64,000 nt of DNA, taken from positions 18,995 to 82,994 of the IMG/VR virus record IMGVR_UViG_3300024581_001100; one strand, written 5' to 3'. This stretch comes from a virus. A program made the translations under genes and the position numbers. This document shows, piece after piece, positions 1 to 64,000 of this stretch (positions are counted from its first letter, which is position 1; the number at the start of each line of letters is the position of its first letter). The notes under the pieces were generated by a model. That model saw only the letters and a list, made by a program, of their open reading frames with translations, was not told the origin of the DNA and did no database searches.

Positions 1-26
1 ACATTACCAAAAAAGTTAAGAGTAAC

Positions 27-698
27 ATGACAGCAAACAATAATAAAAAACCTTTACAACCTTTAAATGAAAAACAAGCTGAGTATATTGAGGCTATTAA
101 GAATAACTCTATTGTTATTTGTACAGGAGTGTGGGGTAGTTCCAAAACTTACATCCCTTCAATTATTGCCGCAGACCTTCTTGTATCAAAAAAGATTGAA
201 AAGATTGTCATAGCACGACCTACAGAGGGTAAAGGTAAGTCTGTGGGCTTTGGGAAGGGGTCATTTGACGAAAAAATGTACAATTGGTGCTTACCTATTA
301 TAGATAACTTAAAGCAACGTATGGGGGTAGGTCACTACGAAGCTATGCTGGAGAACGGTAGAATAGAGTTATTAGTTTTAGAACAAGTAAAAGGTAGGTC
401 ATGGGATGACACATTTATATTGGTAGACGAGAGTGAAGATCTAGAACCAACAGTTGCTAAAAGTTTAGTGGGCAGGCAAGGGATGAATTCTACTATTGTT
501 ATTACAGGGGACGTAAACCAACAAGATTTAAAGCAAAATAGCGGATTACAACTACTATTAGAGGTTAGTGAAGACTACAACGTCCCTGTAGCTCGTATAG
601 ATTTTGACGATTGGAAGTATTGTGTTCGCTCAGAAGAGGCTAAAGCTTGGGGGATGGCTTTTGAGAAATATGAAAAAGAGAAAGGTAAAATAAAATAA
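27..698 (+). CDS. phoH: PhoH family ATPase
   Basis: QAEYIEAI..., Walker A-like GVWGSSKT, ARP motif, RGRS-like KGRSWDD, ILVDESED, VITGDVNQQDL. Confidence 0.93.
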   Translation: MTANNNKKPLQPLNEKQAEYIEAIKNNSIVICTGVWGSSKTYIPSIIAADLLVSKKIEKIVIARPTEGKGKSVGFGKGSFDEKMYNWCLPIIDNLKQRMGVGHYEAMLENGRIELLVLEQVKGRSWDDTFILVDESEDLEPTVAKSLVGRQGMNSTIVITGDVNQQDLKQNSGLQLLLEVSEDYNVPVARIDFDDWKYCVRSEEAKAWGMAFEKYEKEKGKIK

Positions 699-706
699 AA
701 ATTAGG

Positions 707-735
707 TTGACAAAGAACAACGCATCAAGTAACTT
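707..735 (+). promoter_or_regulatory. sigma70-type promoter overlapping a hairpin
   Basis: TTGACA(707-712)-N17-TAACTT(730-735); inverted repeat acgcatcaa 720-728 / ttgatgcgt 755-763 followed by a T-run. Confidence 0.55.
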
Positions 736-786
736 AGTGTATATACTATTTTATTTGATGCGTATTTTTATAGGAGGAGGAAAATT

Positions 787-987
787 ATGACGTACAAAAA
801 TGACACAGTATACCCCGTAACACTTGATGTACACAAAGAGGAAGGAATTACCAAAAGAGAATACTTTGCAGCAATGGCTATGCAAGGGTTAATATCCGCA
901 AGGGCTTATGATTTATGTGATATAGAATACACAGCAATAGATGCAGTTAATATGGCAGATGCCTTGATAAAGGAATTAAACAAATGA
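787..987 (+). CDS. conserved phage hypothetical protein (GxTxRxYFAAxAMQG family)
   Basis: AGGAGG SD; GITKREYFAAMAMQGL motif common in phage small proteins. Confidence 0.75.
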   Translation: MTYKNDTVYPVTLDVHKEEGITKREYFAAMAMQGLISARAYDLCDIEYTAIDAVNMADALIKELNK

Positions 988-1526
988 GCAGGTTACTATT
1001 TTCATCAGATTTACACCTTGGACATAAAAACATTTGTAAATATCGAATACAATTCAGTTCACCTGAAGAGCATGACAACACTTTATACGAAAACCTAGCC
1101 ACTAACGTACACAAGAATGATACATTGTACTTGTTGGGTGATATTGCATTTACATTTGAATGGTTAGAAAAAATTAAGCAAATTAATTGTCGTCATAAAC
1201 TTTTAGTATGTGGAAACCATGACACAGAGCGTGGCATTAAGATGAAACACTTAGTGGACGTATATGATGACGTAGTGGCTCTCACAAGTAAACGTAACTA
1301 TTGGATAAGCCATTGCCCTATTCATCCTCAAGAAATGAGGGGTAGGTTAGGAAATATCCACGGACACTTGCATAATAAGAAAGTTAAAATGAAAGACCCT
1401 ATGGGGTATCATACCTCTATTAGCAGTTCTCTAGTTACAAACCCAAGTTACTTTAATGCCTGTGTAGAGCATACAGATTACAAACCTATTACCTTTGAAC
1501 AATTAATAGAGGAGCAGCAAGGATGA
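984..1526 (+). CDS. calcineurin-like metallophosphoesterase
   Basis: SDLHLGH, LGD, GNHD, SHCP, IHGHLH motifs. Confidence 0.9.
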   Translation: MSRLLFSSDLHLGHKNICKYRIQFSSPEEHDNTLYENLATNVHKNDTLYLLGDIAFTFEWLEKIKQINCRHKLLVCGNHDTERGIKMKHLVDVYDDVVALTSKRNYWISHCPIHPQEMRGRLGNIHGHLHNKKVKMKDPMGYHTSISSSLVTNPSYFNACVEHTDYKPITFEQLIEEQQG

Positions 1527-1738
1527 CACAACACTACAAACTGGAAATACTTATTGAAGTAAATGATAATTGGGTAGACTGGAACTCACAAGAAGAAGTA
1601 GACTGGCTAGAGTCAAGACTAAAACAAGAAAAACATTTTGAAGAAGATACTTGCGATATTAGATTCTTTCCGTTAGACTTAGAAGATGACTTTCCTTGTC
1701 ATGTAATTAAACTAGAGAAAATTGAGGAGATTGAATAA
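1523..1738 (+). CDS. hypothetical acidic protein
   Basis: ORF, ATGA overlap with upstream gene. Confidence 0.7.
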   Translation: MTQHYKLEILIEVNDNWVDWNSQEEVDWLESRLKQEKHFEEDTCDIRFFPLDLEDDFPCHVIKLEKIEEIE

Positions 1739-2115
1739 TGTTTAAAGAACATAGACCTTCAGATACAACTTGTAATGACACCCCTCTTGTATGGGGAGGG
1801 ACACCTGATGAAGATAACTACCGTATGTTAGAATCTTCTTGGGAACTTAACCCTGTGTCAGATGAAGTTACAAAGGTATATTATGATCAGATTCAAGCTA
1901 AGACTTGTCGTAAAGGATTGATCGCTGTATTAAAACATATGGCAGAAAATAATATCAATATCTGTGGTACACGAGGGTATGTTTATAGTAGTGAGGGCCA
2001 AGCAGAACAAGTAGAAAACTTTAACTACTACTATGCTAATGCTCTTACACGAGGTATGGGTATTCGGCAGAAGATGATTGAGATTTGGGAGAATGAACAA
2101 GATGGCAAAGAATAA
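1738..2115 (+). CDS. hypothetical protein
   Basis: ORF, TAATG coupling, GGAG SD. Confidence 0.75.
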   Translation: MFKEHRPSDTTCNDTPLVWGGTPDEDNYRMLESSWELNPVSDEVTKVYYDQIQAKTCRKGLIAVLKHMAENNINICGTRGYVYSSEGQAEQVENFNYYYANALTRGMGIRQKMIEIWENEQDGKE

Positions 2116-2635
2116 CTCTCAATTGATCAACGCAGACAGCGGTAACTTTGAATACTATACACCAGAAGATATTATCGAGAGAGCAAGGCGTACTATGGGA
2201 GGTATTAATCTAGACCCTTTCAGTAGTAAAGTTGCCAATAAGACGGTACGTGCTGATAAGATATTCACTAAAGAAGATGATGGATTCTCTCAACAATGGT
2301 TTGGTACGTGTTGGGTAAACCACCCTTTTAGTAGGGAGAATAACCCAAAAATATTTAAAAAGGTGGTAAGTGAATACGATAAATACCACATCACTCAAGC
2401 CTGTGTAATTACTTATGCCAGTACAAGTGAGGGTTGGTTCAGATTATCTCTTAAATACCCACAATGTTATTTGTATGGACGTACTAACTATCTTTTACCA
2501 GATGGAACTGTCAAGAAGGGTGTAACTAAAGGGAGCGTAGTAACTTATTTTGGAGATGACGTAGAGAGTTTTTACCAGAACTTTAAAGATATAGGAGAAG
2601 TGAAAGTACCTTATGAACCAACAACTACAAACTAA
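2078..2635 (+). CDS. dam: phage DNA N6-adenine methyltransferase (Dam-like; start probably 2102)
   Basis: YYTP, LDPFSS and W-x-N-H-P-F-S (variant of NPPY) in the order typical of phage Dam-family MTases. Confidence 0.75.
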   Translation: MRFGRMNKMAKNNSQLINADSGNFEYYTPEDIIERARRTMGGINLDPFSSKVANKTVRADKIFTKEDDGFSQQWFGTCWVNHPFSRENNPKIFKKVVSEYDKYHITQACVITYASTSEGWFRLSLKYPQCYLYGRTNYLLPDGTVKKGVTKGSVVTYFGDDVESFYQNFKDIGEVKVPYEPTTTN

Positions 2636-2879
2636 CTTAATCTCTATGAAGAATGTACTTACAAGTGAGATACAAAATAAGTATGGAGTACACTGTGAAG
2701 TACAACTTAGAGAGATACATTCAAAAAGGCTTGACACTGTTGTTCAGTTCCATATAATTGTTAATGGTGATGTATTCAATGTACAATCTTTTGAAGTGTA
2801 TCAAGATCGTAAGGGTGTTGTTTATTGGAACAATGCAGAGAATATAAATGAGAACACCCAAGAGAGGGTGATTAATTAA
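2613..2879 (+). CDS. hypothetical protein
   Basis: ORF in operon; contains an internal TTGACA(2731)-N16-TATAAT(2753) promoter. Confidence 0.6.
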   Translation: MNQQLQTNLISMKNVLTSEIQNKYGVHCEVQLREIHSKRLDTVVQFHIIVNGDVFNVQSFEVYQDRKGVVYWNNAENINENTQERVIN

Positions 2880-2888
2880 GGAGAGGTT

Positions 2889-4022
2889 ATGATAATTATA
2901 GGTACAACTGCACTAGCTAAACATGGAATTGTTATCAGAAAATCTAAGGATGTAGACATTATGTGTCCTGTAGAATCTGTCGAACAGTATAAAGAAAAAG
3001 GTTTTGATGTTGTACCTGTGAATCAATCAATCTACAATCTTTTATTTAATTACACTAGTAACTCCATTTACGCAACACCAGATATGGTTTACACTATTAA
3101 ATGTTCTCATTTAGGTTGGAGTAATCCTTTTTGGCAAAAACATAAGAAAGATATTCTGATTTTAAAACAGAAAGGGTGTAAACTTATACCTGACTTGTAC
3201 AAAGCTTTAATGGATTGGTGGAAAGAAGATTTGGGAGATAAATCATTTTTAAATCTTGACAAGTCTAAAGAAATGTTTTTTAATGACTTCGTAGAATATG
3301 AATATGATCATGACTTACTACATGAGTTAATTACACATCCAGAACCACCTACGTATACAAAATGTTTAAAAGATGGTAAACAGGTGTTGATTGATAAGAG
3401 TAAGTTTGATAGACTAGATTTTGTAGAACAAGTAAATATGTTCAGAGAAGAAATTACCACTACTGCACTAGAACGTTGGTATTTAAAACAACACTGGTTT
3501 GATAGAGGTATGACTTGGATGAAAGCTTATGCACTTGCATTACAGAAAACGATTACAAATTTGACTAAGGGATGGGCTACTGATTTTATTGTCTTAAACT
3601 TAGAGCATTTTGTAAAACCTCATAAAGAGGATTTTGATAAAGTGATAAAACTGTTAAATTTAGAGGAGAAGTATATGAGTAAGTTTTTAGGCGAAGATAA
3701 AGCAGAAGCTTTGTTACAAGAAATCGTAGAGGCTGGTACAGCAGAAGGTCTAGAATATTTTTCAGAAGATATGGATTTATATGAACTATTCTCAGAACAT
3801 TTAGTAGATGGGTGGGGAGGTCTACCAAAAGAGGCTAAACATATAACTCAAGAAGGAGGAGGCGAAGGTGGTGCAGAGGATTGCTACGCTGTATTTCAAT
3901 GGAAGGATAAGTTCTATCGCGTAGATTATAATTACTACAGTTATGTGGGGTACGAAAACCTTCACATGGAGGGTATCTACGAGGTGAAGCCTGTAGAGAA
4001 GACTGTCACTTTCTACGAATAA
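2889..4022 (+). CDS. nucleotidyltransferase-like protein with an in-frame acidic C-terminal module (possible internal start at 3675)
   Basis: N-terminal IIIGTTAL...KDVDI resembles the Pol-beta-like GS...DxD motif; GAGGAG-N6-ATG at 3663-3677. Confidence 0.6.
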   Translation: MIIIGTTALAKHGIVIRKSKDVDIMCPVESVEQYKEKGFDVVPVNQSIYNLLFNYTSNSIYATPDMVYTIKCSHLGWSNPFWQKHKKDILILKQKGCKLIPDLYKALMDWWKEDLGDKSFLNLDKSKEMFFNDFVEYEYDHDLLHELITHPEPPTYTKCLKDGKQVLIDKSKFDRLDFVEQVNMFREEITTTALERWYLKQHWFDRGMTWMKAYALALQKTITNLTKGWATDFIVLNLEHFVKPHKEDFDKVIKLLNLEEKYMSKFLGEDKAEALLQEIVEAGTAEGLEYFSEDMDLYELFSEHLVDGWGGLPKEAKHITQEGGGEGGAEDCYAVFQWKDKFYRVDYNYYSYVGYENLHMEGIYEVKPVEKTVTFYE

Positions 4023-4066
4023 GCGTATGAGGGCAAATGCCCTCTTTTTCTTTAAGGAGAACTACT

Positions 4067-4555
4067 ATGTTAAACTATATACTTTACTTCATCTTAGGAT
4101 CAGCTTTAGTATGGATACCTGTGCTTATCTTTTGCCCTATCTTAGAAATTACTGAAGACCTGCCAGAGACTGTCACAGCACGTAATACTGTGTATAAGAT
4201 CAAAATTCGTAAAGAATTAGACAATTGGTTAGGTATCCTTGCCCAAGAATTTTATGAGAGTAAGTTCAAACAAAATCCTGTAAATTTAATAAAACTTCTA
4301 TTGAAAGACGAAGATTTAGAGCGAGAGATGGAAATAGTGGGGCATGAAATTACCGTACAGTTTCTGCCAGAAAATAAGCAACATATGGGGAGGATACAAC
4401 ATGCTAATGCTTTAAAGAAACATTACAGTGTGTTTAAAGATTGGTCGGTGGATGTTATTTATGAGTTATTGCGTAACGAAAGTTCTTACGCACAAGACTG
4501 GATTTCAGACAATATTAGAAAAATAACAGACCTAGAGAGAAAACGTTATGAATAA
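4067..4555 (+). CDS. hypothetical membrane-anchored protein
   Basis: AAGGAG SD before ATG 4067; N-terminal hydrophobic helix. Confidence 0.7.
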   Translation: MLNYILYFILGSALVWIPVLIFCPILEITEDLPETVTARNTVYKIKIRKELDNWLGILAQEFYESKFKQNPVNLIKLLLKDEDLEREMEIVGHEITVQFLPENKQHMGRIQHANALKKHYSVFKDWSVDVIYELLRNESSYAQDWISDNIRKITDLERKRYE

Positions 4556-4694
4556 AAACCAAGCTAGGGTAATCTTAAATAAACTAAGAGAACGCTTGAT
4601 GCAACACATGGATTATGATAATCTTGATGCTAAAGAACAACATATTTTTGATGAGATTGATGAATTTATAATGAACTTTGAGGATGAGTTATGA
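4548..4694 (+). CDS. small hypothetical protein (48 aa, not in ORF track)
   Basis: MNKNQARVILNKL...; fills the gap with overlaps at both ends. Confidence 0.6.
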   Translation: MNKNQARVILNKLRERLMQHMDYDNLDAKEQHIFDEIDEFIMNFEDEL

Positions 4695-4837
4695 CAGTAG
4701 AAGACAGTGTGTATTTAGTGGTAGGTATGATTGCATTATTTGCTCTTGTGGGAAATACTGTAGCTTTTATTGCATTGTGGCCTCACGTATGGGATAATTA
4801 CTGCAAGAAGTATTACAGAAAATTTTTTAAGAAGTAG
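4691..4837 (+). CDS. small membrane protein (48 aa, not in ORF track)
   Basis: ATGA overlap; one TM segment followed by a basic tail. Confidence 0.55.
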   Translation: MTVEDSVYLVVGMIALFALVGNTVAFIALWPHVWDNYCKKYYRKFFKK

Positions 4838-4850
4838 ATAAGGAGGGAGT

Positions 4851-6110
4851 GTGTTAACGACTAATACAGATGAACAGAATAAAGCATTAAAGCTTATTAT
4901 GGAAGGCAAGAATGTACTGATAACAGCGGAGGCAGGTACAGGTAAGAGCTACGTTATTAATCAGATATTAGACCCTAACACAATTCTTGTTGCACCTACA
5001 GGTCTGGCGGCTTTAAATATAAAAGGTGCTACCTGTCACAGAACTTTTGGATTACCATTAGGTGTACCTACGGCAGAGGACTTTATGAAGGCTTCTCGTA
5101 AGATGCAAGATTTATTTAACGTAATGTCACCTGTTAAAAGAATTATCATAGATGAAGTAAGTATGTTACGTTTAGATATGTTTGAACTGATTAATTCTAA
5201 ATTACAGATGGTAAGGGGTAACAACAAACCTTTCGGTGGACTACAAATGGTAATTGTAGGTGACTACGCACAGCTTGACCCGATTATAACAGGAAGAGAG
5301 GAACAAGTATACTACGACCAGTATAAATCCCCTTTCAACTTTGACAGTCCGTGTTTTAACTTCGAGTTGGTGGAGTTTACAAAAGTGTTTAGACAAGAGA
5401 ATAAAAGACAATCAAAAATGTTAAGTAGTATCCGTAATAAGGACAAATACTACAAACATGCGTTAGATACGATCATAAAAGAGTCTAAACCTTTTGTACC
5501 TAGCCCTGATGTAACTGTACTGTGTTGTTACAAGGCTGACGTAAGAAAATATAATTACAAATACTTTAAAAAATTAGAGACACCTATATTTGAGTTTAAA
5601 GCGCGTATAGAGATGAACGACGATAAGTGGTCGGATTCGGCTGTGCCGCACACAGTAAGTCTACGTGAAGGTGCTAGGGTGATGTTCAAAGCAAATGACC
5701 CTGATGGAGAGTACGTAAATGGAGAGAAGGGTATTGTAAGTTATGTAGATAATGTAGTAGTCAAGGTGAGGAAGACCAACGGACAGGAAGTTTTGGTTAA
5801 GCCTTTTCTATGGGAGAAGTATGAGTATAAGTCTAAATGGGGAGTGCTAGAAAAAGAGGTGATCAGTACCTTTAGCCAGATACCTTTAGAACTTGCATAC
5901 GCTACGTCCATTCACTCAGCACAGGGACAGACACTAGACGAGATTGCAATTGATATTGGTAGAGGCTGCTTCTCCTCGGGGCAATTATATGTGGCTTTAT
6001 CCAGATGTAGAGATTTAAAGAATATATATTTTGTGACACCTCCTTCTTATGAGGATGTTATTCTAGATAAAAGGGTTAAAGAATTTTATAGGAGTTTAAG
6101 AAATGCTTAA
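4851..6110 (+). CDS. SF1B helicase (Pif1/Dda/RecD-like)
   Basis: AEAGTGKS, APTGLAA, IIIDEVSM, VGDYAQL, FRQ, LAYATSIHSAQGQT, YVALSR; GTG start with AGGAGG. Confidence 0.92.
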   Translation: MLTTNTDEQNKALKLIMEGKNVLITAEAGTGKSYVINQILDPNTILVAPTGLAALNIKGATCHRTFGLPLGVPTAEDFMKASRKMQDLFNVMSPVKRIIIDEVSMLRLDMFELINSKLQMVRGNNKPFGGLQMVIVGDYAQLDPIITGREEQVYYDQYKSPFNFDSPCFNFELVEFTKVFRQENKRQSKMLSSIRNKDKYYKHALDTIIKESKPFVPSPDVTVLCCYKADVRKYNYKYFKKLETPIFEFKARIEMNDDKWSDSAVPHTVSLREGARVMFKANDPDGEYVNGEKGIVSYVDNVVVKVRKTNGQEVLVKPFLWEKYEYKSKWGVLEKEVISTFSQIPLELAYATSIHSAQGQTLDEIAIDIGRGCFSSGQLYVALSRCRDLKNIYFVTPPSYEDVILDKRVKEFYRSLRNA

Positions 6111-6489
6111 AAATGTAGAAGGTTATGAAGACTGGATGGATAAATTCATCACAAAAGAAATAAGACATGTAGGAGGAGATACAATAACTCTTTACACTGT
6201 GTGGGATGAAACTCAAGCTAACATATTAAGAGTGACCTCTAACAAACAAGAGGCGGTAAAATGTTTAAAAGGTTACTCTACGTATGTAAGGGAATGCGGC
6301 TGGCGTAGAGATATAAACAATGCAAAAGGTTTCTTAAGAATAGTTAATGATTTTAAAGAAGACTTAGAAGAAAGTATTATGAAGGTGCTTAGGGGAGACC
6401 CTGAAATGGCAGAAAAAGTAGATATACTCTCCTTAAGTATTGAAAATTACAAAGAACAAATAGCCCATATAACATTTACTGACAAATAA
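6103..6489 (+). CDS. hypothetical protein
   Basis: ORF overlapping helicase stop, AGGAG SD. Confidence 0.7.
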   Translation: MLKNVEGYEDWMDKFITKEIRHVGGDTITLYTVWDETQANILRVTSNKQEAVKCLKGYSTYVRECGWRRDINNAKGFLRIVNDFKEDLEESIMKVLRGDPEMAEKVDILSLSIENYKEQIAHITFTDK

Positions 6490-6492
6490 CCC

Positions 6493-6521
6493 TTGACGTA
6501 CACTTCCCACTAATGTATATT
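6493..6521 (+). promoter_or_regulatory. sigma70-type promoter
   Basis: TTGACG-N17-TATATT in intergenic gap. Confidence 0.65.
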
Positions 6522-6546
6522 TATTCTGAGAAACAACTAAAGGAGA

Positions 6547-6807
6547 ATGAACATGGCATTTAAGAAACAAGCACGTAAATTGAAAACTAACTTAAATAAA
6601 TTCTCAATGTTGCATTGGGGTAAACACATCGGCAAGACCTGTGAGGAAGTGTGTAACGTTGACCCAGAGTATATTCTATGGTTAGGAAGAGAACCTCACA
6701 TTAAGTTACACCCTGATCTACAAGTGTTGGCAGAGGAATGTACAGAGTGGGTGAACCATTGGGATTATGAAACTTATAAAGAGATGGATGATGTGTATGG
6801 ACTCTAA
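6547..6807 (+). CDS. DUF3820/ExoX C-terminal-like small protein
   Basis: WGKHIGKT..EV...DPEYILWL matches the FGKxKG...P..Y..W pattern. Confidence 0.6.
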   Translation: MNMAFKKQARKLKTNLNKFSMLHWGKHIGKTCEEVCNVDPEYILWLGREPHIKLHPDLQVLAEECTEWVNHWDYETYKEMDDVYGL

Positions 6808-7099
6808 AAGAAAATACACATTCAAAGATGACTCTTGGGTAGATGGTTCAGAGGATTGCCCTTGTTGTAGTGGGTTAACTTTTGAGTGTTATAATTTAAT
6901 AGATTGTCCAGATGAAGTAGAATCTATTGTACACTACCACTCTGCAAGTGCTACGTCTGAACATGATATGTTAAGTAGTGTTCTTATGATGGAATCTGAT
7001 GTAGAATATGTCGTAGGAGGAAATCCTTACGAACATCTAACACTACAAGAATTGAAAGATGTTTTAAGTAGGCTTAATGTGGAAGTGGAGATATTATGA
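6767..7099 (+). CDS. hypothetical protein with CPCC
   Basis: ORF in operon. Confidence 0.65.
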   Translation: MKLIKRWMMCMDSKRKYTFKDDSWVDGSEDCPCCSGLTFECYNLIDCPDEVESIVHYHSASATSEHDMLSSVLMMESDVEYVVGGNPYEHLTLQELKDVLSRLNVEVEIL

Positions 7100-7902
7100 C
7101 TGACAAAACTATGCTAGATTGCTACATGGAGGCTAATGAGCAAACTAAATCTATTAACAATAAGAATGCTAGGGACTTAAGGACAGAGGAACTAGCATAT
7201 GAACTCGCTATCAAATATGGTATTCGTGATAGAAAACAAAATGCTGTAATGGAGAATAAACGTAAGCAATTATTCACTGCTAATGATAAGAACTCTCCTG
7301 AATATAAACCTAAGAAGTATGTAACCTCGGATATGTCTAAGACAGCCTACGGACAAGTGTTAATGTCTGTAACTGACCTTGAGGATGTATACGAGGTTTT
7401 GTCACATTTATACAATACAGATTTAGAGGACATACATGAGATGAAGTCTCGTCCTTTCTACTATGCTAAAGACACTATCAACCATTATGATAATCCTGAC
7501 AATAGAGCAGCAATAGGACTTACACAAGACGAGCATAAAGAGTTAGTATCCAAGCAAAAGAAGATGACTAAGGAAGATATTCTTGATAAAGCCCTTCTTA
7601 GAAAGGCTCACAGCTTGCACCAGCAGCTTAGGGCATTACTTAAGGATGTTAACACCCTAGACAGGATAGAAGTCTTAGAGGACGAGGTAGTGGCTCTGAA
7701 GAAGGAGTCGGTTGAGAGGAAAGCTGATGATGTAATACAGGATGTTAAGATTAAACGCTTAGAAGAACTCACTGGGATAGAGGAACTTCCTAAGAAAGAA
7801 CAGTGTAAACTTTTATTAAAAACAGGGTTGACAAAGAAAGATATCGCAAGTAGGCTTGGTGTGAATGTTAGGACTGTTCAAAGGTGGGAAAAGGAGGAAT
7901 AA
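7096..7902 (+). CDS. coiled-coil protein with C-terminal HTH
   Basis: C-terminal LTKKDIASRLGVNVRTVQRW helix-turn-helix. Confidence 0.7.
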   Translation: MTDKTMLDCYMEANEQTKSINNKNARDLRTEELAYELAIKYGIRDRKQNAVMENKRKQLFTANDKNSPEYKPKKYVTSDMSKTAYGQVLMSVTDLEDVYEVLSHLYNTDLEDIHEMKSRPFYYAKDTINHYDNPDNRAAIGLTQDEHKELVSKQKKMTKEDILDKALLRKAHSLHQQLRALLKDVNTLDRIEVLEDEVVALKKESVERKADDVIQDVKIKRLEELTGIEELPKKEQCKLLLKTGLTKKDIASRLGVNVRTVQRWEKEE

Positions 7903-7903
7903 G

Positions 7904-8083
7904 GTGGAAGAACTACCAGAAGATTGTAAACCTGTTTTAATTAAGAAGATTGCTAGGTACAAATACTACAAACCTCAAAGTATGCAACACAAAGCAGGTA
8001 TAAAAGGACGTTGGCAAGAGTGGAATGGTTACGGATGGGATAATATAGAATCCCCTGAATCTTGGGAGTATCTAAATGAATAG
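7904..8083 (+). CDS. hypothetical protein (GTG start)
   Basis: AAGGAGG SD before GTG 7904. Confidence 0.6.
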   Translation: MEELPEDCKPVLIKKIARYKYYKPQSMQHKAGIKGRWQEWNGYGWDNIESPESWEYLNE

Positions 8084-8327
8084 AATAGACTTACAATCAC
8101 TACAATCCCTCAGAGACTGTGATTACCAAGACACTGTTTGGGAACAAACTAAAGAAAAGATTGACAAGGCATTTAGTAAGATGTACTCTGGCCTAGATAA
8201 AGAATTATTAAGGTTATTGTCAGAAGGGGCTTCTTTAGAGGATATTATTTATAAAGAACCCCAAATTACTATAGACGAGTACACATACACAGCGAGTATT
8301 ACAGCTTTCTTGGGGAGAATAAAATGA
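8076..8327 (+). CDS. hypothetical protein
   Basis: ORF, overlapping neighbours. Confidence 0.65.
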   Translation: MNRIDLQSLQSLRDCDYQDTVWEQTKEKIDKAFSKMYSGLDKELLRLLSEGASLEDIIYKEPQITIDEYTYTASITAFLGRIK

Positions 8328-8761
8328 TTAGACCTACAATGTCACATGCTTTAAATAAAGATGATTTGCTTGAGTTAATGAGTGATTATGCCAGCCATTT
8401 AGAGGGACAACTAGCAAAGGCTAATGAGCGTGAGAAGCGACTAGAAAAGATTTTGCAGCGCTATGAGTCTGAGCAATTGCAGCCGTTAAAACTGCGTGTT
8501 AAGGAGTTGGAGCGAGAGAGTCAAGAAGACCTTTCAATTATTGAGTCTATCGCTAATGGTTTGAGTGAAAAACCAGTTTCTCTATGCAAAGGCGTAATGC
8601 AGGGGCGTAAACCATTTCTAAACAAATTCGCCATAGAGCAGAAGATTGAGGGTGCTAAATTCTACGGTGAGCAAGTTCAGAAATTAGGCTTTAACTCTGT
8701 ATCTAAGTTCACAGAATCAGTGTGTGAACAACTACGCAAGGAGCAAGAGGATGAATCCTGA
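8324..8761 (+). CDS. hypothetical coiled-coil protein (KANER...EQLRKEQ family)
   Basis: ORF; shares DNA blocks with the pseudogene at 20607-20924. Confidence 0.7.
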   Translation: MIRPTMSHALNKDDLLELMSDYASHLEGQLAKANEREKRLEKILQRYESEQLQPLKLRVKELERESQEDLSIIESIANGLSEKPVSLCKGVMQGRKPFLNKFAIEQKIEGAKFYGEQVQKLGFNSVSKFTESVCEQLRKEQEDES

Positions 8762-8993
8762 AAGCAAAAAGGCCGTGAAATCGATCGGACGTAGTATTGC
8801 AAATATAAATAAGCAAATTGCTATTTTACGCAAGGAGTTTCTAGAAGCCATGATGTATGTTGAGGATGGTGTTAACTACCAAGTTATGAGTGGAAGCCCT
8901 CACGAGAGTGTTAGCACTTTTGAATTGAAGTCGCACCAAGAGCGCGTATTAGATTCATTCATGGTAATACATTCAGATTGTGGAGCTTGGTGA
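8751..8993 (+). CDS. hypothetical protein
   Basis: ATG 8751 overlapping the upstream gene end. Confidence 0.6.
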   Translation: MNPESKKAVKSIGRSIANINKQIAILRKEFLEAMMYVEDGVNYQVMSGSPHESVSTFELKSHQERVLDSFMVIHSDCGAW

Positions 8994-9393
8994 AATTACG
9001 CAAGGAGTAAGAGAAGTGAAATTACAAGATATAAACGTAACACTAAAATTTACTGACTTAGATGAACTTATCTACGCACTAGCACCAGAGGAAAGATTGT
9101 ACTTCTTAGAGAGTTTATCTTGTCAAGACGAGATCATTGAACACGTAATGGAACAAGTGTTTGAAGGGTATACATCTAATGAGTACATGCATGGATGGGA
9201 GTCATGTTCTTGGGATGGAAGTACTCCACTACAAGTGTTTAAAAAGAAGATGTTTGAAGTAGAGGCTACTCCTGAAATGAAGAAACACGTAGAACGTCTT
9301 GAACGAGAGATTAAACGCAATGAATCCACTATCGAGGAACTACGTAATGAGATTTATAAGTTGAAAGGTATTGACGTAGGAGATTTGTTATGA
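8980..9393 (+). CDS. hypothetical protein
   Basis: ORF in operon. Confidence 0.65.
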   Translation: MELGEITQGVREVKLQDINVTLKFTDLDELIYALAPEERLYFLESLSCQDEIIEHVMEQVFEGYTSNEYMHGWESCSWDGSTPLQVFKKKMFEVEATPEMKKHVERLEREIKRNESTIEELRNEIYKLKGIDVGDLL

Positions 9394-9512
9394 CATTATT
9401 AGGGTTTATGGGTGAACACCCAGTATTAACGGTTATACTATTCATCTTACTTAGGGTATGGTTAGAAGGTATCATAGGAACAATCTGTAGTACGATAGCA
9501 AAGAGAAAATAA
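9390..9512 (+). CDS. small membrane protein (40 aa, not in ORF track)
   Basis: AGGAG SD, ATGA overlap, hydrophobic core. Confidence 0.55.
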   Translation: MTLLGFMGEHPVLTVILFILLRVWLEGIIGTICSTIAKRK

Positions 9513-9561
9513 GTACACAGTTTTTACACTTTAATGTAGAATTTGTGTAGACTTAACAGGA

Positions 9562-10110
9562 GTGAAATTTATGAGTAAATCTTGGAAAAACGGTGACATA
9601 TACAGATGGTCTTGGAACGACGATGAATATGATAAACGAGGGCTAGAGATACAGTCGGGTACACTGTATTGGTGTTGTAGTCGTATAGGTATTGTGGATG
9701 AAGACTACCTTGTAGACACATATTGGGGTTATGGCAGTAATAATAAGTTCTTCACTAAAGAACAATGTACAGAAAAGATTGACCTAGTGTATGTAGGTAA
9801 TATAAATGAGTTGGAAGAAGCAGACCCTAGACAAAGGGCATACTACTTAGACGAAGATTGTGTAGATTTACGGCACGCGAATAACAGATCTGATAGTAAC
9901 TTCTATATACGTAAAGGTGCTAAGAAGAACTTAGATAAAATGAAGCGTGTACTGCAAAGAGAGATACGTGATAAAGAGGAATCTATTGAGTATGTCCTTA
10001 GTCAGATAAAAAATAGTAAATCACTACTGCAAGAACTTACAGAAGATAGTAATATGTGCTTAGATAAAGAAACTTGTTTAAGTGATACATATTGGAGGGG
10101 TGAAGGATGA
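9562..10110 (+). CDS. hypothetical protein
   Basis: ORF, AGGAG SD. Confidence 0.75.
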   Translation: MKFMSKSWKNGDIYRWSWNDDEYDKRGLEIQSGTLYWCCSRIGIVDEDYLVDTYWGYGSNNKFFTKEQCTEKIDLVYVGNINELEEADPRQRAYYLDEDCVDLRHANNRSDSNFYIRKGAKKNLDKMKRVLQREIRDKEESIEYVLSQIKNSKSLLQELTEDSNMCLDKETCLSDTYWRGEG

Positions 10111-10358
10111 CAAGAGTGCTAGATCAAGTACTATACAAAGATGAAGTAGTAGAACACATACGTAAAATATTCCCTAACACAAAGTGGCGTAGTAATGAGA
10201 AGGAATCTTGGGTAGAAGTGGAACATAAAGAGAAAGAATACGGAGTTAGATTTTCAGGCATTAGAGGTTATATAATGTACGCTATCCCTACAGAGGATGT
10301 AGCTTTAGATATGGTGTGTTGTATAACTAAGGAAATTCTAAAGGAGAAGAAATCATGA
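10107..10358 (+). CDS. hypothetical protein
   Basis: ORF, ATGA overlap. Confidence 0.65.
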   Translation: MTRVLDQVLYKDEVVEHIRKIFPNTKWRSNEKESWVEVEHKEKEYGVRFSGIRGYIMYAIPTEDVALDMVCCITKEILKEKKS

Positions 10359-10561
10359 AAGTGACATTATTAAACGCTGGCGGTTATGTAGGTTTAGAGG
10401 AAGTAGACTTCCCCGTTGAAGTGGAAGGTAAATTATTAGAGACAGGCTCATTCTCTATCAAAGGAGAAGAACTTATTTTTATAGGGGGCGAATACGAAGC
10501 ATTTGATTTCTCCTTTAGTTATATGTTTTTATCTCATAATTGTAAAGTAAGAGAGTATTAA
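10355..10561 (+). CDS. hypothetical protein
   Basis: ORF, AAGGAG SD. Confidence 0.7.
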   Translation: MKVTLLNAGGYVGLEEVDFPVEVEGKLLETGSFSIKGEELIFIGGEYEAFDFSFSYMFLSHNCKVREY

Positions 10562-10563
10562 CC

Positions 10564-10782
10564 ATGGAATACATTAATTGGCTAAAGCCAGAACCAGCGT
10601 TGTATGACTTCCTAGTAGATATGTGGTCAAGGGATTTATCTTATGAGGATGTTAAAGTGTATTGTATGGATTTATTTAATAAGAATCTTTTAGAGAATGA
10701 GTGGGAGTTATTTGATTCACTCCTTTTTGCACAATATGAAAGAGAGATGGGAGGAGTAGAATGGATAGAGAAGAAACCATAA
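10564..10782 (+). CDS. hypothetical protein
   Basis: ORF in operon. Confidence 0.6.
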   Translation: MEYINWLKPEPALYDFLVDMWSRDLSYEDVKVYCMDLFNKNLLENEWELFDSLLFAQYEREMGGVEWIEKKP

Positions 10783-10931
10783 AACTAATTAAAGAAGAAT
10801 TGGCGGTAACAATATACACATATGTAGAACCTAAGATATGGGACAAAGGGAATCATCTAGAAATTAAGGTGCAGCTAAGTATAGCAGGTGACACTTTCTA
10901 CGAAGATAGTGATTTTGTGGATATTGATTAG
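10761..10931 (+). CDS. small hypothetical protein (56 aa, not in ORF track)
   Basis: GGAGGAG SD before ATG 10761. Confidence 0.6.
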   Translation: MDREETIKLIKEELAVTIYTYVEPKIWDKGNHLEIKVQLSIAGDTFYEDSDFVDID

Positions 10932-10943
10932 AGGAGGTAGATA

Positions 10944-11216
10944 GTGATTAGAACAAAGATTGAAGAAAGAACAGTAGGAAAGGAGGTCAGATTCTACCCT
11001 ATGGTAGAGAAGAAGAAGAAGGGATTATTTTCTCGTAAGAATAAATGGGTAGAGTTTACAGAACTTGGAGGGAATGTTTTTGATGACTGGGAGGAGGTAG
11101 TATATTTTGATAAGTTAAGGGACGCAAAAGCATTCCTTGGCAACTATCTAATCAATGAGGGTCAGTGTGAGAGAATAACACATTGGTATCCTGAATATGC
11201 AGAGGAGGTAGTGTGA
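10944..11216 (+). CDS. hypothetical protein
   Basis: GAGGAGG SD, GTG start. Confidence 0.7.
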   Translation: MIRTKIEERTVGKEVRFYPMVEKKKKGLFSRKNKWVEFTELGGNVFDDWEEVVYFDKLRDAKAFLGNYLINEGQCERITHWYPEYAEEVV

Positions 11217-11473
11217 TGGAAACTCCGATCACAGTAGGCAACTTTAAGATACACTGTGTAAAAGACGTACCTATTAAGAAAAAAGTACTACGTACATGGA
11301 AGGAGAGATTATCTATTAGTAAAGATGAACTATTTTTCTTCAATCCTTTTAATAAGTACAAAGAGGTAATAGAGTACCAAAAACTAATACCAGACGGTGA
11401 GGTTATTTTTAACGACAATAACGTATACTGTAATGAACATATGTTTAATGAAGCTAGTAAGAAGATATTATAA
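11213..11473 (+). CDS. hypothetical protein
   Basis: ORF, GAGGAGG SD, last gene of the + operon. Confidence 0.65.
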   Translation: MMETPITVGNFKIHCVKDVPIKKKVLRTWKERLSISKDELFFFNPFNKYKEVIEYQKLIPDGEVIFNDNNVYCNEHMFNEASKKIL

Positions 11474-11496
11474 GAAACCCTCTCCTCTCGCCAGAC

Positions 11497-11524
11497 GCTC
11501 TCTAAGCAATTTAGGGAGCTTTTT
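11497..11524 (+). terminator. rho-independent terminator (part of the dispersed palindromic family)
   Basis: gctctctaa-gcaat-ttagggagc then ttttt. Confidence 0.65.
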
Positions 11525-12075
11525 GCTACTTACTAGTACAACAGGGTAAATATCTAAAGATATCCTCTCTACGGCTTATACAGAGCCGTATACAGCCATA
11601 TATCCCTCCTACAATCCCCACTATTACAATATCTCAGTAAAACCTCTCAAAAACCCTCATTAATATGCAAAATACTAACACCCTTATAAATCAATAACTT
11701 ACTATTTTACCTATTCTTAAAAATATCATGTAAATATTTGATAGTATTAACATTTATCAAGAATTGATAAGAACCTCTGACAGTGGTGTTATAGAGTATT
11801 TTTTAATACTTTTGTATACCCTAAACTACAGTTTACTTCGATACCCCTATTTCCCTGTAATTTCCCTTTTCCTAAAAATACATTCCCCTAAAATTTCACT
11901 TTCAGAAATATCACCCTCCTCTAAAATATTCTCTATGAGAAATATCCTTGGTTCATGTGTGGGCTTATTTATAAGTTCATGTGTTTGGGTGTTGAAGGGA
12001 GGCCCTCACCGAATACCATTTCTCTGCGTAAATGTCAAATATCAATATGTTCTATCTACCTAACTAAAATGCATA

Positions 12076-12214
12076 TGAATACTTATGCTTCAAAAGTGAA
12101 TACTCTTGCGTATAGCTGAATACTTATAAGATTGAATGTTTATGCGTTAAACCTGCATAAGTATGCTATTAGTAATCCTTGAATGAATATGCAATATTAG
12201 TGAATAAGTATTCA
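12076..12214. repeat. iteron-like TGAATACTTATGC repeat cluster
   Basis: copies at 12076, 12097, 12117, 12133 (direct), 12155 and 12201 (inverted). Confidence 0.75.
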
Positions 12215-12285
12215 TTACTGAAAATGACTGGCAACTAGTACACATTGGAACACTTATTGCTATGTAGCACATTCTATGCCAAGTA

Positions 12286-12339
12286 TTATCCACAAGTATT
12301 CCCTTTAAAGCTGTCCCTTGTGTAAAAGCTTGTGTATAA
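12286..12339. promoter_or_regulatory. three DnaA boxes
   Basis: TTATCCACA 12286-12294 (+); TTTTACACA 12319-12327 (-); TTATACACA 12331-12339 (-); all fit TTWTNCACA. Confidence 0.65.
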
Positions 12340-13075
12340 GTGTCGAATTCTTTCTGTATAGCCTTGTGTGGGTACTTCTTACTAGTAGTAATACACTTTA
12401 TTAGCTTAAACCTTTATACGCTTAGAATGGCGTATAAGCGCTATTATAGGTATATACCTTTTTGTTAGGTTATTATACTAAAATAAACTTGGCACACTAT
12501 GTGCTATAGCAAGACTTATCCCATTTTGTCGTTTTTTGTCGTTTTCATGTGACAATAATTTCTTAAAAGAATATATAAAGAAAATTACACCTTTATAACT
12601 ACGTTATAGAAGTCCCTGTATAAGGCTGTAAGAGTAAGTATAAATTACTGGTAGGATAGGGTTAGAAAGGTGTACTTTGTCTTCATAGAAGACGGTAGGG
12701 AACGTTTTACAAGGTAAAAAGAGTGGGATGTGGATTGGTTAATAAATTAACACAAAACCTTATTAAGTATCACAAGGGTTAGCAAGGTATAACACTATAA
12801 AGGTGTACTCCATTAACGTAGTTAATAAGATTCAATCCTATTACTAAAGTAATAAAGAACCCCTTATATGCGAGCATATAAAGCCCTATAAAAAGAGATC
12901 ACAAGATAGGGGTATGAATCCCACCAATAAGAAATAAAACCTCTTATAAAGCCCCTCGTTAACGTAGTTAACAAAAGTGTACTTCATTACGTTGTAATAA
13001 GTGGCAAGCTTTTTTGCTAGGTGTATTCAGTGTAAGAGTGTATGCAATAAATAGACCATGTTATTGCAAGGCAAT

Positions 13076-13104
13076 AAAAAAGGCACTGTTTAAAGTGCCT
13101 TTTT
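13076..13104. terminator. bidirectional rho-independent terminator
   Basis: aaaaaaggcac-tgtttaaa-gtgccttttt. Confidence 0.85.
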
Positions 13105-13117
13105 AGTAGTGTGTTTA

Positions 13118-13327
13118 TTAGTCTTTAAATGTGTGACAACGTATAAAAGAGTAACACTGTGAAAATGATTTCCCGTTATTTTGGAATTTATGTAGTACTC
13201 CTGTTTTACTTAAGCTTTGCAGATCTTCTACTCTATATGCACCATCTTCAGTAGAATTGATATTAACAGCACCTAGATTGTGAAAATCCGCTAAAGTTTC
13301 AATAGTAAGAGCTTGCTCTAATAACAT
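13118..13327 (-). CDS. hypothetical early protein
   Basis: ORF, AGGA SD, upstream promoter TTGCAC(13411-13406)-N16-TATACT(13389-13384). Confidence 0.7.
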   Translation of the reverse strand: MLLEQALTIETLADFHNLGAVNINSTEDGAYRVEDLQSLSKTGVLHKFQNNGKSFSQCYSFIRCHTFKD

Positions 13328-13548
13328 GATAATGATTCCTATTTTAGGTTGTGCCGTTGCTGTATTGCCTCGACTTGTTTCTAAGTATAGTGATTATTTT
13401 TCATTGTGCAAGTATTTTATAGAAAATAATTGAAATAATTTTAACGCTGTATAAAGCATTCTAAGGCGTTCAATTTTTAAGGTATACAATCGTATTAAGA
13501 AAGCTAGAAAAGCGCTACAATCAATTTGTAGCGCTTCTAATAGGTATG

Positions 13549-13824
13549 TTATTCATCTATAACACGGGATAAAATAACATTATTCTTTGCATAGACTTCT
13601 ATTGTAAAGTTATTCACTTCATAACGTCCAATTGGTAACAGTGTACACAATTGACAAACAACACGTTTGACCATTGCATTACCGACAAGATCATTGTTTT
13701 TCATATAATGAATTGCATCATTCAAAGCATGAATAAATACAGTAGTATTTTGATCACGTTTAAGATTATCGTTTAATGTGTCGATCTCGTTTTGTAACAG
13801 TTGTTTTTTGATAGCTTTTAACAT
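13549..13824 (-). CDS. hypothetical early protein
   Basis: ORF, AAGGT SD. Confidence 0.7.
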   Translation of the reverse strand: MLKAIKKQLLQNEIDTLNDNLKRDQNTTVFIHALNDAIHYMKNNDLVGNAMVKRVVCQLCTLLPIGRYEVNNFTIEVYAKNNVILSRVIDE

Positions 13825-13828
13825 TGTG

Positions 13829-14173
13829 TTATACCTTTAATAGTTTACTTTTATTAACAATCAACCCAGTTTCTACTTTAATTAAGTAATGTATATCAAA
13901 AACTTTTCGTAGTAGTGTATCAATATGATTATCATTAATATCTGGATAACCGCCAACCCATTGATCACGGGGTACACTATCAGAAATAATCTTTTCTCTT
14001 TCAATCGCTGGAATACTCCACCAAAGATCCCACCTAAAACGCTTTTTATAGTCCGATACATTAGGATTATTTTTTAGGTTGTTAATATGAACAGTTAGAC
14101 GGTTTTTTATGTTACTGTCTGTATTACATTCAACAAAGTTTTTTAGAGGTAACACACTGTTAAAAAGCTTCAT
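13829..14173 (-). CDS. hypothetical early protein (RFRWDLWW...NDNHIDTLLR)
   Basis: ORF, GGTG SD, upstream TTGATA-N17-TAGAAT. Confidence 0.75.
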   Translation of the reverse strand: MKLFNSVLPLKNFVECNTDSNIKNRLTVHINNLKNNPNVSDYKKRFRWDLWWSIPAIEREKIISDSVPRDQWVGGYPDINDNHIDTLLRKVFDIHYLIKVETGLIVNKSKLLKV

Positions 14174-14267
14174 AATAGTTTCACCATTGTTTTATTGTGA
14201 CGTTTAAAGAGTCTTAATTCTAAGCTATCAATAAATTGTTATCAATAGCTTAGTGTTAAAAACCTTT

Positions 14268-14393
14268 TTACACCTCGTATCTATTAAATTTTGATTTGCG
14301 GATCTTGCGTTGCTCTTTTATCTGCTTTCTTTCCTGCTTGCTTGGCTTGCTTTCAACGTCTGCTTTTCTATCATAGCTTTTCGAGTTATACAT
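14268..14393 (-). CDS. small highly basic peptide (41 aa, not in ORF track)
   Basis: MYNSKSYDRKADVESKPSKQERKQIKEQRKIRKSKFNRYEV; AAGGA SD. Confidence 0.65.
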   Translation of the reverse strand: MYNSKSYDRKADVESKPSKQERKQIKEQRKIRKSKFNRYEV

Positions 14394-14410
14394 TGTTTGT
14401 TTTTCCTTAA

Positions 14411-15229
14411 TTAATATGTAAAACCTAAAGACTCAACGTCTTTTCTAAATTCTTTTAATAATTTAGGTAAACGTTTTTCGAGTAATTTACGATCTTGTAA
14501 TTGTTCTAACGTAGCATTTTCCCAAATTGCGCTAGAACGCGCAGCCTCTAAATTAGGTGTTACTTCTTTAGCCCATGCAATAGGTTTTTTAATGATAACA
14601 GGTTTAAAATTTTGTAACAATTCTAAAAATTCGGTTGCTTCCCGTTTATTACTAAATAGTGTGTCATACCAAGGATCGCGGGTGTTCGGGTTTTCAGGCA
14701 CAAATTTTGAAAGCGTCCAATTAGAGCTATATATATGAGAATCATCTTTTTTCGGGACTTCTACAACTTCAATATCATCAAAGTTTTCGCGGTCTGTTAT
14801 CCATTCAAAAAAACCTTTTCTCTTTTCTGAAAAAGTGATCGGGACACCTTCAAACTTTAAACGCTTTTCAAATTTAACAGGATCCCCAACTTTAGCGCCG
14901 TTAGTGTCGCAAGTTCTAGCATGGTATAAAGTATTAGCTATGTAATGCATCGGCCCATCAGTTGAACATAAGTGCCATTTAATTAAGTGTGAAAGTTCAG
15001 GAAAATGTTTTTCTATTACATCATGGATACAACCCCCCATAATACAAGCGCGATCTGTCCTTCTACCATGTTTGTATACACTACCCGTAATAGAAAAAGA
15101 ATTGTGACCATTACCGCAACAATTATCATGGCGTACTTCTACAAAGATATCAACTTTATTATCATCAATAGAATTATCTAAAACTGTTTTTGTGAAAACT
15201 TTTTTCTGGTTTTTAACTAATGTAGACAT
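14411..15229 (-). CDS. conserved phage protein with Cys/His motifs (NGHNSFSITG...GGCIH...KWHL.STDGPMHY)
   Basis: ORF, AAGGT SD, promoter TTGACA(15305-15300)-N16-TACAAT. Confidence 0.8.
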   Translation of the reverse strand: MSTLVKNQKKVFTKTVLDNSIDDNKVDIFVEVRHDNCCGNGHNSFSITGSVYKHGRRTDRACIMGGCIHDVIEKHFPELSHLIKWHLCSTDGPMHYIANTLYHARTCDTNGAKVGDPVKFEKRLKFEGVPITFSEKRKGFFEWITDRENFDDIEVVEVPKKDDSHIYSSNWTLSKFVPENPNTRDPWYDTLFSNKREATEFLELLQNFKPVIIKKPIAWAKEVTPNLEAARSSAIWENATLEQLQDRKLLEKRLPKLLKEFRKDVESLGFTY

Positions 15230-15311
15230 TTTAATTACCTTTAAAAATTTAATTGATTGTCTTAAGTGACAACGCTAATTGTACATAGTGTTTTAGCGCT
15301 GTCAACTGTTT

Positions 15312-15536
15312 TTATAAAAGATTGTTTAAAAAAGATTGTTCTACTACATCCGCATTTATACTGCATAACCACTTGTTAATGTGTCGTGTGGTAGTACTAC
15401 TATATTTAGTAGATGTTTTAACATAACGACCGCTTGAAAGCATAGCCGCTACTGGCGTATTGTAAGAATGAAAAACTACAGTGCCACAATTTAAAACAAC
15501 TTCAGTTTGATTGTTACCAAGTGTATTAATTTTCAT
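15312..15536 (-). CDS. conserved small early phage protein (SYxTxVA...YSxTTxRH)
   Basis: ORF, AAGGTG SD, promoter TTGACA-N17-TATATT near 15570-15597. Confidence 0.75.
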   Translation of the reverse strand: MKINTLGNNQTEVVLNCGTVVFHSYNTPVAAMLSSGRYVKTSTKYSSTTTRHINKWLCSINADVVEQSFLNNLL

Positions 15537-15606
15537 AACCTTTTCACCTTTTGTTTAATTGAGTGCCTAATATAAAGACACTATTTTGAAGTGTCAACTA
15601 TTTTTA

Positions 15607-15930
15607 TTAATTAATTGTGTTTAAAATTTCTTTACCTTTTGCGATCAATTGTTCAGCATTACAAGCTGGTATGCCTTGATCACTTGCTATCTTTTCAATA
15701 GTCAGATAGTTGTTAATATATTCAATATAAAAATACATTGGTAAAATGTATTTAAGATAGACACTTATACAATACTTAGATAAAACACAATGCTTCAAAC
15801 TATCTTTACATTGTTCAACGTTTAAAAACTTAGCAGTATGATAACAGTTGTTTAGGTCAATAGATTGAGACTCGATCAAGCTTGCCTCAATTGCGCGAAT
15901 ATATTTTACAACGTCTTTATTAATAACCAT
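15607..15930 (-). CDS. hypothetical early protein
   Basis: ORF, TAAGGT SD, promoter TTGACA-N17-TACGAT near 15962-15990. Confidence 0.65.
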   Translation of the reverse strand: MVINKDVVKYIRAIEASLIESQSIDLNNCYHTAKFLNVEQCKDSLKHCVLSKYCISVYLKYILPMYFYIEYINNYLTIEKIASDQGIPACNAEQLIAKGKEILNTIN

Positions 15931-15986
15931 GTTTAAAACCTTATTTATTGATTGAGTGTTAATCGTATATAACTATTGTTTAATTG

Positions 15987-16322
15987 TCAATAGCTTTTTT
16001 TTTTAGGGTCATAACAAGATAATTCATATTTACCATAAGGACTATTATTCCAATTTGTACCACTACAACAGAAAAGAAACCATAGCGGATCGCAATCATT
16101 GAAAGTGTTTATATATCTAAACTCATTTTCAAATTTATCATACAACTTTTTAACAGTAGATGTATAAGCCATATCAACACCTCTACTGTTAAAAATAGAT
16201 ACCGATCCCATATTCCACACAATAACCCAGCTGTAACGCTCTAATATTGGTGCAATCTCATTCTGAAAATAAGAATCTAAAACATCCGCCGTTATTGTTT
16301 CTATCTGCTTGGCATATTCCAT
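15987..16322 (-). CDS. hypothetical early protein
   Basis: AAGGT SD before ATG 16322; promoter TTGACT-N18-TAGTCT 16394-16365. Confidence 0.65.
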   Translation of the reverse strand: MEYAKQIETITADVLDSYFQNEIAPILERYSWVIVWNMGSVSIFNSRGVDMAYTSTVKKLYDKFENEFRYINTFNDCDPLWFLFCCSGTNWNNSPYGKYELSCYDPKKKSY

Positions 16323-16515
16323 AATTTTAAACCTTTTATTTAGTTGTGTTGGTTGACGTAGCAAAGACTAGCAAAAGTTATATAAGAAAGTCAAACCTTT
16401 TTATTATTCTATTTAGATCTAAGCTTATTCATTTTTGTTCTTTACAATACGTTATATTAGTGTATATTTTGAGTTGTTCGAGGCAATACCGCCAATTAAT
16501 GGAAAAGGTGAAAAG

Positions 16516-16761
16516 ATGAATAATTTACCACATTTTTATGACCCCGAAAGTAATAGTAGAAAAGAAAACTTTAAATTATTGAAAGATCATTACAATAGTT
16601 TAGAGCATTCAATAAATAACAGTTATTACGATGATAAGTTCTATAATATGAGTTTATCAGAGTCTATTGTATACTGGGCAGAAAATGAAAGCGAAAAAGC
16701 TCATTTTTGCGCAAAAATTTATTTAAAACAATATAAAGAATATTTACATCAAAATTATTAA
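16516..16761 (+). CDS. hypothetical early protein (divergent)
   Basis: AAGGTG SD before ATG 16516. Confidence 0.6.
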   Translation: MNNLPHFYDPESNSRKENFKLLKDHYNSLEHSINNSYYDDKFYNMSLSESIVYWAENESEKAHFCAKIYLKQYKEYLHQNY

Positions 16762-16784
16762 TAAAAAAAAACTTTCAAAAGCGC

Positions 16785-16813
16785 TTGCATTGTGTGAGCG
16801 CCTATAATACAAT
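16785..16813 (+). promoter_or_regulatory. sigma70-type promoter with A-rich UP element
   Basis: TTGCAT-N17-TACAAT preceded by an A-tract; no long ORF downstream. Confidence 0.55.
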
Positions 16814-17203
16814 ACTTGTATTGAATGGTTATGGCTACTGAATCCGTAGAAGATAAACACCGACTGATCCTGATATTTACCACACCATGCATTCTTCATG
16901 CCAATATTTAAAATTATTTATTTTAAGCAATAAGCTTGCCAAGCTGTCATTTATTTTATGAATAGGATTTTATAAGGGAAGTATTTTGAAAGGAATATTT
17001 TGTGAAGTGTAACTCTGTCAATCAGGGTCGTGTCTAGTACTTTTGTCTAATCAGCTTTCCATCTAGCCTAAAATTTTTCTAGCCAATGAAAATCGTAAAC
17101 GGTTCTAGGCTAGTGAATTTTCTATCGAGTTCTAAAGAAAGAATGCTCTAGCCTTAATAACTTTTGTCTCAGGGACTAGAGCATAATGAAATGACTGTCG
17201 ATC

Positions 17204-17659
17204 CTAAAATAAGTATCTAATCTTTTGTAAAAATGTCAGTGATTGAAAATTCTTTTCTTTACTGGCTAATACCTTTTCCCTTTCATCTAGTTCTTTTTCT
17301 TTCTTTTCAACAGATTCTTCTCTGTTTTGGACAGATAATTTTTCTATGTCAAACTGGGACAGAATATTTTCTAGTTCTAACCTAAAAGTATTTAAATCTA
17401 AAGAGTATTCAGACTCTAATAGGTTAAGATTTCTCAATATCTCGTCTTTAACGTGGAATCTATAGTCTTTCCAGTCAAATGTGTGAGAACGGAGGTAATT
17501 ATCATAGTAGGTGGTTCTAGGTTTTACTGTTATATAGTGCTTTTTTACCCCATCTTGGAGTAGTTGTGAGGTTTTATTAAACAACTCTTGTGCCTCTTCT
17601 TTCCCGTCTAACCACTCCTCGTACTCAGACAAGTTCATTGTAATTTTCTTTTCTTGCAT
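17204..17659 (-). CDS. hypothetical coiled-coil protein
   Basis: ORF, GAGGAG SD. Confidence 0.75.
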   Translation of the reverse strand: MQEKKITMNLSEYEEWLDGKEEAQELFNKTSQLLQDGVKKHYITVKPRTTYYDNYLRSHTFDWKDYRFHVKDEILRNLNLLESEYSLDLNTFRLELENILSQFDIEKLSVQNREESVEKKEKELDEREKVLASKEKNFQSLTFLQKIRYLF

Positions 17660-17681
17660 TCAAATTCTCCTCTATTTGCTT

Positions 17682-17766
17682 CTGTACGCCTCTCTAAGAA
17701 GACTTCTCTATATACTTAATGCAATGGTACTAGCTATAGTAGAAATCTTCTCAGGGACGTTTACAG
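17682..17766. repeat. dispersed palindromic element, copy B
   Basis: arm ctgtacgcctctctaagaagacttct, core gcaatggtacta, inverted arm agaaatcttctcagggacgtttacag. Confidence 0.75.
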
Positions 17767-18036
17767 GGCTTGTTTTAGTAACTTACTTCTTGCTGCTAGT
17801 TCTGCTTCTTCAATACTTTTATGCCCAAAAGTAAATATACTGTTATACCCTATTAAAATTTCCTTTTCATAACCCTCCACTCTGCCACAAGAACACTCTT
17901 TTCGATAAGTTACAACGTAGTCAGTAGATATCTTTTCATCACCAACTATAAAAGGTGTAGGTTTAATAGACTCAAAGTATATATACTTAGGTTTATAACC
18001 ATGAAATAGGGTACAGTATAATTTGCGTTTATTCAT
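17761..18036 (-). CDS. hypothetical protein
   Basis: ORF in operon. Confidence 0.65.
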   Translation of the reverse strand: MNKRKLYCTLFHGYKPKYIYFESIKPTPFIVGDEKISTDYVVTYRKECSCGRVEGYEKEILIGYNSIFTFGHKSIEEAELAARSKLLKQAL

Positions 18037-18039
18037 ATT

Positions 18040-18315
18040 TTAGCACTTAAACACTAAAGGTTTACTTCTAGGAATATTATGATTGTGGGGTTTCATCTTT
18101 GGGGAAAGCACGCTTGCACTGGCCGAATAACTATAGTGGTAATAGACAACCCCATTAATACACACTTCGTTCACTTTGTTAGTGATATCCTTAATCACTT
18201 TCTCCTTTACAGGAGGAGGTACTTGTTCACCTTTCTCATTCAAATAGATTACTTCTTTCTCTACACAGCCAGAGAGAAAAGCAACTAGGCTTAGTGATAA
18301 TAATAATTTATTCAT
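18040..18315 (-). CDS. putative lipoprotein
   Basis: signal peptide with lipobox FLSGC. Confidence 0.75.
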   Translation of the reverse strand: MNKLLLSLSLVAFLSGCVEKEVIYLNEKGEQVPPPVKEKVIKDITNKVNEVCINGVVYYHYSYSASASVLSPKMKPHNHNIPRSKPLVFKC

Positions 18316-18616
18316 CGTCTGCTCCTACAAATTCCAAACTTACAAAAGTTCTGTGACCCTCTACCTTCTCTACTCTCTTAAAATCAAAAGTATTGATTAG
18401 AATGTCATGCCCACGAGACCAATAACTAGCTTCTTCTCTACTACAATCATATAATGCGTCTATGTACATTTTGATCGATTCTTTTCTAAGGGAAGACAAA
18501 ATCTCGTCTGGTATCTTCTTCTTCTCATACTCTTTTAACACCCCACTAAGCATGTAAGGGCTAATAGGTAAACCGAAAACTAAAGCACGTTTAATTAACA
18601 TAGGAAGTTCTGACAT
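18308..18616 (-). CDS. hypothetical protein
   Basis: ORF in operon. Confidence 0.65.
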   Translation of the reverse strand: MSELPMLIKRALVFGLPISPYMLSGVLKEYEKKKIPDEILSSLRKESIKMYIDALYDCSREEASYWSRGHDILINTFDFKRVEKVEGHRTFVSLEFVGADDE

Positions 18617-18618
18617 AA

Positions 18619-19587
18619 TTATTCTCCTTTAAAATTATTAAGCTTACCGAGGTAAAAGTTTCTCGCTTTATCAGCAATCTTACTTCCTACTTGTTTCATT
18701 GTCAAGTTATTAGCCTCTAACACATCAGATTCTTCTTTGTGTACATCCTTACTCACCCAACCGATGAAACTGCCAATAGTTTTTTGATCTAACCCTACTT
18801 CTTGTAGTCCTTGTTCTAAACGATTCTCTGTAATTGCATATTCTACAAACTTATTGACAGATTCTACCACTTCAGGGTCAACAGTAGCAAGCTTCTTAAC
18901 TTTAGATACAGAATGTTTTTCCCCTTTAACCTTGAAGACTAAACGCTTGTCTCCAATATAACCCTCCCACACAATACCTTCTCCTATTCCCTCTACTCCG
19001 AAGAACTTACCAACAGGGCAACATTTCTCTACTTCTTCTGTAAATTTAGCCAATTCATTTACAGATGATTCTGGGTCAGAAAAATCAATATCTTTTGCGA
19101 ATGTTTTAAACTCAGTTACACCATAAACAGGTAATTCTTTATACTCATCAGGTCTTAGGTCTAAAGCATAGAGATCTGTAACAGGTAAGTCATTTACTCT
19201 AAACACAACAAACATTTTACCGAGTTCTGTTAATGCAACACCTTTCTGGATGTTACTACCACACCATTCTCCATAGATAATACACTCCTCTTGGTCAAAG
19301 AACTGACAAGTAGACTGCAACAGGTCTAGAAAATAATCCTTATTACTCTCTACAAAGTTAGCAAAACCAAAGTTGTCATCTTCAGGGGTAATAATACGAG
19401 AGCGTGACTGACAGAACATCTCTCCATCTTTAAGACCTATTGCTGCGTTAGTACCGTGAAGCTTTACTGTACCATCGAAAGCAATGGTAGGTAGTGGTAC
19501 ATTATGATAAGAACAATAATCTCTTACCTGTTTAACGATATTACGAAACTGTTCAATCTTACTAAATGCTTTAAATTTGTCTGACAT
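18619..19587 (-). CDS. RNA ligase (Rnl2-like)
   Basis: motif I KLHGTN, QSR, YGEW, EGIV, FKVK. Confidence 0.85.
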   Translation of the reverse strand: MSDKFKAFSKIEQFRNIVKQVRDYCSYHNVPLPTIAFDGTVKLHGTNAAIGLKDGEMFCQSRSRIITPEDDNFGFANFVESNKDYFLDLLQSTCQFFDQEECIIYGEWCGSNIQKGVALTELGKMFVVFRVNDLPVTDLYALDLRPDEYKELPVYGVTEFKTFAKDIDFSDPESSVNELAKFTEEVEKCCPVGKFFGVEGIGEGIVWEGYIGDKRLVFKVKGEKHSVSKVKKLATVDPEVVESVNKFVEYAITENRLEQGLQEVGLDQKTIGSFIGWVSKDVHKEESDVLEANNLTMKQVGSKIADKARNFYLGKLNNFKGE

Positions 19588-19589
19588 AA

Positions 19590-19907
19590 TTATTCTCCTT
19601 TAAGTGATTCCAATTCTGATTCTAACTGTTTGATACGTTCTTGTCTAGCAGTTTCTTCATCTACCAGTTTTAAACGTCCTTGTTCTTTCATCTTAGGGAG
19701 TTCTTTAATTAGCATCTCAATAACCTCTTTACGTGAAGCTTGAGGCTCAAAGAAAGAATATGCCTTACTGTCCCCATACCCTGTATCATACACCGACAGG
19801 CAGATAGATTTTGTACTGGCATTGTAAGACATATTAGCTGTGAAATTCTCATCGCTAAGATTAATACATAGCGCCAGTAATTCTAATACTTGTTTCTTAA
19901 TACTCAT
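19590..19907 (-). CDS. hypothetical protein
   Basis: ORF, GGAG SD. Confidence 0.7.
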   Translation of the reverse strand: MSIKKQVLELLALCINLSDENFTANMSYNASTKSICLSVYDTGYGDSKAYSFFEPQASRKEVIEMLIKELPKMKEQGRLKLVDEETARQERIKQLESELESLKGE

Positions 19908-20181
19908 AAGTGACTCCTTGAAACGTAAATGATTTAACTGTTTGTAAGTTTAGTGTGCGATACTGCTTATCTTGACGATTAGGCCATACAGTCACCATCT
20001 GAGGTTTGTTACTCTCCACGTTATTATGACCCCCGTTTGTGTATTTCTTAACGTCAGTACGACAACCTTTATATTCTCTAAGAGTGCCATCCTTTTTTAT
20101 AAATTTGCATGAAAAGAACTTGCCATTCGTAAATTCCTTGAAATCAGTATTCGTCATATTTTTAAGGTCTGGTTTATTCAT
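19897..20181 (-). CDS. WYL_2/SH3-like barrel protein
   Basis: GKFFS.KFIKKDGT.R...YRTLNL pattern. Confidence 0.55.
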   Translation of the reverse strand: MNKPDLKNMTNTDFKEFTNGKFFSCKFIKKDGTLREYKGCRTDVKKYTNGGHNNVESNKPQMVTVWPNRQDKQYRTLNLQTVKSFTFQGVTYEY

Positions 20182-20183
20182 AA

Positions 20184-20417
20184 TTATTCCTCCCCATCCA
20201 TAACTTCTACTATTTCGTACTCCTCTTTATAGTCATTCCATTTTGTGAGTATGAAACTTTCGTCCTTAAAGTAGTACCAACCTGAACCCATGATAGTATC
20301 TTTTTTACTATTAGAGCATAGTAATTCCGCTTTCTGTAAGGCTTGCTCGTCTGACGCACTGTGTAAAATAATTTGTTCTGCTATAGTTACCATAATCAAT
20401 ATCTCCTCTGTTTCCAT
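20184..20417 (-). CDS. hypothetical protein
   Basis: ORF; upstream promoter TTGACA-N16-TAATAT. Confidence 0.6.
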   Translation of the reverse strand: METEEILIMVTIAEQIILHSASDEQALQKAELLCSNSKKDTIMGSGWYYFKDESFILTKWNDYKEEYEIVEVMDGEE

Positions 20418-20486
20418 AGTGGTAATATTAGCAGGTTCTATTCTTGTGTCAACACTTTTTATAAAATAATTTAGAAAATAATAATC

Positions 20487-20588
20487 CTCTCTGTATGGCT
20501 TTCTAAGAAGAGTTTATTCTAAGGCATACAATCATATCAGTAGATATTAAAAAAGCCCTCAGAACGAGTCTGAGAGCTTTGTGTGAGG
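20487..20588. repeat. dispersed palindromic element, copy C (includes terminator-like hairpin)
   Basis: arm ctctctgtatggctttctaagaagagtt, core acaatcatatca, hairpin aaagccctcag/ctgagagcttt. Confidence 0.7.
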
Positions 20589-20606
20589 TGTTCTTATTGT
20601 TTAATA

Positions 20607-20924
20607 CTATTCATCTTGTTCCTTGCGTAGTTGTTCACTTTTACTGATCCATTTCGCAAAAAGTCGGAATACGTGATTAGCACCGATAGACCATTCCGTT
20701 GAGTCGTTTCCCTCGTACTGATTAGCAACTTCATGAAGCATTTTTGATCTTGATATTTCTAGCGCCTTCACACGCTCATTAGCCTTTACTACTTGTTAGC
20801 GTAGTTGCTCGCAATCAGATTGCAAAAACTTAACATAAGCCTCTCTTTGAATGTCATGCTCTTGCTGCTCAGTTACTATTTTTATCAACTCAGATTTACT
20901 CTGACCTTCTATGTTATTTATCAC
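20607..20924 (-). pseudogene. 105-codon KANER...EQLRKEQ family gene with in-frame TAA at codon 43
   Basis: GGGAG SD + GTG 20924; TAA at 20798-20796; frame continues to TAG 20607; paralogous to 8324-8761. Confidence 0.7.
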
Positions 20925-20988
20925 TATCCATCTCCCGTTAAAGAAGCCCGACAATATCACGACGGGCTTGTGTTACATACCCGACCAG

Positions 20989-21567
20989 TTAGATAATGTC
21001 GTATTTTCTTTCTATCTCTTCAGCGTATAACCCCGAATCAACTGCATAATCCCACGCCTCAGCCTTCGTTATGCGAGGCTTGATGGGCTTTAGGTCGTCA
21101 ATCCTGACTAAGTTATAACCGTCGCCCTCGGTTACTACTAAGATATAACCATCACAATCAGGCTCAGAGACTTTTATATAAGCCTTTTCCTCCAAATAAA
21201 CATGCGTCCACTTCTCGCCCTCTTGCTTAGCCTCTTGCTCTTTTGCGTAGGCTTCGAATTGTTCGCGTGTGCAGACCCTATATGAATCATATGGCATGAG
21301 CGCTGGCGATGATGTCCACTGTCTTTTATTTGGAGAATACCAAAGACATTTGCCTTCAAATCCAGTAACCATCTCCCTATAAGCATCAGCAACGGTTTTT
21401 GTTTGCGTGACAACTTCAAAGTTTTCGTAGTCATGCTCGCCTTTAAAACCCTCCAGAATTAAACCACCAGATACCAAATGCATAACTTTCGCAGTAGCCC
21501 CAGTCTGCATACCCATATGAAAGCCACGAATCCTCTTTACTGTGTCACCAACTTTAATATCACTCAT
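20989..21567 (-). CDS. hypothetical modular protein (IKVGDTV N-terminal module)
   Basis: ORF, GGAG SD. Confidence 0.75.
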   Translation of the reverse strand: MSDIKVGDTVKRIRGFHMGMQTGATAKVMHLVSGGLILEGFKGEHDYENFEVVTQTKTVADAYREMVTGFEGKCLWYSPNKRQWTSSPALMPYDSYRVCTREQFEAYAKEQEAKQEGEKWTHVYLEEKAYIKVSEPDCDGYILVVTEGDGYNLVRIDDLKPIKPRITKAEAWDYAVDSGLYAEEIERKYDII

Positions 21568-21743
21568 AACTCTTCTCCCAATTTAGGCGCAAACCACGCC
21601 ATTAATAAACTAATACATCCGACCAATGTTTCTGATGCTTGAAATGTGAACCCTGCAAGCAGTACAAAGCAAATAACGAATGAAGCTTTTGCGATGTATT
21701 GCCAGTTTATGATTCGGTCGTCTTGTGGGTTGTAGGCTTTCAT
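21564..21743 (-). CDS. small membrane protein
   Basis: two hydrophobic segments; ATG 21743 coupled to the upstream stop. Confidence 0.65.
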   Translation of the reverse strand: MKAYNPQDDRIINWQYIAKASFVICFVLLAGFTFQASETLVGCISLLMAWFAPKLGEEL

Positions 21744-21892
21744 AGCTCCGCGACCTTGAAGCAATAAAGAGATTTATATAAGTGTCCACATGGCATTAAA
21801 ACCTCGTACCTTTGCCGCTTTCTGTTGTAAATAAAGTCAGCCTTAACACCTTTCGACTTTGCTTTAGATTTAACTTCGCTTAATGTCACCAT
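21740..21892 (-). CDS. small basic protein (50 aa, not in ORF track)
   Basis: MVTLSEVKSKAKSKG...; TAATG coupling with upstream gene. Confidence 0.55.
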   Translation of the reverse strand: MVTLSEVKSKAKSKGVKADFIYNRKRQRYEVLMPCGHLYKSLYCFKVAEL

Positions 21893-22206
21893 TACTCACC
21901 CCTTGCTTCAGATAGTAGTTTTCTCTTGTTTTCTATACGTGACTGAATACCTTGCAACTCATAGCTACCTATTACGTATTTCTTGGCCAATCTTTCTAGC
22001 CACTCAATATCTCTTCCAATCTCCTTATACATTTTCGGCGCTGCGGCGATTAGGTGGGCGTTAGCCTTCAACTCTTCTAAGTCTGCACCGTAATCGCCGT
22101 TTCCATTAATATTAAAATCAAACTGATTAACACCTTTATTGTTCAGTGCGTAAACAAAAGTATCATCCACAATCTCAAATTCAAACTTAGTAAACTTCTC
22201 TTTCAC
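21892..22206 (-). CDS. hypothetical protein (ANAHLIAAAP family)
   Basis: ANAxLIAAAP motif; promoter TTGACT-N16-TATAGT 22264-22237. Confidence 0.75.
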   Translation of the reverse strand: MKEKFTKFEFEIVDDTFVYALNNKGVNQFDFNINGNGDYGADLEELKANAHLIAAAPKMYKEIGRDIEWLERLAKKYVIGSYELQGIQSRIENKRKLLSEARGE

Positions 22207-22404
22207 TCTCCCTCTCCCGTTTGTTTGTATACCTTAACTATACTACATTAAAAACCACAGTCAAGCGTTTATTTAAAAATATTTTGAAGTCCTACCCAAT
22301 ACACAATAAGCAAGCTGTAAAGGATCACTGTAACTACAATACCTAAGACAAACCCTTTATACCAACCCCTACGATAGCCTTTCCAATAATGTGTCATAAT
22401 TTAA

Positions 22405-22647
22405 TCACATCCCTGTTTGTGAGTAATCTTGGTTACGTAGGTATTTGTCAACTTGTTCTTGTTCGTAGGCTTCTATTAGGAGAGTCCTAGCTGCTTCGTT
22501 AAAAAACTCTCTATACTCTGAAGCGTCTGGAATATAGCTTTGCTCCGCCATATAATCATAAACTTCATCTTGTTTAACTAACAACCCGCCATCATCACCT
22601 TCCCACAACCTATCAACTGCTTCATTTAACTCTTTTTCGTTAATCAT
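22405..22647 (-). CDS. acidic hypothetical protein
   Basis: AGGAGG SD before ATG 22647. Confidence 0.7.
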   Translation of the reverse strand: MINEKELNEAVDRLWEGDDGGLLVKQDEVYDYMAEQSYIPDASEYREFFNEAARTLLIEAYEQEQVDKYLRNQDYSQTGM

Positions 22648-22743
22648 AACCCCTCCTAATCCTCTCTGTATGACTCTGTGACAAGAGTTCTCTGTAAAAG
22701 AATACCATTGTATACCTTGATACAAAGAACTCCTTAAAATGGC

Positions 22744-23277
22744 TTACAGGAGCTTATTTAACTCTTCCTGCATCTTAGTAATACCTTCTTCAAGTTCCTT
22801 GATACGGAGTTGTTCTTTCGTAAGGACTTCTTCTCGTTCCCATACAAGAGTACCTTTATCGTTTAGAGACACATAATCCTTATTAGAAACTGGCTGATAT
22901 ACCTCAACAACATCTGCCTTATCGAAGTTCCTATGGGTTAAATCATCACATAAACTGCAAAGAGGAAACCATGTATCTCCTGCTACAATATCACCATTAT
23001 TAGTACTTAGTAACACTCTAGCAATATCACCGCTACGAAGTTTCACAACCATACCTGTTTTTAGGTCTGATTTTGCGAAGGGTTGTATTAATTTTTTACA
23101 CTTACGAGCTACGTGTTGAAGGTTATAACCCTCTATTGTTAAATAGAATCCTGATTCAATATCTAGGACAACACCTTTATCTCCTACAACCATATTTCCA
23201 TTATAACCTTCAACACGTTCCACTGTATCACCCACTTTAATCTCATCACCATTAATATCTTTAGCTGTTACTGTCAT
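22744..23277 (-). CDS. hypothetical modular protein (IKVGDTV module + KSDLKTGMVV module)
   Basis: ORF, AGGAG SD. Confidence 0.75.
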   Translation of the reverse strand: MTVTAKDINGDEIKVGDTVERVEGYNGNMVVGDKGVVLDIESGFYLTIEGYNLQHVARKCKKLIQPFAKSDLKTGMVVKLRSGDIARVLLSTNNGDIVAGDTWFPLCSLCDDLTHRNFDKADVVEVYQPVSNKDYVSLNDKGTLVWEREEVLTKEQLRIKELEEGITKMQEELNKLL

Positions 23278-23290
23278 TGTTGTTTTCTCC

Positions 23291-23479
23291 TTAGCCTACA
23301 CTATTAAGTATTTGTACGTCATCCATAGCTATAGGGCGCATATCATCGTAGTTATCGTAATATCCTCCTAGAATGTTGTTCACTACCACTCTTTCTCCAT
23401 AAGAAAGTTTCGCCATTTCTTTCAGAACCATTTCTCTAAAAGATATTACTGTTTCTAAATCTAATTTACTCACAATCAT
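23291..23479 (-). CDS. hypothetical protein
   Basis: GAGGAG SD; promoter TTGACA-N16-TATACT 23531-23504. Confidence 0.65.
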   Translation of the reverse strand: MIVSKLDLETVISFREMVLKEMAKLSYGERVVVNNILGGYYDNYDDMRPIAMDDVQILNSVG

Positions 23480-23550
23480 TCTCCTCTTTGATTTGATATA
23501 GTCAGTATACGTTATGTAGGATGGTTGTCAAGGGATTATTTTAATTTATT

Positions 23551-24087
23551 TTACCAAGTTATTTTATCGTCCCAAGGGAAAGTGAAACCAATTCCTGTGT
23601 CACCATACCTGTAGTCTGATTCGTCCCAGTTACCTTTAGTGGTATTACATTCCTGACAAAGTACCTGTAAATTATTTATATCTAAAGCGAGTTCAGGGTA
23701 CTTAGATTTAGGTTTAATATGGTCAATATGGTTAGATTTACTTTCATACCCACAACACATACAAGCGTATCCATAATCAGTAAACACTTCCTCTCTTAAA
23801 AGTCTCCACTGGTCTGTGTTATAAAACTTACTGCTTAGTACGACTTCAAGTGACATATCTTTATTACCTACATACAAAGTATAATATAGGTGGTAGATAG
23901 CCTTATTATTTTCCCACTTGTATACATCTCTTATATCATAACTATTCCAAAGGATATGCTTACATTTTCTAGACAGTTCTTTAGTAGAAGCAGAAGGTTT
24001 ACCTATAAATCTCTTAGATAAAGTACGTCTAACTTTACCTGTAACAAGATTTTTATAAGATACTTTAGTATTTCTGTGTTTCTTCAT
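23551..24087 (-). CDS. HNH endonuclease (start probably ATG 24087)
   Basis: FYNTDQWRLLR...CMCC...HIDHIKP..YPELAL...NLQVLCQECN..K; GAGGT SD before ATG 24087. Confidence 0.85.
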   Translation of the reverse strand: MKKHRNTKVSYKNLVTGKVRRTLSKRFIGKPSASTKELSRKCKHILWNSYDIRDVYKWENNKAIYHLYYTLYVGNKDMSLEVVLSSKFYNTDQWRLLREEVFTDYGYACMCCGYESKSNHIDHIKPKSKYPELALDINNLQVLCQECNTTKGNWDESDYRYGDTGIGFTFPWDDKITW

Positions 24088-24414
24088 GACAAACCTCACT
24101 GACAAGTAAATATTAAAAGGTACAATCCTATCACTTAACTTTGACTTAAGTGATAAAGGACTCTTTAAAAGAATACTCTTTATAAAAGATCTTTTATTGC
24201 AAAGCAATAAGATTATATCTTTTAATATTATCTTCTTAGATTCAAATTCTTTAGACGTGACTTCCCTATCCCACAACCTAACTAAATAGGAAACCTTTGC
24301 CAAGGTTTTACGGGGATAGGGCGTTGAAAGTCACATCTAAAAAACTAAACCTAATAGATAATAAATATTATCTTCTTGAGTTCAATACCCTTTTAGTTTC
24401 CATCTCTCTATTTG

Positions 24415-24600
24415 TATGAGAGCCTTGTTAGGAACAACCTTAGTATCATAGGTTGAACGGAGATTGCTTCTCATAGTCTAATACACGACTACAGGCTATT
24501 CGCACCCAATCTCATAAAGTATGTTGGGGTAATACGATGACTACCCCACAGGGACTTTATCTTCCCTAGTGCTAGTGGCTTTTGCTGTCTAACCACAATA
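24415..24600. ncRNA. candidate structured non-coding RNA or structured DNA element
   Basis: nested stems gagattg/caatctc, ataaagt/actttat, tggggta/tacccca, caacct/aggttg, tagtc/gacta in an ORF-free gap. Confidence 0.4.
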
Positions 24601-24656
24601 AGACGTATACGGACAGGAATTACCCACATATACGAATGTATACTTACATTATTACA

Positions 24657-24902
24657 TTAAATCTTGCTGATGTCAATAGTATATTTCATTTCAGCAGCAA
24701 TCATGATCTCTAAAAGTTTCTCTAAACTAGTGCTACTATCTTGTTGTAGGCACTGATACAGATAAGTCTCCCTTACATCCATCTTTCTAGCAAGGTCGTA
24801 TACTTTTAGGTCATTATCTTTGAGGTGCTGTTTAATAGCAGACGCTAATTCGTTTCTCAAAGGAGTGAATATGCTCTTACCTTTCTTTCTCATTTCTCTC
24901 AT
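24657..24902 (-). CDS. XRE-like HTH protein
   Basis: LKVYDLARKMDVRETYLYQ...SLEKL; promoter TTGACA-N17-TATACT upstream. Confidence 0.75.
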   Translation of the reverse strand: MREMRKKGKSIFTPLRNELASAIKQHLKDNDLKVYDLARKMDVRETYLYQCLQQDSSTSLEKLLEIMIAAEMKYTIDISKI

Positions 24903-25002
24903 ACCTCTAATTATAGTATAACATGGGGATGGTTATTTGTCAAGAAGTTTTTTAAGTAATAGTATAATCTTTACTTTTAAGTAATACTTTTTAACTTACT
25001 CT

Positions 25003-25182
25003 TTACAACTTCTCTTTATCACACACTATCACCACTCTATCGTCTATCACAAAGTCATACACTTTAGAGAGGAATAATATGTGATGGAATAACTCTAACT
25101 GATCATAGTGTTCGCTGTCAAGAAAATCTTTCAACAAAGTACCAGTTTCTGAGGTGTTATTTATTATTTTAAATAATTTCAT
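25003..25182 (-). CDS. hypothetical protein
   Basis: ORF; ATG 25182 avoids the divergent promoter. Confidence 0.5.
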   Translation of the reverse strand: MKLFKIINNTSETGTLLKDFLDSEHYDQLELFHHILFLSKVYDFVIDDRVVIVCDKEKL

Positions 25183-25200
25183 TTTATTTCCATTTTGTTG

Positions 25201-25229
25201 TTGACTTTTGTTCAGCCTACAATTATAGT
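25201..25229 (+). promoter_or_regulatory. sigma70-type promoter at the strand switch
   Basis: TTGACT-N17-TATAGT. Confidence 0.65.
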
Positions 25230-25295
25230 ATACCACAGAAATTGAGAAACACCAGACGTAGGGATGGCTAAACGAGTTAAATAGGAGAAATAATT

Positions 25296-25565
25296 ATGTA
25301 TCTAGTATCAACAAACAAAACAGTAGACGGTTTCACAGGTTATTATGTAAAAAGTTTTTATCACTTACAAAGACAACTGGCAGGAAATCCTTTCACTCTA
25401 GATGAACAATTAAGAGTTAATGGAGATTACAAGAAAGCAGTTAAGGTGGAAGAGGATACCTTTGGACGTATTACAGCGGATGTGTATTTTATTGATTCTT
25501 ATGGCGATAAAGAGGTTAGCAGGTTCTACCTTTTAAAAATTTCTATGTTAGGAGAGGGAATGTAG
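25296..25565 (+). CDS. hypothetical protein
   Basis: AGGAG SD. Confidence 0.7.
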   Translation: MYLVSTNKTVDGFTGYYVKSFYHLQRQLAGNPFTLDEQLRVNGDYKKAVKVEEDTFGRITADVYFIDSYGDKEVSRFYLLKISMLGEGM

Positions 25566-25574
25566 CCATTAAAG

Positions 25575-25665
25575 CTCCTGTAAGCCTCTACAAGAAGACT
25601 TATAGGCTTACCCTATACAATCGTACTACTTAAAACAAAGTCTCCTTAGAGAGCGTTACAGAGAG
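25575..25665. repeat. dispersed palindromic element, copy D
   Basis: arm ctcctgtaagcctctacaagaagactt, core acaatcgtacta, inverted arm aagtctccttagagagcgttacagagag. Confidence 0.8.
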
Positions 25666-25671
25666 GATTAT

Positions 25672-26172
25672 ATGAACTTATTCGTCACAAACAAATGCCC
25701 TATTATCTCTGCACAAGAACATAATTCTGTCCACTTACGTAAGATGATCGTTGAAGTGGCACAAATGTTATCTACGGCACACCATGAACTTGATGGAGAG
25801 CATATTGGATACAAACCTACACATAAGAATCACCCTTGCAGTATTTGGATTCGCAGAAGTGATAGTAATTACACTTGGGCTTACCAACATCTAGAAGCTT
25901 TATGTAAGGAATACACACTACGTACAGGTAAAGTGCATAAAACAGAATCTTTACTTGACAAAGCCTCAAAGTTGCCTAATAATATACCAAGTAAGCCGTT
26001 ATCTACATTCGCTATGGCAATGCCTGATGAATTCAAGAAGTATGGCATATTCGATCAGACAGTAGCTTACCAGAAATATTTATGTGAAAAGTTTAAAGAA
26101 TGGCTTGACAGAGATAAACCTATTGCAGTAGAGTGGGGTAATCGTCAAGTACCAACATGGGTTAATATTTAA
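25672..26172 (+). CDS. pyrimidine-dimer DNA glycosylase-like protein (DenV-related family)
   Basis: MNLF..., KMIVEVAQMLSTAH, YKPTHKNHPC..W, NY.W....ALC.EY..R..K.H. Confidence 0.75.
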   Translation: MNLFVTNKCPIISAQEHNSVHLRKMIVEVAQMLSTAHHELDGEHIGYKPTHKNHPCSIWIRRSDSNYTWAYQHLEALCKEYTLRTGKVHKTESLLDKASKLPNNIPSKPLSTFAMAMPDEFKKYGIFDQTVAYQKYLCEKFKEWLDRDKPIAVEWGNRQVPTWVNI

Positions 26173-26183
26173 GGAGAATAATT

Positions 26184-26564
26184 ATGGGGGTGTATACAGA
26201 GATTTATGTAAATGTAGATTTAAAAAAGGATACACCTGAAGAGGTTATAGAGGTGTTATCTGCCATGTGCTTCCCTGACTGCTTACAAAACAAGTTAGAG
26301 GGTTTTCCTGTAAGATGGGCTTACCTTTTTGGCAATGGTAGTTACTATACACCAAACACTTCAGCCCGTTATCTTAGATATGACGATATATCTAAACAGT
26401 ACTCCCTTCTCGGCAAAGGGGATATAAAGAATTATCAAGGTGAAATAGAAGAATTTTTTGAATGGCTGATGCCTTATATTGACTCAAGTGAAGGTGATTT
26501 TATCGGGTATAGTCGTTATGAAGAAGATGATGTACCAACACTTTATTTTAAGAAAGGAGAATAA
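26184..26564 (+). CDS. conserved hypothetical protein
   Basis: AAGGAG SD. Confidence 0.75.
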   Translation: MGVYTEIYVNVDLKKDTPEEVIEVLSAMCFPDCLQNKLEGFPVRWAYLFGNGSYYTPNTSARYLRYDDISKQYSLLGKGDIKNYQGEIEEFFEWLMPYIDSSEGDFIGYSRYEEDDVPTLYFKKGE

Positions 26565-26566
26565 TT

Positions 26567-26851
26567 ATGAATAACTTCCAAAAAGAAACACTATACGATG
26601 CACGTAAGAAAAATACATTGGTTGCCTATTTGTTAGGAGGATTCTTTGCAGTAATAGGGGCACACCACTTGTACCTAGACCGATATGAACATGCAGTAGG
26701 GTATATTGCTGTATTTATACTGACTATGATTTTTTCACCATTCGTAATCGTATATTTTATTATGTGTGTTATTGATTTATGCTTGACATGGAAGTATGTT
26801 AAAGAGTACAATACGAATGTACGTAATCAGATTGAAATGATGGAGGATTAA
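26567..26851 (+). CDS. TM2/NINE domain membrane protein
   Basis: AYLLGGFF..IGAHHLYLDR motif, two TM helices. Confidence 0.8.
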   Translation: MNNFQKETLYDARKKNTLVAYLLGGFFAVIGAHHLYLDRYEHAVGYIAVFILTMIFSPFVIVYFIMCVIDLCLTWKYVKEYNTNVRNQIEMMED

Positions 26852-26852
26852 T

Positions 26853-27065
26853 ATGAAACTGCCAAACAGAGTTTACCATTACTTAGGGTTTTATATTGCA
26901 ATTGTATGTTTTGTATTGGCTGCTTACAACTACGAAGAAACTATGTACAGTGCTTTACTAGGAGCAGCTTGTGCATTTAATTTTGTGGCAGCAGTAGTAC
27001 ATTGTAATCGTGATAATATTAACTTCTTGTACAAAGAGATTCGTAAGGAGAAAGAAGATGACTAA
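26853..27065 (+). CDS. small membrane protein
   Basis: two hydrophobic helices. Confidence 0.65.
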   Translation: MKLPNRVYHYLGFYIAIVCFVLAAYNYEETMYSALLGAACAFNFVAAVVHCNRDNINFLYKEIRKEKEDD

Positions 27066-27255
27066 ACAAGAATTAGAGTTTAAAATCGTCTCTGTAAAGC
27101 GTTCTATCGCTACAAAGAAGGAAGAGTTACAAGAGGAGCAGAATTACTTAAAGTCTCTTGAGAAAGCGTTACAGGAGCAATTACGAGGGGATCAGATAGA
27201 TATGTTTGATAACTGGAAAGAACTTGGTATTTATGATGAAGTGGTTGGAGGTTAA
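27058..27255 (+). CDS. coiled-coil hypothetical protein
   Basis: AAGGAG SD before ATG 27058. Confidence 0.65.
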   Translation: MTKQELEFKIVSVKRSIATKKEELQEEQNYLKSLEKALQEQLRGDQIDMFDNWKELGIYDEVVGG

Positions 27256-27256
27256 T

Positions 27257-27463
27257 ATGAAAAAAGATATAGTAATGGCAGTATTTTTGTTAATATTTAG
27301 TATCGCAGGTCTATTATTTTTCTTAGATTGGAATGGAGAAAGAGTTTGCAATAACTACTCAGGAGTAACAAAGAGGCAAGTTAAATGGAAGACTCTTGAT
27401 GCCTGTTATATCGAAAAAAGCGAAGGTGTTTGGATCAGATATGATTCCGCTTACAAAGAGTAG
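27257..27463 (+). CDS. membrane-anchored hypothetical protein
   Basis: GGAGG SD before ATG 27257; N-terminal TM. Confidence 0.65.
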   Translation: MKKDIVMAVFLLIFSIAGLLFFLDWNGERVCNNYSGVTKRQVKWKTLDACYIEKSEGVWIRYDSAYKE

Positions 27464-27474
27464 AGGAGGTTAAT

Positions 27475-27762
27475 ATGAAAAAGGTTTTATTATTAAGCGC
27501 GTTAATGCTTACACTAACAGGTTGTGGTACAGAATATTACTCTACTCGATGGGAGGTTGTAGAAGTTATACAATGTCTGGGGGAAGATCAGTACGATGCA
27601 GTATGTACGATCAAAGCTAAGGGGGGAGATGTTGTACGTACTGGTAGAGTGAGTGATTTTGTCTATGTAGGGAAGACTATATACAAGGTTTGTTGGAAGG
27701 AAGAGGAAGGTGACAGATGTTACACAGATTTCCGAGAGTATAGACAAGGGGGTTTACTTTAG
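27475..27762 (+). CDS. putative lipoprotein
   Basis: lipobox LTGC after signal peptide. Confidence 0.75.
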   Translation: MKKVLLLSALMLTLTGCGTEYYSTRWEVVEVIQCLGEDQYDAVCTIKAKGGDVVRTGRVSDFVYVGKTIYKVCWKEEEGDRCYTDFREYRQGGLL

Positions 27763-27834
27763 TAGTTTATTCTGTTATAATAATAGTAAGCCTCTGTTGT
27801 AGAGGTTTTCTTGTATGTAATTGAGGAGAAGTTA

Positions 27835-30606
27835 GTGGCAAGTTTTAGTAAGAACAAGAAAGAGGAAAAAGATTACGACTCAGGTGATAGACTCTCACAG
27901 AAGTTCTATTGTGTAGCAGACGAACTTATAGAAAACTTTTCGGAGGATTACCCTAAACTACGTCAGTGTGGTAGTTCTGATGCTATGGATATATATGAGC
28001 ATGTAGGAGAAGATGGAGAGGTATGGTATGACGCACACTGTTGGTCATGTTCACAAGTATTCTCTAAGGAAATGGTGGCACGTTCTAGCCATGCAAGTGA
28101 ACTAGGCGTAGAAGAAGATGGATCAGTAAAAGAAAAGAAAACATTCCAAAAGAGACCTAAAGCAGAACCCCTCACCACCGAAGAAGCTAAAAAGTTTATG
28201 AAAGAAGTGGGTATGAAAGGTCACGGTTATCGTGGTATTTCTGATGAAGCCAATAAGTTTTATGGACACCTCACTAAAGTAAATAAACAAGGAGAGGTAG
28301 TAGCACGTTATTACCCTGAAACCAATGATAAAGGAAAGATCGTAGGTTTTAAATGTCGCAATCATCCTAAAAATTTCAAATACGGTAAACTTGGTCTTAC
28401 TGGTATCACTAACCAGTTATCAGGGCAAGTTCGTTGGAAGAAAGGAGGTGGAAAATACTGTGTTCCTATGGACACCCAAATTTTAACAAAAACTGGGTGG
28501 AAATACTACGACCAGTTATCTATAGGAGAGATTGTATTAGGCTACGATCAAAACACCAAAACTAAACAATGGACAAAGGTTACGGAGCTTCACTACTTCG
28601 AAGAGGATGACGTATACTCTTTTGGATCAGGACTTAATTATCTAAGAGCAACTAAAGATCATAGATGGTTTGTAGAACAAAGAGTAGATAGAGGTAGTAA
28701 AGGTAGGAGGTTAGAACCTCAAGTAAGAACTACAGAGGAGTTTACATCGGAGACTAGGTTAATAGTAAATGCGCCTTTCAAAGAAAACAACTATGACCTA
28801 GAAACAGATGTCAAGCTATCTACTAGCAAACAAGGTGATTTTTGTAGCAAAATACTAAGCATGTCACACAAAGAAAGAGTGGCATGGCTAGAAGGTTTCA
28901 TATTAGCGGATGGTCACTACAGGAGACCAAGAACTAATACTGAAAAAGTTACAATAGAAATACATCAGAATAGAGGTGACATATTTGAAGCAGCACTACT
29001 TTGTAGTTATCTTGTGCATGATAAGATAGTAAGAGTACAAGGGCATAATACTAGTAAGTTTTCTAAAAAGGAATGCGGAAAGATAACATTATCTAATCAA
29101 AAAAGCCGAACGAATCTTACACAGAACATGAAAAAAGTCAGTAGAGAGCCTGTATGGTGTGTTACTACAGAACTAGGTTCTTGGGTAATGAAACAAGGCG
29201 ATACTATAAATATCACAGGTAATTGCCTTATTGTTGGAGGAGAAGAAGATAAAGCGGCTACATATCAAATGTTCATGGAATATAATAGGTCGCGTGGTCA
29301 AGAAGACTATGAACAGTTTCCTATTGTCTCTCCTACTACAGGAGAAAGTAGTACGTACAAGCAATTAGCAGCACAATATGACTGGTTAGATACCTTTGAT
29401 AATATTTATTTGGCATTAGACTCTGACAAAGCAGGTAAGGACGCATTAGAATTATGTATTGATGTACTACCAGCAGAGAAAGTGCATATTGTTACGTGGT
29501 CAGGTAAAGATCCTAATGATATGTTACAGAAAGGTAAGCAGAAACAGTTTATTAGAGACTTTTACAATGCTAAACCTTACGTTACTGATACAGTAAAGAC
29601 ATCTAAAGACGCTGACGATGAGATGGAATTAGAGCTATCTCGTGCTAAGATCCCGTTACCTCCGTTCATGCGAGGTCTACAGAATATCATGGCAGGGGGG
29701 ATACCGTTAGGATATCTAGTTAATCTGGGGGCGCAAACAGGAGGAGGTAAAACAACAATTGCTAACGAGATGATCTACTACTGGATTTTTAACTCTCCTT
29801 ACAAAGTAGGTATTCTCACTTTAGAACTTAATGCAGGTCAGTACCAAACTACTATGTTAAGCAGACATATAGGACATAAAATACAGTTGATCGAAGACCC
29901 TAAAGAAGCAGTAGAGTTTGTTAATCAGCCTTGGGTTAAAGAAAAGAGACTTGAACTACGAGAACATGATAACGGAGAACCCCGTTATGTCTTACTTGAC
30001 GGAAGGGAAGGTAGTTTAGATGAGGTAAGAAAGCAGATAGATAAGCTTATAAAGAAGTATGAGTGTAAGTTTATTGTAATTGATCCGATCAATGATTTAT
30101 TTGAAGGTGTATCTTTAGAAGAACAAACCGCATTTATTAAATATCTAAAATCTGTTATTGCAGATGGTATTAGTATTATTAATATCTGTCATATTACTAA
30201 AGGTAAGACACAGATAGACAAGAATGGTAATCGTGTGGTAAGAAAGCTAACAGAAGATGATTTTTCGGGGGTATCTAATATAGCTAAGAGCGGGGGCTGT
30301 AATATATTCGCTACTCGTGATAAATTAGCGGAAGACCCTGTATTAAAGAATGTCACCGAAGTAGAAGTACCTAAGTGTAGATGGACAGGCAGGAGTGGTC
30401 TAGCAGGTATGTGGTATTACGATAATGAAACTCATACTATACACGACTATGAAGAGTTCTTTGGTCATCCTTATAAAGAAGGTGATACTCCTCCAAGCAA
30501 ACCAAAGTTTACCAAGAAAGAAAAACCTGTTAAAGTAGAAGAAGATAAACCTCCATTTGTACCTGATAATGTGGAGGACGTTAACCCGTTTGAAGGAGAA
30601 GATTAA
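27835..30606 (+). CDS. T7 gp4-like primase-helicase precursor containing an intein
   Basis: Zn-finger CGSSDA...HCWSC, RYYP, GFKCR, Toprim GGEED and LALDSDKAG, helicase GAQTGGGKTT, IVIDP, KCRWTG; GAGGAG + GTG 27835; promoter TTTACT-N17-TATAAT upstream. Confidence 0.92.
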   Translation: MASFSKNKKEEKDYDSGDRLSQKFYCVADELIENFSEDYPKLRQCGSSDAMDIYEHVGEDGEVWYDAHCWSCSQVFSKEMVARSSHASELGVEEDGSVKEKKTFQKRPKAEPLTTEEAKKFMKEVGMKGHGYRGISDEANKFYGHLTKVNKQGEVVARYYPETNDKGKIVGFKCRNHPKNFKYGKLGLTGITNQLSGQVRWKKGGGKYCVPMDTQILTKTGWKYYDQLSIGEIVLGYDQNTKTKQWTKVTELHYFEEDDVYSFGSGLNYLRATKDHRWFVEQRVDRGSKGRRLEPQVRTTEEFTSETRLIVNAPFKENNYDLETDVKLSTSKQGDFCSKILSMSHKERVAWLEGFILADGHYRRPRTNTEKVTIEIHQNRGDIFEAALLCSYLVHDKIVRVQGHNTSKFSKKECGKITLSNQKSRTNLTQNMKKVSREPVWCVTTELGSWVMKQGDTINITGNCLIVGGEEDKAATYQMFMEYNRSRGQEDYEQFPIVSPTTGESSTYKQLAAQYDWLDTFDNIYLALDSDKAGKDALELCIDVLPAEKVHIVTWSGKDPNDMLQKGKQKQFIRDFYNAKPYVTDTVKTSKDADDEMELELSRAKIPLPPFMRGLQNIMAGGIPLGYLVNLGAQTGGGKTTIANEMIYYWIFNSPYKVGILTLELNAGQYQTTMLSRHIGHKIQLIEDPKEAVEFVNQPWVKEKRLELREHDNGEPRYVLLDGREGSLDEVRKQIDKLIKKYECKFIVIDPINDLFEGVSLEEQTAFIKYLKSVIADGISIINICHITKGKTQIDKNGNRVVRKLTEDDFSGVSNIAKSGGCNIFATRDKLAEDPVLKNVTEVEVPKCRWTGRSGLAGMWYYDNETHTIHDYEEFFGHPYKEGDTPPSKPKFTKKEKPVKVEEDKPPFVPDNVEDVNPFEGED
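28459..29223 (+). mobile_element. intein (255 aa) with degenerate LAGLIDADG motif
   Basis: starts CVPMDTQILTKTGW (block A), H-R-W block B, WLEGFILADG, ends VWCVTTELGSW...ITGN, followed by a Cys extein residue. Confidence 0.92.
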
Positions 30607-33069
30607 ATGGAGTATAAAAATAGATTATTAGCCTCTGATATAGAGGCTGTAGGTTTCTATGATGATGTGCATACAAAGAAAGATATACATTGCTTATGTT
30701 CTATTGATATAGAATCAGAAGAGGTATTATTGTTCCATAATCATCCAGAGTTTGACAATGTTGAAGTGAAAGATCCTTATGATGGAAAAACTTATACAAT
30801 CCCTCCTCGTAAAGGGTCACTAGACGATGGTATTGCTTTCTGGGAAAAGGCTGTATTGAATGGTAGTAAGTTGATCATACATAACGCGCTTACTTACGAT
30901 AAACATATCATAGATAAAATATGGAAAGGTAATAAGATAAAACGTAAGCACTACCACGACACTTTTGTACAGAGTAAGGTGCAATGGTTTGAACGTCCTA
31001 CACCAAAAGGTGCTAAAAGTCCTCATGGATTAAAGGCTTATGGTATCAAGTGTGGTGTAAATAAGCCAGAGGTAACAGACTGGCGCAATATTGATGCTTT
31101 TAAGATGCACAGGGTAATAGAGGATTGTAAGATCCAAGCAAGCTGTTATCTAATGTTAGAGAAAGAAGCGGCTACACTTAAAGAACGTTTTGGTGTCGAT
31201 TTTACAGTAGCTTTAGATATTGAAGGTCAGTACGCCATTGAGTGTTTTAGACAAGAACAAAATGGTATTAAGATTGATATTGATCATGCTAGGGCTTGTC
31301 TAAAAGACTTAGACGGAAAGTTAGAGACTTTACGTAAAGAAATCGAACCTCAGTTACCTCCTACAATTAAAGGGGCTACTCCAAAAGTAAGCAGAAAGGA
31401 AATGTCTGAACTATTTGGTTTTGACTCTTCTAAGGTGAAGGAGAAGTATGTAGAGCGTAAGAAAGATGGAGAGGTGCAATCTGTAATAGAAAAACCTTTC
31501 CATAAACCTACGATTGATTATACACGTAAAGAACTACGTAAACATTGGAGAGCAGAACACCCTACTTTAGGTAAGATACCTCCATTTGATAAAAAGAATG
31601 AGGTTACACAGGTAATTAAGCGTAAGCATGGAGACACTAAAGGGTGGAGTATTTACAAAGAGGAATGGCACGAAGAGTTCTTAAACAAGCATACTTGCGA
31701 ATGGTTTGATGTTGACGAAACTGACACAGATATGTTTGGTGGAGCGTTCACTCGTGTTAATATTGAACCTTCTAAATTGACTCAACACGAAGTAGTTAAA
31801 GGTTTTTTGATTAAGTTAGGCTGGAAGGATGCAGATGAATGGAATTTAAAGAAAGATGCCTACGGTGCTTATGTTAAAGTAGAAGAGCCTACCGAGGTTA
31901 GGTGGCCTTCTAAAGCGCACCCTGACAATCAATTGGTCAAGAAATTAAAGAAAGGTGATTTACTTGTAACAAGCCCTAAACTAACAGATGATGACTACGA
32001 ACAGTTACCAGAGGGTTTAGGTAAGAAGATTGCAGAGTATAACACATATAAACATAGACGTAATTTCTTAGAGAATATTAAAGATCCTGAGAACAAAGGT
32101 ATCCTTAGTTATGTAAGAGAGGATGGTAGAGTACCTGCTGGTGTGAATAACTTTGCTACAAGGAGTGGTAGAGGAGCGCAAAGGATATGGGTTAATGCTC
32201 CATCGGAGTCAGCTTTGTACGGTAAAGAGATTAGAAAACTTATAATACCAGAGGAAGGTAAAATACTGCTAGGTATTGATATGAAATCTGCACAGTTGTC
32301 TATCGCGGCTTATTACGCTAACAATTGGGATTACTATAATAATGTTGCTTCTGGTATTGAGTTTGATGAAGAAGGTAATTATGTAGGAGAAACTGCACAC
32401 TGTGTTAATACTCGTATGCTAGGGATGGTGTCAACAGATGAATGGAAAGAAGCAGTACGTACTCAAGATAAGAAACTTATTGAGAGGTTAAGTCTTAGAC
32501 GTAAGAAATCTAAAGGTGGTTCTTTTGCGATCATATTTGGCGCTAGTGGGGCTAAGGTAGGAAAGACTGTAGGTATTTCTGAAAAAGAAGGACATGCCGC
32601 TAAAGAGAAATTCCTTGAACAAATGGGTTTAGATACAGTAATTGACGTGCTGAAGTATTATGAACGTAATTATAAGTATGGCGGTGGTTTTATGTTACCT
32701 TTAGCTTTTGGTTATTGGTTATGGAATAATAGTTCTCATAAGTCGTTTAATACCATAGACCAAGGGTTTGAAGCATTAGCGCAGAAGTTAGCTGTCATTA
32801 AGATGAGTAAAGAGGTGACTAAAAGAGGTTTAGATGATCATATAAAGAAAATTTTAGATCAGCACGATGAGTACCTATTAGAGATAACTATTGGGTACGA
32901 AGATATAGCAGGAGAAATTGCTAGTAATTCTTATACGTGGGCCGCACAGCAGATTTTTAATTATCATAAAAAGCGACCAGACCATTTTGCAAACACACAA
33001 CCACCTCAATTCGCTATTGACTTAGACGGTGGTTATAAAATAGGAAAAAATTATTATGAGTGTCACTAA
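30607..33069 (+). CDS. polA: family A DNA polymerase with 3'-5' exonuclease
   Basis: DIE, HNALTYD, exoIII EDC; motif A IDMKSAQL, motif B RKKSKGGSFAIIFG, motif C QHDE. Confidence 0.92.
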   Translation: MEYKNRLLASDIEAVGFYDDVHTKKDIHCLCSIDIESEEVLLFHNHPEFDNVEVKDPYDGKTYTIPPRKGSLDDGIAFWEKAVLNGSKLIIHNALTYDKHIIDKIWKGNKIKRKHYHDTFVQSKVQWFERPTPKGAKSPHGLKAYGIKCGVNKPEVTDWRNIDAFKMHRVIEDCKIQASCYLMLEKEAATLKERFGVDFTVALDIEGQYAIECFRQEQNGIKIDIDHARACLKDLDGKLETLRKEIEPQLPPTIKGATPKVSRKEMSELFGFDSSKVKEKYVERKKDGEVQSVIEKPFHKPTIDYTRKELRKHWRAEHPTLGKIPPFDKKNEVTQVIKRKHGDTKGWSIYKEEWHEEFLNKHTCEWFDVDETDTDMFGGAFTRVNIEPSKLTQHEVVKGFLIKLGWKDADEWNLKKDAYGAYVKVEEPTEVRWPSKAHPDNQLVKKLKKGDLLVTSPKLTDDDYEQLPEGLGKKIAEYNTYKHRRNFLENIKDPENKGILSYVREDGRVPAGVNNFATRSGRGAQRIWVNAPSESALYGKEIRKLIIPEEGKILLGIDMKSAQLSIAAYYANNWDYYNNVASGIEFDEEGNYVGETAHCVNTRMLGMVSTDEWKEAVRTQDKKLIERLSLRRKKSKGGSFAIIFGASGAKVGKTVGISEKEGHAAKEKFLEQMGLDTVIDVLKYYERNYKYGGGFMLPLAFGYWLWNNSSHKSFNTIDQGFEALAQKLAVIKMSKEVTKRGLDDHIKKILDQHDEYLLEITIGYEDIAGEIASNSYTWAAQQIFNYHKKRPDHFANTQPPQFAIDLDGGYKIGKNYYECH

Positions 33070-33691
33070 CGAAAAAGAAGTATGGGTTGATGTCAAAGGA
33101 TTAGAGGACAGATACCAAGTAAGTAATTTAGGTAATGTTTACGCCAAAGAACGCCTAATAGAAACCAAAACAGGACGATTTATTAAAAGAGGAGGTAAGC
33201 TTGTTAAAGCAGTAAACCATACAAGCAAGTACCTAAAGGTCGCGTTTTACGCTGAAGGAAAAACAATACAATACTATCTACAACGTCTAGTAGCCCTACA
33301 TTTCTGCCACAATGACGACCCTGAAAACAAAACTCAGGTGAACCATATTAACGGAATACATACAGATAATAGGGCTTGCAACTTAGAATGGTGTACTCCC
33401 TCTGAGAACATCCAACATGGGGTACGCGAAGGTAAGGTTAATAATATTAAGAAAGGCAGAAAGATGAGATGGTTCACAGAAAAAGATGCTGCACGTATTG
33501 CAATCTTAGAATATCAAGGTTATAGTATTAACCAGATCGCAAGTGATTTAGAGAGAAGTCGTACTTCTATATCTAGTTTTATGAATGATCGTGGTAATAA
33601 AAAGATGACTGAATTATATGAACTGGTTAAAGAAGAGATAAATAATTTAGAAAATCCTAAAATAACCCTTTACAACACAACATACACATAG
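33056..33691 (+). CDS. NUMOD4-HNH homing endonuclease with C-terminal HTH
   Basis: W.DVKG.E.RYQVSNLG (NUMOD4); RLVALHF, VNHING..TDNR..NLEW.T.SEN..H. Confidence 0.9.
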   Translation: MSVTNEKEVWVDVKGLEDRYQVSNLGNVYAKERLIETKTGRFIKRGGKLVKAVNHTSKYLKVAFYAEGKTIQYYLQRLVALHFCHNDDPENKTQVNHINGIHTDNRACNLEWCTPSENIQHGVREGKVNNIKKGRKMRWFTEKDAARIAILEYQGYSINQIASDLERSRTSISSFMNDRGNKKMTELYELVKEEINNLENPKITLYNTTYT

Positions 33692-33777
33692 TATAATGGT
33701 TGTATAGACAGTGAGAAATTAAAGGAGAATACTTATGACAGAATTATATTCAATTAACAAGAAAGAGGAGAAAATAA

Positions 33778-34026
33778 ATGTTCAATAAAATTATTCATCT
33801 ATTGACAGGTATGTCAAAAGTAGAAGATAATATGCAAGTAGTTCAAGAGTCAGTTAAGCTTATTGCGGAGAATAACTTCTTAACTGATATCACTAATGGA
33901 CGTAAGGTAGGAGGTAATGTGGAGAAGCACAATGCTATGATTATTAATGGTCATCAAAAGATTGGTGATTTAGTGCAACGAGGTATTAATATTCAGAAAC
34001 GTAAGATGCAGGAGGAGACATTTTAA
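33778..34026 (+). CDS. hypothetical protein
   Basis: GAGGAG SD; promoter TTTACA-N17-TATAAT at about 33668-33696. Confidence 0.7.
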   Translation: MFNKIIHLLTGMSKVEDNMQVVQESVKLIAENNFLTDITNGRKVGGNVEKHNAMIINGHQKIGDLVQRGINIQKRKMQEETF

Positions 34027-34625
34027 TGAAGAGTTTACGACTTAATCAACAACTACGTGATGCTATTGTAAATAATTTTGCAGACAAGCGTTCAAAGGCA
34101 CAACCCCGTCCAGATGAGACTGTTACACGAGAGTCTTTAAAGAAAGACTTAGCTAACAGTGTATATGATAGTGTGTATGGAGAGGTAGACTTGTCAAAAG
34201 TCCCAGAGGATATGCTTAATGTAGAACACTATATTAAAGTGCAGTTCCCCTCAAGTGACCCTAAAGAAGAAGGAACTATTGAGAGTCTTTCATTGGGAAG
34301 AGATGAGGAAGGCAAGGCTATCTATAAGCCAGCTACACGCAATAGCAAAGTGGAATATGTATTAACTAAATCAGACCCTTTGTACAAAGAGTATAAGCGT
34401 AAGCAAAAACTCTTTAAACAAGAACAAGAGGCTATCAAAGAGTATGACAATGACCATAAACGTTATATTCAGCAAGTACGACAAGTAGTTACTGCGGTTA
34501 ACACTACTAAGCAATTACTAGAGGTATGGCCTGAAGCAGAACAGTTTATCCCTGATGATATTCGTGACCCCAGTACGATTACACTACCATCAGTGAATAT
34601 TGCAGACCTAAATAGTCAAATTTAA
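34026..34625 (+). CDS. Nmad5-like (nucleotide modification associated domain 5) protein
   Basis: N-terminal RLNQQLRDAI and C-terminal TTKQLLEVWPEA pattern as I recall it for Nmad5. Confidence 0.6.
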   Translation: MKSLRLNQQLRDAIVNNFADKRSKAQPRPDETVTRESLKKDLANSVYDSVYGEVDLSKVPEDMLNVEHYIKVQFPSSDPKEEGTIESLSLGRDEEGKAIYKPATRNSKVEYVLTKSDPLYKEYKRKQKLFKQEQEAIKEYDNDHKRYIQQVRQVVTAVNTTKQLLEVWPEAEQFIPDDIRDPSTITLPSVNIADLNSQI

Positions 34626-34634
34626 GGAGGTATA

Positions 34635-34850
34635 ATGACTAATCTATACACGATAGTATTACAAGGTAACGTAGCAGGTTTTCCTGTCCAACAGACCATT
34701 GTTAACGCAAGTAGTGTAACCCCTGATAAAAATACAGGTACATTGAAAGTAGTAGTACAAGGAGTTACTACATATTTGACCCCTCAACCACATGAAAATA
34801 TTCAAGTAAGTAAACAAGACGCAGAGATCGTAACAGAGGAGAAACAGTAA
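34635..34850 (+). CDS. hypothetical protein
   Basis: AAGGAGG SD. Confidence 0.7.
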   Translation: MTNLYTIVLQGNVAGFPVQQTIVNASSVTPDKNTGTLKVVVQGVTTYLTPQPHENIQVSKQDAEIVTEEKQ

Positions 34851-35023
34851 TGAATGCAGAACAACGTAAAGCTATTTTTGAAAGTGTGTTCTTCTCGCAT
34901 CGTTGGGGAGATGCTAGTAATAGTGGTAAAGGAGAGAAGGGTAGTTATGTGCGACGATACAGTAAAACCAAGAAAGATAAAGGTCTTATTAAAGTAGACT
35001 CTAAAGGTAACGAAGTTAAATAA
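34850..35023 (+). CDS. small basic protein (57 aa, not in ORF track)
   Basis: GAGGAG SD, TAATG coupling. Confidence 0.6.
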   Translation: MNAEQRKAIFESVFFSHRWGDASNSGKGEKGSYVRRYSKTKKDKGLIKVDSKGNEVK

Positions 35024-35046
35024 GTAAAATAGGAGAAACAGTAATT

Positions 35047-36015
35047 ATGAGTAAGTTTAAGAAAGTAGCAAAAGTACAGCAAGGTGGTGGTTCTACGATT
35101 GACCCTTCTGAGTGGAAAGCTTGGAACGAATATGTATATGATCGTATTCAAGAGGTTACAGAGGATGGTGATGAGCCTAGTCAAGTATGTTTTATCTCTG
35201 GTATAGTCGACACGGGTTTTCAAATGCCGCCTACTGAGTATGCAGAATTTCCTTGGGAAGATACAGAGCAACAAAATAAGCACATACAAGCAGGTCATGC
35301 TTATGTAGAGGGGGATAAATTCTTTATCAAGAATCTACCTAAAGACTCCGTTGTAATGACAGTAGATTTCCCTAGTATCCTTATTGACTACAGTAAACAT
35401 CCAGCATCAGATTCAGACGAAGAAGATTTGAAACCTTTACGTCAACTTCTACGAGGTGAATGGGACAGAGCAGCGTCAGTAATAATGCTTAACCCACGTA
35501 AAAAAGACGGCTTTGACCCTAAATCTACCATTGCTAAACTATGTAAAGCAACTGGTGTTAAGAAAGGTAAAGTTCCAGCAGACTTCAATATCGGTGAGTT
35601 AATGGGGGTTGACTTTATGATGTCTATTGAAGCTAAGTGGGGCGGTGATGAGGGTCAGTTCCTTAACATTAATATTGGTGACATTAGTAACAAACCTAAA
35701 GCTATCCCTTCACCAGAACACAGCATCGAACCTTTTGCTGTTATGATGGATGGTGACAATGAGGAGGAAGACCTTAAACAACTAAGTCGTCCTGTTATTG
35801 AGCGTCTTAAAATGGCACAAGGTTTTGATGAGTCACCTCTTAAAAAGGAACTTGAAAAATTAGGTAAACTTGGTAGCAGTTCTACTGACAGTGGTTCAGA
35901 AGATAAACCTAAGAAGTCTATCTCTAAGCCAAGTAAGGTTGAACAAGAACCTGACGAAGAACTTGGTGATGACGACGAGAACCCGTTTTTATTAGACGGA
36001 GACGATGGCGAGTAA
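35047..36015 (+). CDS. putative single-stranded DNA-binding protein
   Basis: position after polymerase; acidic C-terminal tail ending NPFLLDGDDGE. Confidence 0.5.
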   Translation: MSKFKKVAKVQQGGGSTIDPSEWKAWNEYVYDRIQEVTEDGDEPSQVCFISGIVDTGFQMPPTEYAEFPWEDTEQQNKHIQAGHAYVEGDKFFIKNLPKDSVVMTVDFPSILIDYSKHPASDSDEEDLKPLRQLLRGEWDRAASVIMLNPRKKDGFDPKSTIAKLCKATGVKKGKVPADFNIGELMGVDFMMSIEAKWGGDEGQFLNINIGDISNKPKAIPSPEHSIEPFAVMMDGDNEEEDLKQLSRPVIERLKMAQGFDESPLKKELEKLGKLGSSSTDSGSEDKPKKSISKPSKVEQEPDEELGDDDENPFLLDGDDGE

Positions 36016-36034
36016 TAACGCCATATAACGAAAC

Positions 36035-36120
36035 GTAAGCCATTCTGAGGGCTTTTCTAAGAGAGGTAATATGATTGCTTACCTTTTAAGAGAAGTCCTC
36101 TTAGAGGGGCTTAGGGGAGG
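36035..36120. repeat. dispersed palindromic element, copy E
   Basis: arms gtaagccattctgagggcttttct / agaagtcctcttagaggggcttag; core inverted (taatatgattgc). Confidence 0.75.
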
Positions 36121-36125
36121 TAATA

Positions 36126-36449
36126 ATGAGTGAGACAGTAATTAAAAAGGGTAGGTTAAAGTTAGTTTCTACTCTAGATAATTTTGTAAGTGAGGTTGAG
36201 GGAGTAGAGTCAAAAGAGGAATGCTTCTTCGAAAATTTTTATAATACTCATACCCTTATAGGAGGTTTTGTATATGAAGTTATTACGGATAACGTAGACT
36301 TCTATGACGACATATTCGAAATGACTTGTGATTCGTCAGGAGACCTTCACTACACACTTAAGTATCATAATGGAGGTTGTGGTTTCCAAGAGGCAATAGG
36401 TTACGCATACGACAACATGATTAACAAATTAAATAACGAGGAGAAATAA
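36126..36449 (+). CDS. hypothetical acidic protein
   Basis: GGAGG SD. Confidence 0.7.
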   Translation: MSETVIKKGRLKLVSTLDNFVSEVEGVESKEECFFENFYNTHTLIGGFVYEVITDNVDFYDDIFEMTCDSSGDLHYTLKYHNGGCGFQEAIGYAYDNMINKLNNEEK

Positions 36450-36737
36450 ATGTTACCAAAACAACCAGAACTACGAGCGAAACTACTTAAACTTGTACAA
36501 GAGTCTGTACAATTTACACGCGAGATCGAAACTCTACGAGAGGATATTAAGAATAATGCAGAGATTGCTATTGAAAAGTATCCCGTAACTAAGAAAGAGT
36601 ATAACGCTCTAGTTAAAGCAGCTTTAGATAAAGCTAAGTTGGAAGACCAAATTGAGGAATTATCTACAACAGTGAGCCACTATGAAATCTTGACAGGAGA
36701 GCGAGAAGCCCCTGAAGAAGAACAATCTGAAGAGTAA
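36450..36737 (+). CDS. T4 DsbA-like dsDNA-binding protein
   Basis: helical ~95-aa protein with the L..LVQE....REI...REDIK...K.YN.L pattern. Confidence 0.45.
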   Translation: MLPKQPELRAKLLKLVQESVQFTREIETLREDIKNNAEIAIEKYPVTKKEYNALVKAALDKAKLEDQIEELSTTVSHYEILTGEREAPEEEQSEE

Positions 36738-36748
36738 GGAGAATAGAA

Positions 36749-36958
36749 ATGTTTATTTCAGTTTGGTGTGAGTATGATATTAATGGAGATTTCGGCGGGA
36801 ATAACAACCAAGATGTATTCTCTGTCTCAAAGGAATTAACTCAAAGTCAAGTAGAAGATTTAGTCCTAGAAAGACTAAAAGTTCAAACAGGTCTTGACGA
36901 AGAAGAATTAGAAGGCTTATATGGGTGGGAATACTTAGCTATTAAAGAACTAAGTTAA
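36749..36958 (+). CDS. hypothetical acidic protein
   Basis: AAGGAG SD. Confidence 0.65.
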   Translation: MFISVWCEYDINGDFGGNNNQDVFSVSKELTQSQVEDLVLERLKVQTGLDEEELEGLYGWEYLAIKELS

Positions 36959-36966
36959 ATAATTAT

Positions 36967-36997
36967 GAGGAAGGGATTCGTCCTTTCCTCTATTTTT
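36967..36997 (+). terminator. rho-independent terminator
   Basis: gaggaaggga-ttcg-tcctttcctc then tattttt. Confidence 0.8.
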
Positions 36998-37013
36998 GTA
37001 TTAGGAGAATGAT

Positions 37014-37184
37014 ATGTATGTAGCTATAGACAGTAATGATAGTACAGCCTACTACGGGGCAAGTGCAGAGGAACTTTTAGAAGAGATTATGAACAGAGAG
37101 GGTGAAGTAGGGAGTCAATGGGAATTTCTTTTTATTGAGAAAATGAGTCAGATGTCCCTTACACTGAACTTAACTAAATCTTAA
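37014..37184 (+). CDS. small hypothetical protein (56 aa, not in ORF track)
   Basis: AGGAG SD before ATG 37014. Confidence 0.55.
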   Translation: MYVAIDSNDSTAYYGASAEELLEEIMNREGEVGSQWEFLFIEKMSQMSLTLNLTKS

Positions 37185-37197
37185 TAGGAGAATAATA

Positions 37198-38289
37198 TTG
37201 GCAACGTTTAACAAGAAAGCAAAAGTTAAGGAAAGAGAGGACTTATCTGATGTAGTTCCTTGGGAAGTGGATGAGGATGTTATTGTTGTTGTAGATATGG
37301 ATGAGCAAGTGTTTCGTACAGCAGCGGCATGTGAGGAACGTTTAGTAGAGGTCACTAACACACAATCAGATATGTCGGGTCAGTTTAAAAACATTACTGC
37401 CTTTAAGAAGTTCATGGAAGGTGTAGACTTCGATAAAGAAATATTTGAACACAAGACAATACAGAAACCTGAGAAGATTGGGTGGGCTATATCTACACTT
37501 AAACGTAGACTAGATAACATTTGTAAGATTTGTAAATGTCATCCAGACAATTTGGAATTGTATATTGACGGGGAAGGTAACTTTAGGACAGAGTTACCTC
37601 TAGCAGTAGAGTACAAAGGTAATCGTAAGGACACTATTAAACCAGTCCTCCTTCCTGAATTAAAACAATATGCAATTGACAAATTAGGTGCAGAGGTTGT
37701 CACAGGATTTGAGACAGACGATCGTGTAGTGGTACGTGTAACTGAGGGAGTTAAGCAAGGTAAAAAGGTTATTGGTACAAGCTCTGATAAGGACTCCTTA
37801 CAAGCAGAGGGTTGGTGGTTTAACTACGAGAAGTGGGATGAACCTAAATACGTGAAAGGTTTTGGAGAATTGTATTTAGACACTTCTATAAAAGTTCCTG
37901 ATGTTAAAGGAGATGGTTGGAAATTCCTCTACTATCAGATAATTTGTTCCGATAATGCAGATAATTACTGTAGTCGCGATGTATTCACTAAAGTTGTTAT
38001 TGAAGGGGAAGTGTCTAATCGTAAGAAACCACGTTGGGGGAGTAAGACTGCCAAGACTGCTTTGGATAAATGTACTAACCACAAGCAATGCTTAGAACTT
38101 ATTGTTAAGAAGTATAAAGAGTGGTATGGCGAGGATGAGTTTGAGTATGAAGACTGGCAAGGTAACATTCGTAAGGCTACATGGTTAGATGTACTTGATA
38201 TGCAATTCCAATTAGCTTATATGAAACGTTCTGACGATGATAAGACTTGCATTAAGAAAATATTGAAGAAGGTGAAGATCATTGAGTAA
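37198..38289 (+). CDS. 5'-3' exonuclease (T7 gp6/FEN family)
   Basis: VDMD, GNFR, YKGNR, ETDD, SSDKD, DNADNY. Confidence 0.88.
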   Translation: MATFNKKAKVKEREDLSDVVPWEVDEDVIVVVDMDEQVFRTAAACEERLVEVTNTQSDMSGQFKNITAFKKFMEGVDFDKEIFEHKTIQKPEKIGWAISTLKRRLDNICKICKCHPDNLELYIDGEGNFRTELPLAVEYKGNRKDTIKPVLLPELKQYAIDKLGAEVVTGFETDDRVVVRVTEGVKQGKKVIGTSSDKDSLQAEGWWFNYEKWDEPKYVKGFGELYLDTSIKVPDVKGDGWKFLYYQIICSDNADNYCSRDVFTKVVIEGEVSNRKKPRWGSKTAKTALDKCTNHKQCLELIVKKYKEWYGEDEFEYEDWQGNIRKATWLDVLDMQFQLAYMKRSDDDKTCIKKILKKVKIIE

Positions 38290-38851
38290 TCGTATTAATC
38301 CTTGGGAACATAAATACGCTAAGGACGTTAACTGGAAAACACAAAGTAATTATTTCACTTGGTTACGAGGGCAAATACGTAGGATATGGGCAGACAATCC
38401 TCTACGTAAGGTTTGGAAGAAAGACCAGTTACGTCCTGTAACTATGCAAGAGAAGATTGACAAAGTGTTTCACCCTAGTACAAAGAATGTAGGGCAATGT
38501 TACTTGTGCAAAGAGTGGATGGCAGGGAGTAAACTAGAGTGTGACCATGTTGTAGGAAATATATCTTGTGTTAATTATTTGACAGCAGAAGAGTTCCTAT
38601 GGCATTGTGCAGCAGATAACCCTGATAACTGGGCATTGGTGTGTAAACCTTGTCATAAAATTAAGTCATATTCTGAAAAAGAGGGAGTTTCCTTCAAAGA
38701 GGCAAGGTCTACCAAAAGAGTAATCCAAATTGAAAAGGAGAAGCGTGTGAACGAGACTTTAGAGGAATTAGGTATTAAGCCAGCTAGTAATAGTAAACTA
38801 CGCAGGAAACAGCTTGTAGAGGCTTTTATGAAAGAGGGAGAAAGTGAATGA
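38282..38851 (+). CDS. His-Me finger (HNH-like) endonuclease
   Basis: CYLC...LECDHV...LVCKPCH..KS. Confidence 0.75.
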   Translation: MSNRINPWEHKYAKDVNWKTQSNYFTWLRGQIRRIWADNPLRKVWKKDQLRPVTMQEKIDKVFHPSTKNVGQCYLCKEWMAGSKLECDHVVGNISCVNYLTAEEFLWHCAADNPDNWALVCKPCHKIKSYSEKEGVSFKEARSTKRVIQIEKEKRVNETLEELGIKPASNSKLRRKQLVEAFMKEGESE

Positions 38852-39042
38852 CTGAATTTCCAGAAGGGCGTTATGCTTTAGTAATGGTAACAGAACAAGG
38901 TGACTCTAGAGTAATCACAGCATTTGAACGAGTAACAGATTATCTAGAGTATTTGGAGATACAACGTATGCAGATGGATATTGCTGAAGAGAAGATGAGA
39001 GATATGTTTGGTATGGATGTGGATAAAGGAGAATTAAATTGA
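38848..39042 (+). CDS. hypothetical protein
   Basis: ORF in operon. Confidence 0.65.
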   Translation: MTEFPEGRYALVMVTEQGDSRVITAFERVTDYLEYLEIQRMQMDIAEEKMRDMFGMDVDKGELN

Positions 39043-39269
39043 GTAAGTTATTAGCGAAGTATGAAGCTTTTTTGAGTGAGTTAGAAGATTCTGTAGAACC
39101 TTTTCAGAAGTTTGCTGACCAAGAGACATTTACTAACGAAGAGTGCCAACATATGATTGCTGTATGTACAGCGGCTTCAATTCTGCGAGGGCAAGAGGAT
39201 TTGACAAAAGAATGTGTCCGTGAGATAGAGAGAGGTTTGAAGTATTTTAATCTGGAAGAGGGGAAGTAG
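39039..39269 (+). CDS. hypothetical protein
   Basis: AAGGAG SD, TTG start. Confidence 0.65.
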   Translation: MSKLLAKYEAFLSELEDSVEPFQKFADQETFTNEECQHMIAVCTAASILRGQEDLTKECVREIERGLKYFNLEEGK

Positions 39270-40229
39270 ATGAGTTGGAAAAAGAAAGCGTTAGAGTTGA
39301 TGGTGTCTTCGGATATGAGTTGGAGACAGATTGCTAAAGAACTTGGTAAGAGTAAGTCTACAGTATCAGACTACTTACGTAAGTTTAAGAATAACCCTGA
39401 ATATCTACAAGAAGTAGTTACACCAGAGAATAAACCTAAAATTCTTTTGTTTGATATTGAAACCTCTATGATTAAAGCATTAACATGGGGTCTCTGGAAA
39501 CAGAATATCAGTATTAACCAGATCATAGAAGATTGGTATGTAATATGTTGGTCTGCTAAGTGGTATGAGAATGAAGACGTATTTAACTCATCTGTACACC
39601 ATTATGATTTACCGTTAAGTGGTCGATATAAAGACAACGAGCGTATTGTAGTAGAGGCTCTATGGAAATGTTTAGACGAAGCTGACATTATAATCGCTTA
39701 TAACGGCAAATCTTTTGATCGTAAGAAGATGAATTTTAAGTTCTTTGAGTATGGACTGCCAGAACCTTCTCCGTATAAAGTTGTAGACCCTATGTTGATC
39801 ATTAAAGGCAACTTCTCTATTACAAGTGCTAAGATGGATTACGTAGCACGTTATGTACAAAGCCTAGAAGAAGGTAAGCACTCTACTAATATCCAACTGT
39901 GGGTAGATAGTATGAATGACGATATAGAAGCACTAGACTACATGCAAGATTACTGTGACCAAGATATCGAAGTATTAGAGCATGTATACGATGCAGTTAA
40001 GCACTGGGATAAAAACAGCCCACAAATGATGATGTACTACGATGATGACCAAATGCGTTGTAACTCTTGTGGTAGTGTGCATCTCACTAAACTTGACAAT
40101 AAAGCAGCCTACACTAGCTTGAGTAAGTTTGAGATTTATCGTTGCGATGATTGTTCTAAGGTAATGCGTGGTCGTGACAATCAGATCAGTAAAGAGAAAC
40201 GTAAAAACTTTGTAATGAATGTGAGGTAG
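39270..40229 (+). CDS. DEDD/RNase H-like exonuclease with N-terminal HTH and C-terminal Zn ribbon
   Basis: LFDIET, AYNGKSFD, YCDQD; HTH SWRQIAKELGKSKSTV; CNSC...CDDC. Confidence 0.85.
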   Translation: MSWKKKALELMVSSDMSWRQIAKELGKSKSTVSDYLRKFKNNPEYLQEVVTPENKPKILLFDIETSMIKALTWGLWKQNISINQIIEDWYVICWSAKWYENEDVFNSSVHHYDLPLSGRYKDNERIVVEALWKCLDEADIIIAYNGKSFDRKKMNFKFFEYGLPEPSPYKVVDPMLIIKGNFSITSAKMDYVARYVQSLEEGKHSTNIQLWVDSMNDDIEALDYMQDYCDQDIEVLEHVYDAVKHWDKNSPQMMMYYDDDQMRCNSCGSVHLTKLDNKAAYTSLSKFEIYRCDDCSKVMRGRDNQISKEKRKNFVMNVR

Positions 40230-40231
40230 GT

Positions 40232-40714
40232 ATGATCAAATCTGATATGCCTGAGTATATTACTTGGAAAAATATGAGAAGTCGTTGTAACAGGAAACCT
40301 ACTGGAAGAGGCAGAGATGCCAAGTACCAATACATAACTGTCTGCGATAGATGGGACAATTTTGATAACTTCCTTGAGGATATGGGGCAGAAACCCAGTG
40401 ACAAACATACAATCGAACGTTTAGATAATACTATAGGGTATACTCCTGATAACTGTGTGTGGGAAACTTTAGACAAACAGGCGAGGAATCACCAGAAGAG
40501 GAAGGACAATACATCAGGTGTTACTGGCGTAGTGAGGTATAAATACGGATATAGAGCGTTATGGGTTGTAAATGGCAAACAAAGAAGTAAAGCCTTTTCC
40601 TCTAACCAGCTTGGGGACGAACTAGCTTTTTTCGCAGCTTGCGAATGTAGAGAGCAGATGATAGAATTGCTTAACAAGAAAGGGGCTGGTTACAGCCCTA
40701 ATCACGGAAAATAA
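40232..40714 (+). CDS. HNH endonuclease with AP2-like DNA-binding domain
   Basis: W..MRSRC, VCDRW..F..FL.DMG, TIERLDN..GY.PDNC.W, KDNTSGVTGV. Confidence 0.85.
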   Translation: MIKSDMPEYITWKNMRSRCNRKPTGRGRDAKYQYITVCDRWDNFDNFLEDMGQKPSDKHTIERLDNTIGYTPDNCVWETLDKQARNHQKRKDNTSGVTGVVRYKYGYRALWVVNGKQRSKAFSSNQLGDELAFFAACECREQMIELLNKKGAGYSPNHGK

Positions 40715-40729
40715 AAGAGGAGAAACTAA

Positions 40730-41308
40730 ATGACTAAAAAAGCAATCATATTTAACGCACCACCTAACGCAGGTAAAGACATAGCAGCGGAGCATATTGT
40801 AGACTATCTAAGTAGTAAAGGTATTGCAGCGTACCATAAAGAAGTTAAAGAAAACCTTTTTAAGGCAGTTAAGAGTGCCTACGGGGTAGGGGAGTATCAA
40901 TGGGAAGAACTATATGGAAGAGATTTTAAAGAAATACCTACGCCTCTCATACGTATAATGAATTGTGATGTATCTCCTCGTAACGCCATGATACATATGT
41001 CAGAGAACGTCCTTAAACCTCTATTCGGTAAAGACGTATTTGGGATTATGGCTGCTAAATCCCTAGAAGAAGGGGTTAACGTATTCTCTGACGGAGGTTT
41101 TCCAGAAGAGATACAATGTATTTTAGATGAGGTAGGTGTAGATAACTTTCTACTAGTCCACGTAACAAGAAATGGTTGTTCTTTTGAGGGAGACAGTAGA
41201 AACTACGTGACAGGATTCCCTAGAATAGTTACACTACATAACGATGGTACTTTACAGGAGTATCTAGATGAATGTGTTAATTTGGTAGAGGAGTTTTTAA
41301 ATGACTGA
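40730..41308 (+). CDS. deoxynucleoside monophosphate kinase
   Basis: P-loop APPNAGKD, SPRNAMI..SE, SDGGFPEE. Confidence 0.82.
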   Translation: MTKKAIIFNAPPNAGKDIAAEHIVDYLSSKGIAAYHKEVKENLFKAVKSAYGVGEYQWEELYGRDFKEIPTPLIRIMNCDVSPRNAMIHMSENVLKPLFGKDVFGIMAAKSLEEGVNVFSDGGFPEEIQCILDEVGVDNFLLVHVTRNGCSFEGDSRNYVTGFPRIVTLHNDGTLQEYLDECVNLVEEFLND

Positions 41309-41891
41309 ACCTTACATAGGGACATACACTAACAAGAAGTTCTATTTCTTAGATCCTAAACCAGAACAAATCTGTATTGAGGACATAGCGCAAGCCCTTT
41401 CTATGTCTTGTAGGTTTAGTGGCCATGTATCTACGTTTTACTCTGTAGCAGAACATTGTTGTATTATCGCTGATTTAGTACATAAGGCTGATAAAGATAG
41501 ACAAGAGGTTATGTCTGCATTACTACATGATGCTAGTGAAGCTTATATTTGTGACATACCAAGACCAATTAAGCCTCACCTAAATAACTATTTCGATATG
41601 GAATTAAAGATTGAAAAGGTTATACAAAAGAAGTACAATATCGCTCCTAAAACAGACTTGATTAATTACTATGATCATCATATCTGTGGAGAGGAAGCTA
41701 GACAGTTATTCCTTCATGCACCAGATTGGGTGGAGTCTTTTGATAGAATAGCGGGTGTTAAGATTAATGCGTGGACACCTGCTCAAGCTAAGAAAGAATT
41801 TCTTGACAGGTTTGACAGACTTAAGCATTATATCCACATTGAAACCCCTGAAGAAAAGGAATGGTTTGATAGCCTCTCTAAGAGCGCCTAG
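41301..41891 (+). CDS. HD-domain 5'-deoxynucleotidase (YfbR-like)
   Basis: IEDIA..LS..CRF.GH..FYSVAEH, LLHDASEAY..D. Confidence 0.88.
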   Translation: MTEPYIGTYTNKKFYFLDPKPEQICIEDIAQALSMSCRFSGHVSTFYSVAEHCCIIADLVHKADKDRQEVMSALLHDASEAYICDIPRPIKPHLNNYFDMELKIEKVIQKKYNIAPKTDLINYYDHHICGEEARQLFLHAPDWVESFDRIAGVKINAWTPAQAKKEFLDRFDRLKHYIHIETPEEKEWFDSLSKSA

Positions 41892-41973
41892 AATCAACCC
41901 TAAGAGGTTTTAATATTAATTAAGGTGATTGTATAGGGTAACAGGAGAAGTCCTCTTACAATCGCTTACAGGA
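41887..41973. repeat. dispersed palindromic element, copy F
   Basis: gattgtatagggtaa is the exact reverse complement of ttaccctatacaatc in copy D; arm agaagtcctcttacaatcgcttacagga. Confidence 0.75.
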
Positions 41974-41990
41974 ACAAATAGGAGATATAA

Positions 41991-42629
41991 ATGTATAAAT
42001 CAAAACTACTACGACACCCAGAGTACAACGTTACTTGGTTCTGGGATTCAGTGGCTAAATTTAATGGTATTGCTAATCCCGATGGTGTATTGCCTGAGAA
42101 ACAAATCCCTATCATTAAGTCAGAGTTACAGGAACTTCTTGATAGCACAAATGCTAACGACTTTATGGATGGTGTTATTGACGGTCTTGTAACCCTAGCA
42201 CCACTAGTACCTCGTCAGGAGTTTGAATACTATTGGGATGACTGCTATGAACAAGGGTATAACTACCATGAATTAGAACAAGAGTTAAAGACCTATATTA
42301 ACACTAAACCAGAGGGCTTTCACAACTATGATTTCTACTCAGACCATTCTGCTATGGTACATACGCTTCTTACTGTACTGGTATCTGATGAAACACATTA
42401 CGAAGAGAATTGTGAGAGTGTGTTGGAGAGTAATCTATCCAAATTTATTCCTTTGGAAGAATACCGTGAAAGTTACTTTGTTGAAGTGGTACACAAGTAT
42501 CCGCAGCATACGGTGACTAAAGAGATTCGTTCTTACGAGGGGGAAGATTTTGTTGTATTCTTTAATGAGAACGGTAAAGTGTTGAAAGGGCATAGTTACT
42601 TTAAAGAGCCTAACTTGATTACTGATTAA
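41991..42629 (+). CDS. MazG-like/PRA-PH nucleoside triphosphate pyrophosphohydrolase
   Basis: SELQEL...DGVIDGLV, V.ESNLSK, NENGKVLKG..Y.EP. Confidence 0.75.
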   Translation: MYKSKLLRHPEYNVTWFWDSVAKFNGIANPDGVLPEKQIPIIKSELQELLDSTNANDFMDGVIDGLVTLAPLVPRQEFEYYWDDCYEQGYNYHELEQELKTYINTKPEGFHNYDFYSDHSAMVHTLLTVLVSDETHYEENCESVLESNLSKFIPLEEYRESYFVEVVHKYPQHTVTKEIRSYEGEDFVVFFNENGKVLKGHSYFKEPNLITD

Positions 42630-42714
42630 TTAATCTTAACCTAATTAGCAATTGACTTATGACTGGAATTGTGGTAAAATATGATTCCAGCTTACAACAA
42701 AAATGAGGTAATTT

Positions 42715-42915
42715 ATGAGAGTTAATTTAGAAGGTGATCCTGTTGAAAAGAGTGTTACAGAGATTGAGGTTGAGGATAATATTATCCTTAGTAAAGGGGA
42801 CGACACTAATACAGTGTATGTGGACTTAGAAGGGGAACTAGGCATCCATCAAGTTAACCGTCTTATTAAAGGACTAGAGTTAGCTAAGAAAATATTTAAT
42901 TTAGAAGGAGAATGA
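42715..42915 (+). CDS. hypothetical protein
   Basis: GAGG SD; promoter TTGACT-N17-TAAAAT at about 42652-42680. Confidence 0.7.
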   Translation: MRVNLEGDPVEKSVTEIEVEDNIILSKGDDTNTVYVDLEGELGIHQVNRLIKGLELAKKIFNLEGE

Positions 42916-42916
42916 T

Positions 42917-43237
42917 ATGGCTAAGTATTATTATGAAATCTCCATAGGTTTTGCAGGTATGGATAAACTAGGTGCTATAGAGACTGACTTAAGTGACAAT
43001 GAAATCTTGGAGTGGTTGAGAGAAGAGGCAATAGAACATGCAATGAGTTATGGATTTGAACAAGATGAAATGTACTTCGGGGATTTAGACCAAGTAGGTA
43101 GTGAATGGGACGAAGACGAACAGTGTTACTTAAATGAAGGATACTTAGAATACTGGTACGAGGATTACAACGAGGAAGCACATGCAAGTAGTATTACCTA
43201 CGGGTATGATGATCAACCAGAATTTGAAACTATCTAG
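42917..43237 (+). CDS. highly acidic protein
   Basis: about 30 D/E vs 3 K/R in 106 aa. Confidence 0.75.
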   Translation: MAKYYYEISIGFAGMDKLGAIETDLSDNEILEWLREEAIEHAMSYGFEQDEMYFGDLDQVGSEWDEDEQCYLNEGYLEYWYEDYNEEAHASSITYGYDDQPEFETI

Positions 43238-43249
43238 AAGGAGAATAGA

Positions 43250-43465
43250 TTGGAATTGTTCAGCAGTTCTTGGTGTCACCAATGCCAACCAGTGAAGAAG
43301 TTTATTGAAGGTAACAACATTGACGTTAAGTATGTAGACATTGACCAAGAGTATGAATACACTAGCAAGCTTGGTATCAGAGGTATTCCTGTCTTACGTA
43401 AAGACGGAGAGAATATTGTAGGGGCAGATAATATTATGAAAGTATTGAAAGAAGGGGGGTTATAG
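43250..43465 (+). CDS. glutaredoxin/thioredoxin-like protein
   Basis: WCHQC, GIRGIPVL, IVG. Confidence 0.88.
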   Translation: MELFSSSWCHQCQPVKKFIEGNNIDVKYVDIDQEYEYTSKLGIRGIPVLRKDGENIVGADNIMKVLKEGGL

Positions 43466-43467
43466 GG

Positions 43468-44148
43468 TTGAATTTAGAACAGTATAAAGCACAGACACGT
43501 ATTATCGGAGTAACAACGCCAGTAGTTGACTTTATCCCTGATAGTGAGGGAATAATTAGTTATACAGCTAGAGTGTCTGCACCGCAGAATCAGGAGAACT
43601 TCGACACAGCCGATAAACTATTAACTTACTGTGCTAAAAACTCTCATTGGTCTGTATTTGAGATGAGTAATGCCGTTATTGAATTAAAAGCACCTCGTGA
43701 TATTAGTAGGCAAGTGTTGCGCCATAAATCGGCAGCATTCCAAGAGTTTAGCCAACGGTATGCAGAAGTAGACGAACAAATGTTTGTACTACGAGAAGCG
43801 CGTTTACAGGACACTAAGAACCGTCAGAATAGTATTGCTCTAGAAGATAACTATCTACAAGAAGCATGGGAAGAACGGCAGACGAGGGTTATCTTAGAGG
43901 CTACAGAAGCTTACAAGTGGGCTATTAAACAAGGTATTGCTAAAGAATGTGCGAGGGTTGTACTACCTGAGGGTAACACTATGAGTAATATGTACATGAA
44001 TGCTACAATGCGTACATGGTTACATTATTGTGGATTACGTTCTGGCAATGGTACACAACTAGAACATATTTGGTTAGCAGAGCAGTGTAGAGAAGTGTTA
44101 CGTGAATATTTCCCTAACCTAGTTAAATTTATGGAGGCATCTAAATGA
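43468..44148 (+). CDS. thyX: flavin-dependent thymidylate synthase
   Basis: HWSVFE, RQVLRHKSAAFQEFSQRY, AKECAR.VLP, R.W.HY...R, QLEH. Confidence 0.93.
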   Translation: MNLEQYKAQTRIIGVTTPVVDFIPDSEGIISYTARVSAPQNQENFDTADKLLTYCAKNSHWSVFEMSNAVIELKAPRDISRQVLRHKSAAFQEFSQRYAEVDEQMFVLREARLQDTKNRQNSIALEDNYLQEAWEERQTRVILEATEAYKWAIKQGIAKECARVVLPEGNTMSNMYMNATMRTWLHYCGLRSGNGTQLEHIWLAEQCREVLREYFPNLVKFMEASK

Positions 44149-44516
44149 GTAATATGGAAAATGATGTAGAACAGTATGAACGACGAGAAGCGCAATGGGA
44201 AGTAAGTAGTTTTGACGTAGCTAATCACCCTATTTATATTGATTGGGCAGAACGTAATGTAAAGGGAATGCTTTCAGAGAACATCGACACAATGGTTAAT
44301 GATGTAACAAATATTCACTTTGCATTTGTACGTCCTACAAGGGATGTTATGGACAAGATCCTACATGCCTACGGACTAGATTTGAACGAGAGTATTGAAC
44401 GTCAAGTATGTTGTCACCGCACATTCTCTGGAACACGAGTTAATGGAGAACGTTATGTAGGTAAACAACGTACAGATGATGAATGGAAAGCTTTTAAGAA
44501 ACGTAATGGTGTGTGA
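44145..44516 (+). CDS. conserved hypothetical protein
   Basis: GGAGG SD. Confidence 0.7.
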   Translation: MSNMENDVEQYERREAQWEVSSFDVANHPIYIDWAERNVKGMLSENIDTMVNDVTNIHFAFVRPTRDVMDKILHAYGLDLNESIERQVCCHRTFSGTRVNGERYVGKQRTDDEWKAFKKRNGV

Positions 44517-44522
44517 GGTACT

Positions 44523-45431
44523 ATGAAGCAGGAACATAACTCAGTTGATGAGTACTTAGGTATACTAATAGATTACTCAAGGGATAGATCAATACCAGAA
44601 CAAGGTTTAGCTTTATTAACAGGAAAAGGTTTTTATAAGAAAGATAATGAGGTAAGCCCTCAACAAAGTTTTGCTAGAGCGGCTACTAGCTACTGTTTTG
44701 GTGACTATGATTTTGCACAACGTATATACGACTACGCCTCTAAAGGTTGGTTTACTTTTGCAAGTCCTGTCTTAAGTAACGCAGAAGAGGTGGAATGGCC
44801 TACATTTAGTAAAGATTCTTTTGATGAAGCAGGAGACTGGTTAGAAGATAATGTAAGTCCAGATGGATTGCCTATAAGTTGTTACTTGTCTATGATCCCA
44901 GACACTAAAGAAGGTTTAGTAGAAACAAGGAAAGAAACATCATGCCTTTCTATGGCAGGAGGTGGGATAGGAGTCTACGCTGCTATGAGAAGCCCTGATG
45001 AGAAGTCTACAGGAGCTATGGCACACTTAAGAGGCTATGACGCTGATACTTTAAGCTATAAGCAGAAAGAGTCTCGTAGAGGCTCTATGGCAGCTTATAT
45101 GGACATTGACCATCCAGAGATACTTAGTTTTATCCAGATGCGTAATCCTATTGGAGGAGACCAGAATAAAAAATGTTTTAACCTAAATAATGCAGTGAAC
45201 TTGACCGATAGTTTTATGGAATCTGTTATTCGGGGGGAAGAATATGAACTCATTGACCCTAAACATGGCGGTACAGGTAAGAGGCTTAAAGCAAGGGAAG
45301 TGTGGGAACAAATACTAGAAACTAGGTATGAAACAGGAGAACCTTACATTATGTTTAAGGATACTGTTAACAGAAACATACCTAGTTGGATTACACATCC
45401 AATGTATCAAGTTAGTCAGAGTAATTTGTGT
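44523..45431 (+). CDS. nrdA: class Ia ribonucleotide reductase alpha subunit, exon 1
   Basis: SPQ..FAR, FASPVLSN, LPISC, GGGIG, RRG..A.Y, GEPYI.F.D..N, ends SNLC. Confidence 0.93.
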
Positions 45432-45695
45432 TAACATGAGTGGCACAAGTAAAACCCTTTGAAAACGGGGGACATCTCTTGCAGAGACAATCCCGTGGGA
45501 AGCTTACATAGTAAGAACCCGTAACGACTATCGAAAAGCTGTACGGCAATACAGAACTTAGTAGAGTAGCCTCAAGTGAGCGCGAAGCGGAGGGACAAAC
45601 GTAAAGTTTGTATGATATAGTCTGAGCTATATGGTGACATATAGAAGTTCATAAGAGAACTGGTAGGTACTAACGACACCTATTGAACACAACTG
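45432..45695 (+). mobile_element. group I intron (264 nt, no ORF), IA2-like
   Basis: exon ttgtgt pairs with IGS gcacaa with U-G at the splice site; P7 gacta 45526-30 / tagtc 45618-22; P8 and P9 hairpins; terminal G 45695; splicing restores SNLC-SEI. Confidence 0.92.
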
Positions 45696-46649
45696 TCAGA
45701 AATTACATTAAGAACAAGCCCGACAAGAAGTGCAGTATGTTGTCTTTCTAGTGTAAACTTGGAAAAGTTTGACGAATGGAAAGATACTAACATGGTGAAA
45801 GACCTCATACGTATGTTAGACAATGTACTGGAATACTTTATAAGGCTTGCACCTAAAGATTTAAAACGTGCAGTAAATAGTGCAAGTAAGGAAAGAGCCG
45901 TTGGGTTAGGTACACTGGGCTGGCACTCCTACTTACAAAGTAAGGGTATCCCTTTTGAGTCAGGAGGTTTTAACTCTGCCACACAACATACACACTTAGT
46001 TTACGGGAAGATAAAAGAGCAAGCGATAGAGTCTAGTAAAGAACTAGCAGTAGAGCGCGGAGAGTGTTATGATTGCTTAGGTTCTGGTATGAGGAACAGT
46101 CACTTGCTTGCAATTGCCCCTAACGCTAGTAGTAGTTCTATGGTAGGAGTATCTCCTTCAGTAGAGCCTTGGAATGCAAATGCTTTCAATGCACAAGGCA
46201 GGGCAGGCAGTTTCTTAATAAAGAATAAACACCTAGAAGCTTTACTTGAATCAAAAGGAATGAATACTAAAGATGTATGGAATGATATTATTGTAAATGA
46301 AGGGAGCGTACAACATCTAGAGGTACTTAGTGATGAAGAAAAGAAAGTCTTTAAAACAGCGACAGAGATTAACCAGATGTGGGTGGTAGAACTGGCGGCA
46401 GAGAGACAGAAGTACATCTGCCAATCAGTATCCTTAAACATATTTGTTCCTAATGATATATCACTACAAGAAATGTCAGACTTGCATATGATGGCATGGA
46501 AACGTGGAGTAAAGACTTTGTATTATTGTCGAAGTAAACCTGCTACCAGAGCGAACATAGGTAAAGGTACAGATAAGCCGTTAAATAGTGTTCCTGTTAG
46601 GACTAAGATAGATTTTGACGAAGATACATGTATCAGTTGTGAAGGATAA
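45696..46649 (+). CDS. nrdA: class Ia ribonucleotide reductase alpha subunit, exon 2
   Basis: SEI...AVCCLSSVN, RAVGLG..G, RNSH..AIAPNASSS, QKYICQSVSLN, KTLYYCRS, C-terminal CISCEG. Confidence 0.93.
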   Translation, partial: SEITLRTSPTRSAVCCLSSVNLEKFDEWKDTNMVKDLIRMLDNVLEYFIRLAPKDLKRAVNSASKERAVGLGTLGWHSYLQSKGIPFESGGFNSATQHTHLVYGKIKEQAIESSKELAVERGECYDCLGSGMRNSHLLAIAPNASSSSMVGVSPSVEPWNANAFNAQGRAGSFLIKNKHLEALLESKGMNTKDVWNDIIVNEGSVQHLEVLSDEEKKVFKTATEINQMWVVELAAERQKYICQSVSLNIFVPNDISLQEMSDLHMMAWKRGVKTLYYCRSKPATRANIGKGTDKPLNSVPVRTKIDFDEDTCISCEG

Positions 46650-46656
46650 AATAATA

Positions 46657-47655
46657 ATGAGTATATTTCAGGAAAACACAGCGTACCGTCCTTTTAAGTA
46701 TCCTTGGGCAGTAGAAGCTGAGAAGAAACACAGGATTGACATGCATTGGCATGAGAACCAAGTAGAGATGCAAGACGACCTAAGACAGTTTTCTAACGAA
46801 GGAGGTCTAGCTACGAAGAATGTAAGCCATGCTGCAAATAAGAATATGGTAGAAAAGCTTATCATGTTGTTTACAGAGATGGATGTTTCTGTAGGAGGTG
46901 GCTACTCAAAGTTATTAGCCAACGTTAAGAATAATGAGATCCGCACTATGTGGTTCACCTTTGCTGCAAGAGAGGTTAGTCATCAAAGGGCTTATGCATT
47001 AGCAGCAGAAACTTTTGGTTATACTAACAGTGATTGGTCTGAGTTCAAGCAGTATAAAGAAATGCAAGACAAGATAGACCTTCTTACACAAGATTTAGGA
47101 GATTTAACTAAGCCTCTTAATTTTTGTAAGATGTTATCTGTAGTATTCCTAGGGGAGGGTATTTCACTCTTTGGTGCATTCGCTTGTCTGCTCAACCTTA
47201 AACGCTACGGACTGATGAGTAATTTCAATACTATCAATGAATGGAGTTTAAAAGATGAACAGGAGCACGTTAAAAATAATATACGTGTATTCCTAGAGGC
47301 CAGTAAAGAACTCAAAGAAGTTGAACTAATAGAGTTACAAACCTTCGTAGTGGATACTGTAAGCAAGTACGTAGAGGCTGAGTGTAACTTCTTAGACTTA
47401 ATTTATGAGATGGGAGACCAAGAAGGAATGTCCCTAGAAGATACTAAAGAGTTTATAAAGTATCTAGGTGAATTAAGACTATTTCAAATTGGTTACATTG
47501 GTAGTGAAGAAGTGAGAGATAATCCTTTAGAGTGGATGGACTTCATACTTAGTGGATCTACCCATACTAACTTCTTTGAGAGTCGTGTTGTAGACTATGC
47601 TCACAACGGATTAGAAGGTACAGTAGACTACGATAAATATTTGAAGGCAAGTTAA
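46657..47655 (+). CDS. nrdB: class Ia ribonucleotide reductase beta subunit
   Basis: YRPFKYPWA, W...V.MQDD, REVSH..AY, EG..LF..FA, DEQEH, NFFE.RV.DY; ATG 46657. Confidence 0.93.
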   Translation: MSIFQENTAYRPFKYPWAVEAEKKHRIDMHWHENQVEMQDDLRQFSNEGGLATKNVSHAANKNMVEKLIMLFTEMDVSVGGGYSKLLANVKNNEIRTMWFTFAAREVSHQRAYALAAETFGYTNSDWSEFKQYKEMQDKIDLLTQDLGDLTKPLNFCKMLSVVFLGEGISLFGAFACLLNLKRYGLMSNFNTINEWSLKDEQEHVKNNIRVFLEASKELKEVELIELQTFVVDTVSKYVEAECNFLDLIYEMGDQEGMSLEDTKEFIKYLGELRLFQIGYIGSEEVRDNPLEWMDFILSGSTHTNFFESRVVDYAHNGLEGTVDYDKYLKAS

Positions 47656-47664
47656 AATAAATAG

Positions 47665-47712
47665 TTGACAAGAGTAACCCTATAGATCATACTACGGTCT
47701 ATAGAGTTTTTT
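47665..47712 (+). promoter_or_regulatory. promoter overlapping terminator hairpin
   Basis: TTGACA-N17-CATACT; ctataga/tctatag stem plus T-run. Confidence 0.55.
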
Positions 47713-47740
47713 GTTATGTGTAATTTAAAGGAGAATAGGT

Positions 47741-47947
47741 ATGCTAGATATTAACGGTAAAGAAGTAATGCCTTATGATGACTGTGTTATAGAGGATACT
47801 AGCGGACGTAAGAGAATAGGCAGATTAGAAATAGTTAAAGGTAAAGTCACTGACTCCTTCCGTCTAGCTTCTTATCAAGATAGGAAATGTCAAGTAGTGT
47901 GGAATATTAAAGATATTAAATCTGCAGAGATTATATTGGAGAATTGA
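47741..47947 (+). CDS. hypothetical protein
   Basis: AAGGAG SD. Confidence 0.7.
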   Translation: MLDINGKEVMPYDDCVIEDTSGRKRIGRLEIVKGKVTDSFRLASYQDRKCQVVWNIKDIKSAEIILEN

Positions 47948-47948
47948 T

Positions 47949-48284
47949 ATGAAACTATTATTTCAACAAGGGGAAGAAGTGATAATTCAAAGTAAACATT
48001 ACCCCGAATATAACAATCGAGAAGATGTAGTACGTCAAGTTATAGATACAGGTATTACAGACTTCCCTGCTCTATGGAGAGAGCCGATAACAGGTACTTT
48101 AGTAAGACTGAACACTAGGTATGCTTATTTACTACAACACAATAAAGAAAGGTTGTCTAATAATGGAGATAACTTGATAGTTGCATCTTGGGGGGAGAGG
48201 TCTTTACGAAAGAAACATAAACCTAGTGATAGTTCTTTCCAAAATATGATTGAATCTTTAAAACGCCCTCAGAAGCTCTCTTAG
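47949..48284 (+). CDS. hypothetical protein
   Basis: GGAG SD; last + strand gene. Confidence 0.7.
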   Translation: MKLLFQQGEEVIIQSKHYPEYNNREDVVRQVIDTGITDFPALWREPITGTLVRLNTRYAYLLQHNKERLSNNGDNLIVASWGERSLRKKHKPSDSSFQNMIESLKRPQKLS

Positions 48285-48354
48285 TAGGGTTCTCTTAGGA
48301 CATGAACCATCGTATTACTAATTAGAGATATAGCCTTACAGAGGCTTACAGGAG
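48262..48354. repeat. dispersed palindromic element, copy G (at the convergence of early and late transcription)
   Basis: core accatcgtatta; arm agaggcttacaggag is the exact reverse complement of ctcctgtaagcctct in copy D. Confidence 0.75.
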
Positions 48355-48356
48355 GT

Positions 48357-48917
48357 TTAATTACCTTTATTAGAATATAACCTGCATAACGTAAAGCTGT
48401 AATCATAAACCTCTACGTCACAGTCAGTTGGTTTTAAAAATACTTCCAATCCGTTATCTACTAAATCTTGTCCTATAAATAAGATTAAATCAGGACTGAA
48501 ATATTGTTCATCCCCTGCTGATTTATTAAAAGTTAAGGTGTCCCCATTAATAGGGTTATAACTGACAGAAGGACATTCTATAGTCAAATCCATGTGACCT
48601 CCTTGGCTATCAGGTTTGCACTTCATTCTTACATTAGCTAAGTATAAGTCGTCTGGGGTCTTAGGAAGAAATAAGTGGTTGTCAGTATCGTAGGATAAAT
48701 CAAAGTACTTGCCTCTAGAGAAACCTGTATCATTAAGAGGAATGATTAATTTGTGTTTTACCCCGTCTGCTATTGTTAAAGGAGAAGACTCTGTGTACGT
48801 GTCTACTTGTTTAAAGAGCCATCCCCCTGATTCAATAATGCTATTAACAGAACGCCTCTGCCCTGAGACTATATCCACTAATCGCCCTAATAACTCTCTG
48901 GATAAACTCATCACCAT
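48357..48917 (-). CDS. hypothetical late protein
   Basis: ORF at the end of the late operon. Confidence 0.75.
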   Translation of the reverse strand: MVMSLSRELLGRLVDIVSGQRRSVNSIIESGGWLFKQVDTYTESSPLTIADGVKHKLIIPLNDTGFSRGKYFDLSYDTDNHLFLPKTPDDLYLANVRMKCKPDSQGGHMDLTIECPSVSYNPINGDTLTFNKSAGDEQYFSPDLILFIGQDLVDNGLEVFLKPTDCDVEVYDYSFTLCRLYSNKGN

Positions 48918-49309
48918 TCACCATCTGTATCTTCATTCCACTCTCGAATAGTTACAATAAAACATACGTCATCCTCAGGAAACCACTCTTTAAATTTCCT
49001 TAAAGCTTCACCACTACGATATGCCTTACCATCTTTCAATTCCATACAAGGTGCTTGACAACCTTCCAAGTTGGAAACTGTGAACGCTTCATGTATCTCA
49101 ATATGACTTCTATTAGGAACATCCTGATACCTAAACCATTGATGTCTGCCTGTCTTATCTGCACACACTTTATATGCACCTTCTGGTATACATGATACGA
49201 AAGGTTTATTGTCTAAGTCAGGAAGTTCTAAATTATAGGTGTAAGAATCATCAGGAAATATCCATTTACCTTCTGTCCTATCTTCGTAATATCGTCTAAG
49301 TAATATCAT
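48911..49309 (-). CDS. DUF5675-like protein, candidate endolysin
   Basis: T.G......LELP..DN.P..SCIP.G.Y...DVPNRS.I.IH......LEGC. Confidence 0.7.
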   Translation of the reverse strand: MILLRRYYEDRTEGKWIFPDDSYTYNLELPDLDNKPFVSCIPEGAYKVCADKTGRHQWFRYQDVPNRSHIEIHEAFTVSNLEGCQAPCMELKDGKAYRSGEALRKFKEWFPEDDVCFIVTIREWNEDTDGEW

Positions 49310-49311
49310 AG

Positions 49312-49542
49312 CTAACGCTCCAAAGTAATCTCATACACTTTCCCACCTTTGCGTCTTTCGTAGTGAACCAGAGTCACCCCTCTCTCTGTAAACTTTTCCT
49401 TAATAGCTAATCTTAACTCTTTATTAAACTTTCCTCTTAGTCCTTTTATGTAGGCCACGTTAGGGAAAGGGTACATAACCACTAAGGTAGTGTCTCTAGT
49501 TCTCCATATCTCTGTTGTCACTTCCACCTCTATATCAACCAT
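49312..49542 (-). CDS. hypothetical protein
   Basis: ORF in the lysis region. Confidence 0.65.
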   Translation of the reverse strand: MVDIEVEVTTEIWRTRDTTLVVMYPFPNVAYIKGLRGKFNKELRLAIKEKFTERGVTLVHYERRKGGKVYEITLER

Positions 49543-49807
49543 CTTTTCTTGCCTCGTAGGTATGATTAATATATTTCAATGCCCCAAAGATAGCAGCAAC
49601 AAGGGAACCCATAGCAGCCCAGAATGGGGTTTGCGCGAAGTTTTCTGGGGTGGTAATATCTTTGTACCACACTAATAGATCGTAGCATAGCCATGAAAAA
49701 AATATAACTACCCCAATTTCTACTAAGCAGAAAAGATTAAGAGTTATTGCTATGTCTCTTAAGTTTTTATGAGATGGAATATACTTCTTTAATTTTATAA
49801 AAAACAT
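49535..49807 (-). CDS. putative class II holin
   Basis: two TM helices, charged C-terminus, lysis context. Confidence 0.55.
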   Translation of the reverse strand: MFFIKLKKYIPSHKNLRDIAITLNLFCLVEIGVVIFFSWLCYDLLVWYKDITTPENFAQTPFWAAMGSLVAAIFGALKYINHTYEARKDG

Positions 49808-50501
49808 CTTCGTCTAGTACCTTTTTATATTTATTTAGTTCTTCTTCCATTACAGATTTTTGAAAATTTTTATATAAACGTATGGCTTCTTGCTTATTGG
49901 TAGCCTTCCCTAAATAGACACTTTTATTGTTTCTGCTAGACTGTACATAGTAACTCCCCTTCTTGTATTGGTAACAACCGCTGCTATCTTTTGAATTATT
50001 CTTTATAAACAACGCATTAAGCTTCTTAGGTACTAGTCGGCAAAACTTAGGGGAATACTCTTTCTCTGCGCAGTTGTGGGACATAATATCCTTATCTATA
50101 TCAAAACCTTGTATATACGCACATTTTTGAGAAGAATACCATTTTTCGAATTCTAAGTAAGACCACCAATCCTTACATACTTCCACTTTTTCATAAGACT
50201 TATGTCTAGGGAAATTTTCAGTGGAGTAACATCTCCTCAAGATCCCTTTCCAAATACCGTAAACTTTTTTATCAACAGGAAGTTCAGTCCCTAAATAACC
50301 CCTACCATAAAAGTAAGGATAAAAAGGGTCTTTCACTTTTCCCGCCCTAATACAACACAAAGTGGTAGTCTTTCGGAATCCTGTATCTAGGAACTCTACA
50401 GTTACTTTTTTAGAATTTATGACACTAACAATCTTACACACCCCGTAGCTGTTAGACTTATAAATTTTCCCTATTAATTCCTTGTCACTCAATTTTTTCA
50501 A
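49767..50501 (-). CDS. HNH-like homing endonuclease
   Basis: W.GILRRCY, VCKDW..Y..F..W, DIDKDI, YSP..C..VP..LN; C-terminal AP2-like segment. Confidence 0.8.
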   Translation of the reverse strand: MKKLSDKELIGKIYKSNSYGVCKIVSVINSKKVTVEFLDTGFRKTTTLCCIRAGKVKDPFYPYFYGRGYLGTELPVDKKVYGIWKGILRRCYSTENFPRHKSYEKVEVCKDWWSYLEFEKWYSSQKCAYIQGFDIDKDIMSHNCAEKEYSPKFCRLVPKKLNALFIKNNSKDSSGCYQYKKGSYYVQSSRNNKSVYLGKATNKQEAIRLYKNFQKSVMEEELNKYKKVLDEDVFYKIKEVYSIS

Positions 50502-50580
50502 AATTTCCCCCTATCCAAACATATACTAAAATAATAGTAACAATAATAATCTGTATGAAAAGGGATGTCAATACCACTTT

Positions 50581-50880
50581 TTAATCTTTTCCCACATAAT
50601 CCCTCTCTTTAAGTTCTTTAATTAAGAGGGCATCTTTTTCATAACATTTCTTAACTTGCCCTAAGTTATAAGCGTATACCTCATAGAAAGCCCTGAGAGA
50701 CGTTTCCTGAGCATTTTCTTTAAGAGGGTAAGCTACCCTACAGGGTACTCCTAAAAGAGGGCTTAGAGGTGCTTGTAGGAGCTTTTCTTCTACCTTATTG
50801 ACTTCCGTTAATGGAACGGATGGAGTCATTGAACATGCTGTTAAGGTCAGCAGGAACAACATCACAATCTTCTTGCACAT
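50581..50880 (-). CDS. o-spanin (Rz1-like lipoprotein)
   Basis: lipobox LTAC, Pro-rich segment, overlaps the i-spanin 3' end. Confidence 0.75.
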   Translation of the reverse strand: MCKKIVMLFLLTLTACSMTPSVPLTEVNKVEEKLLQAPLSPLLGVPCRVAYPLKENAQETSLRAFYEVYAYNLGQVKKCYEKDALLIKELKERDYVGKD

Positions 50881-51208
50881 ATATCTCTCGCTCTATATAT
50901 TCTGTGATAGTTTTAACCTCAGTATCTACTGCCTGTTCTTCCTGAATACGCTGTAAGGTTATCTCTTCTTGTCTTTGTAATTCTCTACGTTGTTGTTGTA
51001 AGCGGTATATAAGTAGTTCTTGCGCTTGGGCATTAGCCTCATTAAGTTTCTCTTGGTATTCTTGTACAGCAGCATTATAACCTCTGTCATATATACCTGA
51101 CTTAATCTCAGACCAACCTACCCAAGCACTAATGCCTATGATTAAGGCAACACTAACACTTGCAAGTATTTTTCTATTTTTTATTAAACTTACCACTGAG
51201 GTAATCAT
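50795..51208 (-). CDS. i-spanin (Rz-like)
   Basis: N-terminal TM, coiled coil, C-terminal Cys; AGGAG SD. Confidence 0.75.
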   Translation of the reverse strand: MITSVVSLIKNRKILASVSVALIIGISAWVGWSEIKSGIYDRGYNAAVQEYQEKLNEANAQAQELLIYRLQQQRRELQRQEEITLQRIQEEQAVDTEVKTITEYIEREIYVQEDCDVVPADLNSMFNDSIRSINGSQ

Positions 51209-51623
51209 CTACACTCTCCTTATTCAATATTTTATTACACAATCTGAGGATCTCATGTGCATATCCATAACTACGGACAGCATTTAGTATTTCATCTTTT
51301 GTAAAAGGTTTCTCTAGATAATCTATAAAACCAGACGAATATGCCTGTAGTTTATCATTTAAATTATGAGAGCCAGAAATAGCCACAATAGGGGTGTGGT
51401 GTAATTCCTTGTGTTGACGTAGTTTACTGGCAACAGAAAAACCATCTTCTTCCGCTAAATAAAGGTCTAGTACAATTACATCAGGGTTAAAGGTTATCAC
51501 TTCTTTATAAAAATCTTTAATAAGAGGGGATAGGGCATATTTAGTCTCTATCCCTTCCTCATTAAGCATAAATGCCAGAAGCGTTAGTGTAATAGGGTCA
51601 TCATCTATAATGAACACTTTCAT
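51174..51623 (-). CDS. single-domain response regulator (CheY-like receiver)
   Basis: D7-D8-D9 pocket, D53 phospho-acceptor, S83, Y102, K105-P106. Confidence 0.9.
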   Translation of the reverse strand: MKVFIIDDDPITLTLLAFMLNEEGIETKYALSPLIKDFYKEVITFNPDVIVLDLYLAEEDGFSVASKLRQHKELHHTPIVAISGSHNLNDKLQAYSSGFIDYLEKPFTKDEILNAVRSYGYAHEILRLCNKILNKESVDDYLSGKFNKK

Positions 51624-51627
51624 AGGA

Positions 51628-51990
51628 TTATTCCTTACGTCTGTTCAACTCTTTCTGATAATCAGCTATCGCATTTGCTTTTTCAATTTGAATAGTTAAG
51701 TTGATTACCGCCGTGTGTATGTCCTTAACATCCCTGCTCGTTTCCGCTTGTGCTTGTTCTAATTTAACGAAATACTCTTGTAGTAGTTTCCTTGTTTGTT
51801 CCTCTGTGATAAAAGTGTTACTGTGTTCAATTTGTTTCTCTGACAGTTTCTTTAAATCAGAAATTAATTGGTCAATAACTTTATCACGTCTTTTTTTATC
51901 GTACCACACCCATGCTTGACTTCCCCCTGCTAGGGTAGACACAGATGCAGCCAATGTTGATAATACTTCAGGGGAAAATACACCCGACAT
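51628..51990 (-). CDS. membrane-anchored coiled-coil protein (holin/antiholin-like)
   Basis: N-terminal hydrophobic segment, KKRR stop-transfer, coiled coil. Confidence 0.55.
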   Translation of the reverse strand: MSGVFSPEVLSTLAASVSTLAGGSQAWVWYDKKRRDKVIDQLISDLKKLSEKQIEHSNTFITEEQTRKLLQEYFVKLEQAQAETSRDVKDIHTAVINLTIQIEKANAIADYQKELNRRKE

Positions 51991-52400
51991 TACGTTACTT
52001 CCTCACTCATCATTAATAGGTGTGTTGCTGTCACCCTATCTAAATATCTACTGTTGTATGTTCCAGCAGCGTAAGCGGCTAGTTCAAAACAGAACCACTT
52101 ATCTGTGTCATCCCAATCTCCTCTAAATACAAACTTAAAGATAGCCCCCCAATCATAGGACTTTCCTAATTGGTCTTTCAACCGTCTTTGGAAATCACCT
52201 TTATGGGGTATCTCTATGATCTTGTGGTTAGGGTATCGTTGTTTGAAATTAACAAGAGACGATATTACAACACCATGAGAAGCCGTAGCCTCAATAACTT
52301 CGTTATTAACAATAACTCCGCAATGAGACCACTTACTCCAATTGTGGAGTCTAATAGCTAGACTCCCTATCTTATTATTAGCACCCAGAATAACTCTCAT
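51990..52400 (-). CDS. permuted papain-like (YiiX/NlpC-P60, peptidase C92) protein
   Basis: WSHCG, VIEA, GKSYDW, WFCFEL. Confidence 0.8.
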   Translation of the reverse strand: MRVILGANNKIGSLAIRLHNWSKWSHCGVIVNNEVIEATASHGVVISSLVNFKQRYPNHKIIEIPHKGDFQRRLKDQLGKSYDWGAIFKFVFRGDWDDTDKWFCFELAAYAAGTYNSRYLDRVTATHLLMMSEEVT

Positions 52401-52403
52401 GAA

Positions 52404-53105
52404 TTAATCCCATGTAAGGTTAGTCATATAATCTTCAATGTCAGCCTTTGTGAGAAGACTGTCAATGTTATCCTTATGTACCCTAGCCTTAAACACTAAA
52501 GTCTCTTTGTGATGCGCTACAGCTTGTCCTAGAGCCACCATATCCGCGTTAGTCATAGCGACTTGTTGGTTATCAGCAGTAAGCCATGTAGTGTCAATAC
52601 CAGACATAATTGCCCCCATGATATCCATGATAGAGGTAGCATCTGTTTGGAAGGTATTACCATTATGAAGAACACCACCACTGATAAGAGCATCCCTTTG
52701 AGAATTTACTGTCTGTTTAGCATTGGCTTTGATAAAGTCTAAGTCTACAGACTCTACTGTTACAGGAGATTCACTGTCATTGTGTAGTTCCCAAAGTTTT
52801 CCCCATACATCAATCTCAACATCGACCATTTTAGGCTGTTCCTTTGTGATGTCCTGAAAGATTTGCTCCCCTGTATCATCGTAGTATGTGGGATTACCCT
52901 CTTCGCCTAAGACAGGTTCTTGTCCTACTACAACTTCTTCTACCCCATCTTGTACTTGTGTAAAGCGTTTAAATCCTTCACGTATGACTCCTGAGTGTGT
53001 TGGCAGTCCTTCGCCTTCATCCCACACCCAAAATACAGAGCCATCTTCGTTTTCTTTAAATGTGTCGACTTTTAGGAAGTCGCTTTCTTCTATAAATTTC
53101 AGCAT
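52404..53105 (-). CDS. tail fibre assembly protein with DUF4376-like C-terminus
   Basis: RD.....GV...G..FQTD..S....W.TADN..V. Confidence 0.7.
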   Translation of the reverse strand: MLKFIEESDFLKVDTFKENEDGSVFWVWDEGEGLPTHSGVIREGFKRFTQVQDGVEEVVVGQEPVLGEEGNPTYYDDTGEQIFQDITKEQPKMVDVEIDVWGKLWELHNDSESPVTVESVDLDFIKANAKQTVNSQRDALISGGVLHNGNTFQTDATSIMDIMGAIMSGIDTTWLTADNQQVAMTNADMVALGQAVAHHKETLVFKARVHKDNIDSLLTKADIEDYMTNLTWD

Positions 53106-53124
53106 TGTTGCTCCTTAAAAGTGA

Positions 53125-54543
53125 TTAAAAGTTGACGGTGATTTTTGAGGCACTTCCGTCAGTGCGTAAGTTAACGGGAAGCCCTGCGGAACTTGACAAA
53201 CCACTAACTTCAATAACAAGAACTTTAGGGCTGCTTAAGGTTGTCGGGGACGGGACTATGCCAGTTGCTAAAGTTGAACCACCTTGTAAAACTCTGAATG
53301 TTCCATTTACAGTGAAAGAGGATGGGACAGAGTGACTATTAATGGGAAGATAAAATCTGGCAATGCTTGCAGTCACCATTTCCCCAAAAGATATGACGTC
53401 TTGACCATCTGCCTTAAACTCATTAAAGTTAGTGTTACCGCTATCAAAGACAGTACGTTCTTTAATGTTTGTGCCATCTTTAGCTCTAATAACTGTTTCG
53501 CCTAACGATGCACCTGCCCTAGAGATTGTCAATTGCCCCCATATATCCGCATCACGTGACATAGTAATACCCACTCCGTTAGGTATAGTAAGTCCTTGGT
53601 AAGTTTTAGGACGATTAGCTGTCGCAGAGTCAAATACAAAAAATTGGTTAGGTTGGGATGATAAGTTCAAGTCATTAATAATACTCCCTGTAGAATCACG
53701 CATACCATTATTAGTAACTAAGGATAAACCATAATCCAAAGGGTTAACAGAGTTGCCACTGTCATAATTCTCAAACCAGTCAGTCCATGCGCTTCCTGTG
53801 TACGTTTTGGTAAATGCTTGCACACCTTTAGACACATACGCTGTTATTTTTACACGTACTCCATCTCGTTGCACAAAAATTGTGTAATTGGTATTAGATG
53901 TTGTAATAGGAGGGCTATTATTCACTGAATTTTGGGCAGATTGAAATGAAGTATAAAAACCTGTTTCATATTCACCTAATTGATGCCAATCCGTTAAAGA
54001 AATAAACTTACCTGTACCTCCTAAACCAAAAGAACCCACTTCCATGATATTCCCGCTAGACGTACCTACATTCTTCGTAGCAGCACTACCTAACCCTAAC
54101 ACACTTCTAGCTGTGCCAGCGTCATTAGCCTCTACAAGAGATTCCCCTAAAGTGGTAATATTAACCACTTCATAGGTGTTATCATCAATACGTTTAATAA
54201 GACCCTGTGTAGCCAAATCTTCAATAGCAGATACATTACTAACAATCTCTCTCACATTAGAGATAGCTTCAGCAAGACCTTCATTTGTATTGAAAGATAC
54301 AAGAGGTTGGTTAGATACATCTCCTTGTGACCAGTTATTTCTAAGAGTGATTGTAGATACACCACTTCCGTCAGGAGATGTCCCAGAGACTGCCTCTGCT
54401 GGATTATCAGCGCCACCTAAGAATACTGCTGTTCCTGAGTATACTCTTGAACAATCTACATTTCCTGAAATTGATATTGTTTTTGTACCATCTAATATCG
54501 AAGCATTACTTGCTACGAGAAATTGAACTGGATTTACAGCCAT
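53125..54543 (-). CDS. tail fibre / receptor-binding protein
   Basis: ARSVLGLGSAATKNVGT..GN.MEVG.FGLG hinge typical of gammaproteobacterial phage fibres. Confidence 0.8.
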   Translation of the reverse strand: MAVNPVQFLVASNASILDGTKTISISGNVDCSRVYSGTAVFLGGADNPAEAVSGTSPDGSGVSTITLRNNWSQGDVSNQPLVSFNTNEGLAEAISNVREIVSNVSAIEDLATQGLIKRIDDNTYEVVNITTLGESLVEANDAGTARSVLGLGSAATKNVGTSSGNIMEVGSFGLGGTGKFISLTDWHQLGEYETGFYTSFQSAQNSVNNSPPITTSNTNYTIFVQRDGVRVKITAYVSKGVQAFTKTYTGSAWTDWFENYDSGNSVNPLDYGLSLVTNNGMRDSTGSIINDLNLSSQPNQFFVFDSATANRPKTYQGLTIPNGVGITMSRDADIWGQLTISRAGASLGETVIRAKDGTNIKERTVFDSGNTNFNEFKADGQDVISFGEMVTASIARFYLPINSHSVPSSFTVNGTFRVLQGGSTLATGIVPSPTTLSSPKVLVIEVSGLSSSAGLPVNLRTDGSASKITVNF

Positions 54544-54562
54544 TATTTTATTCCTAATTTGA

Positions 54563-57500
54563 TTATGCTAATTTGTTTTCTTCTGTTTTAAGAGAACCAC
54601 TAATACTAGTAGCTGCTACTGTCCCTGTAGCCCCTGCATTTATAAAATCTACTTCTAGTGTGTAAGTTCGATTACCTGTAGAAGTACTTGTATCAAAGAA
54701 GAAGTCTGACGACCTAAACCTAAAGAATGTCTTATTTAAACCTACTTCAGGTTCATTTTCATAGACAGTACTTGTAGGGTAATCTACGTAAGAGTTTATC
54801 ACCGTAGTACCTCTCTTAACTCGTACTCTCATCTGAAGTTTTCCTGCTTGATCCCTTTGATCTCCTGACATCTCTAATTCTAACTTACCTAGCGTAGTTA
54901 ATGTGACCACTTTACCTGCGGAATTATGTGTAAGAGACGCGCTACCTGATGACGAACTTGTGTTTGAGAAAGTGGTTGTTTTAGTTTCAAGTATTTCCCC
55001 TTGGAAGAAATCCCCTTTAATAAAACCTGTGCCATCCTTTTTAACCCAAAAGATACCATTAGCGTCAGTCTTACTTCCAGTACCAGACCATATCATATAT
55101 GTGCCATCGTCCAACTCTGTACGATAACCAGAAGATGCTGTCCTGATAAGACCACCTGTAACAGTAGTACCTGATATAGTACCTCCTGATATAGTGTTAC
55201 CTGTTATGGTTGTACCTGTTATAGACCCACCGCTAATAGTAGTACCTTGAATGTTACCAGCAGTTATAGTACCTAATGTACCTGAAGGTGCAGATAACGT
55301 CCCTTTAAACACAGAGTTATTTTCTATAACAAGGTTCTGTGCATAAGCAGTACCATTAGAAAGTAAACCAAACACCATATTCTGTGTTGATACGCTCCCT
55401 GTACCATACCAAAGAGGAAAAGAAGGATCTCCTACTACTACCCTTGGCACAGAAGTACTTCCAGAAGTTCGTAGAATTGCCCCTGTGATAAGTTTACCAT
55501 CAATAGCACCAGCACTAAGCTTGGCGGCAGTAATTGCCTCTGCCGCTATCTGAGTGGCTGTAATCGTACCATCCACTATTAAGTTGCCAGCTTTCTTCCT
55601 ACGGAGACGTATATTAGTTATCCATAGTTGACCTTGTGTGTGGTCTGCCCATAGAGATACTTGTATTCTTGTAGGATTGCCTGTATACTTGTAAGTGAAA
55701 GTTCGTCCCATCCAACCTCCATTCGTGTTAACAAAGGAGTCGGCAGTCAAGATGTTGTTACTGTTTAGTGCATCACCTATACGTAGTTTACTATCCCCTG
55801 TGCCATTCCAATCAGGGGTCGTATACAAGTCATATTCTAGATACAGTTCTTCGTTTGTCTTAAGGTCAGGGTTATAGTTTAAATCGACTTGTTTAGTGCC
55901 ACTACTTACAGGTAAAAACCTTAAAGCTTTTTGAAGGATAGGGCTTGCACTAGATTCTTGTATACTGGCAGTGCCGTTTATTCCCTCCCAAGGTATTTCC
56001 TCTGCTACTTCAAAGTCACTACCATACGTAAGATTTTCAAAATCGCTAATAACAAGATTCTTAGTGGTGATAGTGTCAGCGGCAATTAATTCTCCTGTGA
56101 TTGTGCTGAAAGCTAACTTATCCCCAGTTATAACCCTTGCCTTGATTGCATCAGCTTCAATAGCATCTGAAGCAATAAGACTTGCAGTAATAGTGTTAGC
56201 TTGGATTTTATCGCCAGTGATTGTGTTACCAAGGATATTCCCACCAATAATAGTGTTAGCAGCTATCTGGTTAGAAGTAATACTACCCGCAGTAATTTCC
56301 CTAGCGCCGATTGTGTTAGCAATAATCTTGTCAGCATGAACACTGTTACCTTTAATCTCGTCACCAGTGATCGTAAGGGCAGCTATTTGTCCCGCAGTAA
56401 TGCTATTTGCAACCAATTTATCTGCGCTAATAGTACCTGCTATTATTTTAGATCCATTAAGAGTGTTAGTGGTAATCCTATCACCTGATATAGAGTTGAC
56501 TATAAGTTTGTCACCTGTTATGGTGTTTCCTTGAATCAAATCCCCTGTGATCGATAACGCTGCAATCTCTCTAGCGGATATACTTTCAGCGACAATCTTA
56601 GAAGCGTCTAAAGTATTAGCGGTAATCCTATTACCATTAATACTGTTAGCATTCATCTTGTCTGTAGTGACTGCACCTGACACAATCTTATCAGCTTGGA
56701 CACTATTTACTGCCAGTTCATCCGCTGTAATAGTGCCTGTAGCTATTTGGTCAGCTGTGATAGTGTTAACTACCAACTTATCACCAGTGATTGTATTACC
56801 TTGTATTAAGTTACCAGTAATAGTAAGCGCACCAATCTCTCTAGCAGATAGTGTACCCGCTACAATCTTATCACCTGTGATGGTGTTAGCGTCTATCTTA
56901 TCGCCTGTGATAGCTAAAGCAGCAATCTTACTTGCTACGATACTGTTAGCTGCAAGTAATGGGGTAGTGATTGCATTGTCAGAGATAGAAGTGGATTGTA
57001 TCGGGAATAAACTATTAACTTGATTAATACCCTTAGCAGCCTTAATCTCTGTAATGGCATTGTTTATAATAGCGTTGACATCTTCTACTATGTAGATGCC
57101 TTCATTAACTTCCTCTCCTTCAAGTTCTAGGAGTGCAAGGTCATCCTCTACCTGACTAAGTTTAGAATTTATTTCTGGTAGTGTTGTACTATTAAGGCTA
57201 GATATATCTCCTTGAACATCAGTGAGGGTCTGATTAATGTCAGGGATTGTTACGGTATTAAGAGTATCTAATTGGTTTTGAGCATCTAGGAGGTCTTGGT
57301 TGAGTTGTGTTAGGTCTAGCTCGTCTAAGTCAGCCTCTACCTCTGTAATACGGGAATTGATATCAGGTAAAGTTACATCGTTTAATGTAGTTAGTCCCTG
57401 CTCTAATTCTGCCAGAGAGTCTTCTAATTCAGTAAGGTCAACAGAACCTAAATTTTCCAAGTCTTCTTGAACTTGAGCAATAGTTGCCGTAACATCTGGG

Positions 57501-57988
57501 AGCACCACATTATTAAGGTTGTCAAGGTCTTGTTGTAGTGCAGGTAATTTCTCGTTGTTAACTACGTTAAGAGAATTATTAACTAAGGTAATTTCTTTAG
57601 AGAATTTCTTGTTAGTACGTGCGTTATCAATTACACTATTCACTTCAGCAATGATAGTAGTATAAGGGTTTTCAAAATCTTCCCCTAAGATTTCATTAAT
57701 CTTAAGTTCAATCTCTGCCTGTATACGTTCACTAGCAATCGCCTCAGCTACTTGATCCTCTAACTCTTGTTCAAAATCAGACTCTATCTGGGGCAGTAGT
57801 TGGTCTACTATTTGTTGGATAAAGTCTTCACCTTGATTAGATACAGTGTCAACAATAAGCCCTTGAAAGTTACCTAGCTTTATTTTGTAGTCTTGTCCAT
57901 CAGTCACACGTTTGACATAGAAGACAAAGTTTTCTTCATCCGTTAACGTTGCAATTTCAGGAAAATCTGTAATCTCGAATTGTGCCAT
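54563..57988 (-). CDS. long tail fibre with coiled-coil repeats, 31 decapeptide repeats and a CBM-like domain
   Basis: L.TLN.VTLPDIN repeats; ITxDKIxAxT tandem array; G/T/I-rich beta repeats. Confidence 0.8.
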   Translation of the reverse strand: MAQFEITDFPEIATLTDEENFVFYVKRVTDGQDYKIKLGNFQGLIVDTVSNQGEDFIQQIVDQLLPQIESDFEQELEDQVAEAIASERIQAEIELKINEILGEDFENPYTTIIAEVNSVIDNARTNKKFSKEITLVNNSLNVVNNEKLPALQQDLDNLNNVVLPDVTATIAQVQEDLENLGSVDLTELEDSLAELEQGLTTLNDVTLPDINSRITEVEADLDELDLTQLNQDLLDAQNQLDTLNTVTIPDINQTLTDVQGDISSLNSTTLPEINSKLSQVEDDLALLELEGEEVNEGIYIVEDVNAIINNAITEIKAAKGINQVNSLFPIQSTSISDNAITTPLLAANSIVASKIAALAITGDKIDANTITGDKIVAGTLSAREIGALTITGNLIQGNTITGDKLVVNTITADQIATGTITADELAVNSVQADKIVSGAVTTDKMNANSINGNRITANTLDASKIVAESISAREIAALSITGDLIQGNTITGDKLIVNSISGDRITTNTLNGSKIIAGTISADKLVANSITAGQIAALTITGDEIKGNSVHADKIIANTIGAREITAGSITSNQIAANTIIGGNILGNTITGDKIQANTITASLIASDAIEADAIKARVITGDKLAFSTITGELIAADTITTKNLVISDFENLTYGSDFEVAEEIPWEGINGTASIQESSASPILQKALRFLPVSSGTKQVDLNYNPDLKTNEELYLEYDLYTTPDWNGTGDSKLRIGDALNSNNILTADSFVNTNGGWMGRTFTYKYTGNPTRIQVSLWADHTQGQLWITNIRLRRKKAGNLIVDGTITATQIAAEAITAAKLSAGAIDGKLITGAILRTSGSTSVPRVVVGDPSFPLWYGTGSVSTQNMVFGLLSNGTAYAQNLVIENNSVFKGTLSAPSGTLGTITAGNIQGTTISGGSITGTTITGNTISGGTISGTTVTGGLIRTASSGYRTELDDGTYMIWSGTGSKTDANGIFWVKKDGTGFIKGDFFQGEILETKTTTFSNTSSSSGSASLTHNSAGKVVTLTTLGKLELEMSGDQRDQAGKLQMRVRVKRGTTVINSYVDYPTSTVYENEPEVGLNKTFFRFRSSDFFFDTSTSTGNRTYTLEVDFINAGATGTVAATSISGSLKTEENKLA
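56042..56971 (-). repeat. 31 x 30-bp coding tandem repeat
   Basis: counted from ITTPLLAANS to ITTKNLVISD. Confidence 0.9.
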
Positions 57989-58047
57989 TTATGTTTCCTT
58001 GAAGCTTGAGGCTATCGTTAAACATCCCCTGAGAGAGTACAGAGGTG

Positions 58048-58947
58048 TTATGCCGTTCTTACTACGTTTACTATAGAAAGTGCTTGCTCCTTGCTCATGG
58101 GGTAAAAAGATTTATCTTCTTTCCTGAAAGATAAGGGCACTCTGTAGGCAATTATTCCTGACCTAAGTTTGTTACCCCCTGAAGCAGACCTTCTTAATAC
58201 CGAAGTGTGATTAGTAGGGCAACACAAACTCTTACAAAATTCCGCCGCATAAACTACGTAGTACCATATATCTAAACCTTTTATGTATACTAAGTAATCT
58301 GGCTTAGTTAAGGCATTAGAAAATGCCTGATTTTTTACATGGGATGTGCTTTTAGGTACGCCCTTTCTTACCAGCGATTGTTTCCTCTTAGTTTCCTCAG
58401 AAGTCACACTACCTTTTTTATGAGGAGATATGGGAATACCTTGCTCTCTCATATTTTGATAATGTTCCTTCAGACCTTTACTAACTTTTTCTCTAAAAGA
58501 TTTTGAATATTTCTTTCCCTTATTATAAGGAATTCTCCTACGTAATTGTTCTTTTTGTTCTTCCTTCATTATAAAGCCACACCTGCCATCACCTCCATCT
58601 GTCATGTTAGAGAGTATACCTGTGCCGTTATCCCTTCGCCCATACAGTGATATTAAGTACTTTTCTAGTTCTAACATATTATCTCTATCATCCGATATGG
58701 CGATCATATTCACCTTAACTTTACCTCCTGTACTAGAACATATCTTATTTATTATATTATCTTTCATAAGGTTCTCCCCTTTAGCTGACGGAGAGAAATG
58801 AGAGGCATACCTAGACCTAGTGCCGACCCCCACATAAAAAGGAGTACCATCTGGGTAACATAAAGTGTACACGTAAGAGAATCTAGCCTTCCTCGACTGT
58901 AAACTAAAATCAAGGTCAAAACACTCCTCATATTTCACATCTGTCAT
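58048..58947 (-). CDS. GIY-YIG-like homing endonuclease with NUMOD3 repeats
   Basis: YVY...FYVG.G..R...H, LE..LI..YGR...G.L.N.TDGGDG, SEETKRKQS. Confidence 0.85.
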   Translation of the reverse strand: MTDVKYEECFDLDFSLQSRKARFSYVYTLCYPDGTPFYVGVGTRSRYASHFSPSAKGENLMKDNIINKICSSTGGKVKVNMIAISDDRDNMLELEKYLISLYGRRDNGTGILSNMTDGGDGRCGFIMKEEQKEQLRRRIPYNKGKKYSKSFREKVSKGLKEHYQNMREQGIPISPHKKGSVTSEETKRKQSLVRKGVPKSTSHVKNQAFSNALTKPDYLVYIKGLDIWYYVVYAAEFCKSLCCPTNHTSVLRRSASGGNKLRSGIIAYRVPLSFRKEDKSFYPMSKEQALSIVNVVRTA

Positions 58948-58966
58948 AAAAACTCCTTATAAATCA

Positions 58967-59674
58967 TTAAGATACCCTTAACCAAATATAGGCGCATTGA
59001 TAAGGTGGAACATTACTTGCAGAGTTAATACCACCAGTAATGCTGTGAGTGTGTGAACCAGAAGATGAAGTACTTCCATCAGAGGATGCTAAACCTAATG
59101 ATTCCATATCCTCTCTATCCTCTGTTCTCCCAGACCCCGTTATCAATCTCCCTTGGGTTGTTGGCTCTGGCAGGTGATTATTACTATCTTGTACAGAACC
59201 CCACCCATCTCTATCAACTGTATGAGCATGTTCTCCCGCAGAACTTGTTGCTAAGGTATTTCCGTGAGAGTGAGTTTTGCTGCCTCCAACTTTACCAGCA
59301 GCATTAAATGCAGAATCACCTTCATCTACACCTACAATAAACTTACCTTTTACCCGCTCCCATGTACCAAAGTTAAATCTTGTTGCAGGACTTTGGGAAC
59401 TATTACTCATGTAGTAAGCACCAACATGGTAGATGACCTCTAGTAAAGCTTGGCTCGTATTTACTGCTAGAGCGTCTATCTGTGCTTGTAAGTCTGCATG
59501 TTGTTCGTGGTTCTTATCTAGCATATAGTTTAAATGCGCTCTAGCTAAAGGCTCATTCGTTTTTAAACCATCATTCTGAAACTCAGCGGTAGGCTGTACT
59601 TTGTTAGGTAGCCCTGTTACTGGGTCATTTACATCATTCGTAGCCCATTTAATATCATTAGCATCTATTGCCAT
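58967..59674 (-). CDS. baseplate/tail-fibre connector (T4 gp10 C-terminal-like)
   Basis: VG..Y.S....P...FGTWER, GGSKTH.H, H.H, PPY..AY.W.R. Confidence 0.75.
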   Translation of the reverse strand: MAIDANDIKWATNDVNDPVTGLPNKVQPTAEFQNDGLKTNEPLARAHLNYMLDKNHEQHADLQAQIDALAVNTSQALLEVIYHVGAYYMSNSSQSPATRFNFGTWERVKGKFIVGVDEGDSAFNAAGKVGGSKTHSHGNTLATSSAGEHAHTVDRDGWGSVQDSNNHLPEPTTQGRLITGSGRTEDREDMESLGLASSDGSTSSSGSHTHSITGGINSASNVPPYQCAYIWLRVS

Positions 59675-59686
59675 TACTTGATCCTA

Positions 59687-60370
59687 TTATTTTGTATGTA
59701 CTTCGCAAGGAATACCTACGTCAGGTATGCTGCCATCTAATTCTGCAAGAACACCTCGCCATGTATTCTCTGTTAACTCTGCACCAAGTCCACCTACTAC
59801 AATATTGTTACCATTGTTATCTACAACCTCGTCTCCGTTATTGTCTACCAAAATACCTGTCTGTCTTACAAGTTCGACAGGTACTAGGCAATCATTATCA
59901 GGGTCATGGTATATGTGGATGTCACCATGTGCGATAGGTGCAGCCTTGGTTAAGGTTGACGCTAGAGTACTTGGGATTGTACTACCATTTGTATAAAGAT
60001 TACCCCCCACAGGGTAGTGAGGAAAACTCTTGACAACCGTAGCATTAGTTATAAGGGAAAGTATCTCTAATATATCGTTAGGTGTACCCTCAGATGTATT
60101 AATCAATATCTGTAGTTGGATATACTCTCTATATGATTCATCAGACCTACCACCTCTTTTAGCACCTACAATTTTACCTATATGGTCTAACTGTATTCCG
60201 TAGGCTGTCTGTATTGACCTGTTCTCTAGTAAGTCAAATAAGGAGTCCTCTGTTGTTTGAACTCCTTTCATCCAACCTTTTATAAGAGCCTCTACGTTAG
60301 GTTTATCTTTAAACTGTTCAAGTAACCTATCGAGTGCTTGTTCTTCGTGGTTCTTGATTACAGGGATCAT
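59687..60370 (-). CDS. baseplate wedge protein (DUF2612/gpI-like)
   Basis: A.G.QLD.IG.IVG..R...DE.YR..I. Confidence 0.8.
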   Translation of the reverse strand: MIPVIKNHEEQALDRLLEQFKDKPNVEALIKGWMKGVQTTEDSLFDLLENRSIQTAYGIQLDHIGKIVGAKRGGRSDESYREYIQLQILINTSEGTPNDILEILSLITNATVVKSFPHYPVGGNLYTNGSTIPSTLASTLTKAAPIAHGDIHIYHDPDNDCLVPVELVRQTGILVDNNGDEVVDNNGNNIVVGGLGAELTENTWRGVLAELDGSIPDVGIPCEVHTK

Positions 60371-61812
60371 TGTTGTACCACCTGTATTCTTATTGCATCA
60401 AAGTCTGCCTTAGTTCTACCGTCAATAGCAATTCTGTCAGTAGAGTATTGAACTTCATCTGGTGTAGAAGACGCAGGGTTAACTGATGTACCAACCTCTA
60501 CCGTCATTTCCGCAATACCATTCACTGTATTATAGATATGACCTAAGAAACGTTGAGGTATTACATCCTCGTCTAAGGTTAGGCTCTCACCAACACTAAC
60601 TATTGTATCCTTAATAGTTTGAACACCATCATCAGGGAAAGTCTCTTCGTCATAAGCGTCAAAGGTAACTTTGACATTGATATAACGTAGAGTAGGTCTT
60701 GACCACAACACTGCCTCATTATTTCCAGCGTAGTCTTTAACTATTGTAGTAATCTCCCCGTACGTTTCTACACCTAAAGGCATAGTGTCATAGATAGTCT
60801 CACCGATAGTTTGTTCATCCCCACCTTGCACAATACACTCAAAACTTTTATAAGGAAGACCGCTTGCATTAATTGTACCACTCTTATTCTCAAATACCCT
60901 TACTTGAGATACCCCAATGATATTTGATAGTTTAGCAAACATTGCACTAGCAGTAGCATTACCAGATATTTGTGTACTAGATGAATGTCTAGCACGTAAC
61001 TCTTCATCAGTCTCTTTCTCTCTACCAACGGAGAATTTGAAATAGTTAGTTACAGACTGTAATCCTGTAATGTTAGATACGTTATTAGTGACAGTACCTA
61101 TCTCTGGGTCTATCTGTCCTACTTGGGTGGCAGTTACCACAACAGGTACTTCCACTTCTTCTACCTGTAAATTAGGGTTAGGTACAACAGAGAATGTATT
61201 ACTCTTATCTATCAACTCAATATTAAGTGATGTACTTGAAGGAAAAACTAATGTAAACTTAGTAGGGGCAGTATTGATAATCTCGTTATAGAGTCCTGTC
61301 ACTATTGCAGCAGCAGGTGTACTATTTTGGTAAGTAACACTGTAAGTAGTGCCATCTATCGTAACAGAGAAAATACCAGAACTATTAGTAGGGCTTATCT
61401 CTACGTTAGTGGCGCTCAGATTGCTTACAGGAGCAGCAATACTATTAGTGTACTGATTACCTTGGGTGTCAGAGAAAACGTTACCAGCAGTGATAGAGGA
61501 GCTTATAGCGTTACTCTTTACATGAATAATACCAGTAGTAAAACTCTCTCCTAAACGTTTCAACTTAATAAGTGCTACGAGGTCATCTAAGTATTTACCT
61601 TCTGCCTTATCTATGTTAAAGTTGTCTGCTATTGCTTGCGCTAGTTCTTCTATATCAGCAACTGATGAAGAGAATATGTTAGTTATAATACTGAGTACCT
61701 GATCAGGAGAAGTATCTAATTCGATAGCTAAGTTATTAGCCATCTCCTCAAACATTTCCTGACGTATATCAGTAAAACGTCTTGCATCAAATCCTTGGTT
61801 TGTTAAAGCCAT
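60367..61812 (-). CDS. baseplate J-like wedge protein
   Basis: A.G..LD.LVA...R, GRE.ETDEELRAR, V.ENK, SFEC.V.GG. Confidence 0.88.
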   Translation of the reverse strand: MALTNQGFDARRFTDIRQEMFEEMANNLAIELDTSPDQVLSIITNIFSSSVADIEELAQAIADNFNIDKAEGKYLDDLVALIKLKRLGESFTTGIIHVKSNAISSSITAGNVFSDTQGNQYTNSIAAPVSNLSATNVEISPTNSSGIFSVTIDGTTYSVTYQNSTPAAAIVTGLYNEIINTAPTKFTLVFPSSTSLNIELIDKSNTFSVVPNPNLQVEEVEVPVVVTATQVGQIDPEIGTVTNNVSNITGLQSVTNYFKFSVGREKETDEELRARHSSSTQISGNATASAMFAKLSNIIGVSQVRVFENKSGTINASGLPYKSFECIVQGGDEQTIGETIYDTMPLGVETYGEITTIVKDYAGNNEAVLWSRPTLRYINVKVTFDAYDEETFPDDGVQTIKDTIVSVGESLTLDEDVIPQRFLGHIYNTVNGIAEMTVEVGTSVNPASSTPDEVQYSTDRIAIDGRTKADFDAIRIQVVQQ

Positions 61813-61819
61813 TAGTCAC

Positions 61820-62179
61820 CTATGTAGTAATATCTTGTTGTACAGTGACTATCTCACCAGAAGTAGTCGTCACTTGAAATGACAAGGAGTATATCCCTGC
61901 TGAATTTAATGTTGAGGTAAAAGAGTTAATAGACAAGACATTATCATCAGCGTTAATTGCAGACTTAAATATTGTATCTGCTACTGTTTTAGACCCTCGT
62001 TGGAGGATACGTTGGAAGTAAGAGATACCTTCTGATAAATCTAAGTACCACTCACCTCTGTATGTCTTGAGGTTGATTAACAATCTCTGTTTAGTTAACT
62101 CTTGTTCTGTTGTAAGTAGTGATAGTCTACCTTCAGTAAGGTCTATGTCACCATTATTTTGTAATTTTATATCTGACAT
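61820..62179 (-). CDS. baseplate wedge initiator (gp25-like/DUF2634)
   Basis: QRL.I.L.T..GEW.LD...G..Y. Confidence 0.8.
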   Translation of the reverse strand: MSDIKLQNNGDIDLTEGRLSLLTTEQELTKQRLLINLKTYRGEWYLDLSEGISYFQRILQRGSKTVADTIFKSAINADDNVLSINSFTSTLNSAGIYSLSFQVTTTSGEIVTVQQDITT

Positions 62180-62187
62180 ATAATTCC

Positions 62188-62886
62188 TTATAGAAGCTGG
62201 TCAATTTGAGATTTAAGTGCCTCAAACTGCGCTTTGTTATCAATAGGTGTACCACCAACTGTTATCTTAGATATCTCGTCAGTAAGGTCAGAAAGATACT
62301 GTACTATGTTTACTGAGCTATTCCCTATATCTATTGTATTAGAACGTACTGTATATGCCCCTGTATTCCATTCTGAGGCGCTTTCTGTATTAACTTGAAC
62401 CTTACCATTAGTTGTAAGAGAAGTCTCCCCAGAAGGCGTTACAGAGAGCGTAAAGTCATTAAAGGTTATTTGAAAGTTATCTTTATGTGCTTTAATGTCT
62501 GAGGTTACAGGTTGAACACAAGGAATGGCTATGGCATCTGTCAAAGAAAACTTACGGAAGGTCTGAGGTTTCCCTGTCTGTCCTGATGATAGCCATTTTT
62601 GAAAATCATTATGTGCGAACAGTACGAGAACAGAATCCCCTACTGACACTGGATAAGATAAGATACCTTGGTTATTGCTTGGAAATACTAAAGGCACTTT
62701 GGCGATAGTATGCGCCTCTATTACCTCCCCACTTTCAAATAAATGGTCTACACAAGGTTTAACATTTACCCATTTTATATAATCCCCTTCGGTTATAACA
62801 TTAGTAATAACACAAGGGATGGAGGTGTATAAGTTGCTTTTAAAAGATTCTATATGAGAATCTATGACATCATATAAATCAATCAT
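62188..62886 (-). CDS. baseplate central spike (Gp138-like N-terminal domain)
   Basis: VPLVFP.....YPV..GD..LVLFA..D...W...R.F.LTDAIAIP; GGAGG SD before ATG 62886. Confidence 0.82.
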   Translation of the reverse strand: MIDLYDVIDSHIESFKSNLYTSIPCVITNVITEGDYIKWVNVKPCVDHLFESGEVIEAHTIAKVPLVFPSNNQGILSYPVSVGDSVLVLFAHNDFQKWLSSGQTGKPQTFRKFSLTDAIAIPCVQPVTSDIKAHKDNFQITFNDFTLSVTPSGETSLTTNGKVQVNTESASEWNTGAYTVRSNTIDIGNSSVNIVQYLSDLTDEISKITVGGTPIDNKAQFEALKSQIDQLL

Positions 62887-63943
62887 TACTTTCCTCCTTC
62901 GTACACATAACAGACATATTCCAATCCTTGCCACGATACGAAAGCTTATAAGATACGGATACTATTTTGTATACACCAGACCTTTCACCAAAAGGTATCT
63001 CTACAAACTTACCTGTCTCAAATCTGCCATCTAATAAAAGTTCTAACTGTATTCCTTTATTGTCTAGTTGACTCTTACCTTTGTCATCTTGGTCTCTCAA
63101 AGATATCACTTGGCTCTCATCTAATATGAAGGTTCTTTTGGTAGTTTTCTTATTATAATACTTAGGTTCAAAGTAAAGAATACTATTGTCTATATACCAG
63201 TTGTAACCAACCTCTTTTGCAACAAGGTCTGTAAGGTGTTTTAAATAACCTTGGTAAGTGTACCCTCCTTCAAGTATAAGGTCATCAGGAGATATATCTT
63301 CTACATACCTAGCAGGTAAGTCTGTTATAACTGTTTGACTAGAACCTTTAATACCATTCTTTTCCCACATACTCGCAATATGTCTTATCAGATCTCCATA
63401 TGTACGTGGGGCAGGAGTAAACTCTGGGTCGCTCCAATATACACCTGCTTTAATTAGAGTAGAGGGAGTGTATCCGTCTTTGCAATACAAAGTAGTTACT
63501 GTATCGTTACCTATCCTTTCAGTGTTGTAGCTGCTCACCTGTCCTGTGTAAATCATTGGTAGATCATCAGCTTTAGTATAAGAATAACCTGCCTTAAGTA
63601 TTACATTATTATTTACACCACAGATAAAAGATTTAGTGTCCTCAGATAAGTTATAAATTTTAATAACACAAGAACTAGAACTCTTTGAGGTAGCATTCTT
63701 GTTGATAGACACTTCTATTTGTAAGTCATCTATCAAGCGTCCGTTGTAATCCCTTCTGTAATCCAACACACTACTAGGTGTAAGTACAGAGAACTCGTTT
63801 TCAACGTAAGAGGGGCGTATACCATCACTACTACCAAAGACAGACCCCTCTTTTAAAAGAACACCACTTCTTATATACTCTTTACTAGGAGGTTTACCTA
63901 CAGACAGTTGGTAAGCCCTTTTATAATTGAACGGATCTGTCAT
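62879..63943 (-). CDS. baseplate hub protein
   Basis: I.IYNLS, V.LKAGY, I..G.V, C.DG, Y.W.I.N..L, context upstream of the spike. Confidence 0.78.
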   Translation of the reverse strand: MTDPFNYKRAYQLSVGKPPSKEYIRSGVLLKEGSVFGSSDGIRPSYVENEFSVLTPSSVLDYRRDYNGRLIDDLQIEVSINKNATSKSSSSCVIKIYNLSEDTKSFICGVNNNVILKAGYSYTKADDLPMIYTGQVSSYNTERIGNDTVTTLYCKDGYTPSTLIKAGVYWSDPEFTPAPRTYGDLIRHIASMWEKNGIKGSSQTVITDLPARYVEDISPDDLILEGGYTYQGYLKHLTDLVAKEVGYNWYIDNSILYFEPKYYNKKTTKRTFILDESQVISLRDQDDKGKSQLDNKGIQLELLLDGRFETGKFVEIPFGERSGVYKIVSVSYKLSYRGKDWNMSVMCTKEESND

Positions 63944-64000
63944 CTAAAGAGAACTCCTGTACTTCATCACTATCATACCAGAATATTCCGTACTCTTTAC
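63921..64000 (-). CDS. 3' end of a baseplate/tail protein (partial)
   Basis: open frame KEYGIFWYDSDEVQEFSLDDRSVQL* overlapping the hub start. Confidence 0.5.
   Translation of the reverse strand, partial: KEYGIFWYDSDEVQEFSLDDRSVQL

Follow-up and report, generated by a model that had tools for sequence, protein, structure and literature searches.

A stand-alone receiver protein of marine phages, encoded next to a membrane-tethered helical protein where the lysis cassette opens, as a candidate host-charged switch of lysis timing

Our analysis of a 64,000-nucleotide stretch of viral DNA (the window) shows a gene for a stand-alone receiver protein (REC) directly after a gene for a small tethered helical protein (TM-CC), and in all REC loci that we examined together with their flanks, from three phage lineages, this pair comes first among the lysis genes. 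We propose that REC is the phospho-switch partner of TM-CC and sets lysis timing from phosphodonors of the host, a reading to which we give a probability of about 0.42, jointly with the reading of REC as a predicted phosphorylatable single-domain response regulator that appears private to marine phages. The further step to a signal-gated lysis clock, in which the 'output domain' of REC would be a separate releasin-like or holin-like membrane protein and REC would receive its phosphate from kinases of the host or from acetyl phosphate, is more doubtful. The REC gene is already known from two cultured phages (V22 gp30 and A5 gp11); what is new is its context beside TM-CC and the lysis genes, and it is wholly the position of the two genes that suggests a role in lysis for their products.

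The phage record has 87 kb and belongs to a relative of Alteromonas myovirus V22 (vB_AmeM_PT11-V22) that is distinct from V22, with only 11% of a 6.6-kb stretch matching V22 DNA, at 79.5%. The REC orthologues V22 gp30 and gp11 of the schitovirus A5 (vB_AemP_PT15-A5) are 63% and 43% identical to REC and have the same neighbours. Both carry the label of a CheY-like auxiliary metabolic gene and are assigned to the host-recognition module, in papers that name no spanin, holin or endolysin (PMC7289586, PMC10579305). The preliminary description of this DNA had read the open reading frame as a receiver with an intact catalytic set, and both halves of that reading hold. Pfam PF00072 (Response_reg) matches with an E-value of 5.6e-22 and 78.5 bits (cut-off 30.2), over residues 3-117, or profile positions 1-111 of 111, and D7-D8-D9, D53, S83, Y102 and K105-P106 are all there when counted on the translation. 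The AlphaFold2 model has the canonical (beta-alpha)5 fold with a mean pLDDT of 88.2 and a pTM of 0.82, and Foldseek superposes it on solved receivers with E about 1e-11, rmsd of 1.4-1.6 A and TM of 0.9 on the targets.

With regard to family, the best NCBIfam and PDB matches of REC are generic, including CtrA, DivK-like, PhoB, RpaA and VicR, and are not to CheY particularly; the NCBIfam matches (CtrA, DivK-like, PhoB and others) all lie far below their cut-offs, and that to LytR is confined to the receiver part. CheY proper is rejected, as the CheY models are not the closest and no che-type or kinase gene is found in the phage, and 'CheY-like' fits REC in the superfamily sense only. The absence of a kinase gene, first remarked for the window, extends to the whole 87-kb record, where profile searches find no match to HATPase_c, HisKA or Hpt. 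A recent capture of REC from a host is also rejected, since even the closest receivers of cells share just 32-36% identity, limited to the core, and no prophage copies are found among 185,579 species genomes. REC has in common with CheY, Spo0F, DivK and CpdR the receiver fold, the full catalytic set and the lack of an output domain. Such single-domain response regulators work through protein-protein contacts, and EpsW of Myxococcus, one of them, binds a membrane enzyme (PMC12802240). Unlike the cellular single-domain regulators, REC is phage-encoded, has no cognate kinase and carries a 30-residue C-terminal extension.

The genes around REC are listed in Table 1. Here too the preliminary description stands, both in the spacing of the genes and in naming spanins, a holin-like gene and a DUF5675 gene as neighbours; it gave no strand for the REC gene, which lies on the minus strand. 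Four nucleotides separate the end of TM-CC from the start of REC ('taa tcct atg'), and the i-spanin gene, with AAGGAG before its ATG, overlaps REC by 35 nt. The i-spanin matches the PHROG Rz-like spanin families 4297, 214 and 1152 with E-values about 1e-4, and the o-spanin gene overlaps its 3' end by 86 nt in another frame, an overlapped lipoprotein gene being present likewise in relatives; judged from these sequence features, the window spanins are of the two-component Rz/Rz1 type. The HNH gene, inserted between spanins and holin, is present in the window and L013 only and absent from V22, L011, L004 and L005, and is outside the conserved cassette. The holin-like protein, whose hydropathy was scanned on the near-identical L013 orthologue and on relatives, has no family match in Pfam and PHROG profile searches, and its gene follows the spanin genes throughout the V22/A5-type loci.

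Table 1. Genes of the tail-fibre and lysis region of the window, in the direction of transcription
Feature	Position	Strand	Evidence or remark
Tail fibre	53125-54543	-	N-terminal sequence and position homologous to V22/A5 fibre
Tail-fibre chaperone	52404-53105	-	Directly upstream; DUF4376 on chaperone orthologues in relatives
Permuted papain-like amidase (C92, YiiX/YaeF-type), 136 aa	51990..52400	-	PF05708 E 5.2e-4, below cut-off
TM-CC, 120 aa, tethered helical protein	51628..51990	-	Alignments, AF2, hydropathy, flank charges, sub-threshold DUF2730
REC, stand-alone receiver, 149 aa	51174..51623	-	Pfam PF00072, AF2 model, conserved residues
i-spanin, 137 aa, N-terminal TMD and periplasmic coiled coil	50795..51208	-	PHROG Rz-like families
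o-spanin, 99 aa, lipobox L-T-A-C	50581..50880	-	phrog_4719 Rz-like spanin E 2.5e-4
HNH homing-endonuclease-like gene	49767..50501	-	phrog_953 HNH endonuclease E 1.1e-35
Holin-like protein, 90 aa	49535..49807	-	Two hydrophobic segments, charged C-terminus
Conserved 76-aa protein between holin and endolysin candidate	49312..49542	-	Homologous ORFs in L011, L013, L016
DUF5675 protein, 132 aa, candidate endolysin	48911..49309	-	PF18925 E 1.4e-18

The DUF5675 gene occupies the slot that is held by Peptidase_M15_3 in L011 and L013, and a preprint describes DUF5675 as C82-like and puts it forward as a domain of lysins (bioRxiv 10.64898/2026.04.11.717860). It is not the same protein as the A5 endolysin, to which it has no similarity, the endolysin slot being variable. 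The C92 amidase travels with these cassettes: PF05708 rises above the cut-off in L106 (36.4 bits vs 27), where the gene lies at the far end of the cassette, and the amidase is also called in L111 and L112. By their translations, neither the DUF5675 nor the C92 protein has an N-terminal hydrophobic segment. On the other side, the tail-fibre chaperone is homologous to its V22/A5 counterpart by N-terminal sequence and position. A scan for promoters and terminators over 47600-58500 gives counts at or below the shuffled expectation and tells nothing on operon limits, with the exception of a strong promoter-like site at 50571-50543 before the HNH gene (11/12 matches).

On the whole, the embedding of REC in a lysis cassette, as put forward in the preliminary description, recurs in three lineages and two unrelated cassette types. 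The order TM-CC, REC and lysis genes is shown in V22-type myoviruses (the window, L010-L013, L004 and L005), in A5-type schitoviruses (L002, L014, L006, L107 and L109), in the divergent loci L015 and L016, and in a second cassette type (L106 and L110-L112), which comprises a 4-TM protein, a GH24 lysozyme, a LysC-type o-spanin and a C92 amidase, the L106-type spanins matching PF23793 LysC and phrog_456 (E 4.1e-11). The pairing spans these two unrelated types with REC identity down to 28%. Four kinds of protein are found in the endolysin slot, namely DUF5675, Peptidase_M15_3 (phrog_894 endolysin, E 2.9e-22), phrog_3108 and GH24, and this variety marks the block as a lysis cassette with the TM-CC/REC pair as its conserved head. 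In A5-type genomes the cassette has the tail genes on one side and the portal gene on the other, which is the position of the N4 lysis genes. TM-CC is widespread in marine viromes, with about 90 clusters and one such protein on 21 contigs, and it is found without REC in L104, L115 and L113/L114; the complete 72-kb genome L104 has no PF00072 match anywhere, and L113/L114 have a small multi-pass membrane protein directly after TM-CC. The existence of such REC-less cassettes shows that REC is dispensable for lysis as such. Among the loci surveyed, no REC of the window family is seen without TM-CC. The tightest and most informative partner of REC is TM-CC, and not the spanins or the holin.

The V22/A5 block was probably exchanged across phage families as a unit that includes the tail fibre (PMC10579305), and the V22-type and A5-type lineages are for that reason not fully independent. 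In the free tree the two REC groups stand apart, but the AU test does not reject their union in one clade (p-AU 0.375); as the two groups do not cluster together in that tree, the TM-CC/REC pairing may even have arisen twice.

Among the other explanations, the one that survives best, although we consider it unlikely, is that REC drains a host kinase or phosphorelay, or mimics a host single-domain regulator, with its adjacency to lysis genes incidental. Receivers that act as phosphate sinks are well known from bacterial chemotaxis, and, with the catalytic residues intact and the phage kinase-free, any phosphoryl group must be host-derived. The annotation of the gene by the V22 and A5 authors as a CheY-like auxiliary metabolic gene is in line with this explanation (PMC7289586, PMC10579305), which is the same as the published 'class II auxiliary metabolic gene' view. 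However, it leaves unexplained why REC is always coupled to TM-CC, in both of the unrelated kinds of cassette and even at 28% identity, and why the gene lies in the late structural and lysis operon and not among early host-takeover genes; moreover, a close host homologue to be mimicked is missing, the best having the 32-36% identity given above.

The conservation of the catalytic residues bears on another explanation, less probable again, in which REC reads no signal and lends TM-CC or the holin only its fold, as a structural adaptor or chaperone that works independently of phosphorylation. Many receiver-fold proteins function without phosphorylation. In addition, alpha5 of the REC model is longer than canonical, reaching residue 133 before a variable charged tail, and resembles in Foldseek the stalk helices through which WspR, PleD, RssB and NtrC1 oligomerise. 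Against this, D7, D8, D53, S83, K105 and P106 are invariant at 33-86% identity. Among the 11 diverse homologues aligned, down to 33% identity, all six residues are kept and residue 102 is always aromatic (Y/F), and the catalytic residues are also present in the L106-type copies, 28% identical to the window REC; pseudo-receivers are usually without several of them. The linkage of the homologues to lysis genes and the invariance of D53 and K105 both bear out the expectations of the preliminary description.

Least likely of all is that the pair has some other membrane function, such as superinfection exclusion, sensing of incoming phage DNA or a tail-fibre role in host recognition: the pair does sit at the boundary of tail-fibre and lysis genes in every locus, its published grouping is with the host-recognition module, and N4 lysis inhibition has been proposed to act via the cytoplasmic domain of a single-TMD pinholin (PMC12642591), so that a superinfection signal and lysis control could coincide, but the upstream tail genes differ among loci (different fibres in L015, L016, L106, L110 and L111) while the lysis genes are always downstream, and in L113/L114 TM-CC stands directly before the small multi-pass membrane protein.

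Turning to the partner of REC, in TM-CC a segment of weak hydrophobicity at the N-terminus is joined, through an invariant W-x-W-Y-D-K-K junction, to a long helical domain at the C-terminus, with helices 7-19, 22-58 and 63-119 in the AF2 model. Its best 17-mer has a Kyte-Doolittle value of 1.22 in the window protein, the family median being 1.38, which corresponds to a weak anchor. The N flank is acidic and the junction basic (K/R), and from these charges the topology is predicted to be N-out/C-in, with the helical domain cytoplasmic. The Mu releasin gp25 is likewise an N-out/C-in tethered cytoplasmic protein, needed for endolysin release (PMC9239132). TM-CC is like gp25 (DUF2730, PF10805) in its size of about 100-120 aa, its predicted N-terminal TMD with almost no periplasmic part, its basic junction, its helical cytoplasmic domain (predicted here) and the closeness of its gene to the endolysin; unlike in Mu, the family match is sub-threshold and the endolysin candidates of the window are without an N-terminal hydrophobic segment. 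The window TM-CC itself has no match to PF10805, and its relatives P0187 and P0180 reach 22.4 and 20.7 bits at positions 5-101 of 102, with the cut-off at 24.9. The alignment of TM-CC with Mu gp25 by hhalign is weak (probability 10.9%, E 0.0028), and by atlas features TM-CC scores 0.92 with Mu-like releasin clusters (8/30 hits). TM-CC appears to resemble the Mu releasin in architecture and, faintly and below the threshold, in sequence. DUF2730 proteins have been described from Mu-like transposable phages alone, and no receiver partner is mentioned for them (PMC9239132).

Several other identities of TM-CC are rejected. A membrane-anchored His-phosphotransfer or DHp-like partner came into consideration with E55-H56, which looked invariant in the first 9 sequences aligned, before L015 and the L106-type proteins were added; L015 has Gln in place of His56, and the L106-type proteins lack the whole segment. 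A CheX/CheC-type E-x-x-N phosphatase motif (E55..N58) fails at N58, which is not conserved. For XhlA (PF10779), the match of one relative spans just 26 residues and scores 31 bits, short of the 34.7 that the cut-off requires. Homology to the N4 gp63 pinholin has an hhalign probability of 0.7%, and the likeness is a mirror-image architecture only. N4 gp63 with its regulator gp62, and the T4 antiholins RI and RIII, are parallels in that lysis timing depends on a small membrane protein that is regulated through a part in the cytoplasm. Unlike TM-CC, gp63 is anchored at the C-terminus, and its 'Receiver domain' is a label of the authors and not a REC (PMC12642591). PDB sequence searches with the TM-CC profile or the DUF5675 protein return nothing, or coiled-coil noise.

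A direct contact between the two proteins was also modelled. Two copies of TM-CC(28-120) with REC have a complex score of 0.40 while the best of 3 controls has 0.00, a weak support, and the runs share at least 72% of contacts with a partner pLDDT of at least 79. In the calibration the mark is reached by 58/80 solved complexes and 2/110 mismatched pairs, and passing scores of 0.60 or less are those of just 7 of the 80 solved complexes vs both passing mismatches; the REC/TM-CC prediction used its own alignments and a three-chain job, both unlike the calibration. In this score range a pass is wrong more often than right unless the pairing is likely beforehand.

In the mechanism that we propose, TM-CC, REC, spanins, holin and endolysin would be made late from one coupled transcript, as the gene arrangement suggests. 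TM-CC would lie N-out/C-in in the inner membrane, the flank charges pointing to a helical domain in the cytoplasm beside REC. REC would bind this domain, probably via its alpha4-beta5-alpha5 face and the extended alpha5, for which the predicted complex is a weak hint. As the phage is without kinase or Hpt, the D53 phosphate would have to be of host origin, supplied by a kinase, a phosphotransfer protein or a small donor, e.g. acetyl phosphate. The phosphorylation state may then change the way in which TM-CC advances or holds back permeabilisation of the membrane or release of the endolysin, and the time of lysis would track the signalling or energy state of the host. A cellular comparison is Staphylococcus LytSR, which exerts two-component control of the holin-like cid/lrg genes. 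It has in common with the window REC a two-component signal tied to holin-like membrane proteins; however, LytSR works on transcription via a LytTR DNA-binding regulator and has its own kinase, while the window REC has neither DNA-binding domain nor kinase.

Lysis timing sets the burst size and fitness of a phage, and it is known to be controlled by holin clocks, by antiholins and, in T4 and N4, through lysis inhibition. Should the proposed role of REC be true, two-component phosphorylation of a receiver would be an added input to lysis timing, and the signalling or energy state of the infected cell would decide when the cell is burst. The published "hypothetical" genes V22 gp29 and gp31 and A5 gp10 and gp12 are re-read here as candidate lysis genes, and the "auxiliary metabolic gene" label of gp30 and gp11 is put in question. 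Since V22 and A5 are cultured phages and their marine host is non-pathogenic, the idea is directly testable at the bench.

Overall, the receiver gene is tightly coupled to that of TM-CC, the 120-aa protein encoded just upstream, and the pair heads lysis cassettes of two types in three phage lineages, which confirms the placing of the receiver within a lysis cassette by the preliminary description. The reading frame is present on the minus strand as described, with 149 aa, and the residues reported for it (D7-D8-D9, D53, S83, Y102 and K105-P106) are all found when counted on the translation. The protein matches the whole Pfam Response_reg profile (E 5.6e-22; 78.5 bits, with a cut-off of 30.2 bits) and also PHROG 731. 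Its AlphaFold2 model, with 14 homologues as input, shows the five-stranded fold canonical for receivers (mean pLDDT 88.2, pTM 0.82), in which alpha5 reaches as far as residue 133, ahead of a tail predicted with low confidence. Foldseek matches this model to solved receivers at E about 1e-11; the matches spanning the long alpha5 too are WspR, PleD, RssB and NtrC1, where a similarly long helix is an oligomerising stalk. The extension occurs in all compared receivers with variable sequence, and Cys129 is conserved in closer relatives only. Among 11 diverse receivers, 33-64% identical to that of the window, the residues D7, D8, D53, S83, K105 and P106 never vary and position 102 is always aromatic (Tyr or Phe), and the receivers of the second cassette type (L106-type) retain the same catalytic residues; this conservation argues, at the level of sequence, against a degenerate pseudo-receiver. 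Profile searches detect no HATPase_c, HisKA or Hpt domain in the entire phage record, extending what had been said of the window, so that an intact receiver without a phage kinase is established.

The window belongs to an 87-kb IMG/VR virus record with a completeness estimate of 94%, and the nearest cultured relatives are Alteromonas myovirus V22 and schitovirus A5, with receivers 63% and 43% identical, respectively. Both papers call the product "CheY-like" and count its gene among class II auxiliary metabolic genes, in a host-recognition module common to phage families, with "hypothetical" neighbours (PMC7289586, PMC10579305). The receiver gene is therefore already published; its lysis context is new, since the words spanin, holin and endolysin are absent from both papers (PMC7289586, PMC10579305), and literature searches that combined CheY or receiver domains with spanins or lysis cassettes gave no relevant result. 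The "hypothetical" genes V22 gp29/gp31/gp32 and A5 gp10/gp12/gp13 are the TM-CC, i-spanin and holin-like genes, and the o-spanin gene lacks annotation in both records. The tail genes and the portal gene flank the A5-type cassette; in phage N4 the lysis genes gp63-gp60 occupy the same place, although their proteins are unrelated.

In the window, the TM-CC gene ends 4 nt before the receiver ATG and the i-spanin gene, whose start is preceded by an AAGGAG site, begins 35 nt before the receiver stop, both spacings being as first read. The HNH gene between the o-spanin and holin genes is a mobile insertion within the cassette, overlapping the holin start by 41 nt and having its own near-consensus promoter-like site; it is found only in the window and in the V22-type contig L013, and is absent from V22 and three further contigs of this type (L011, L004 and L005). 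The DUF5675 gene is flanked by those of the 76-aa protein, which is conserved, and of the 186-aa protein, and both recur in relatives in varying order.

Cassette genes of the window, in transcription order with the tail fibre first, and features of compared loci
Locus	Feature	Position	Strand	Match or property
Window	tail fibre	53125-54543	-	
Window	chaperone	52404-53105	-	
Window	C92 permuted papain-like amidase	51990-52400	-	
Window	TM-CC, 120 aa	51628-51990	-	weakly hydrophobic N-terminus, long helical remainder
Window	receiver, 149 aa	51174-51623	-	Pfam Response_reg
Window	i-spanin	50795-51208	-	three Rz-like PHROGs, E about 1e-4
Window	o-spanin, overlaps i-spanin gene	50581-50880	-	lipobox LTAC
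Window	promoter-like site of HNH gene	50571-50543		TTGACA-17-TATTAT, 11/12
Window	HNH homing-endonuclease-like gene, inserted	49767-50501	-	phrog_953, E 1.1e-35
Window	holin-like protein, 90 aa	49535-49807	-	two hydrophobic segments
Window	76-aa protein	49312-49542	-	
Window	DUF5675 protein (endolysin slot)	48911-49309	-	
Window	186-aa protein	48357-48917	-	phrog_8270, E 2.6e-26
L011 (V22 type)	endolysin-slot gene	6507-6896		
L014 (A5 type)	endolysin-slot gene	6302-6745		
L106 (GH24 type)	endolysin-slot gene	5147-5641		
L106	C92 amidase	6371-6793		
L111 (GH24 type)	C92 amidase	6399-6821		
L110 (GH24 type)	34-35-codon ORF	4714-4821		Pro- and acidic-rich
L111	34-35-codon ORF	4718-4822		Pro- and acidic-rich
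L113	multi-pass protein after TM-CC	704-1084		phrog_2524, E 1.7e-23
L114	multi-pass protein after TM-CC	688-1059		phrog_2524, E 1.7e-23
L002 (A5)	A5-type cassette	5631-7305		
L017 (N4)	gp63-gp60 lysis genes	4977-6654		

Across loci from IMG/VR and public assemblies, the order TM-CC, receiver, i-spanin, overlapped o-spanin and two-TMD holin is conserved in V22-type myoviruses, A5-type schitoviruses (which carry an SU10-type portal) and the divergent contigs L015 and L016, in all of which the W-x-W-Y-D-K-K junction of TM-CC is invariant. The second cassette type, in other myoviruses of 93-100 kb, is headed by a short TM-CC class (about 100 aa), followed by an overlapping receiver, a four-TMD protein, a GH24 lysozyme, an i-spanin, a LysC-type o-spanin and a 61-65-aa membrane protein; its receiver is 28% identical to that of the window (Pfam E 1.1e-21) with a similar C-terminal helix. 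Between its receiver and four-TMD genes lies a 34-35-codon ORF, conserved in position in three loci. The receiver family is small: a search of 5.8 billion proteins gives 14 clusters at 90% identity, and one of 1.84 billion gives about five stand-alone representatives at 50% identity; because the best cellular receivers are merely 32-36% identical, over the core domain only, the family is judged to be private to phages. A maximum-likelihood tree that also includes 43 cellular receiver domains groups the 11 window-type phage receivers as a clade (SH-aLRT 90) and places the L106-type receivers elsewhere, with a single phage clade not rejected (p-AU 0.375). One ancient pairing with TM-CC and two independent recruitments are both possible, and the latter, if true, would be the stronger evidence for a functional link.

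The endolysin slot, after the holin gene, holds four different proteins in otherwise homologous cassettes: DUF5675 (window, L004, L005, L015 and L016), Peptidase_M15_3 (L011 and L013, with a match to PHROG endolysin 894 at E 2.9e-22), a phrog_3108 protein of 147 aa that is annotated as endolysin in A5, and the GH24 lysozyme. Such swapping of muralytic enzymes is expected of a lysis cassette, and this variation supports DUF5675 as a candidate endolysin. DUF5675 has been grouped structurally with C82-type peptidases and proposed as a lysin domain (2026 preprint, bioRxiv 10.64898/2026.04.11.717860), and the likely endolysin of Vibrio phage Martha is weakly similar to L,D-transpeptidase (PMC9239132). 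In addition, the C92 (YiiX/YaeF) amidase, which may be a second cell-wall hydrolase, stands at the head of the V22 type and at the far end of the GH24 type (present in L106, L111 and L112, not called in L110), and is absent in the A5 type; "enoyl-CoA hydratase/carnithine racemase-like", the label that PHROG gives it (phrog_1128), seems a misnomer.

Searching with TM-CC as query gives about 90 clusters in two length classes. TM-CC can occur alone: the i-spanin gene follows it directly in L104 and L115, and no PF00072 match exists anywhere in L104, a complete 72-kb genome with terminal repeats. L113 and L114, also lacking a receiver, have after TM-CC a small multi-pass membrane protein of 123-126 aa, which may be its holin partner; their TM-CC has a faint XhlA match. 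Among the surveyed loci, a receiver of the window family is never found without TM-CC, while TM-CC is found without it, an asymmetry that would be expected of an effector, TM-CC, with an optional regulator, the receiver. The N-terminal segment of TM-CC is rich in Gly, Ala, Ser and Thr and weakly hydrophobic (best Kyte-Doolittle 17-mer 1.22 in the window, family median 1.38), and the acidic N flank and basic junction predict an N-out/C-in topology with the helical domain in the cytoplasm. The AF2 model has helices 22-58 and 63-119 and a low-confidence N-terminus. Phage Mu gp25, the "releasin", has this same architecture: it is a tethered protein of 99 aa, cytoplasmic and needed for endolysin release, and its family, DUF2730, is found paired with endolysins of many types (PMC9239132). 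Two TM-CC relatives match PF10805 over full length at 22.4 and 20.7 bits, just under the cut-off of 24.9; hhalign against Mu gp25 gives a probability of 10.9%, and the nearest clusters in a language-model Atlas search include Mu-like releasins (score 0.92, 8 of 30 hits). TM-CC may thus work like a releasin and, on these faint sequence links, is a putative distant relative. An analogue in mirror orientation is N4 gp63, a pinholin with one TMD and a regulatory helix in the cytoplasm, which shows no homology to TM-CC.

A complex prediction was run as one job with two copies of TM-CC residues 28-120 and the receiver, with an alignment for each. The score is 0.40, weak support from a job that differs from the calibration, and the best of three controls is 0.00; the mark is passed by 58 of 80 solved complexes, against 2 of 110 mismatched pairs; at 0.60 or under, only 7 of the 80 do so, along with both of these mismatched pairs. 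At least 72% of contacts are shared between runs, and partner pLDDT is at least 79. With the strong prior that gene linkage provides, we count the modelled complex as a mild plus for binding and no more.

Taken together, TM-CC and the receiver probably function as a pair that forms part of the lysis cassette, and the interpretation offered in the preliminary description is partly supported. We suggest, with a probability of about 0.4, that TM-CC is tethered in the membrane with a cytoplasmic domain to which the receiver would bind, that host donors would phosphorylate D53, and that the phospho-state may thereby adjust lysis time by tuning permeabilisation or the release of endolysin. A decoy or phosphate sink in host signalling, for which an intact receiver would also serve, is unlikely beside the coupling to TM-CC and lysis genes; an adaptor independent of phosphorylation, which would serve TM-CC or the holin, is rather less probable beside the invariant D53. 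Another membrane function such as superinfection sensing is the least probable, and could merge with phospho-tuned lysis if superinfection were the signal, by analogy with lysis inhibition. Three things are new: that the genes are read as a lysis cassette, that the receiver is obligatorily paired with a releasin-like protein, and that the arrangement extends over three phage lineages; they relate this system to single-domain response regulators and to accessory lysis regulators, and the proposal is directly testable in cultured phages.
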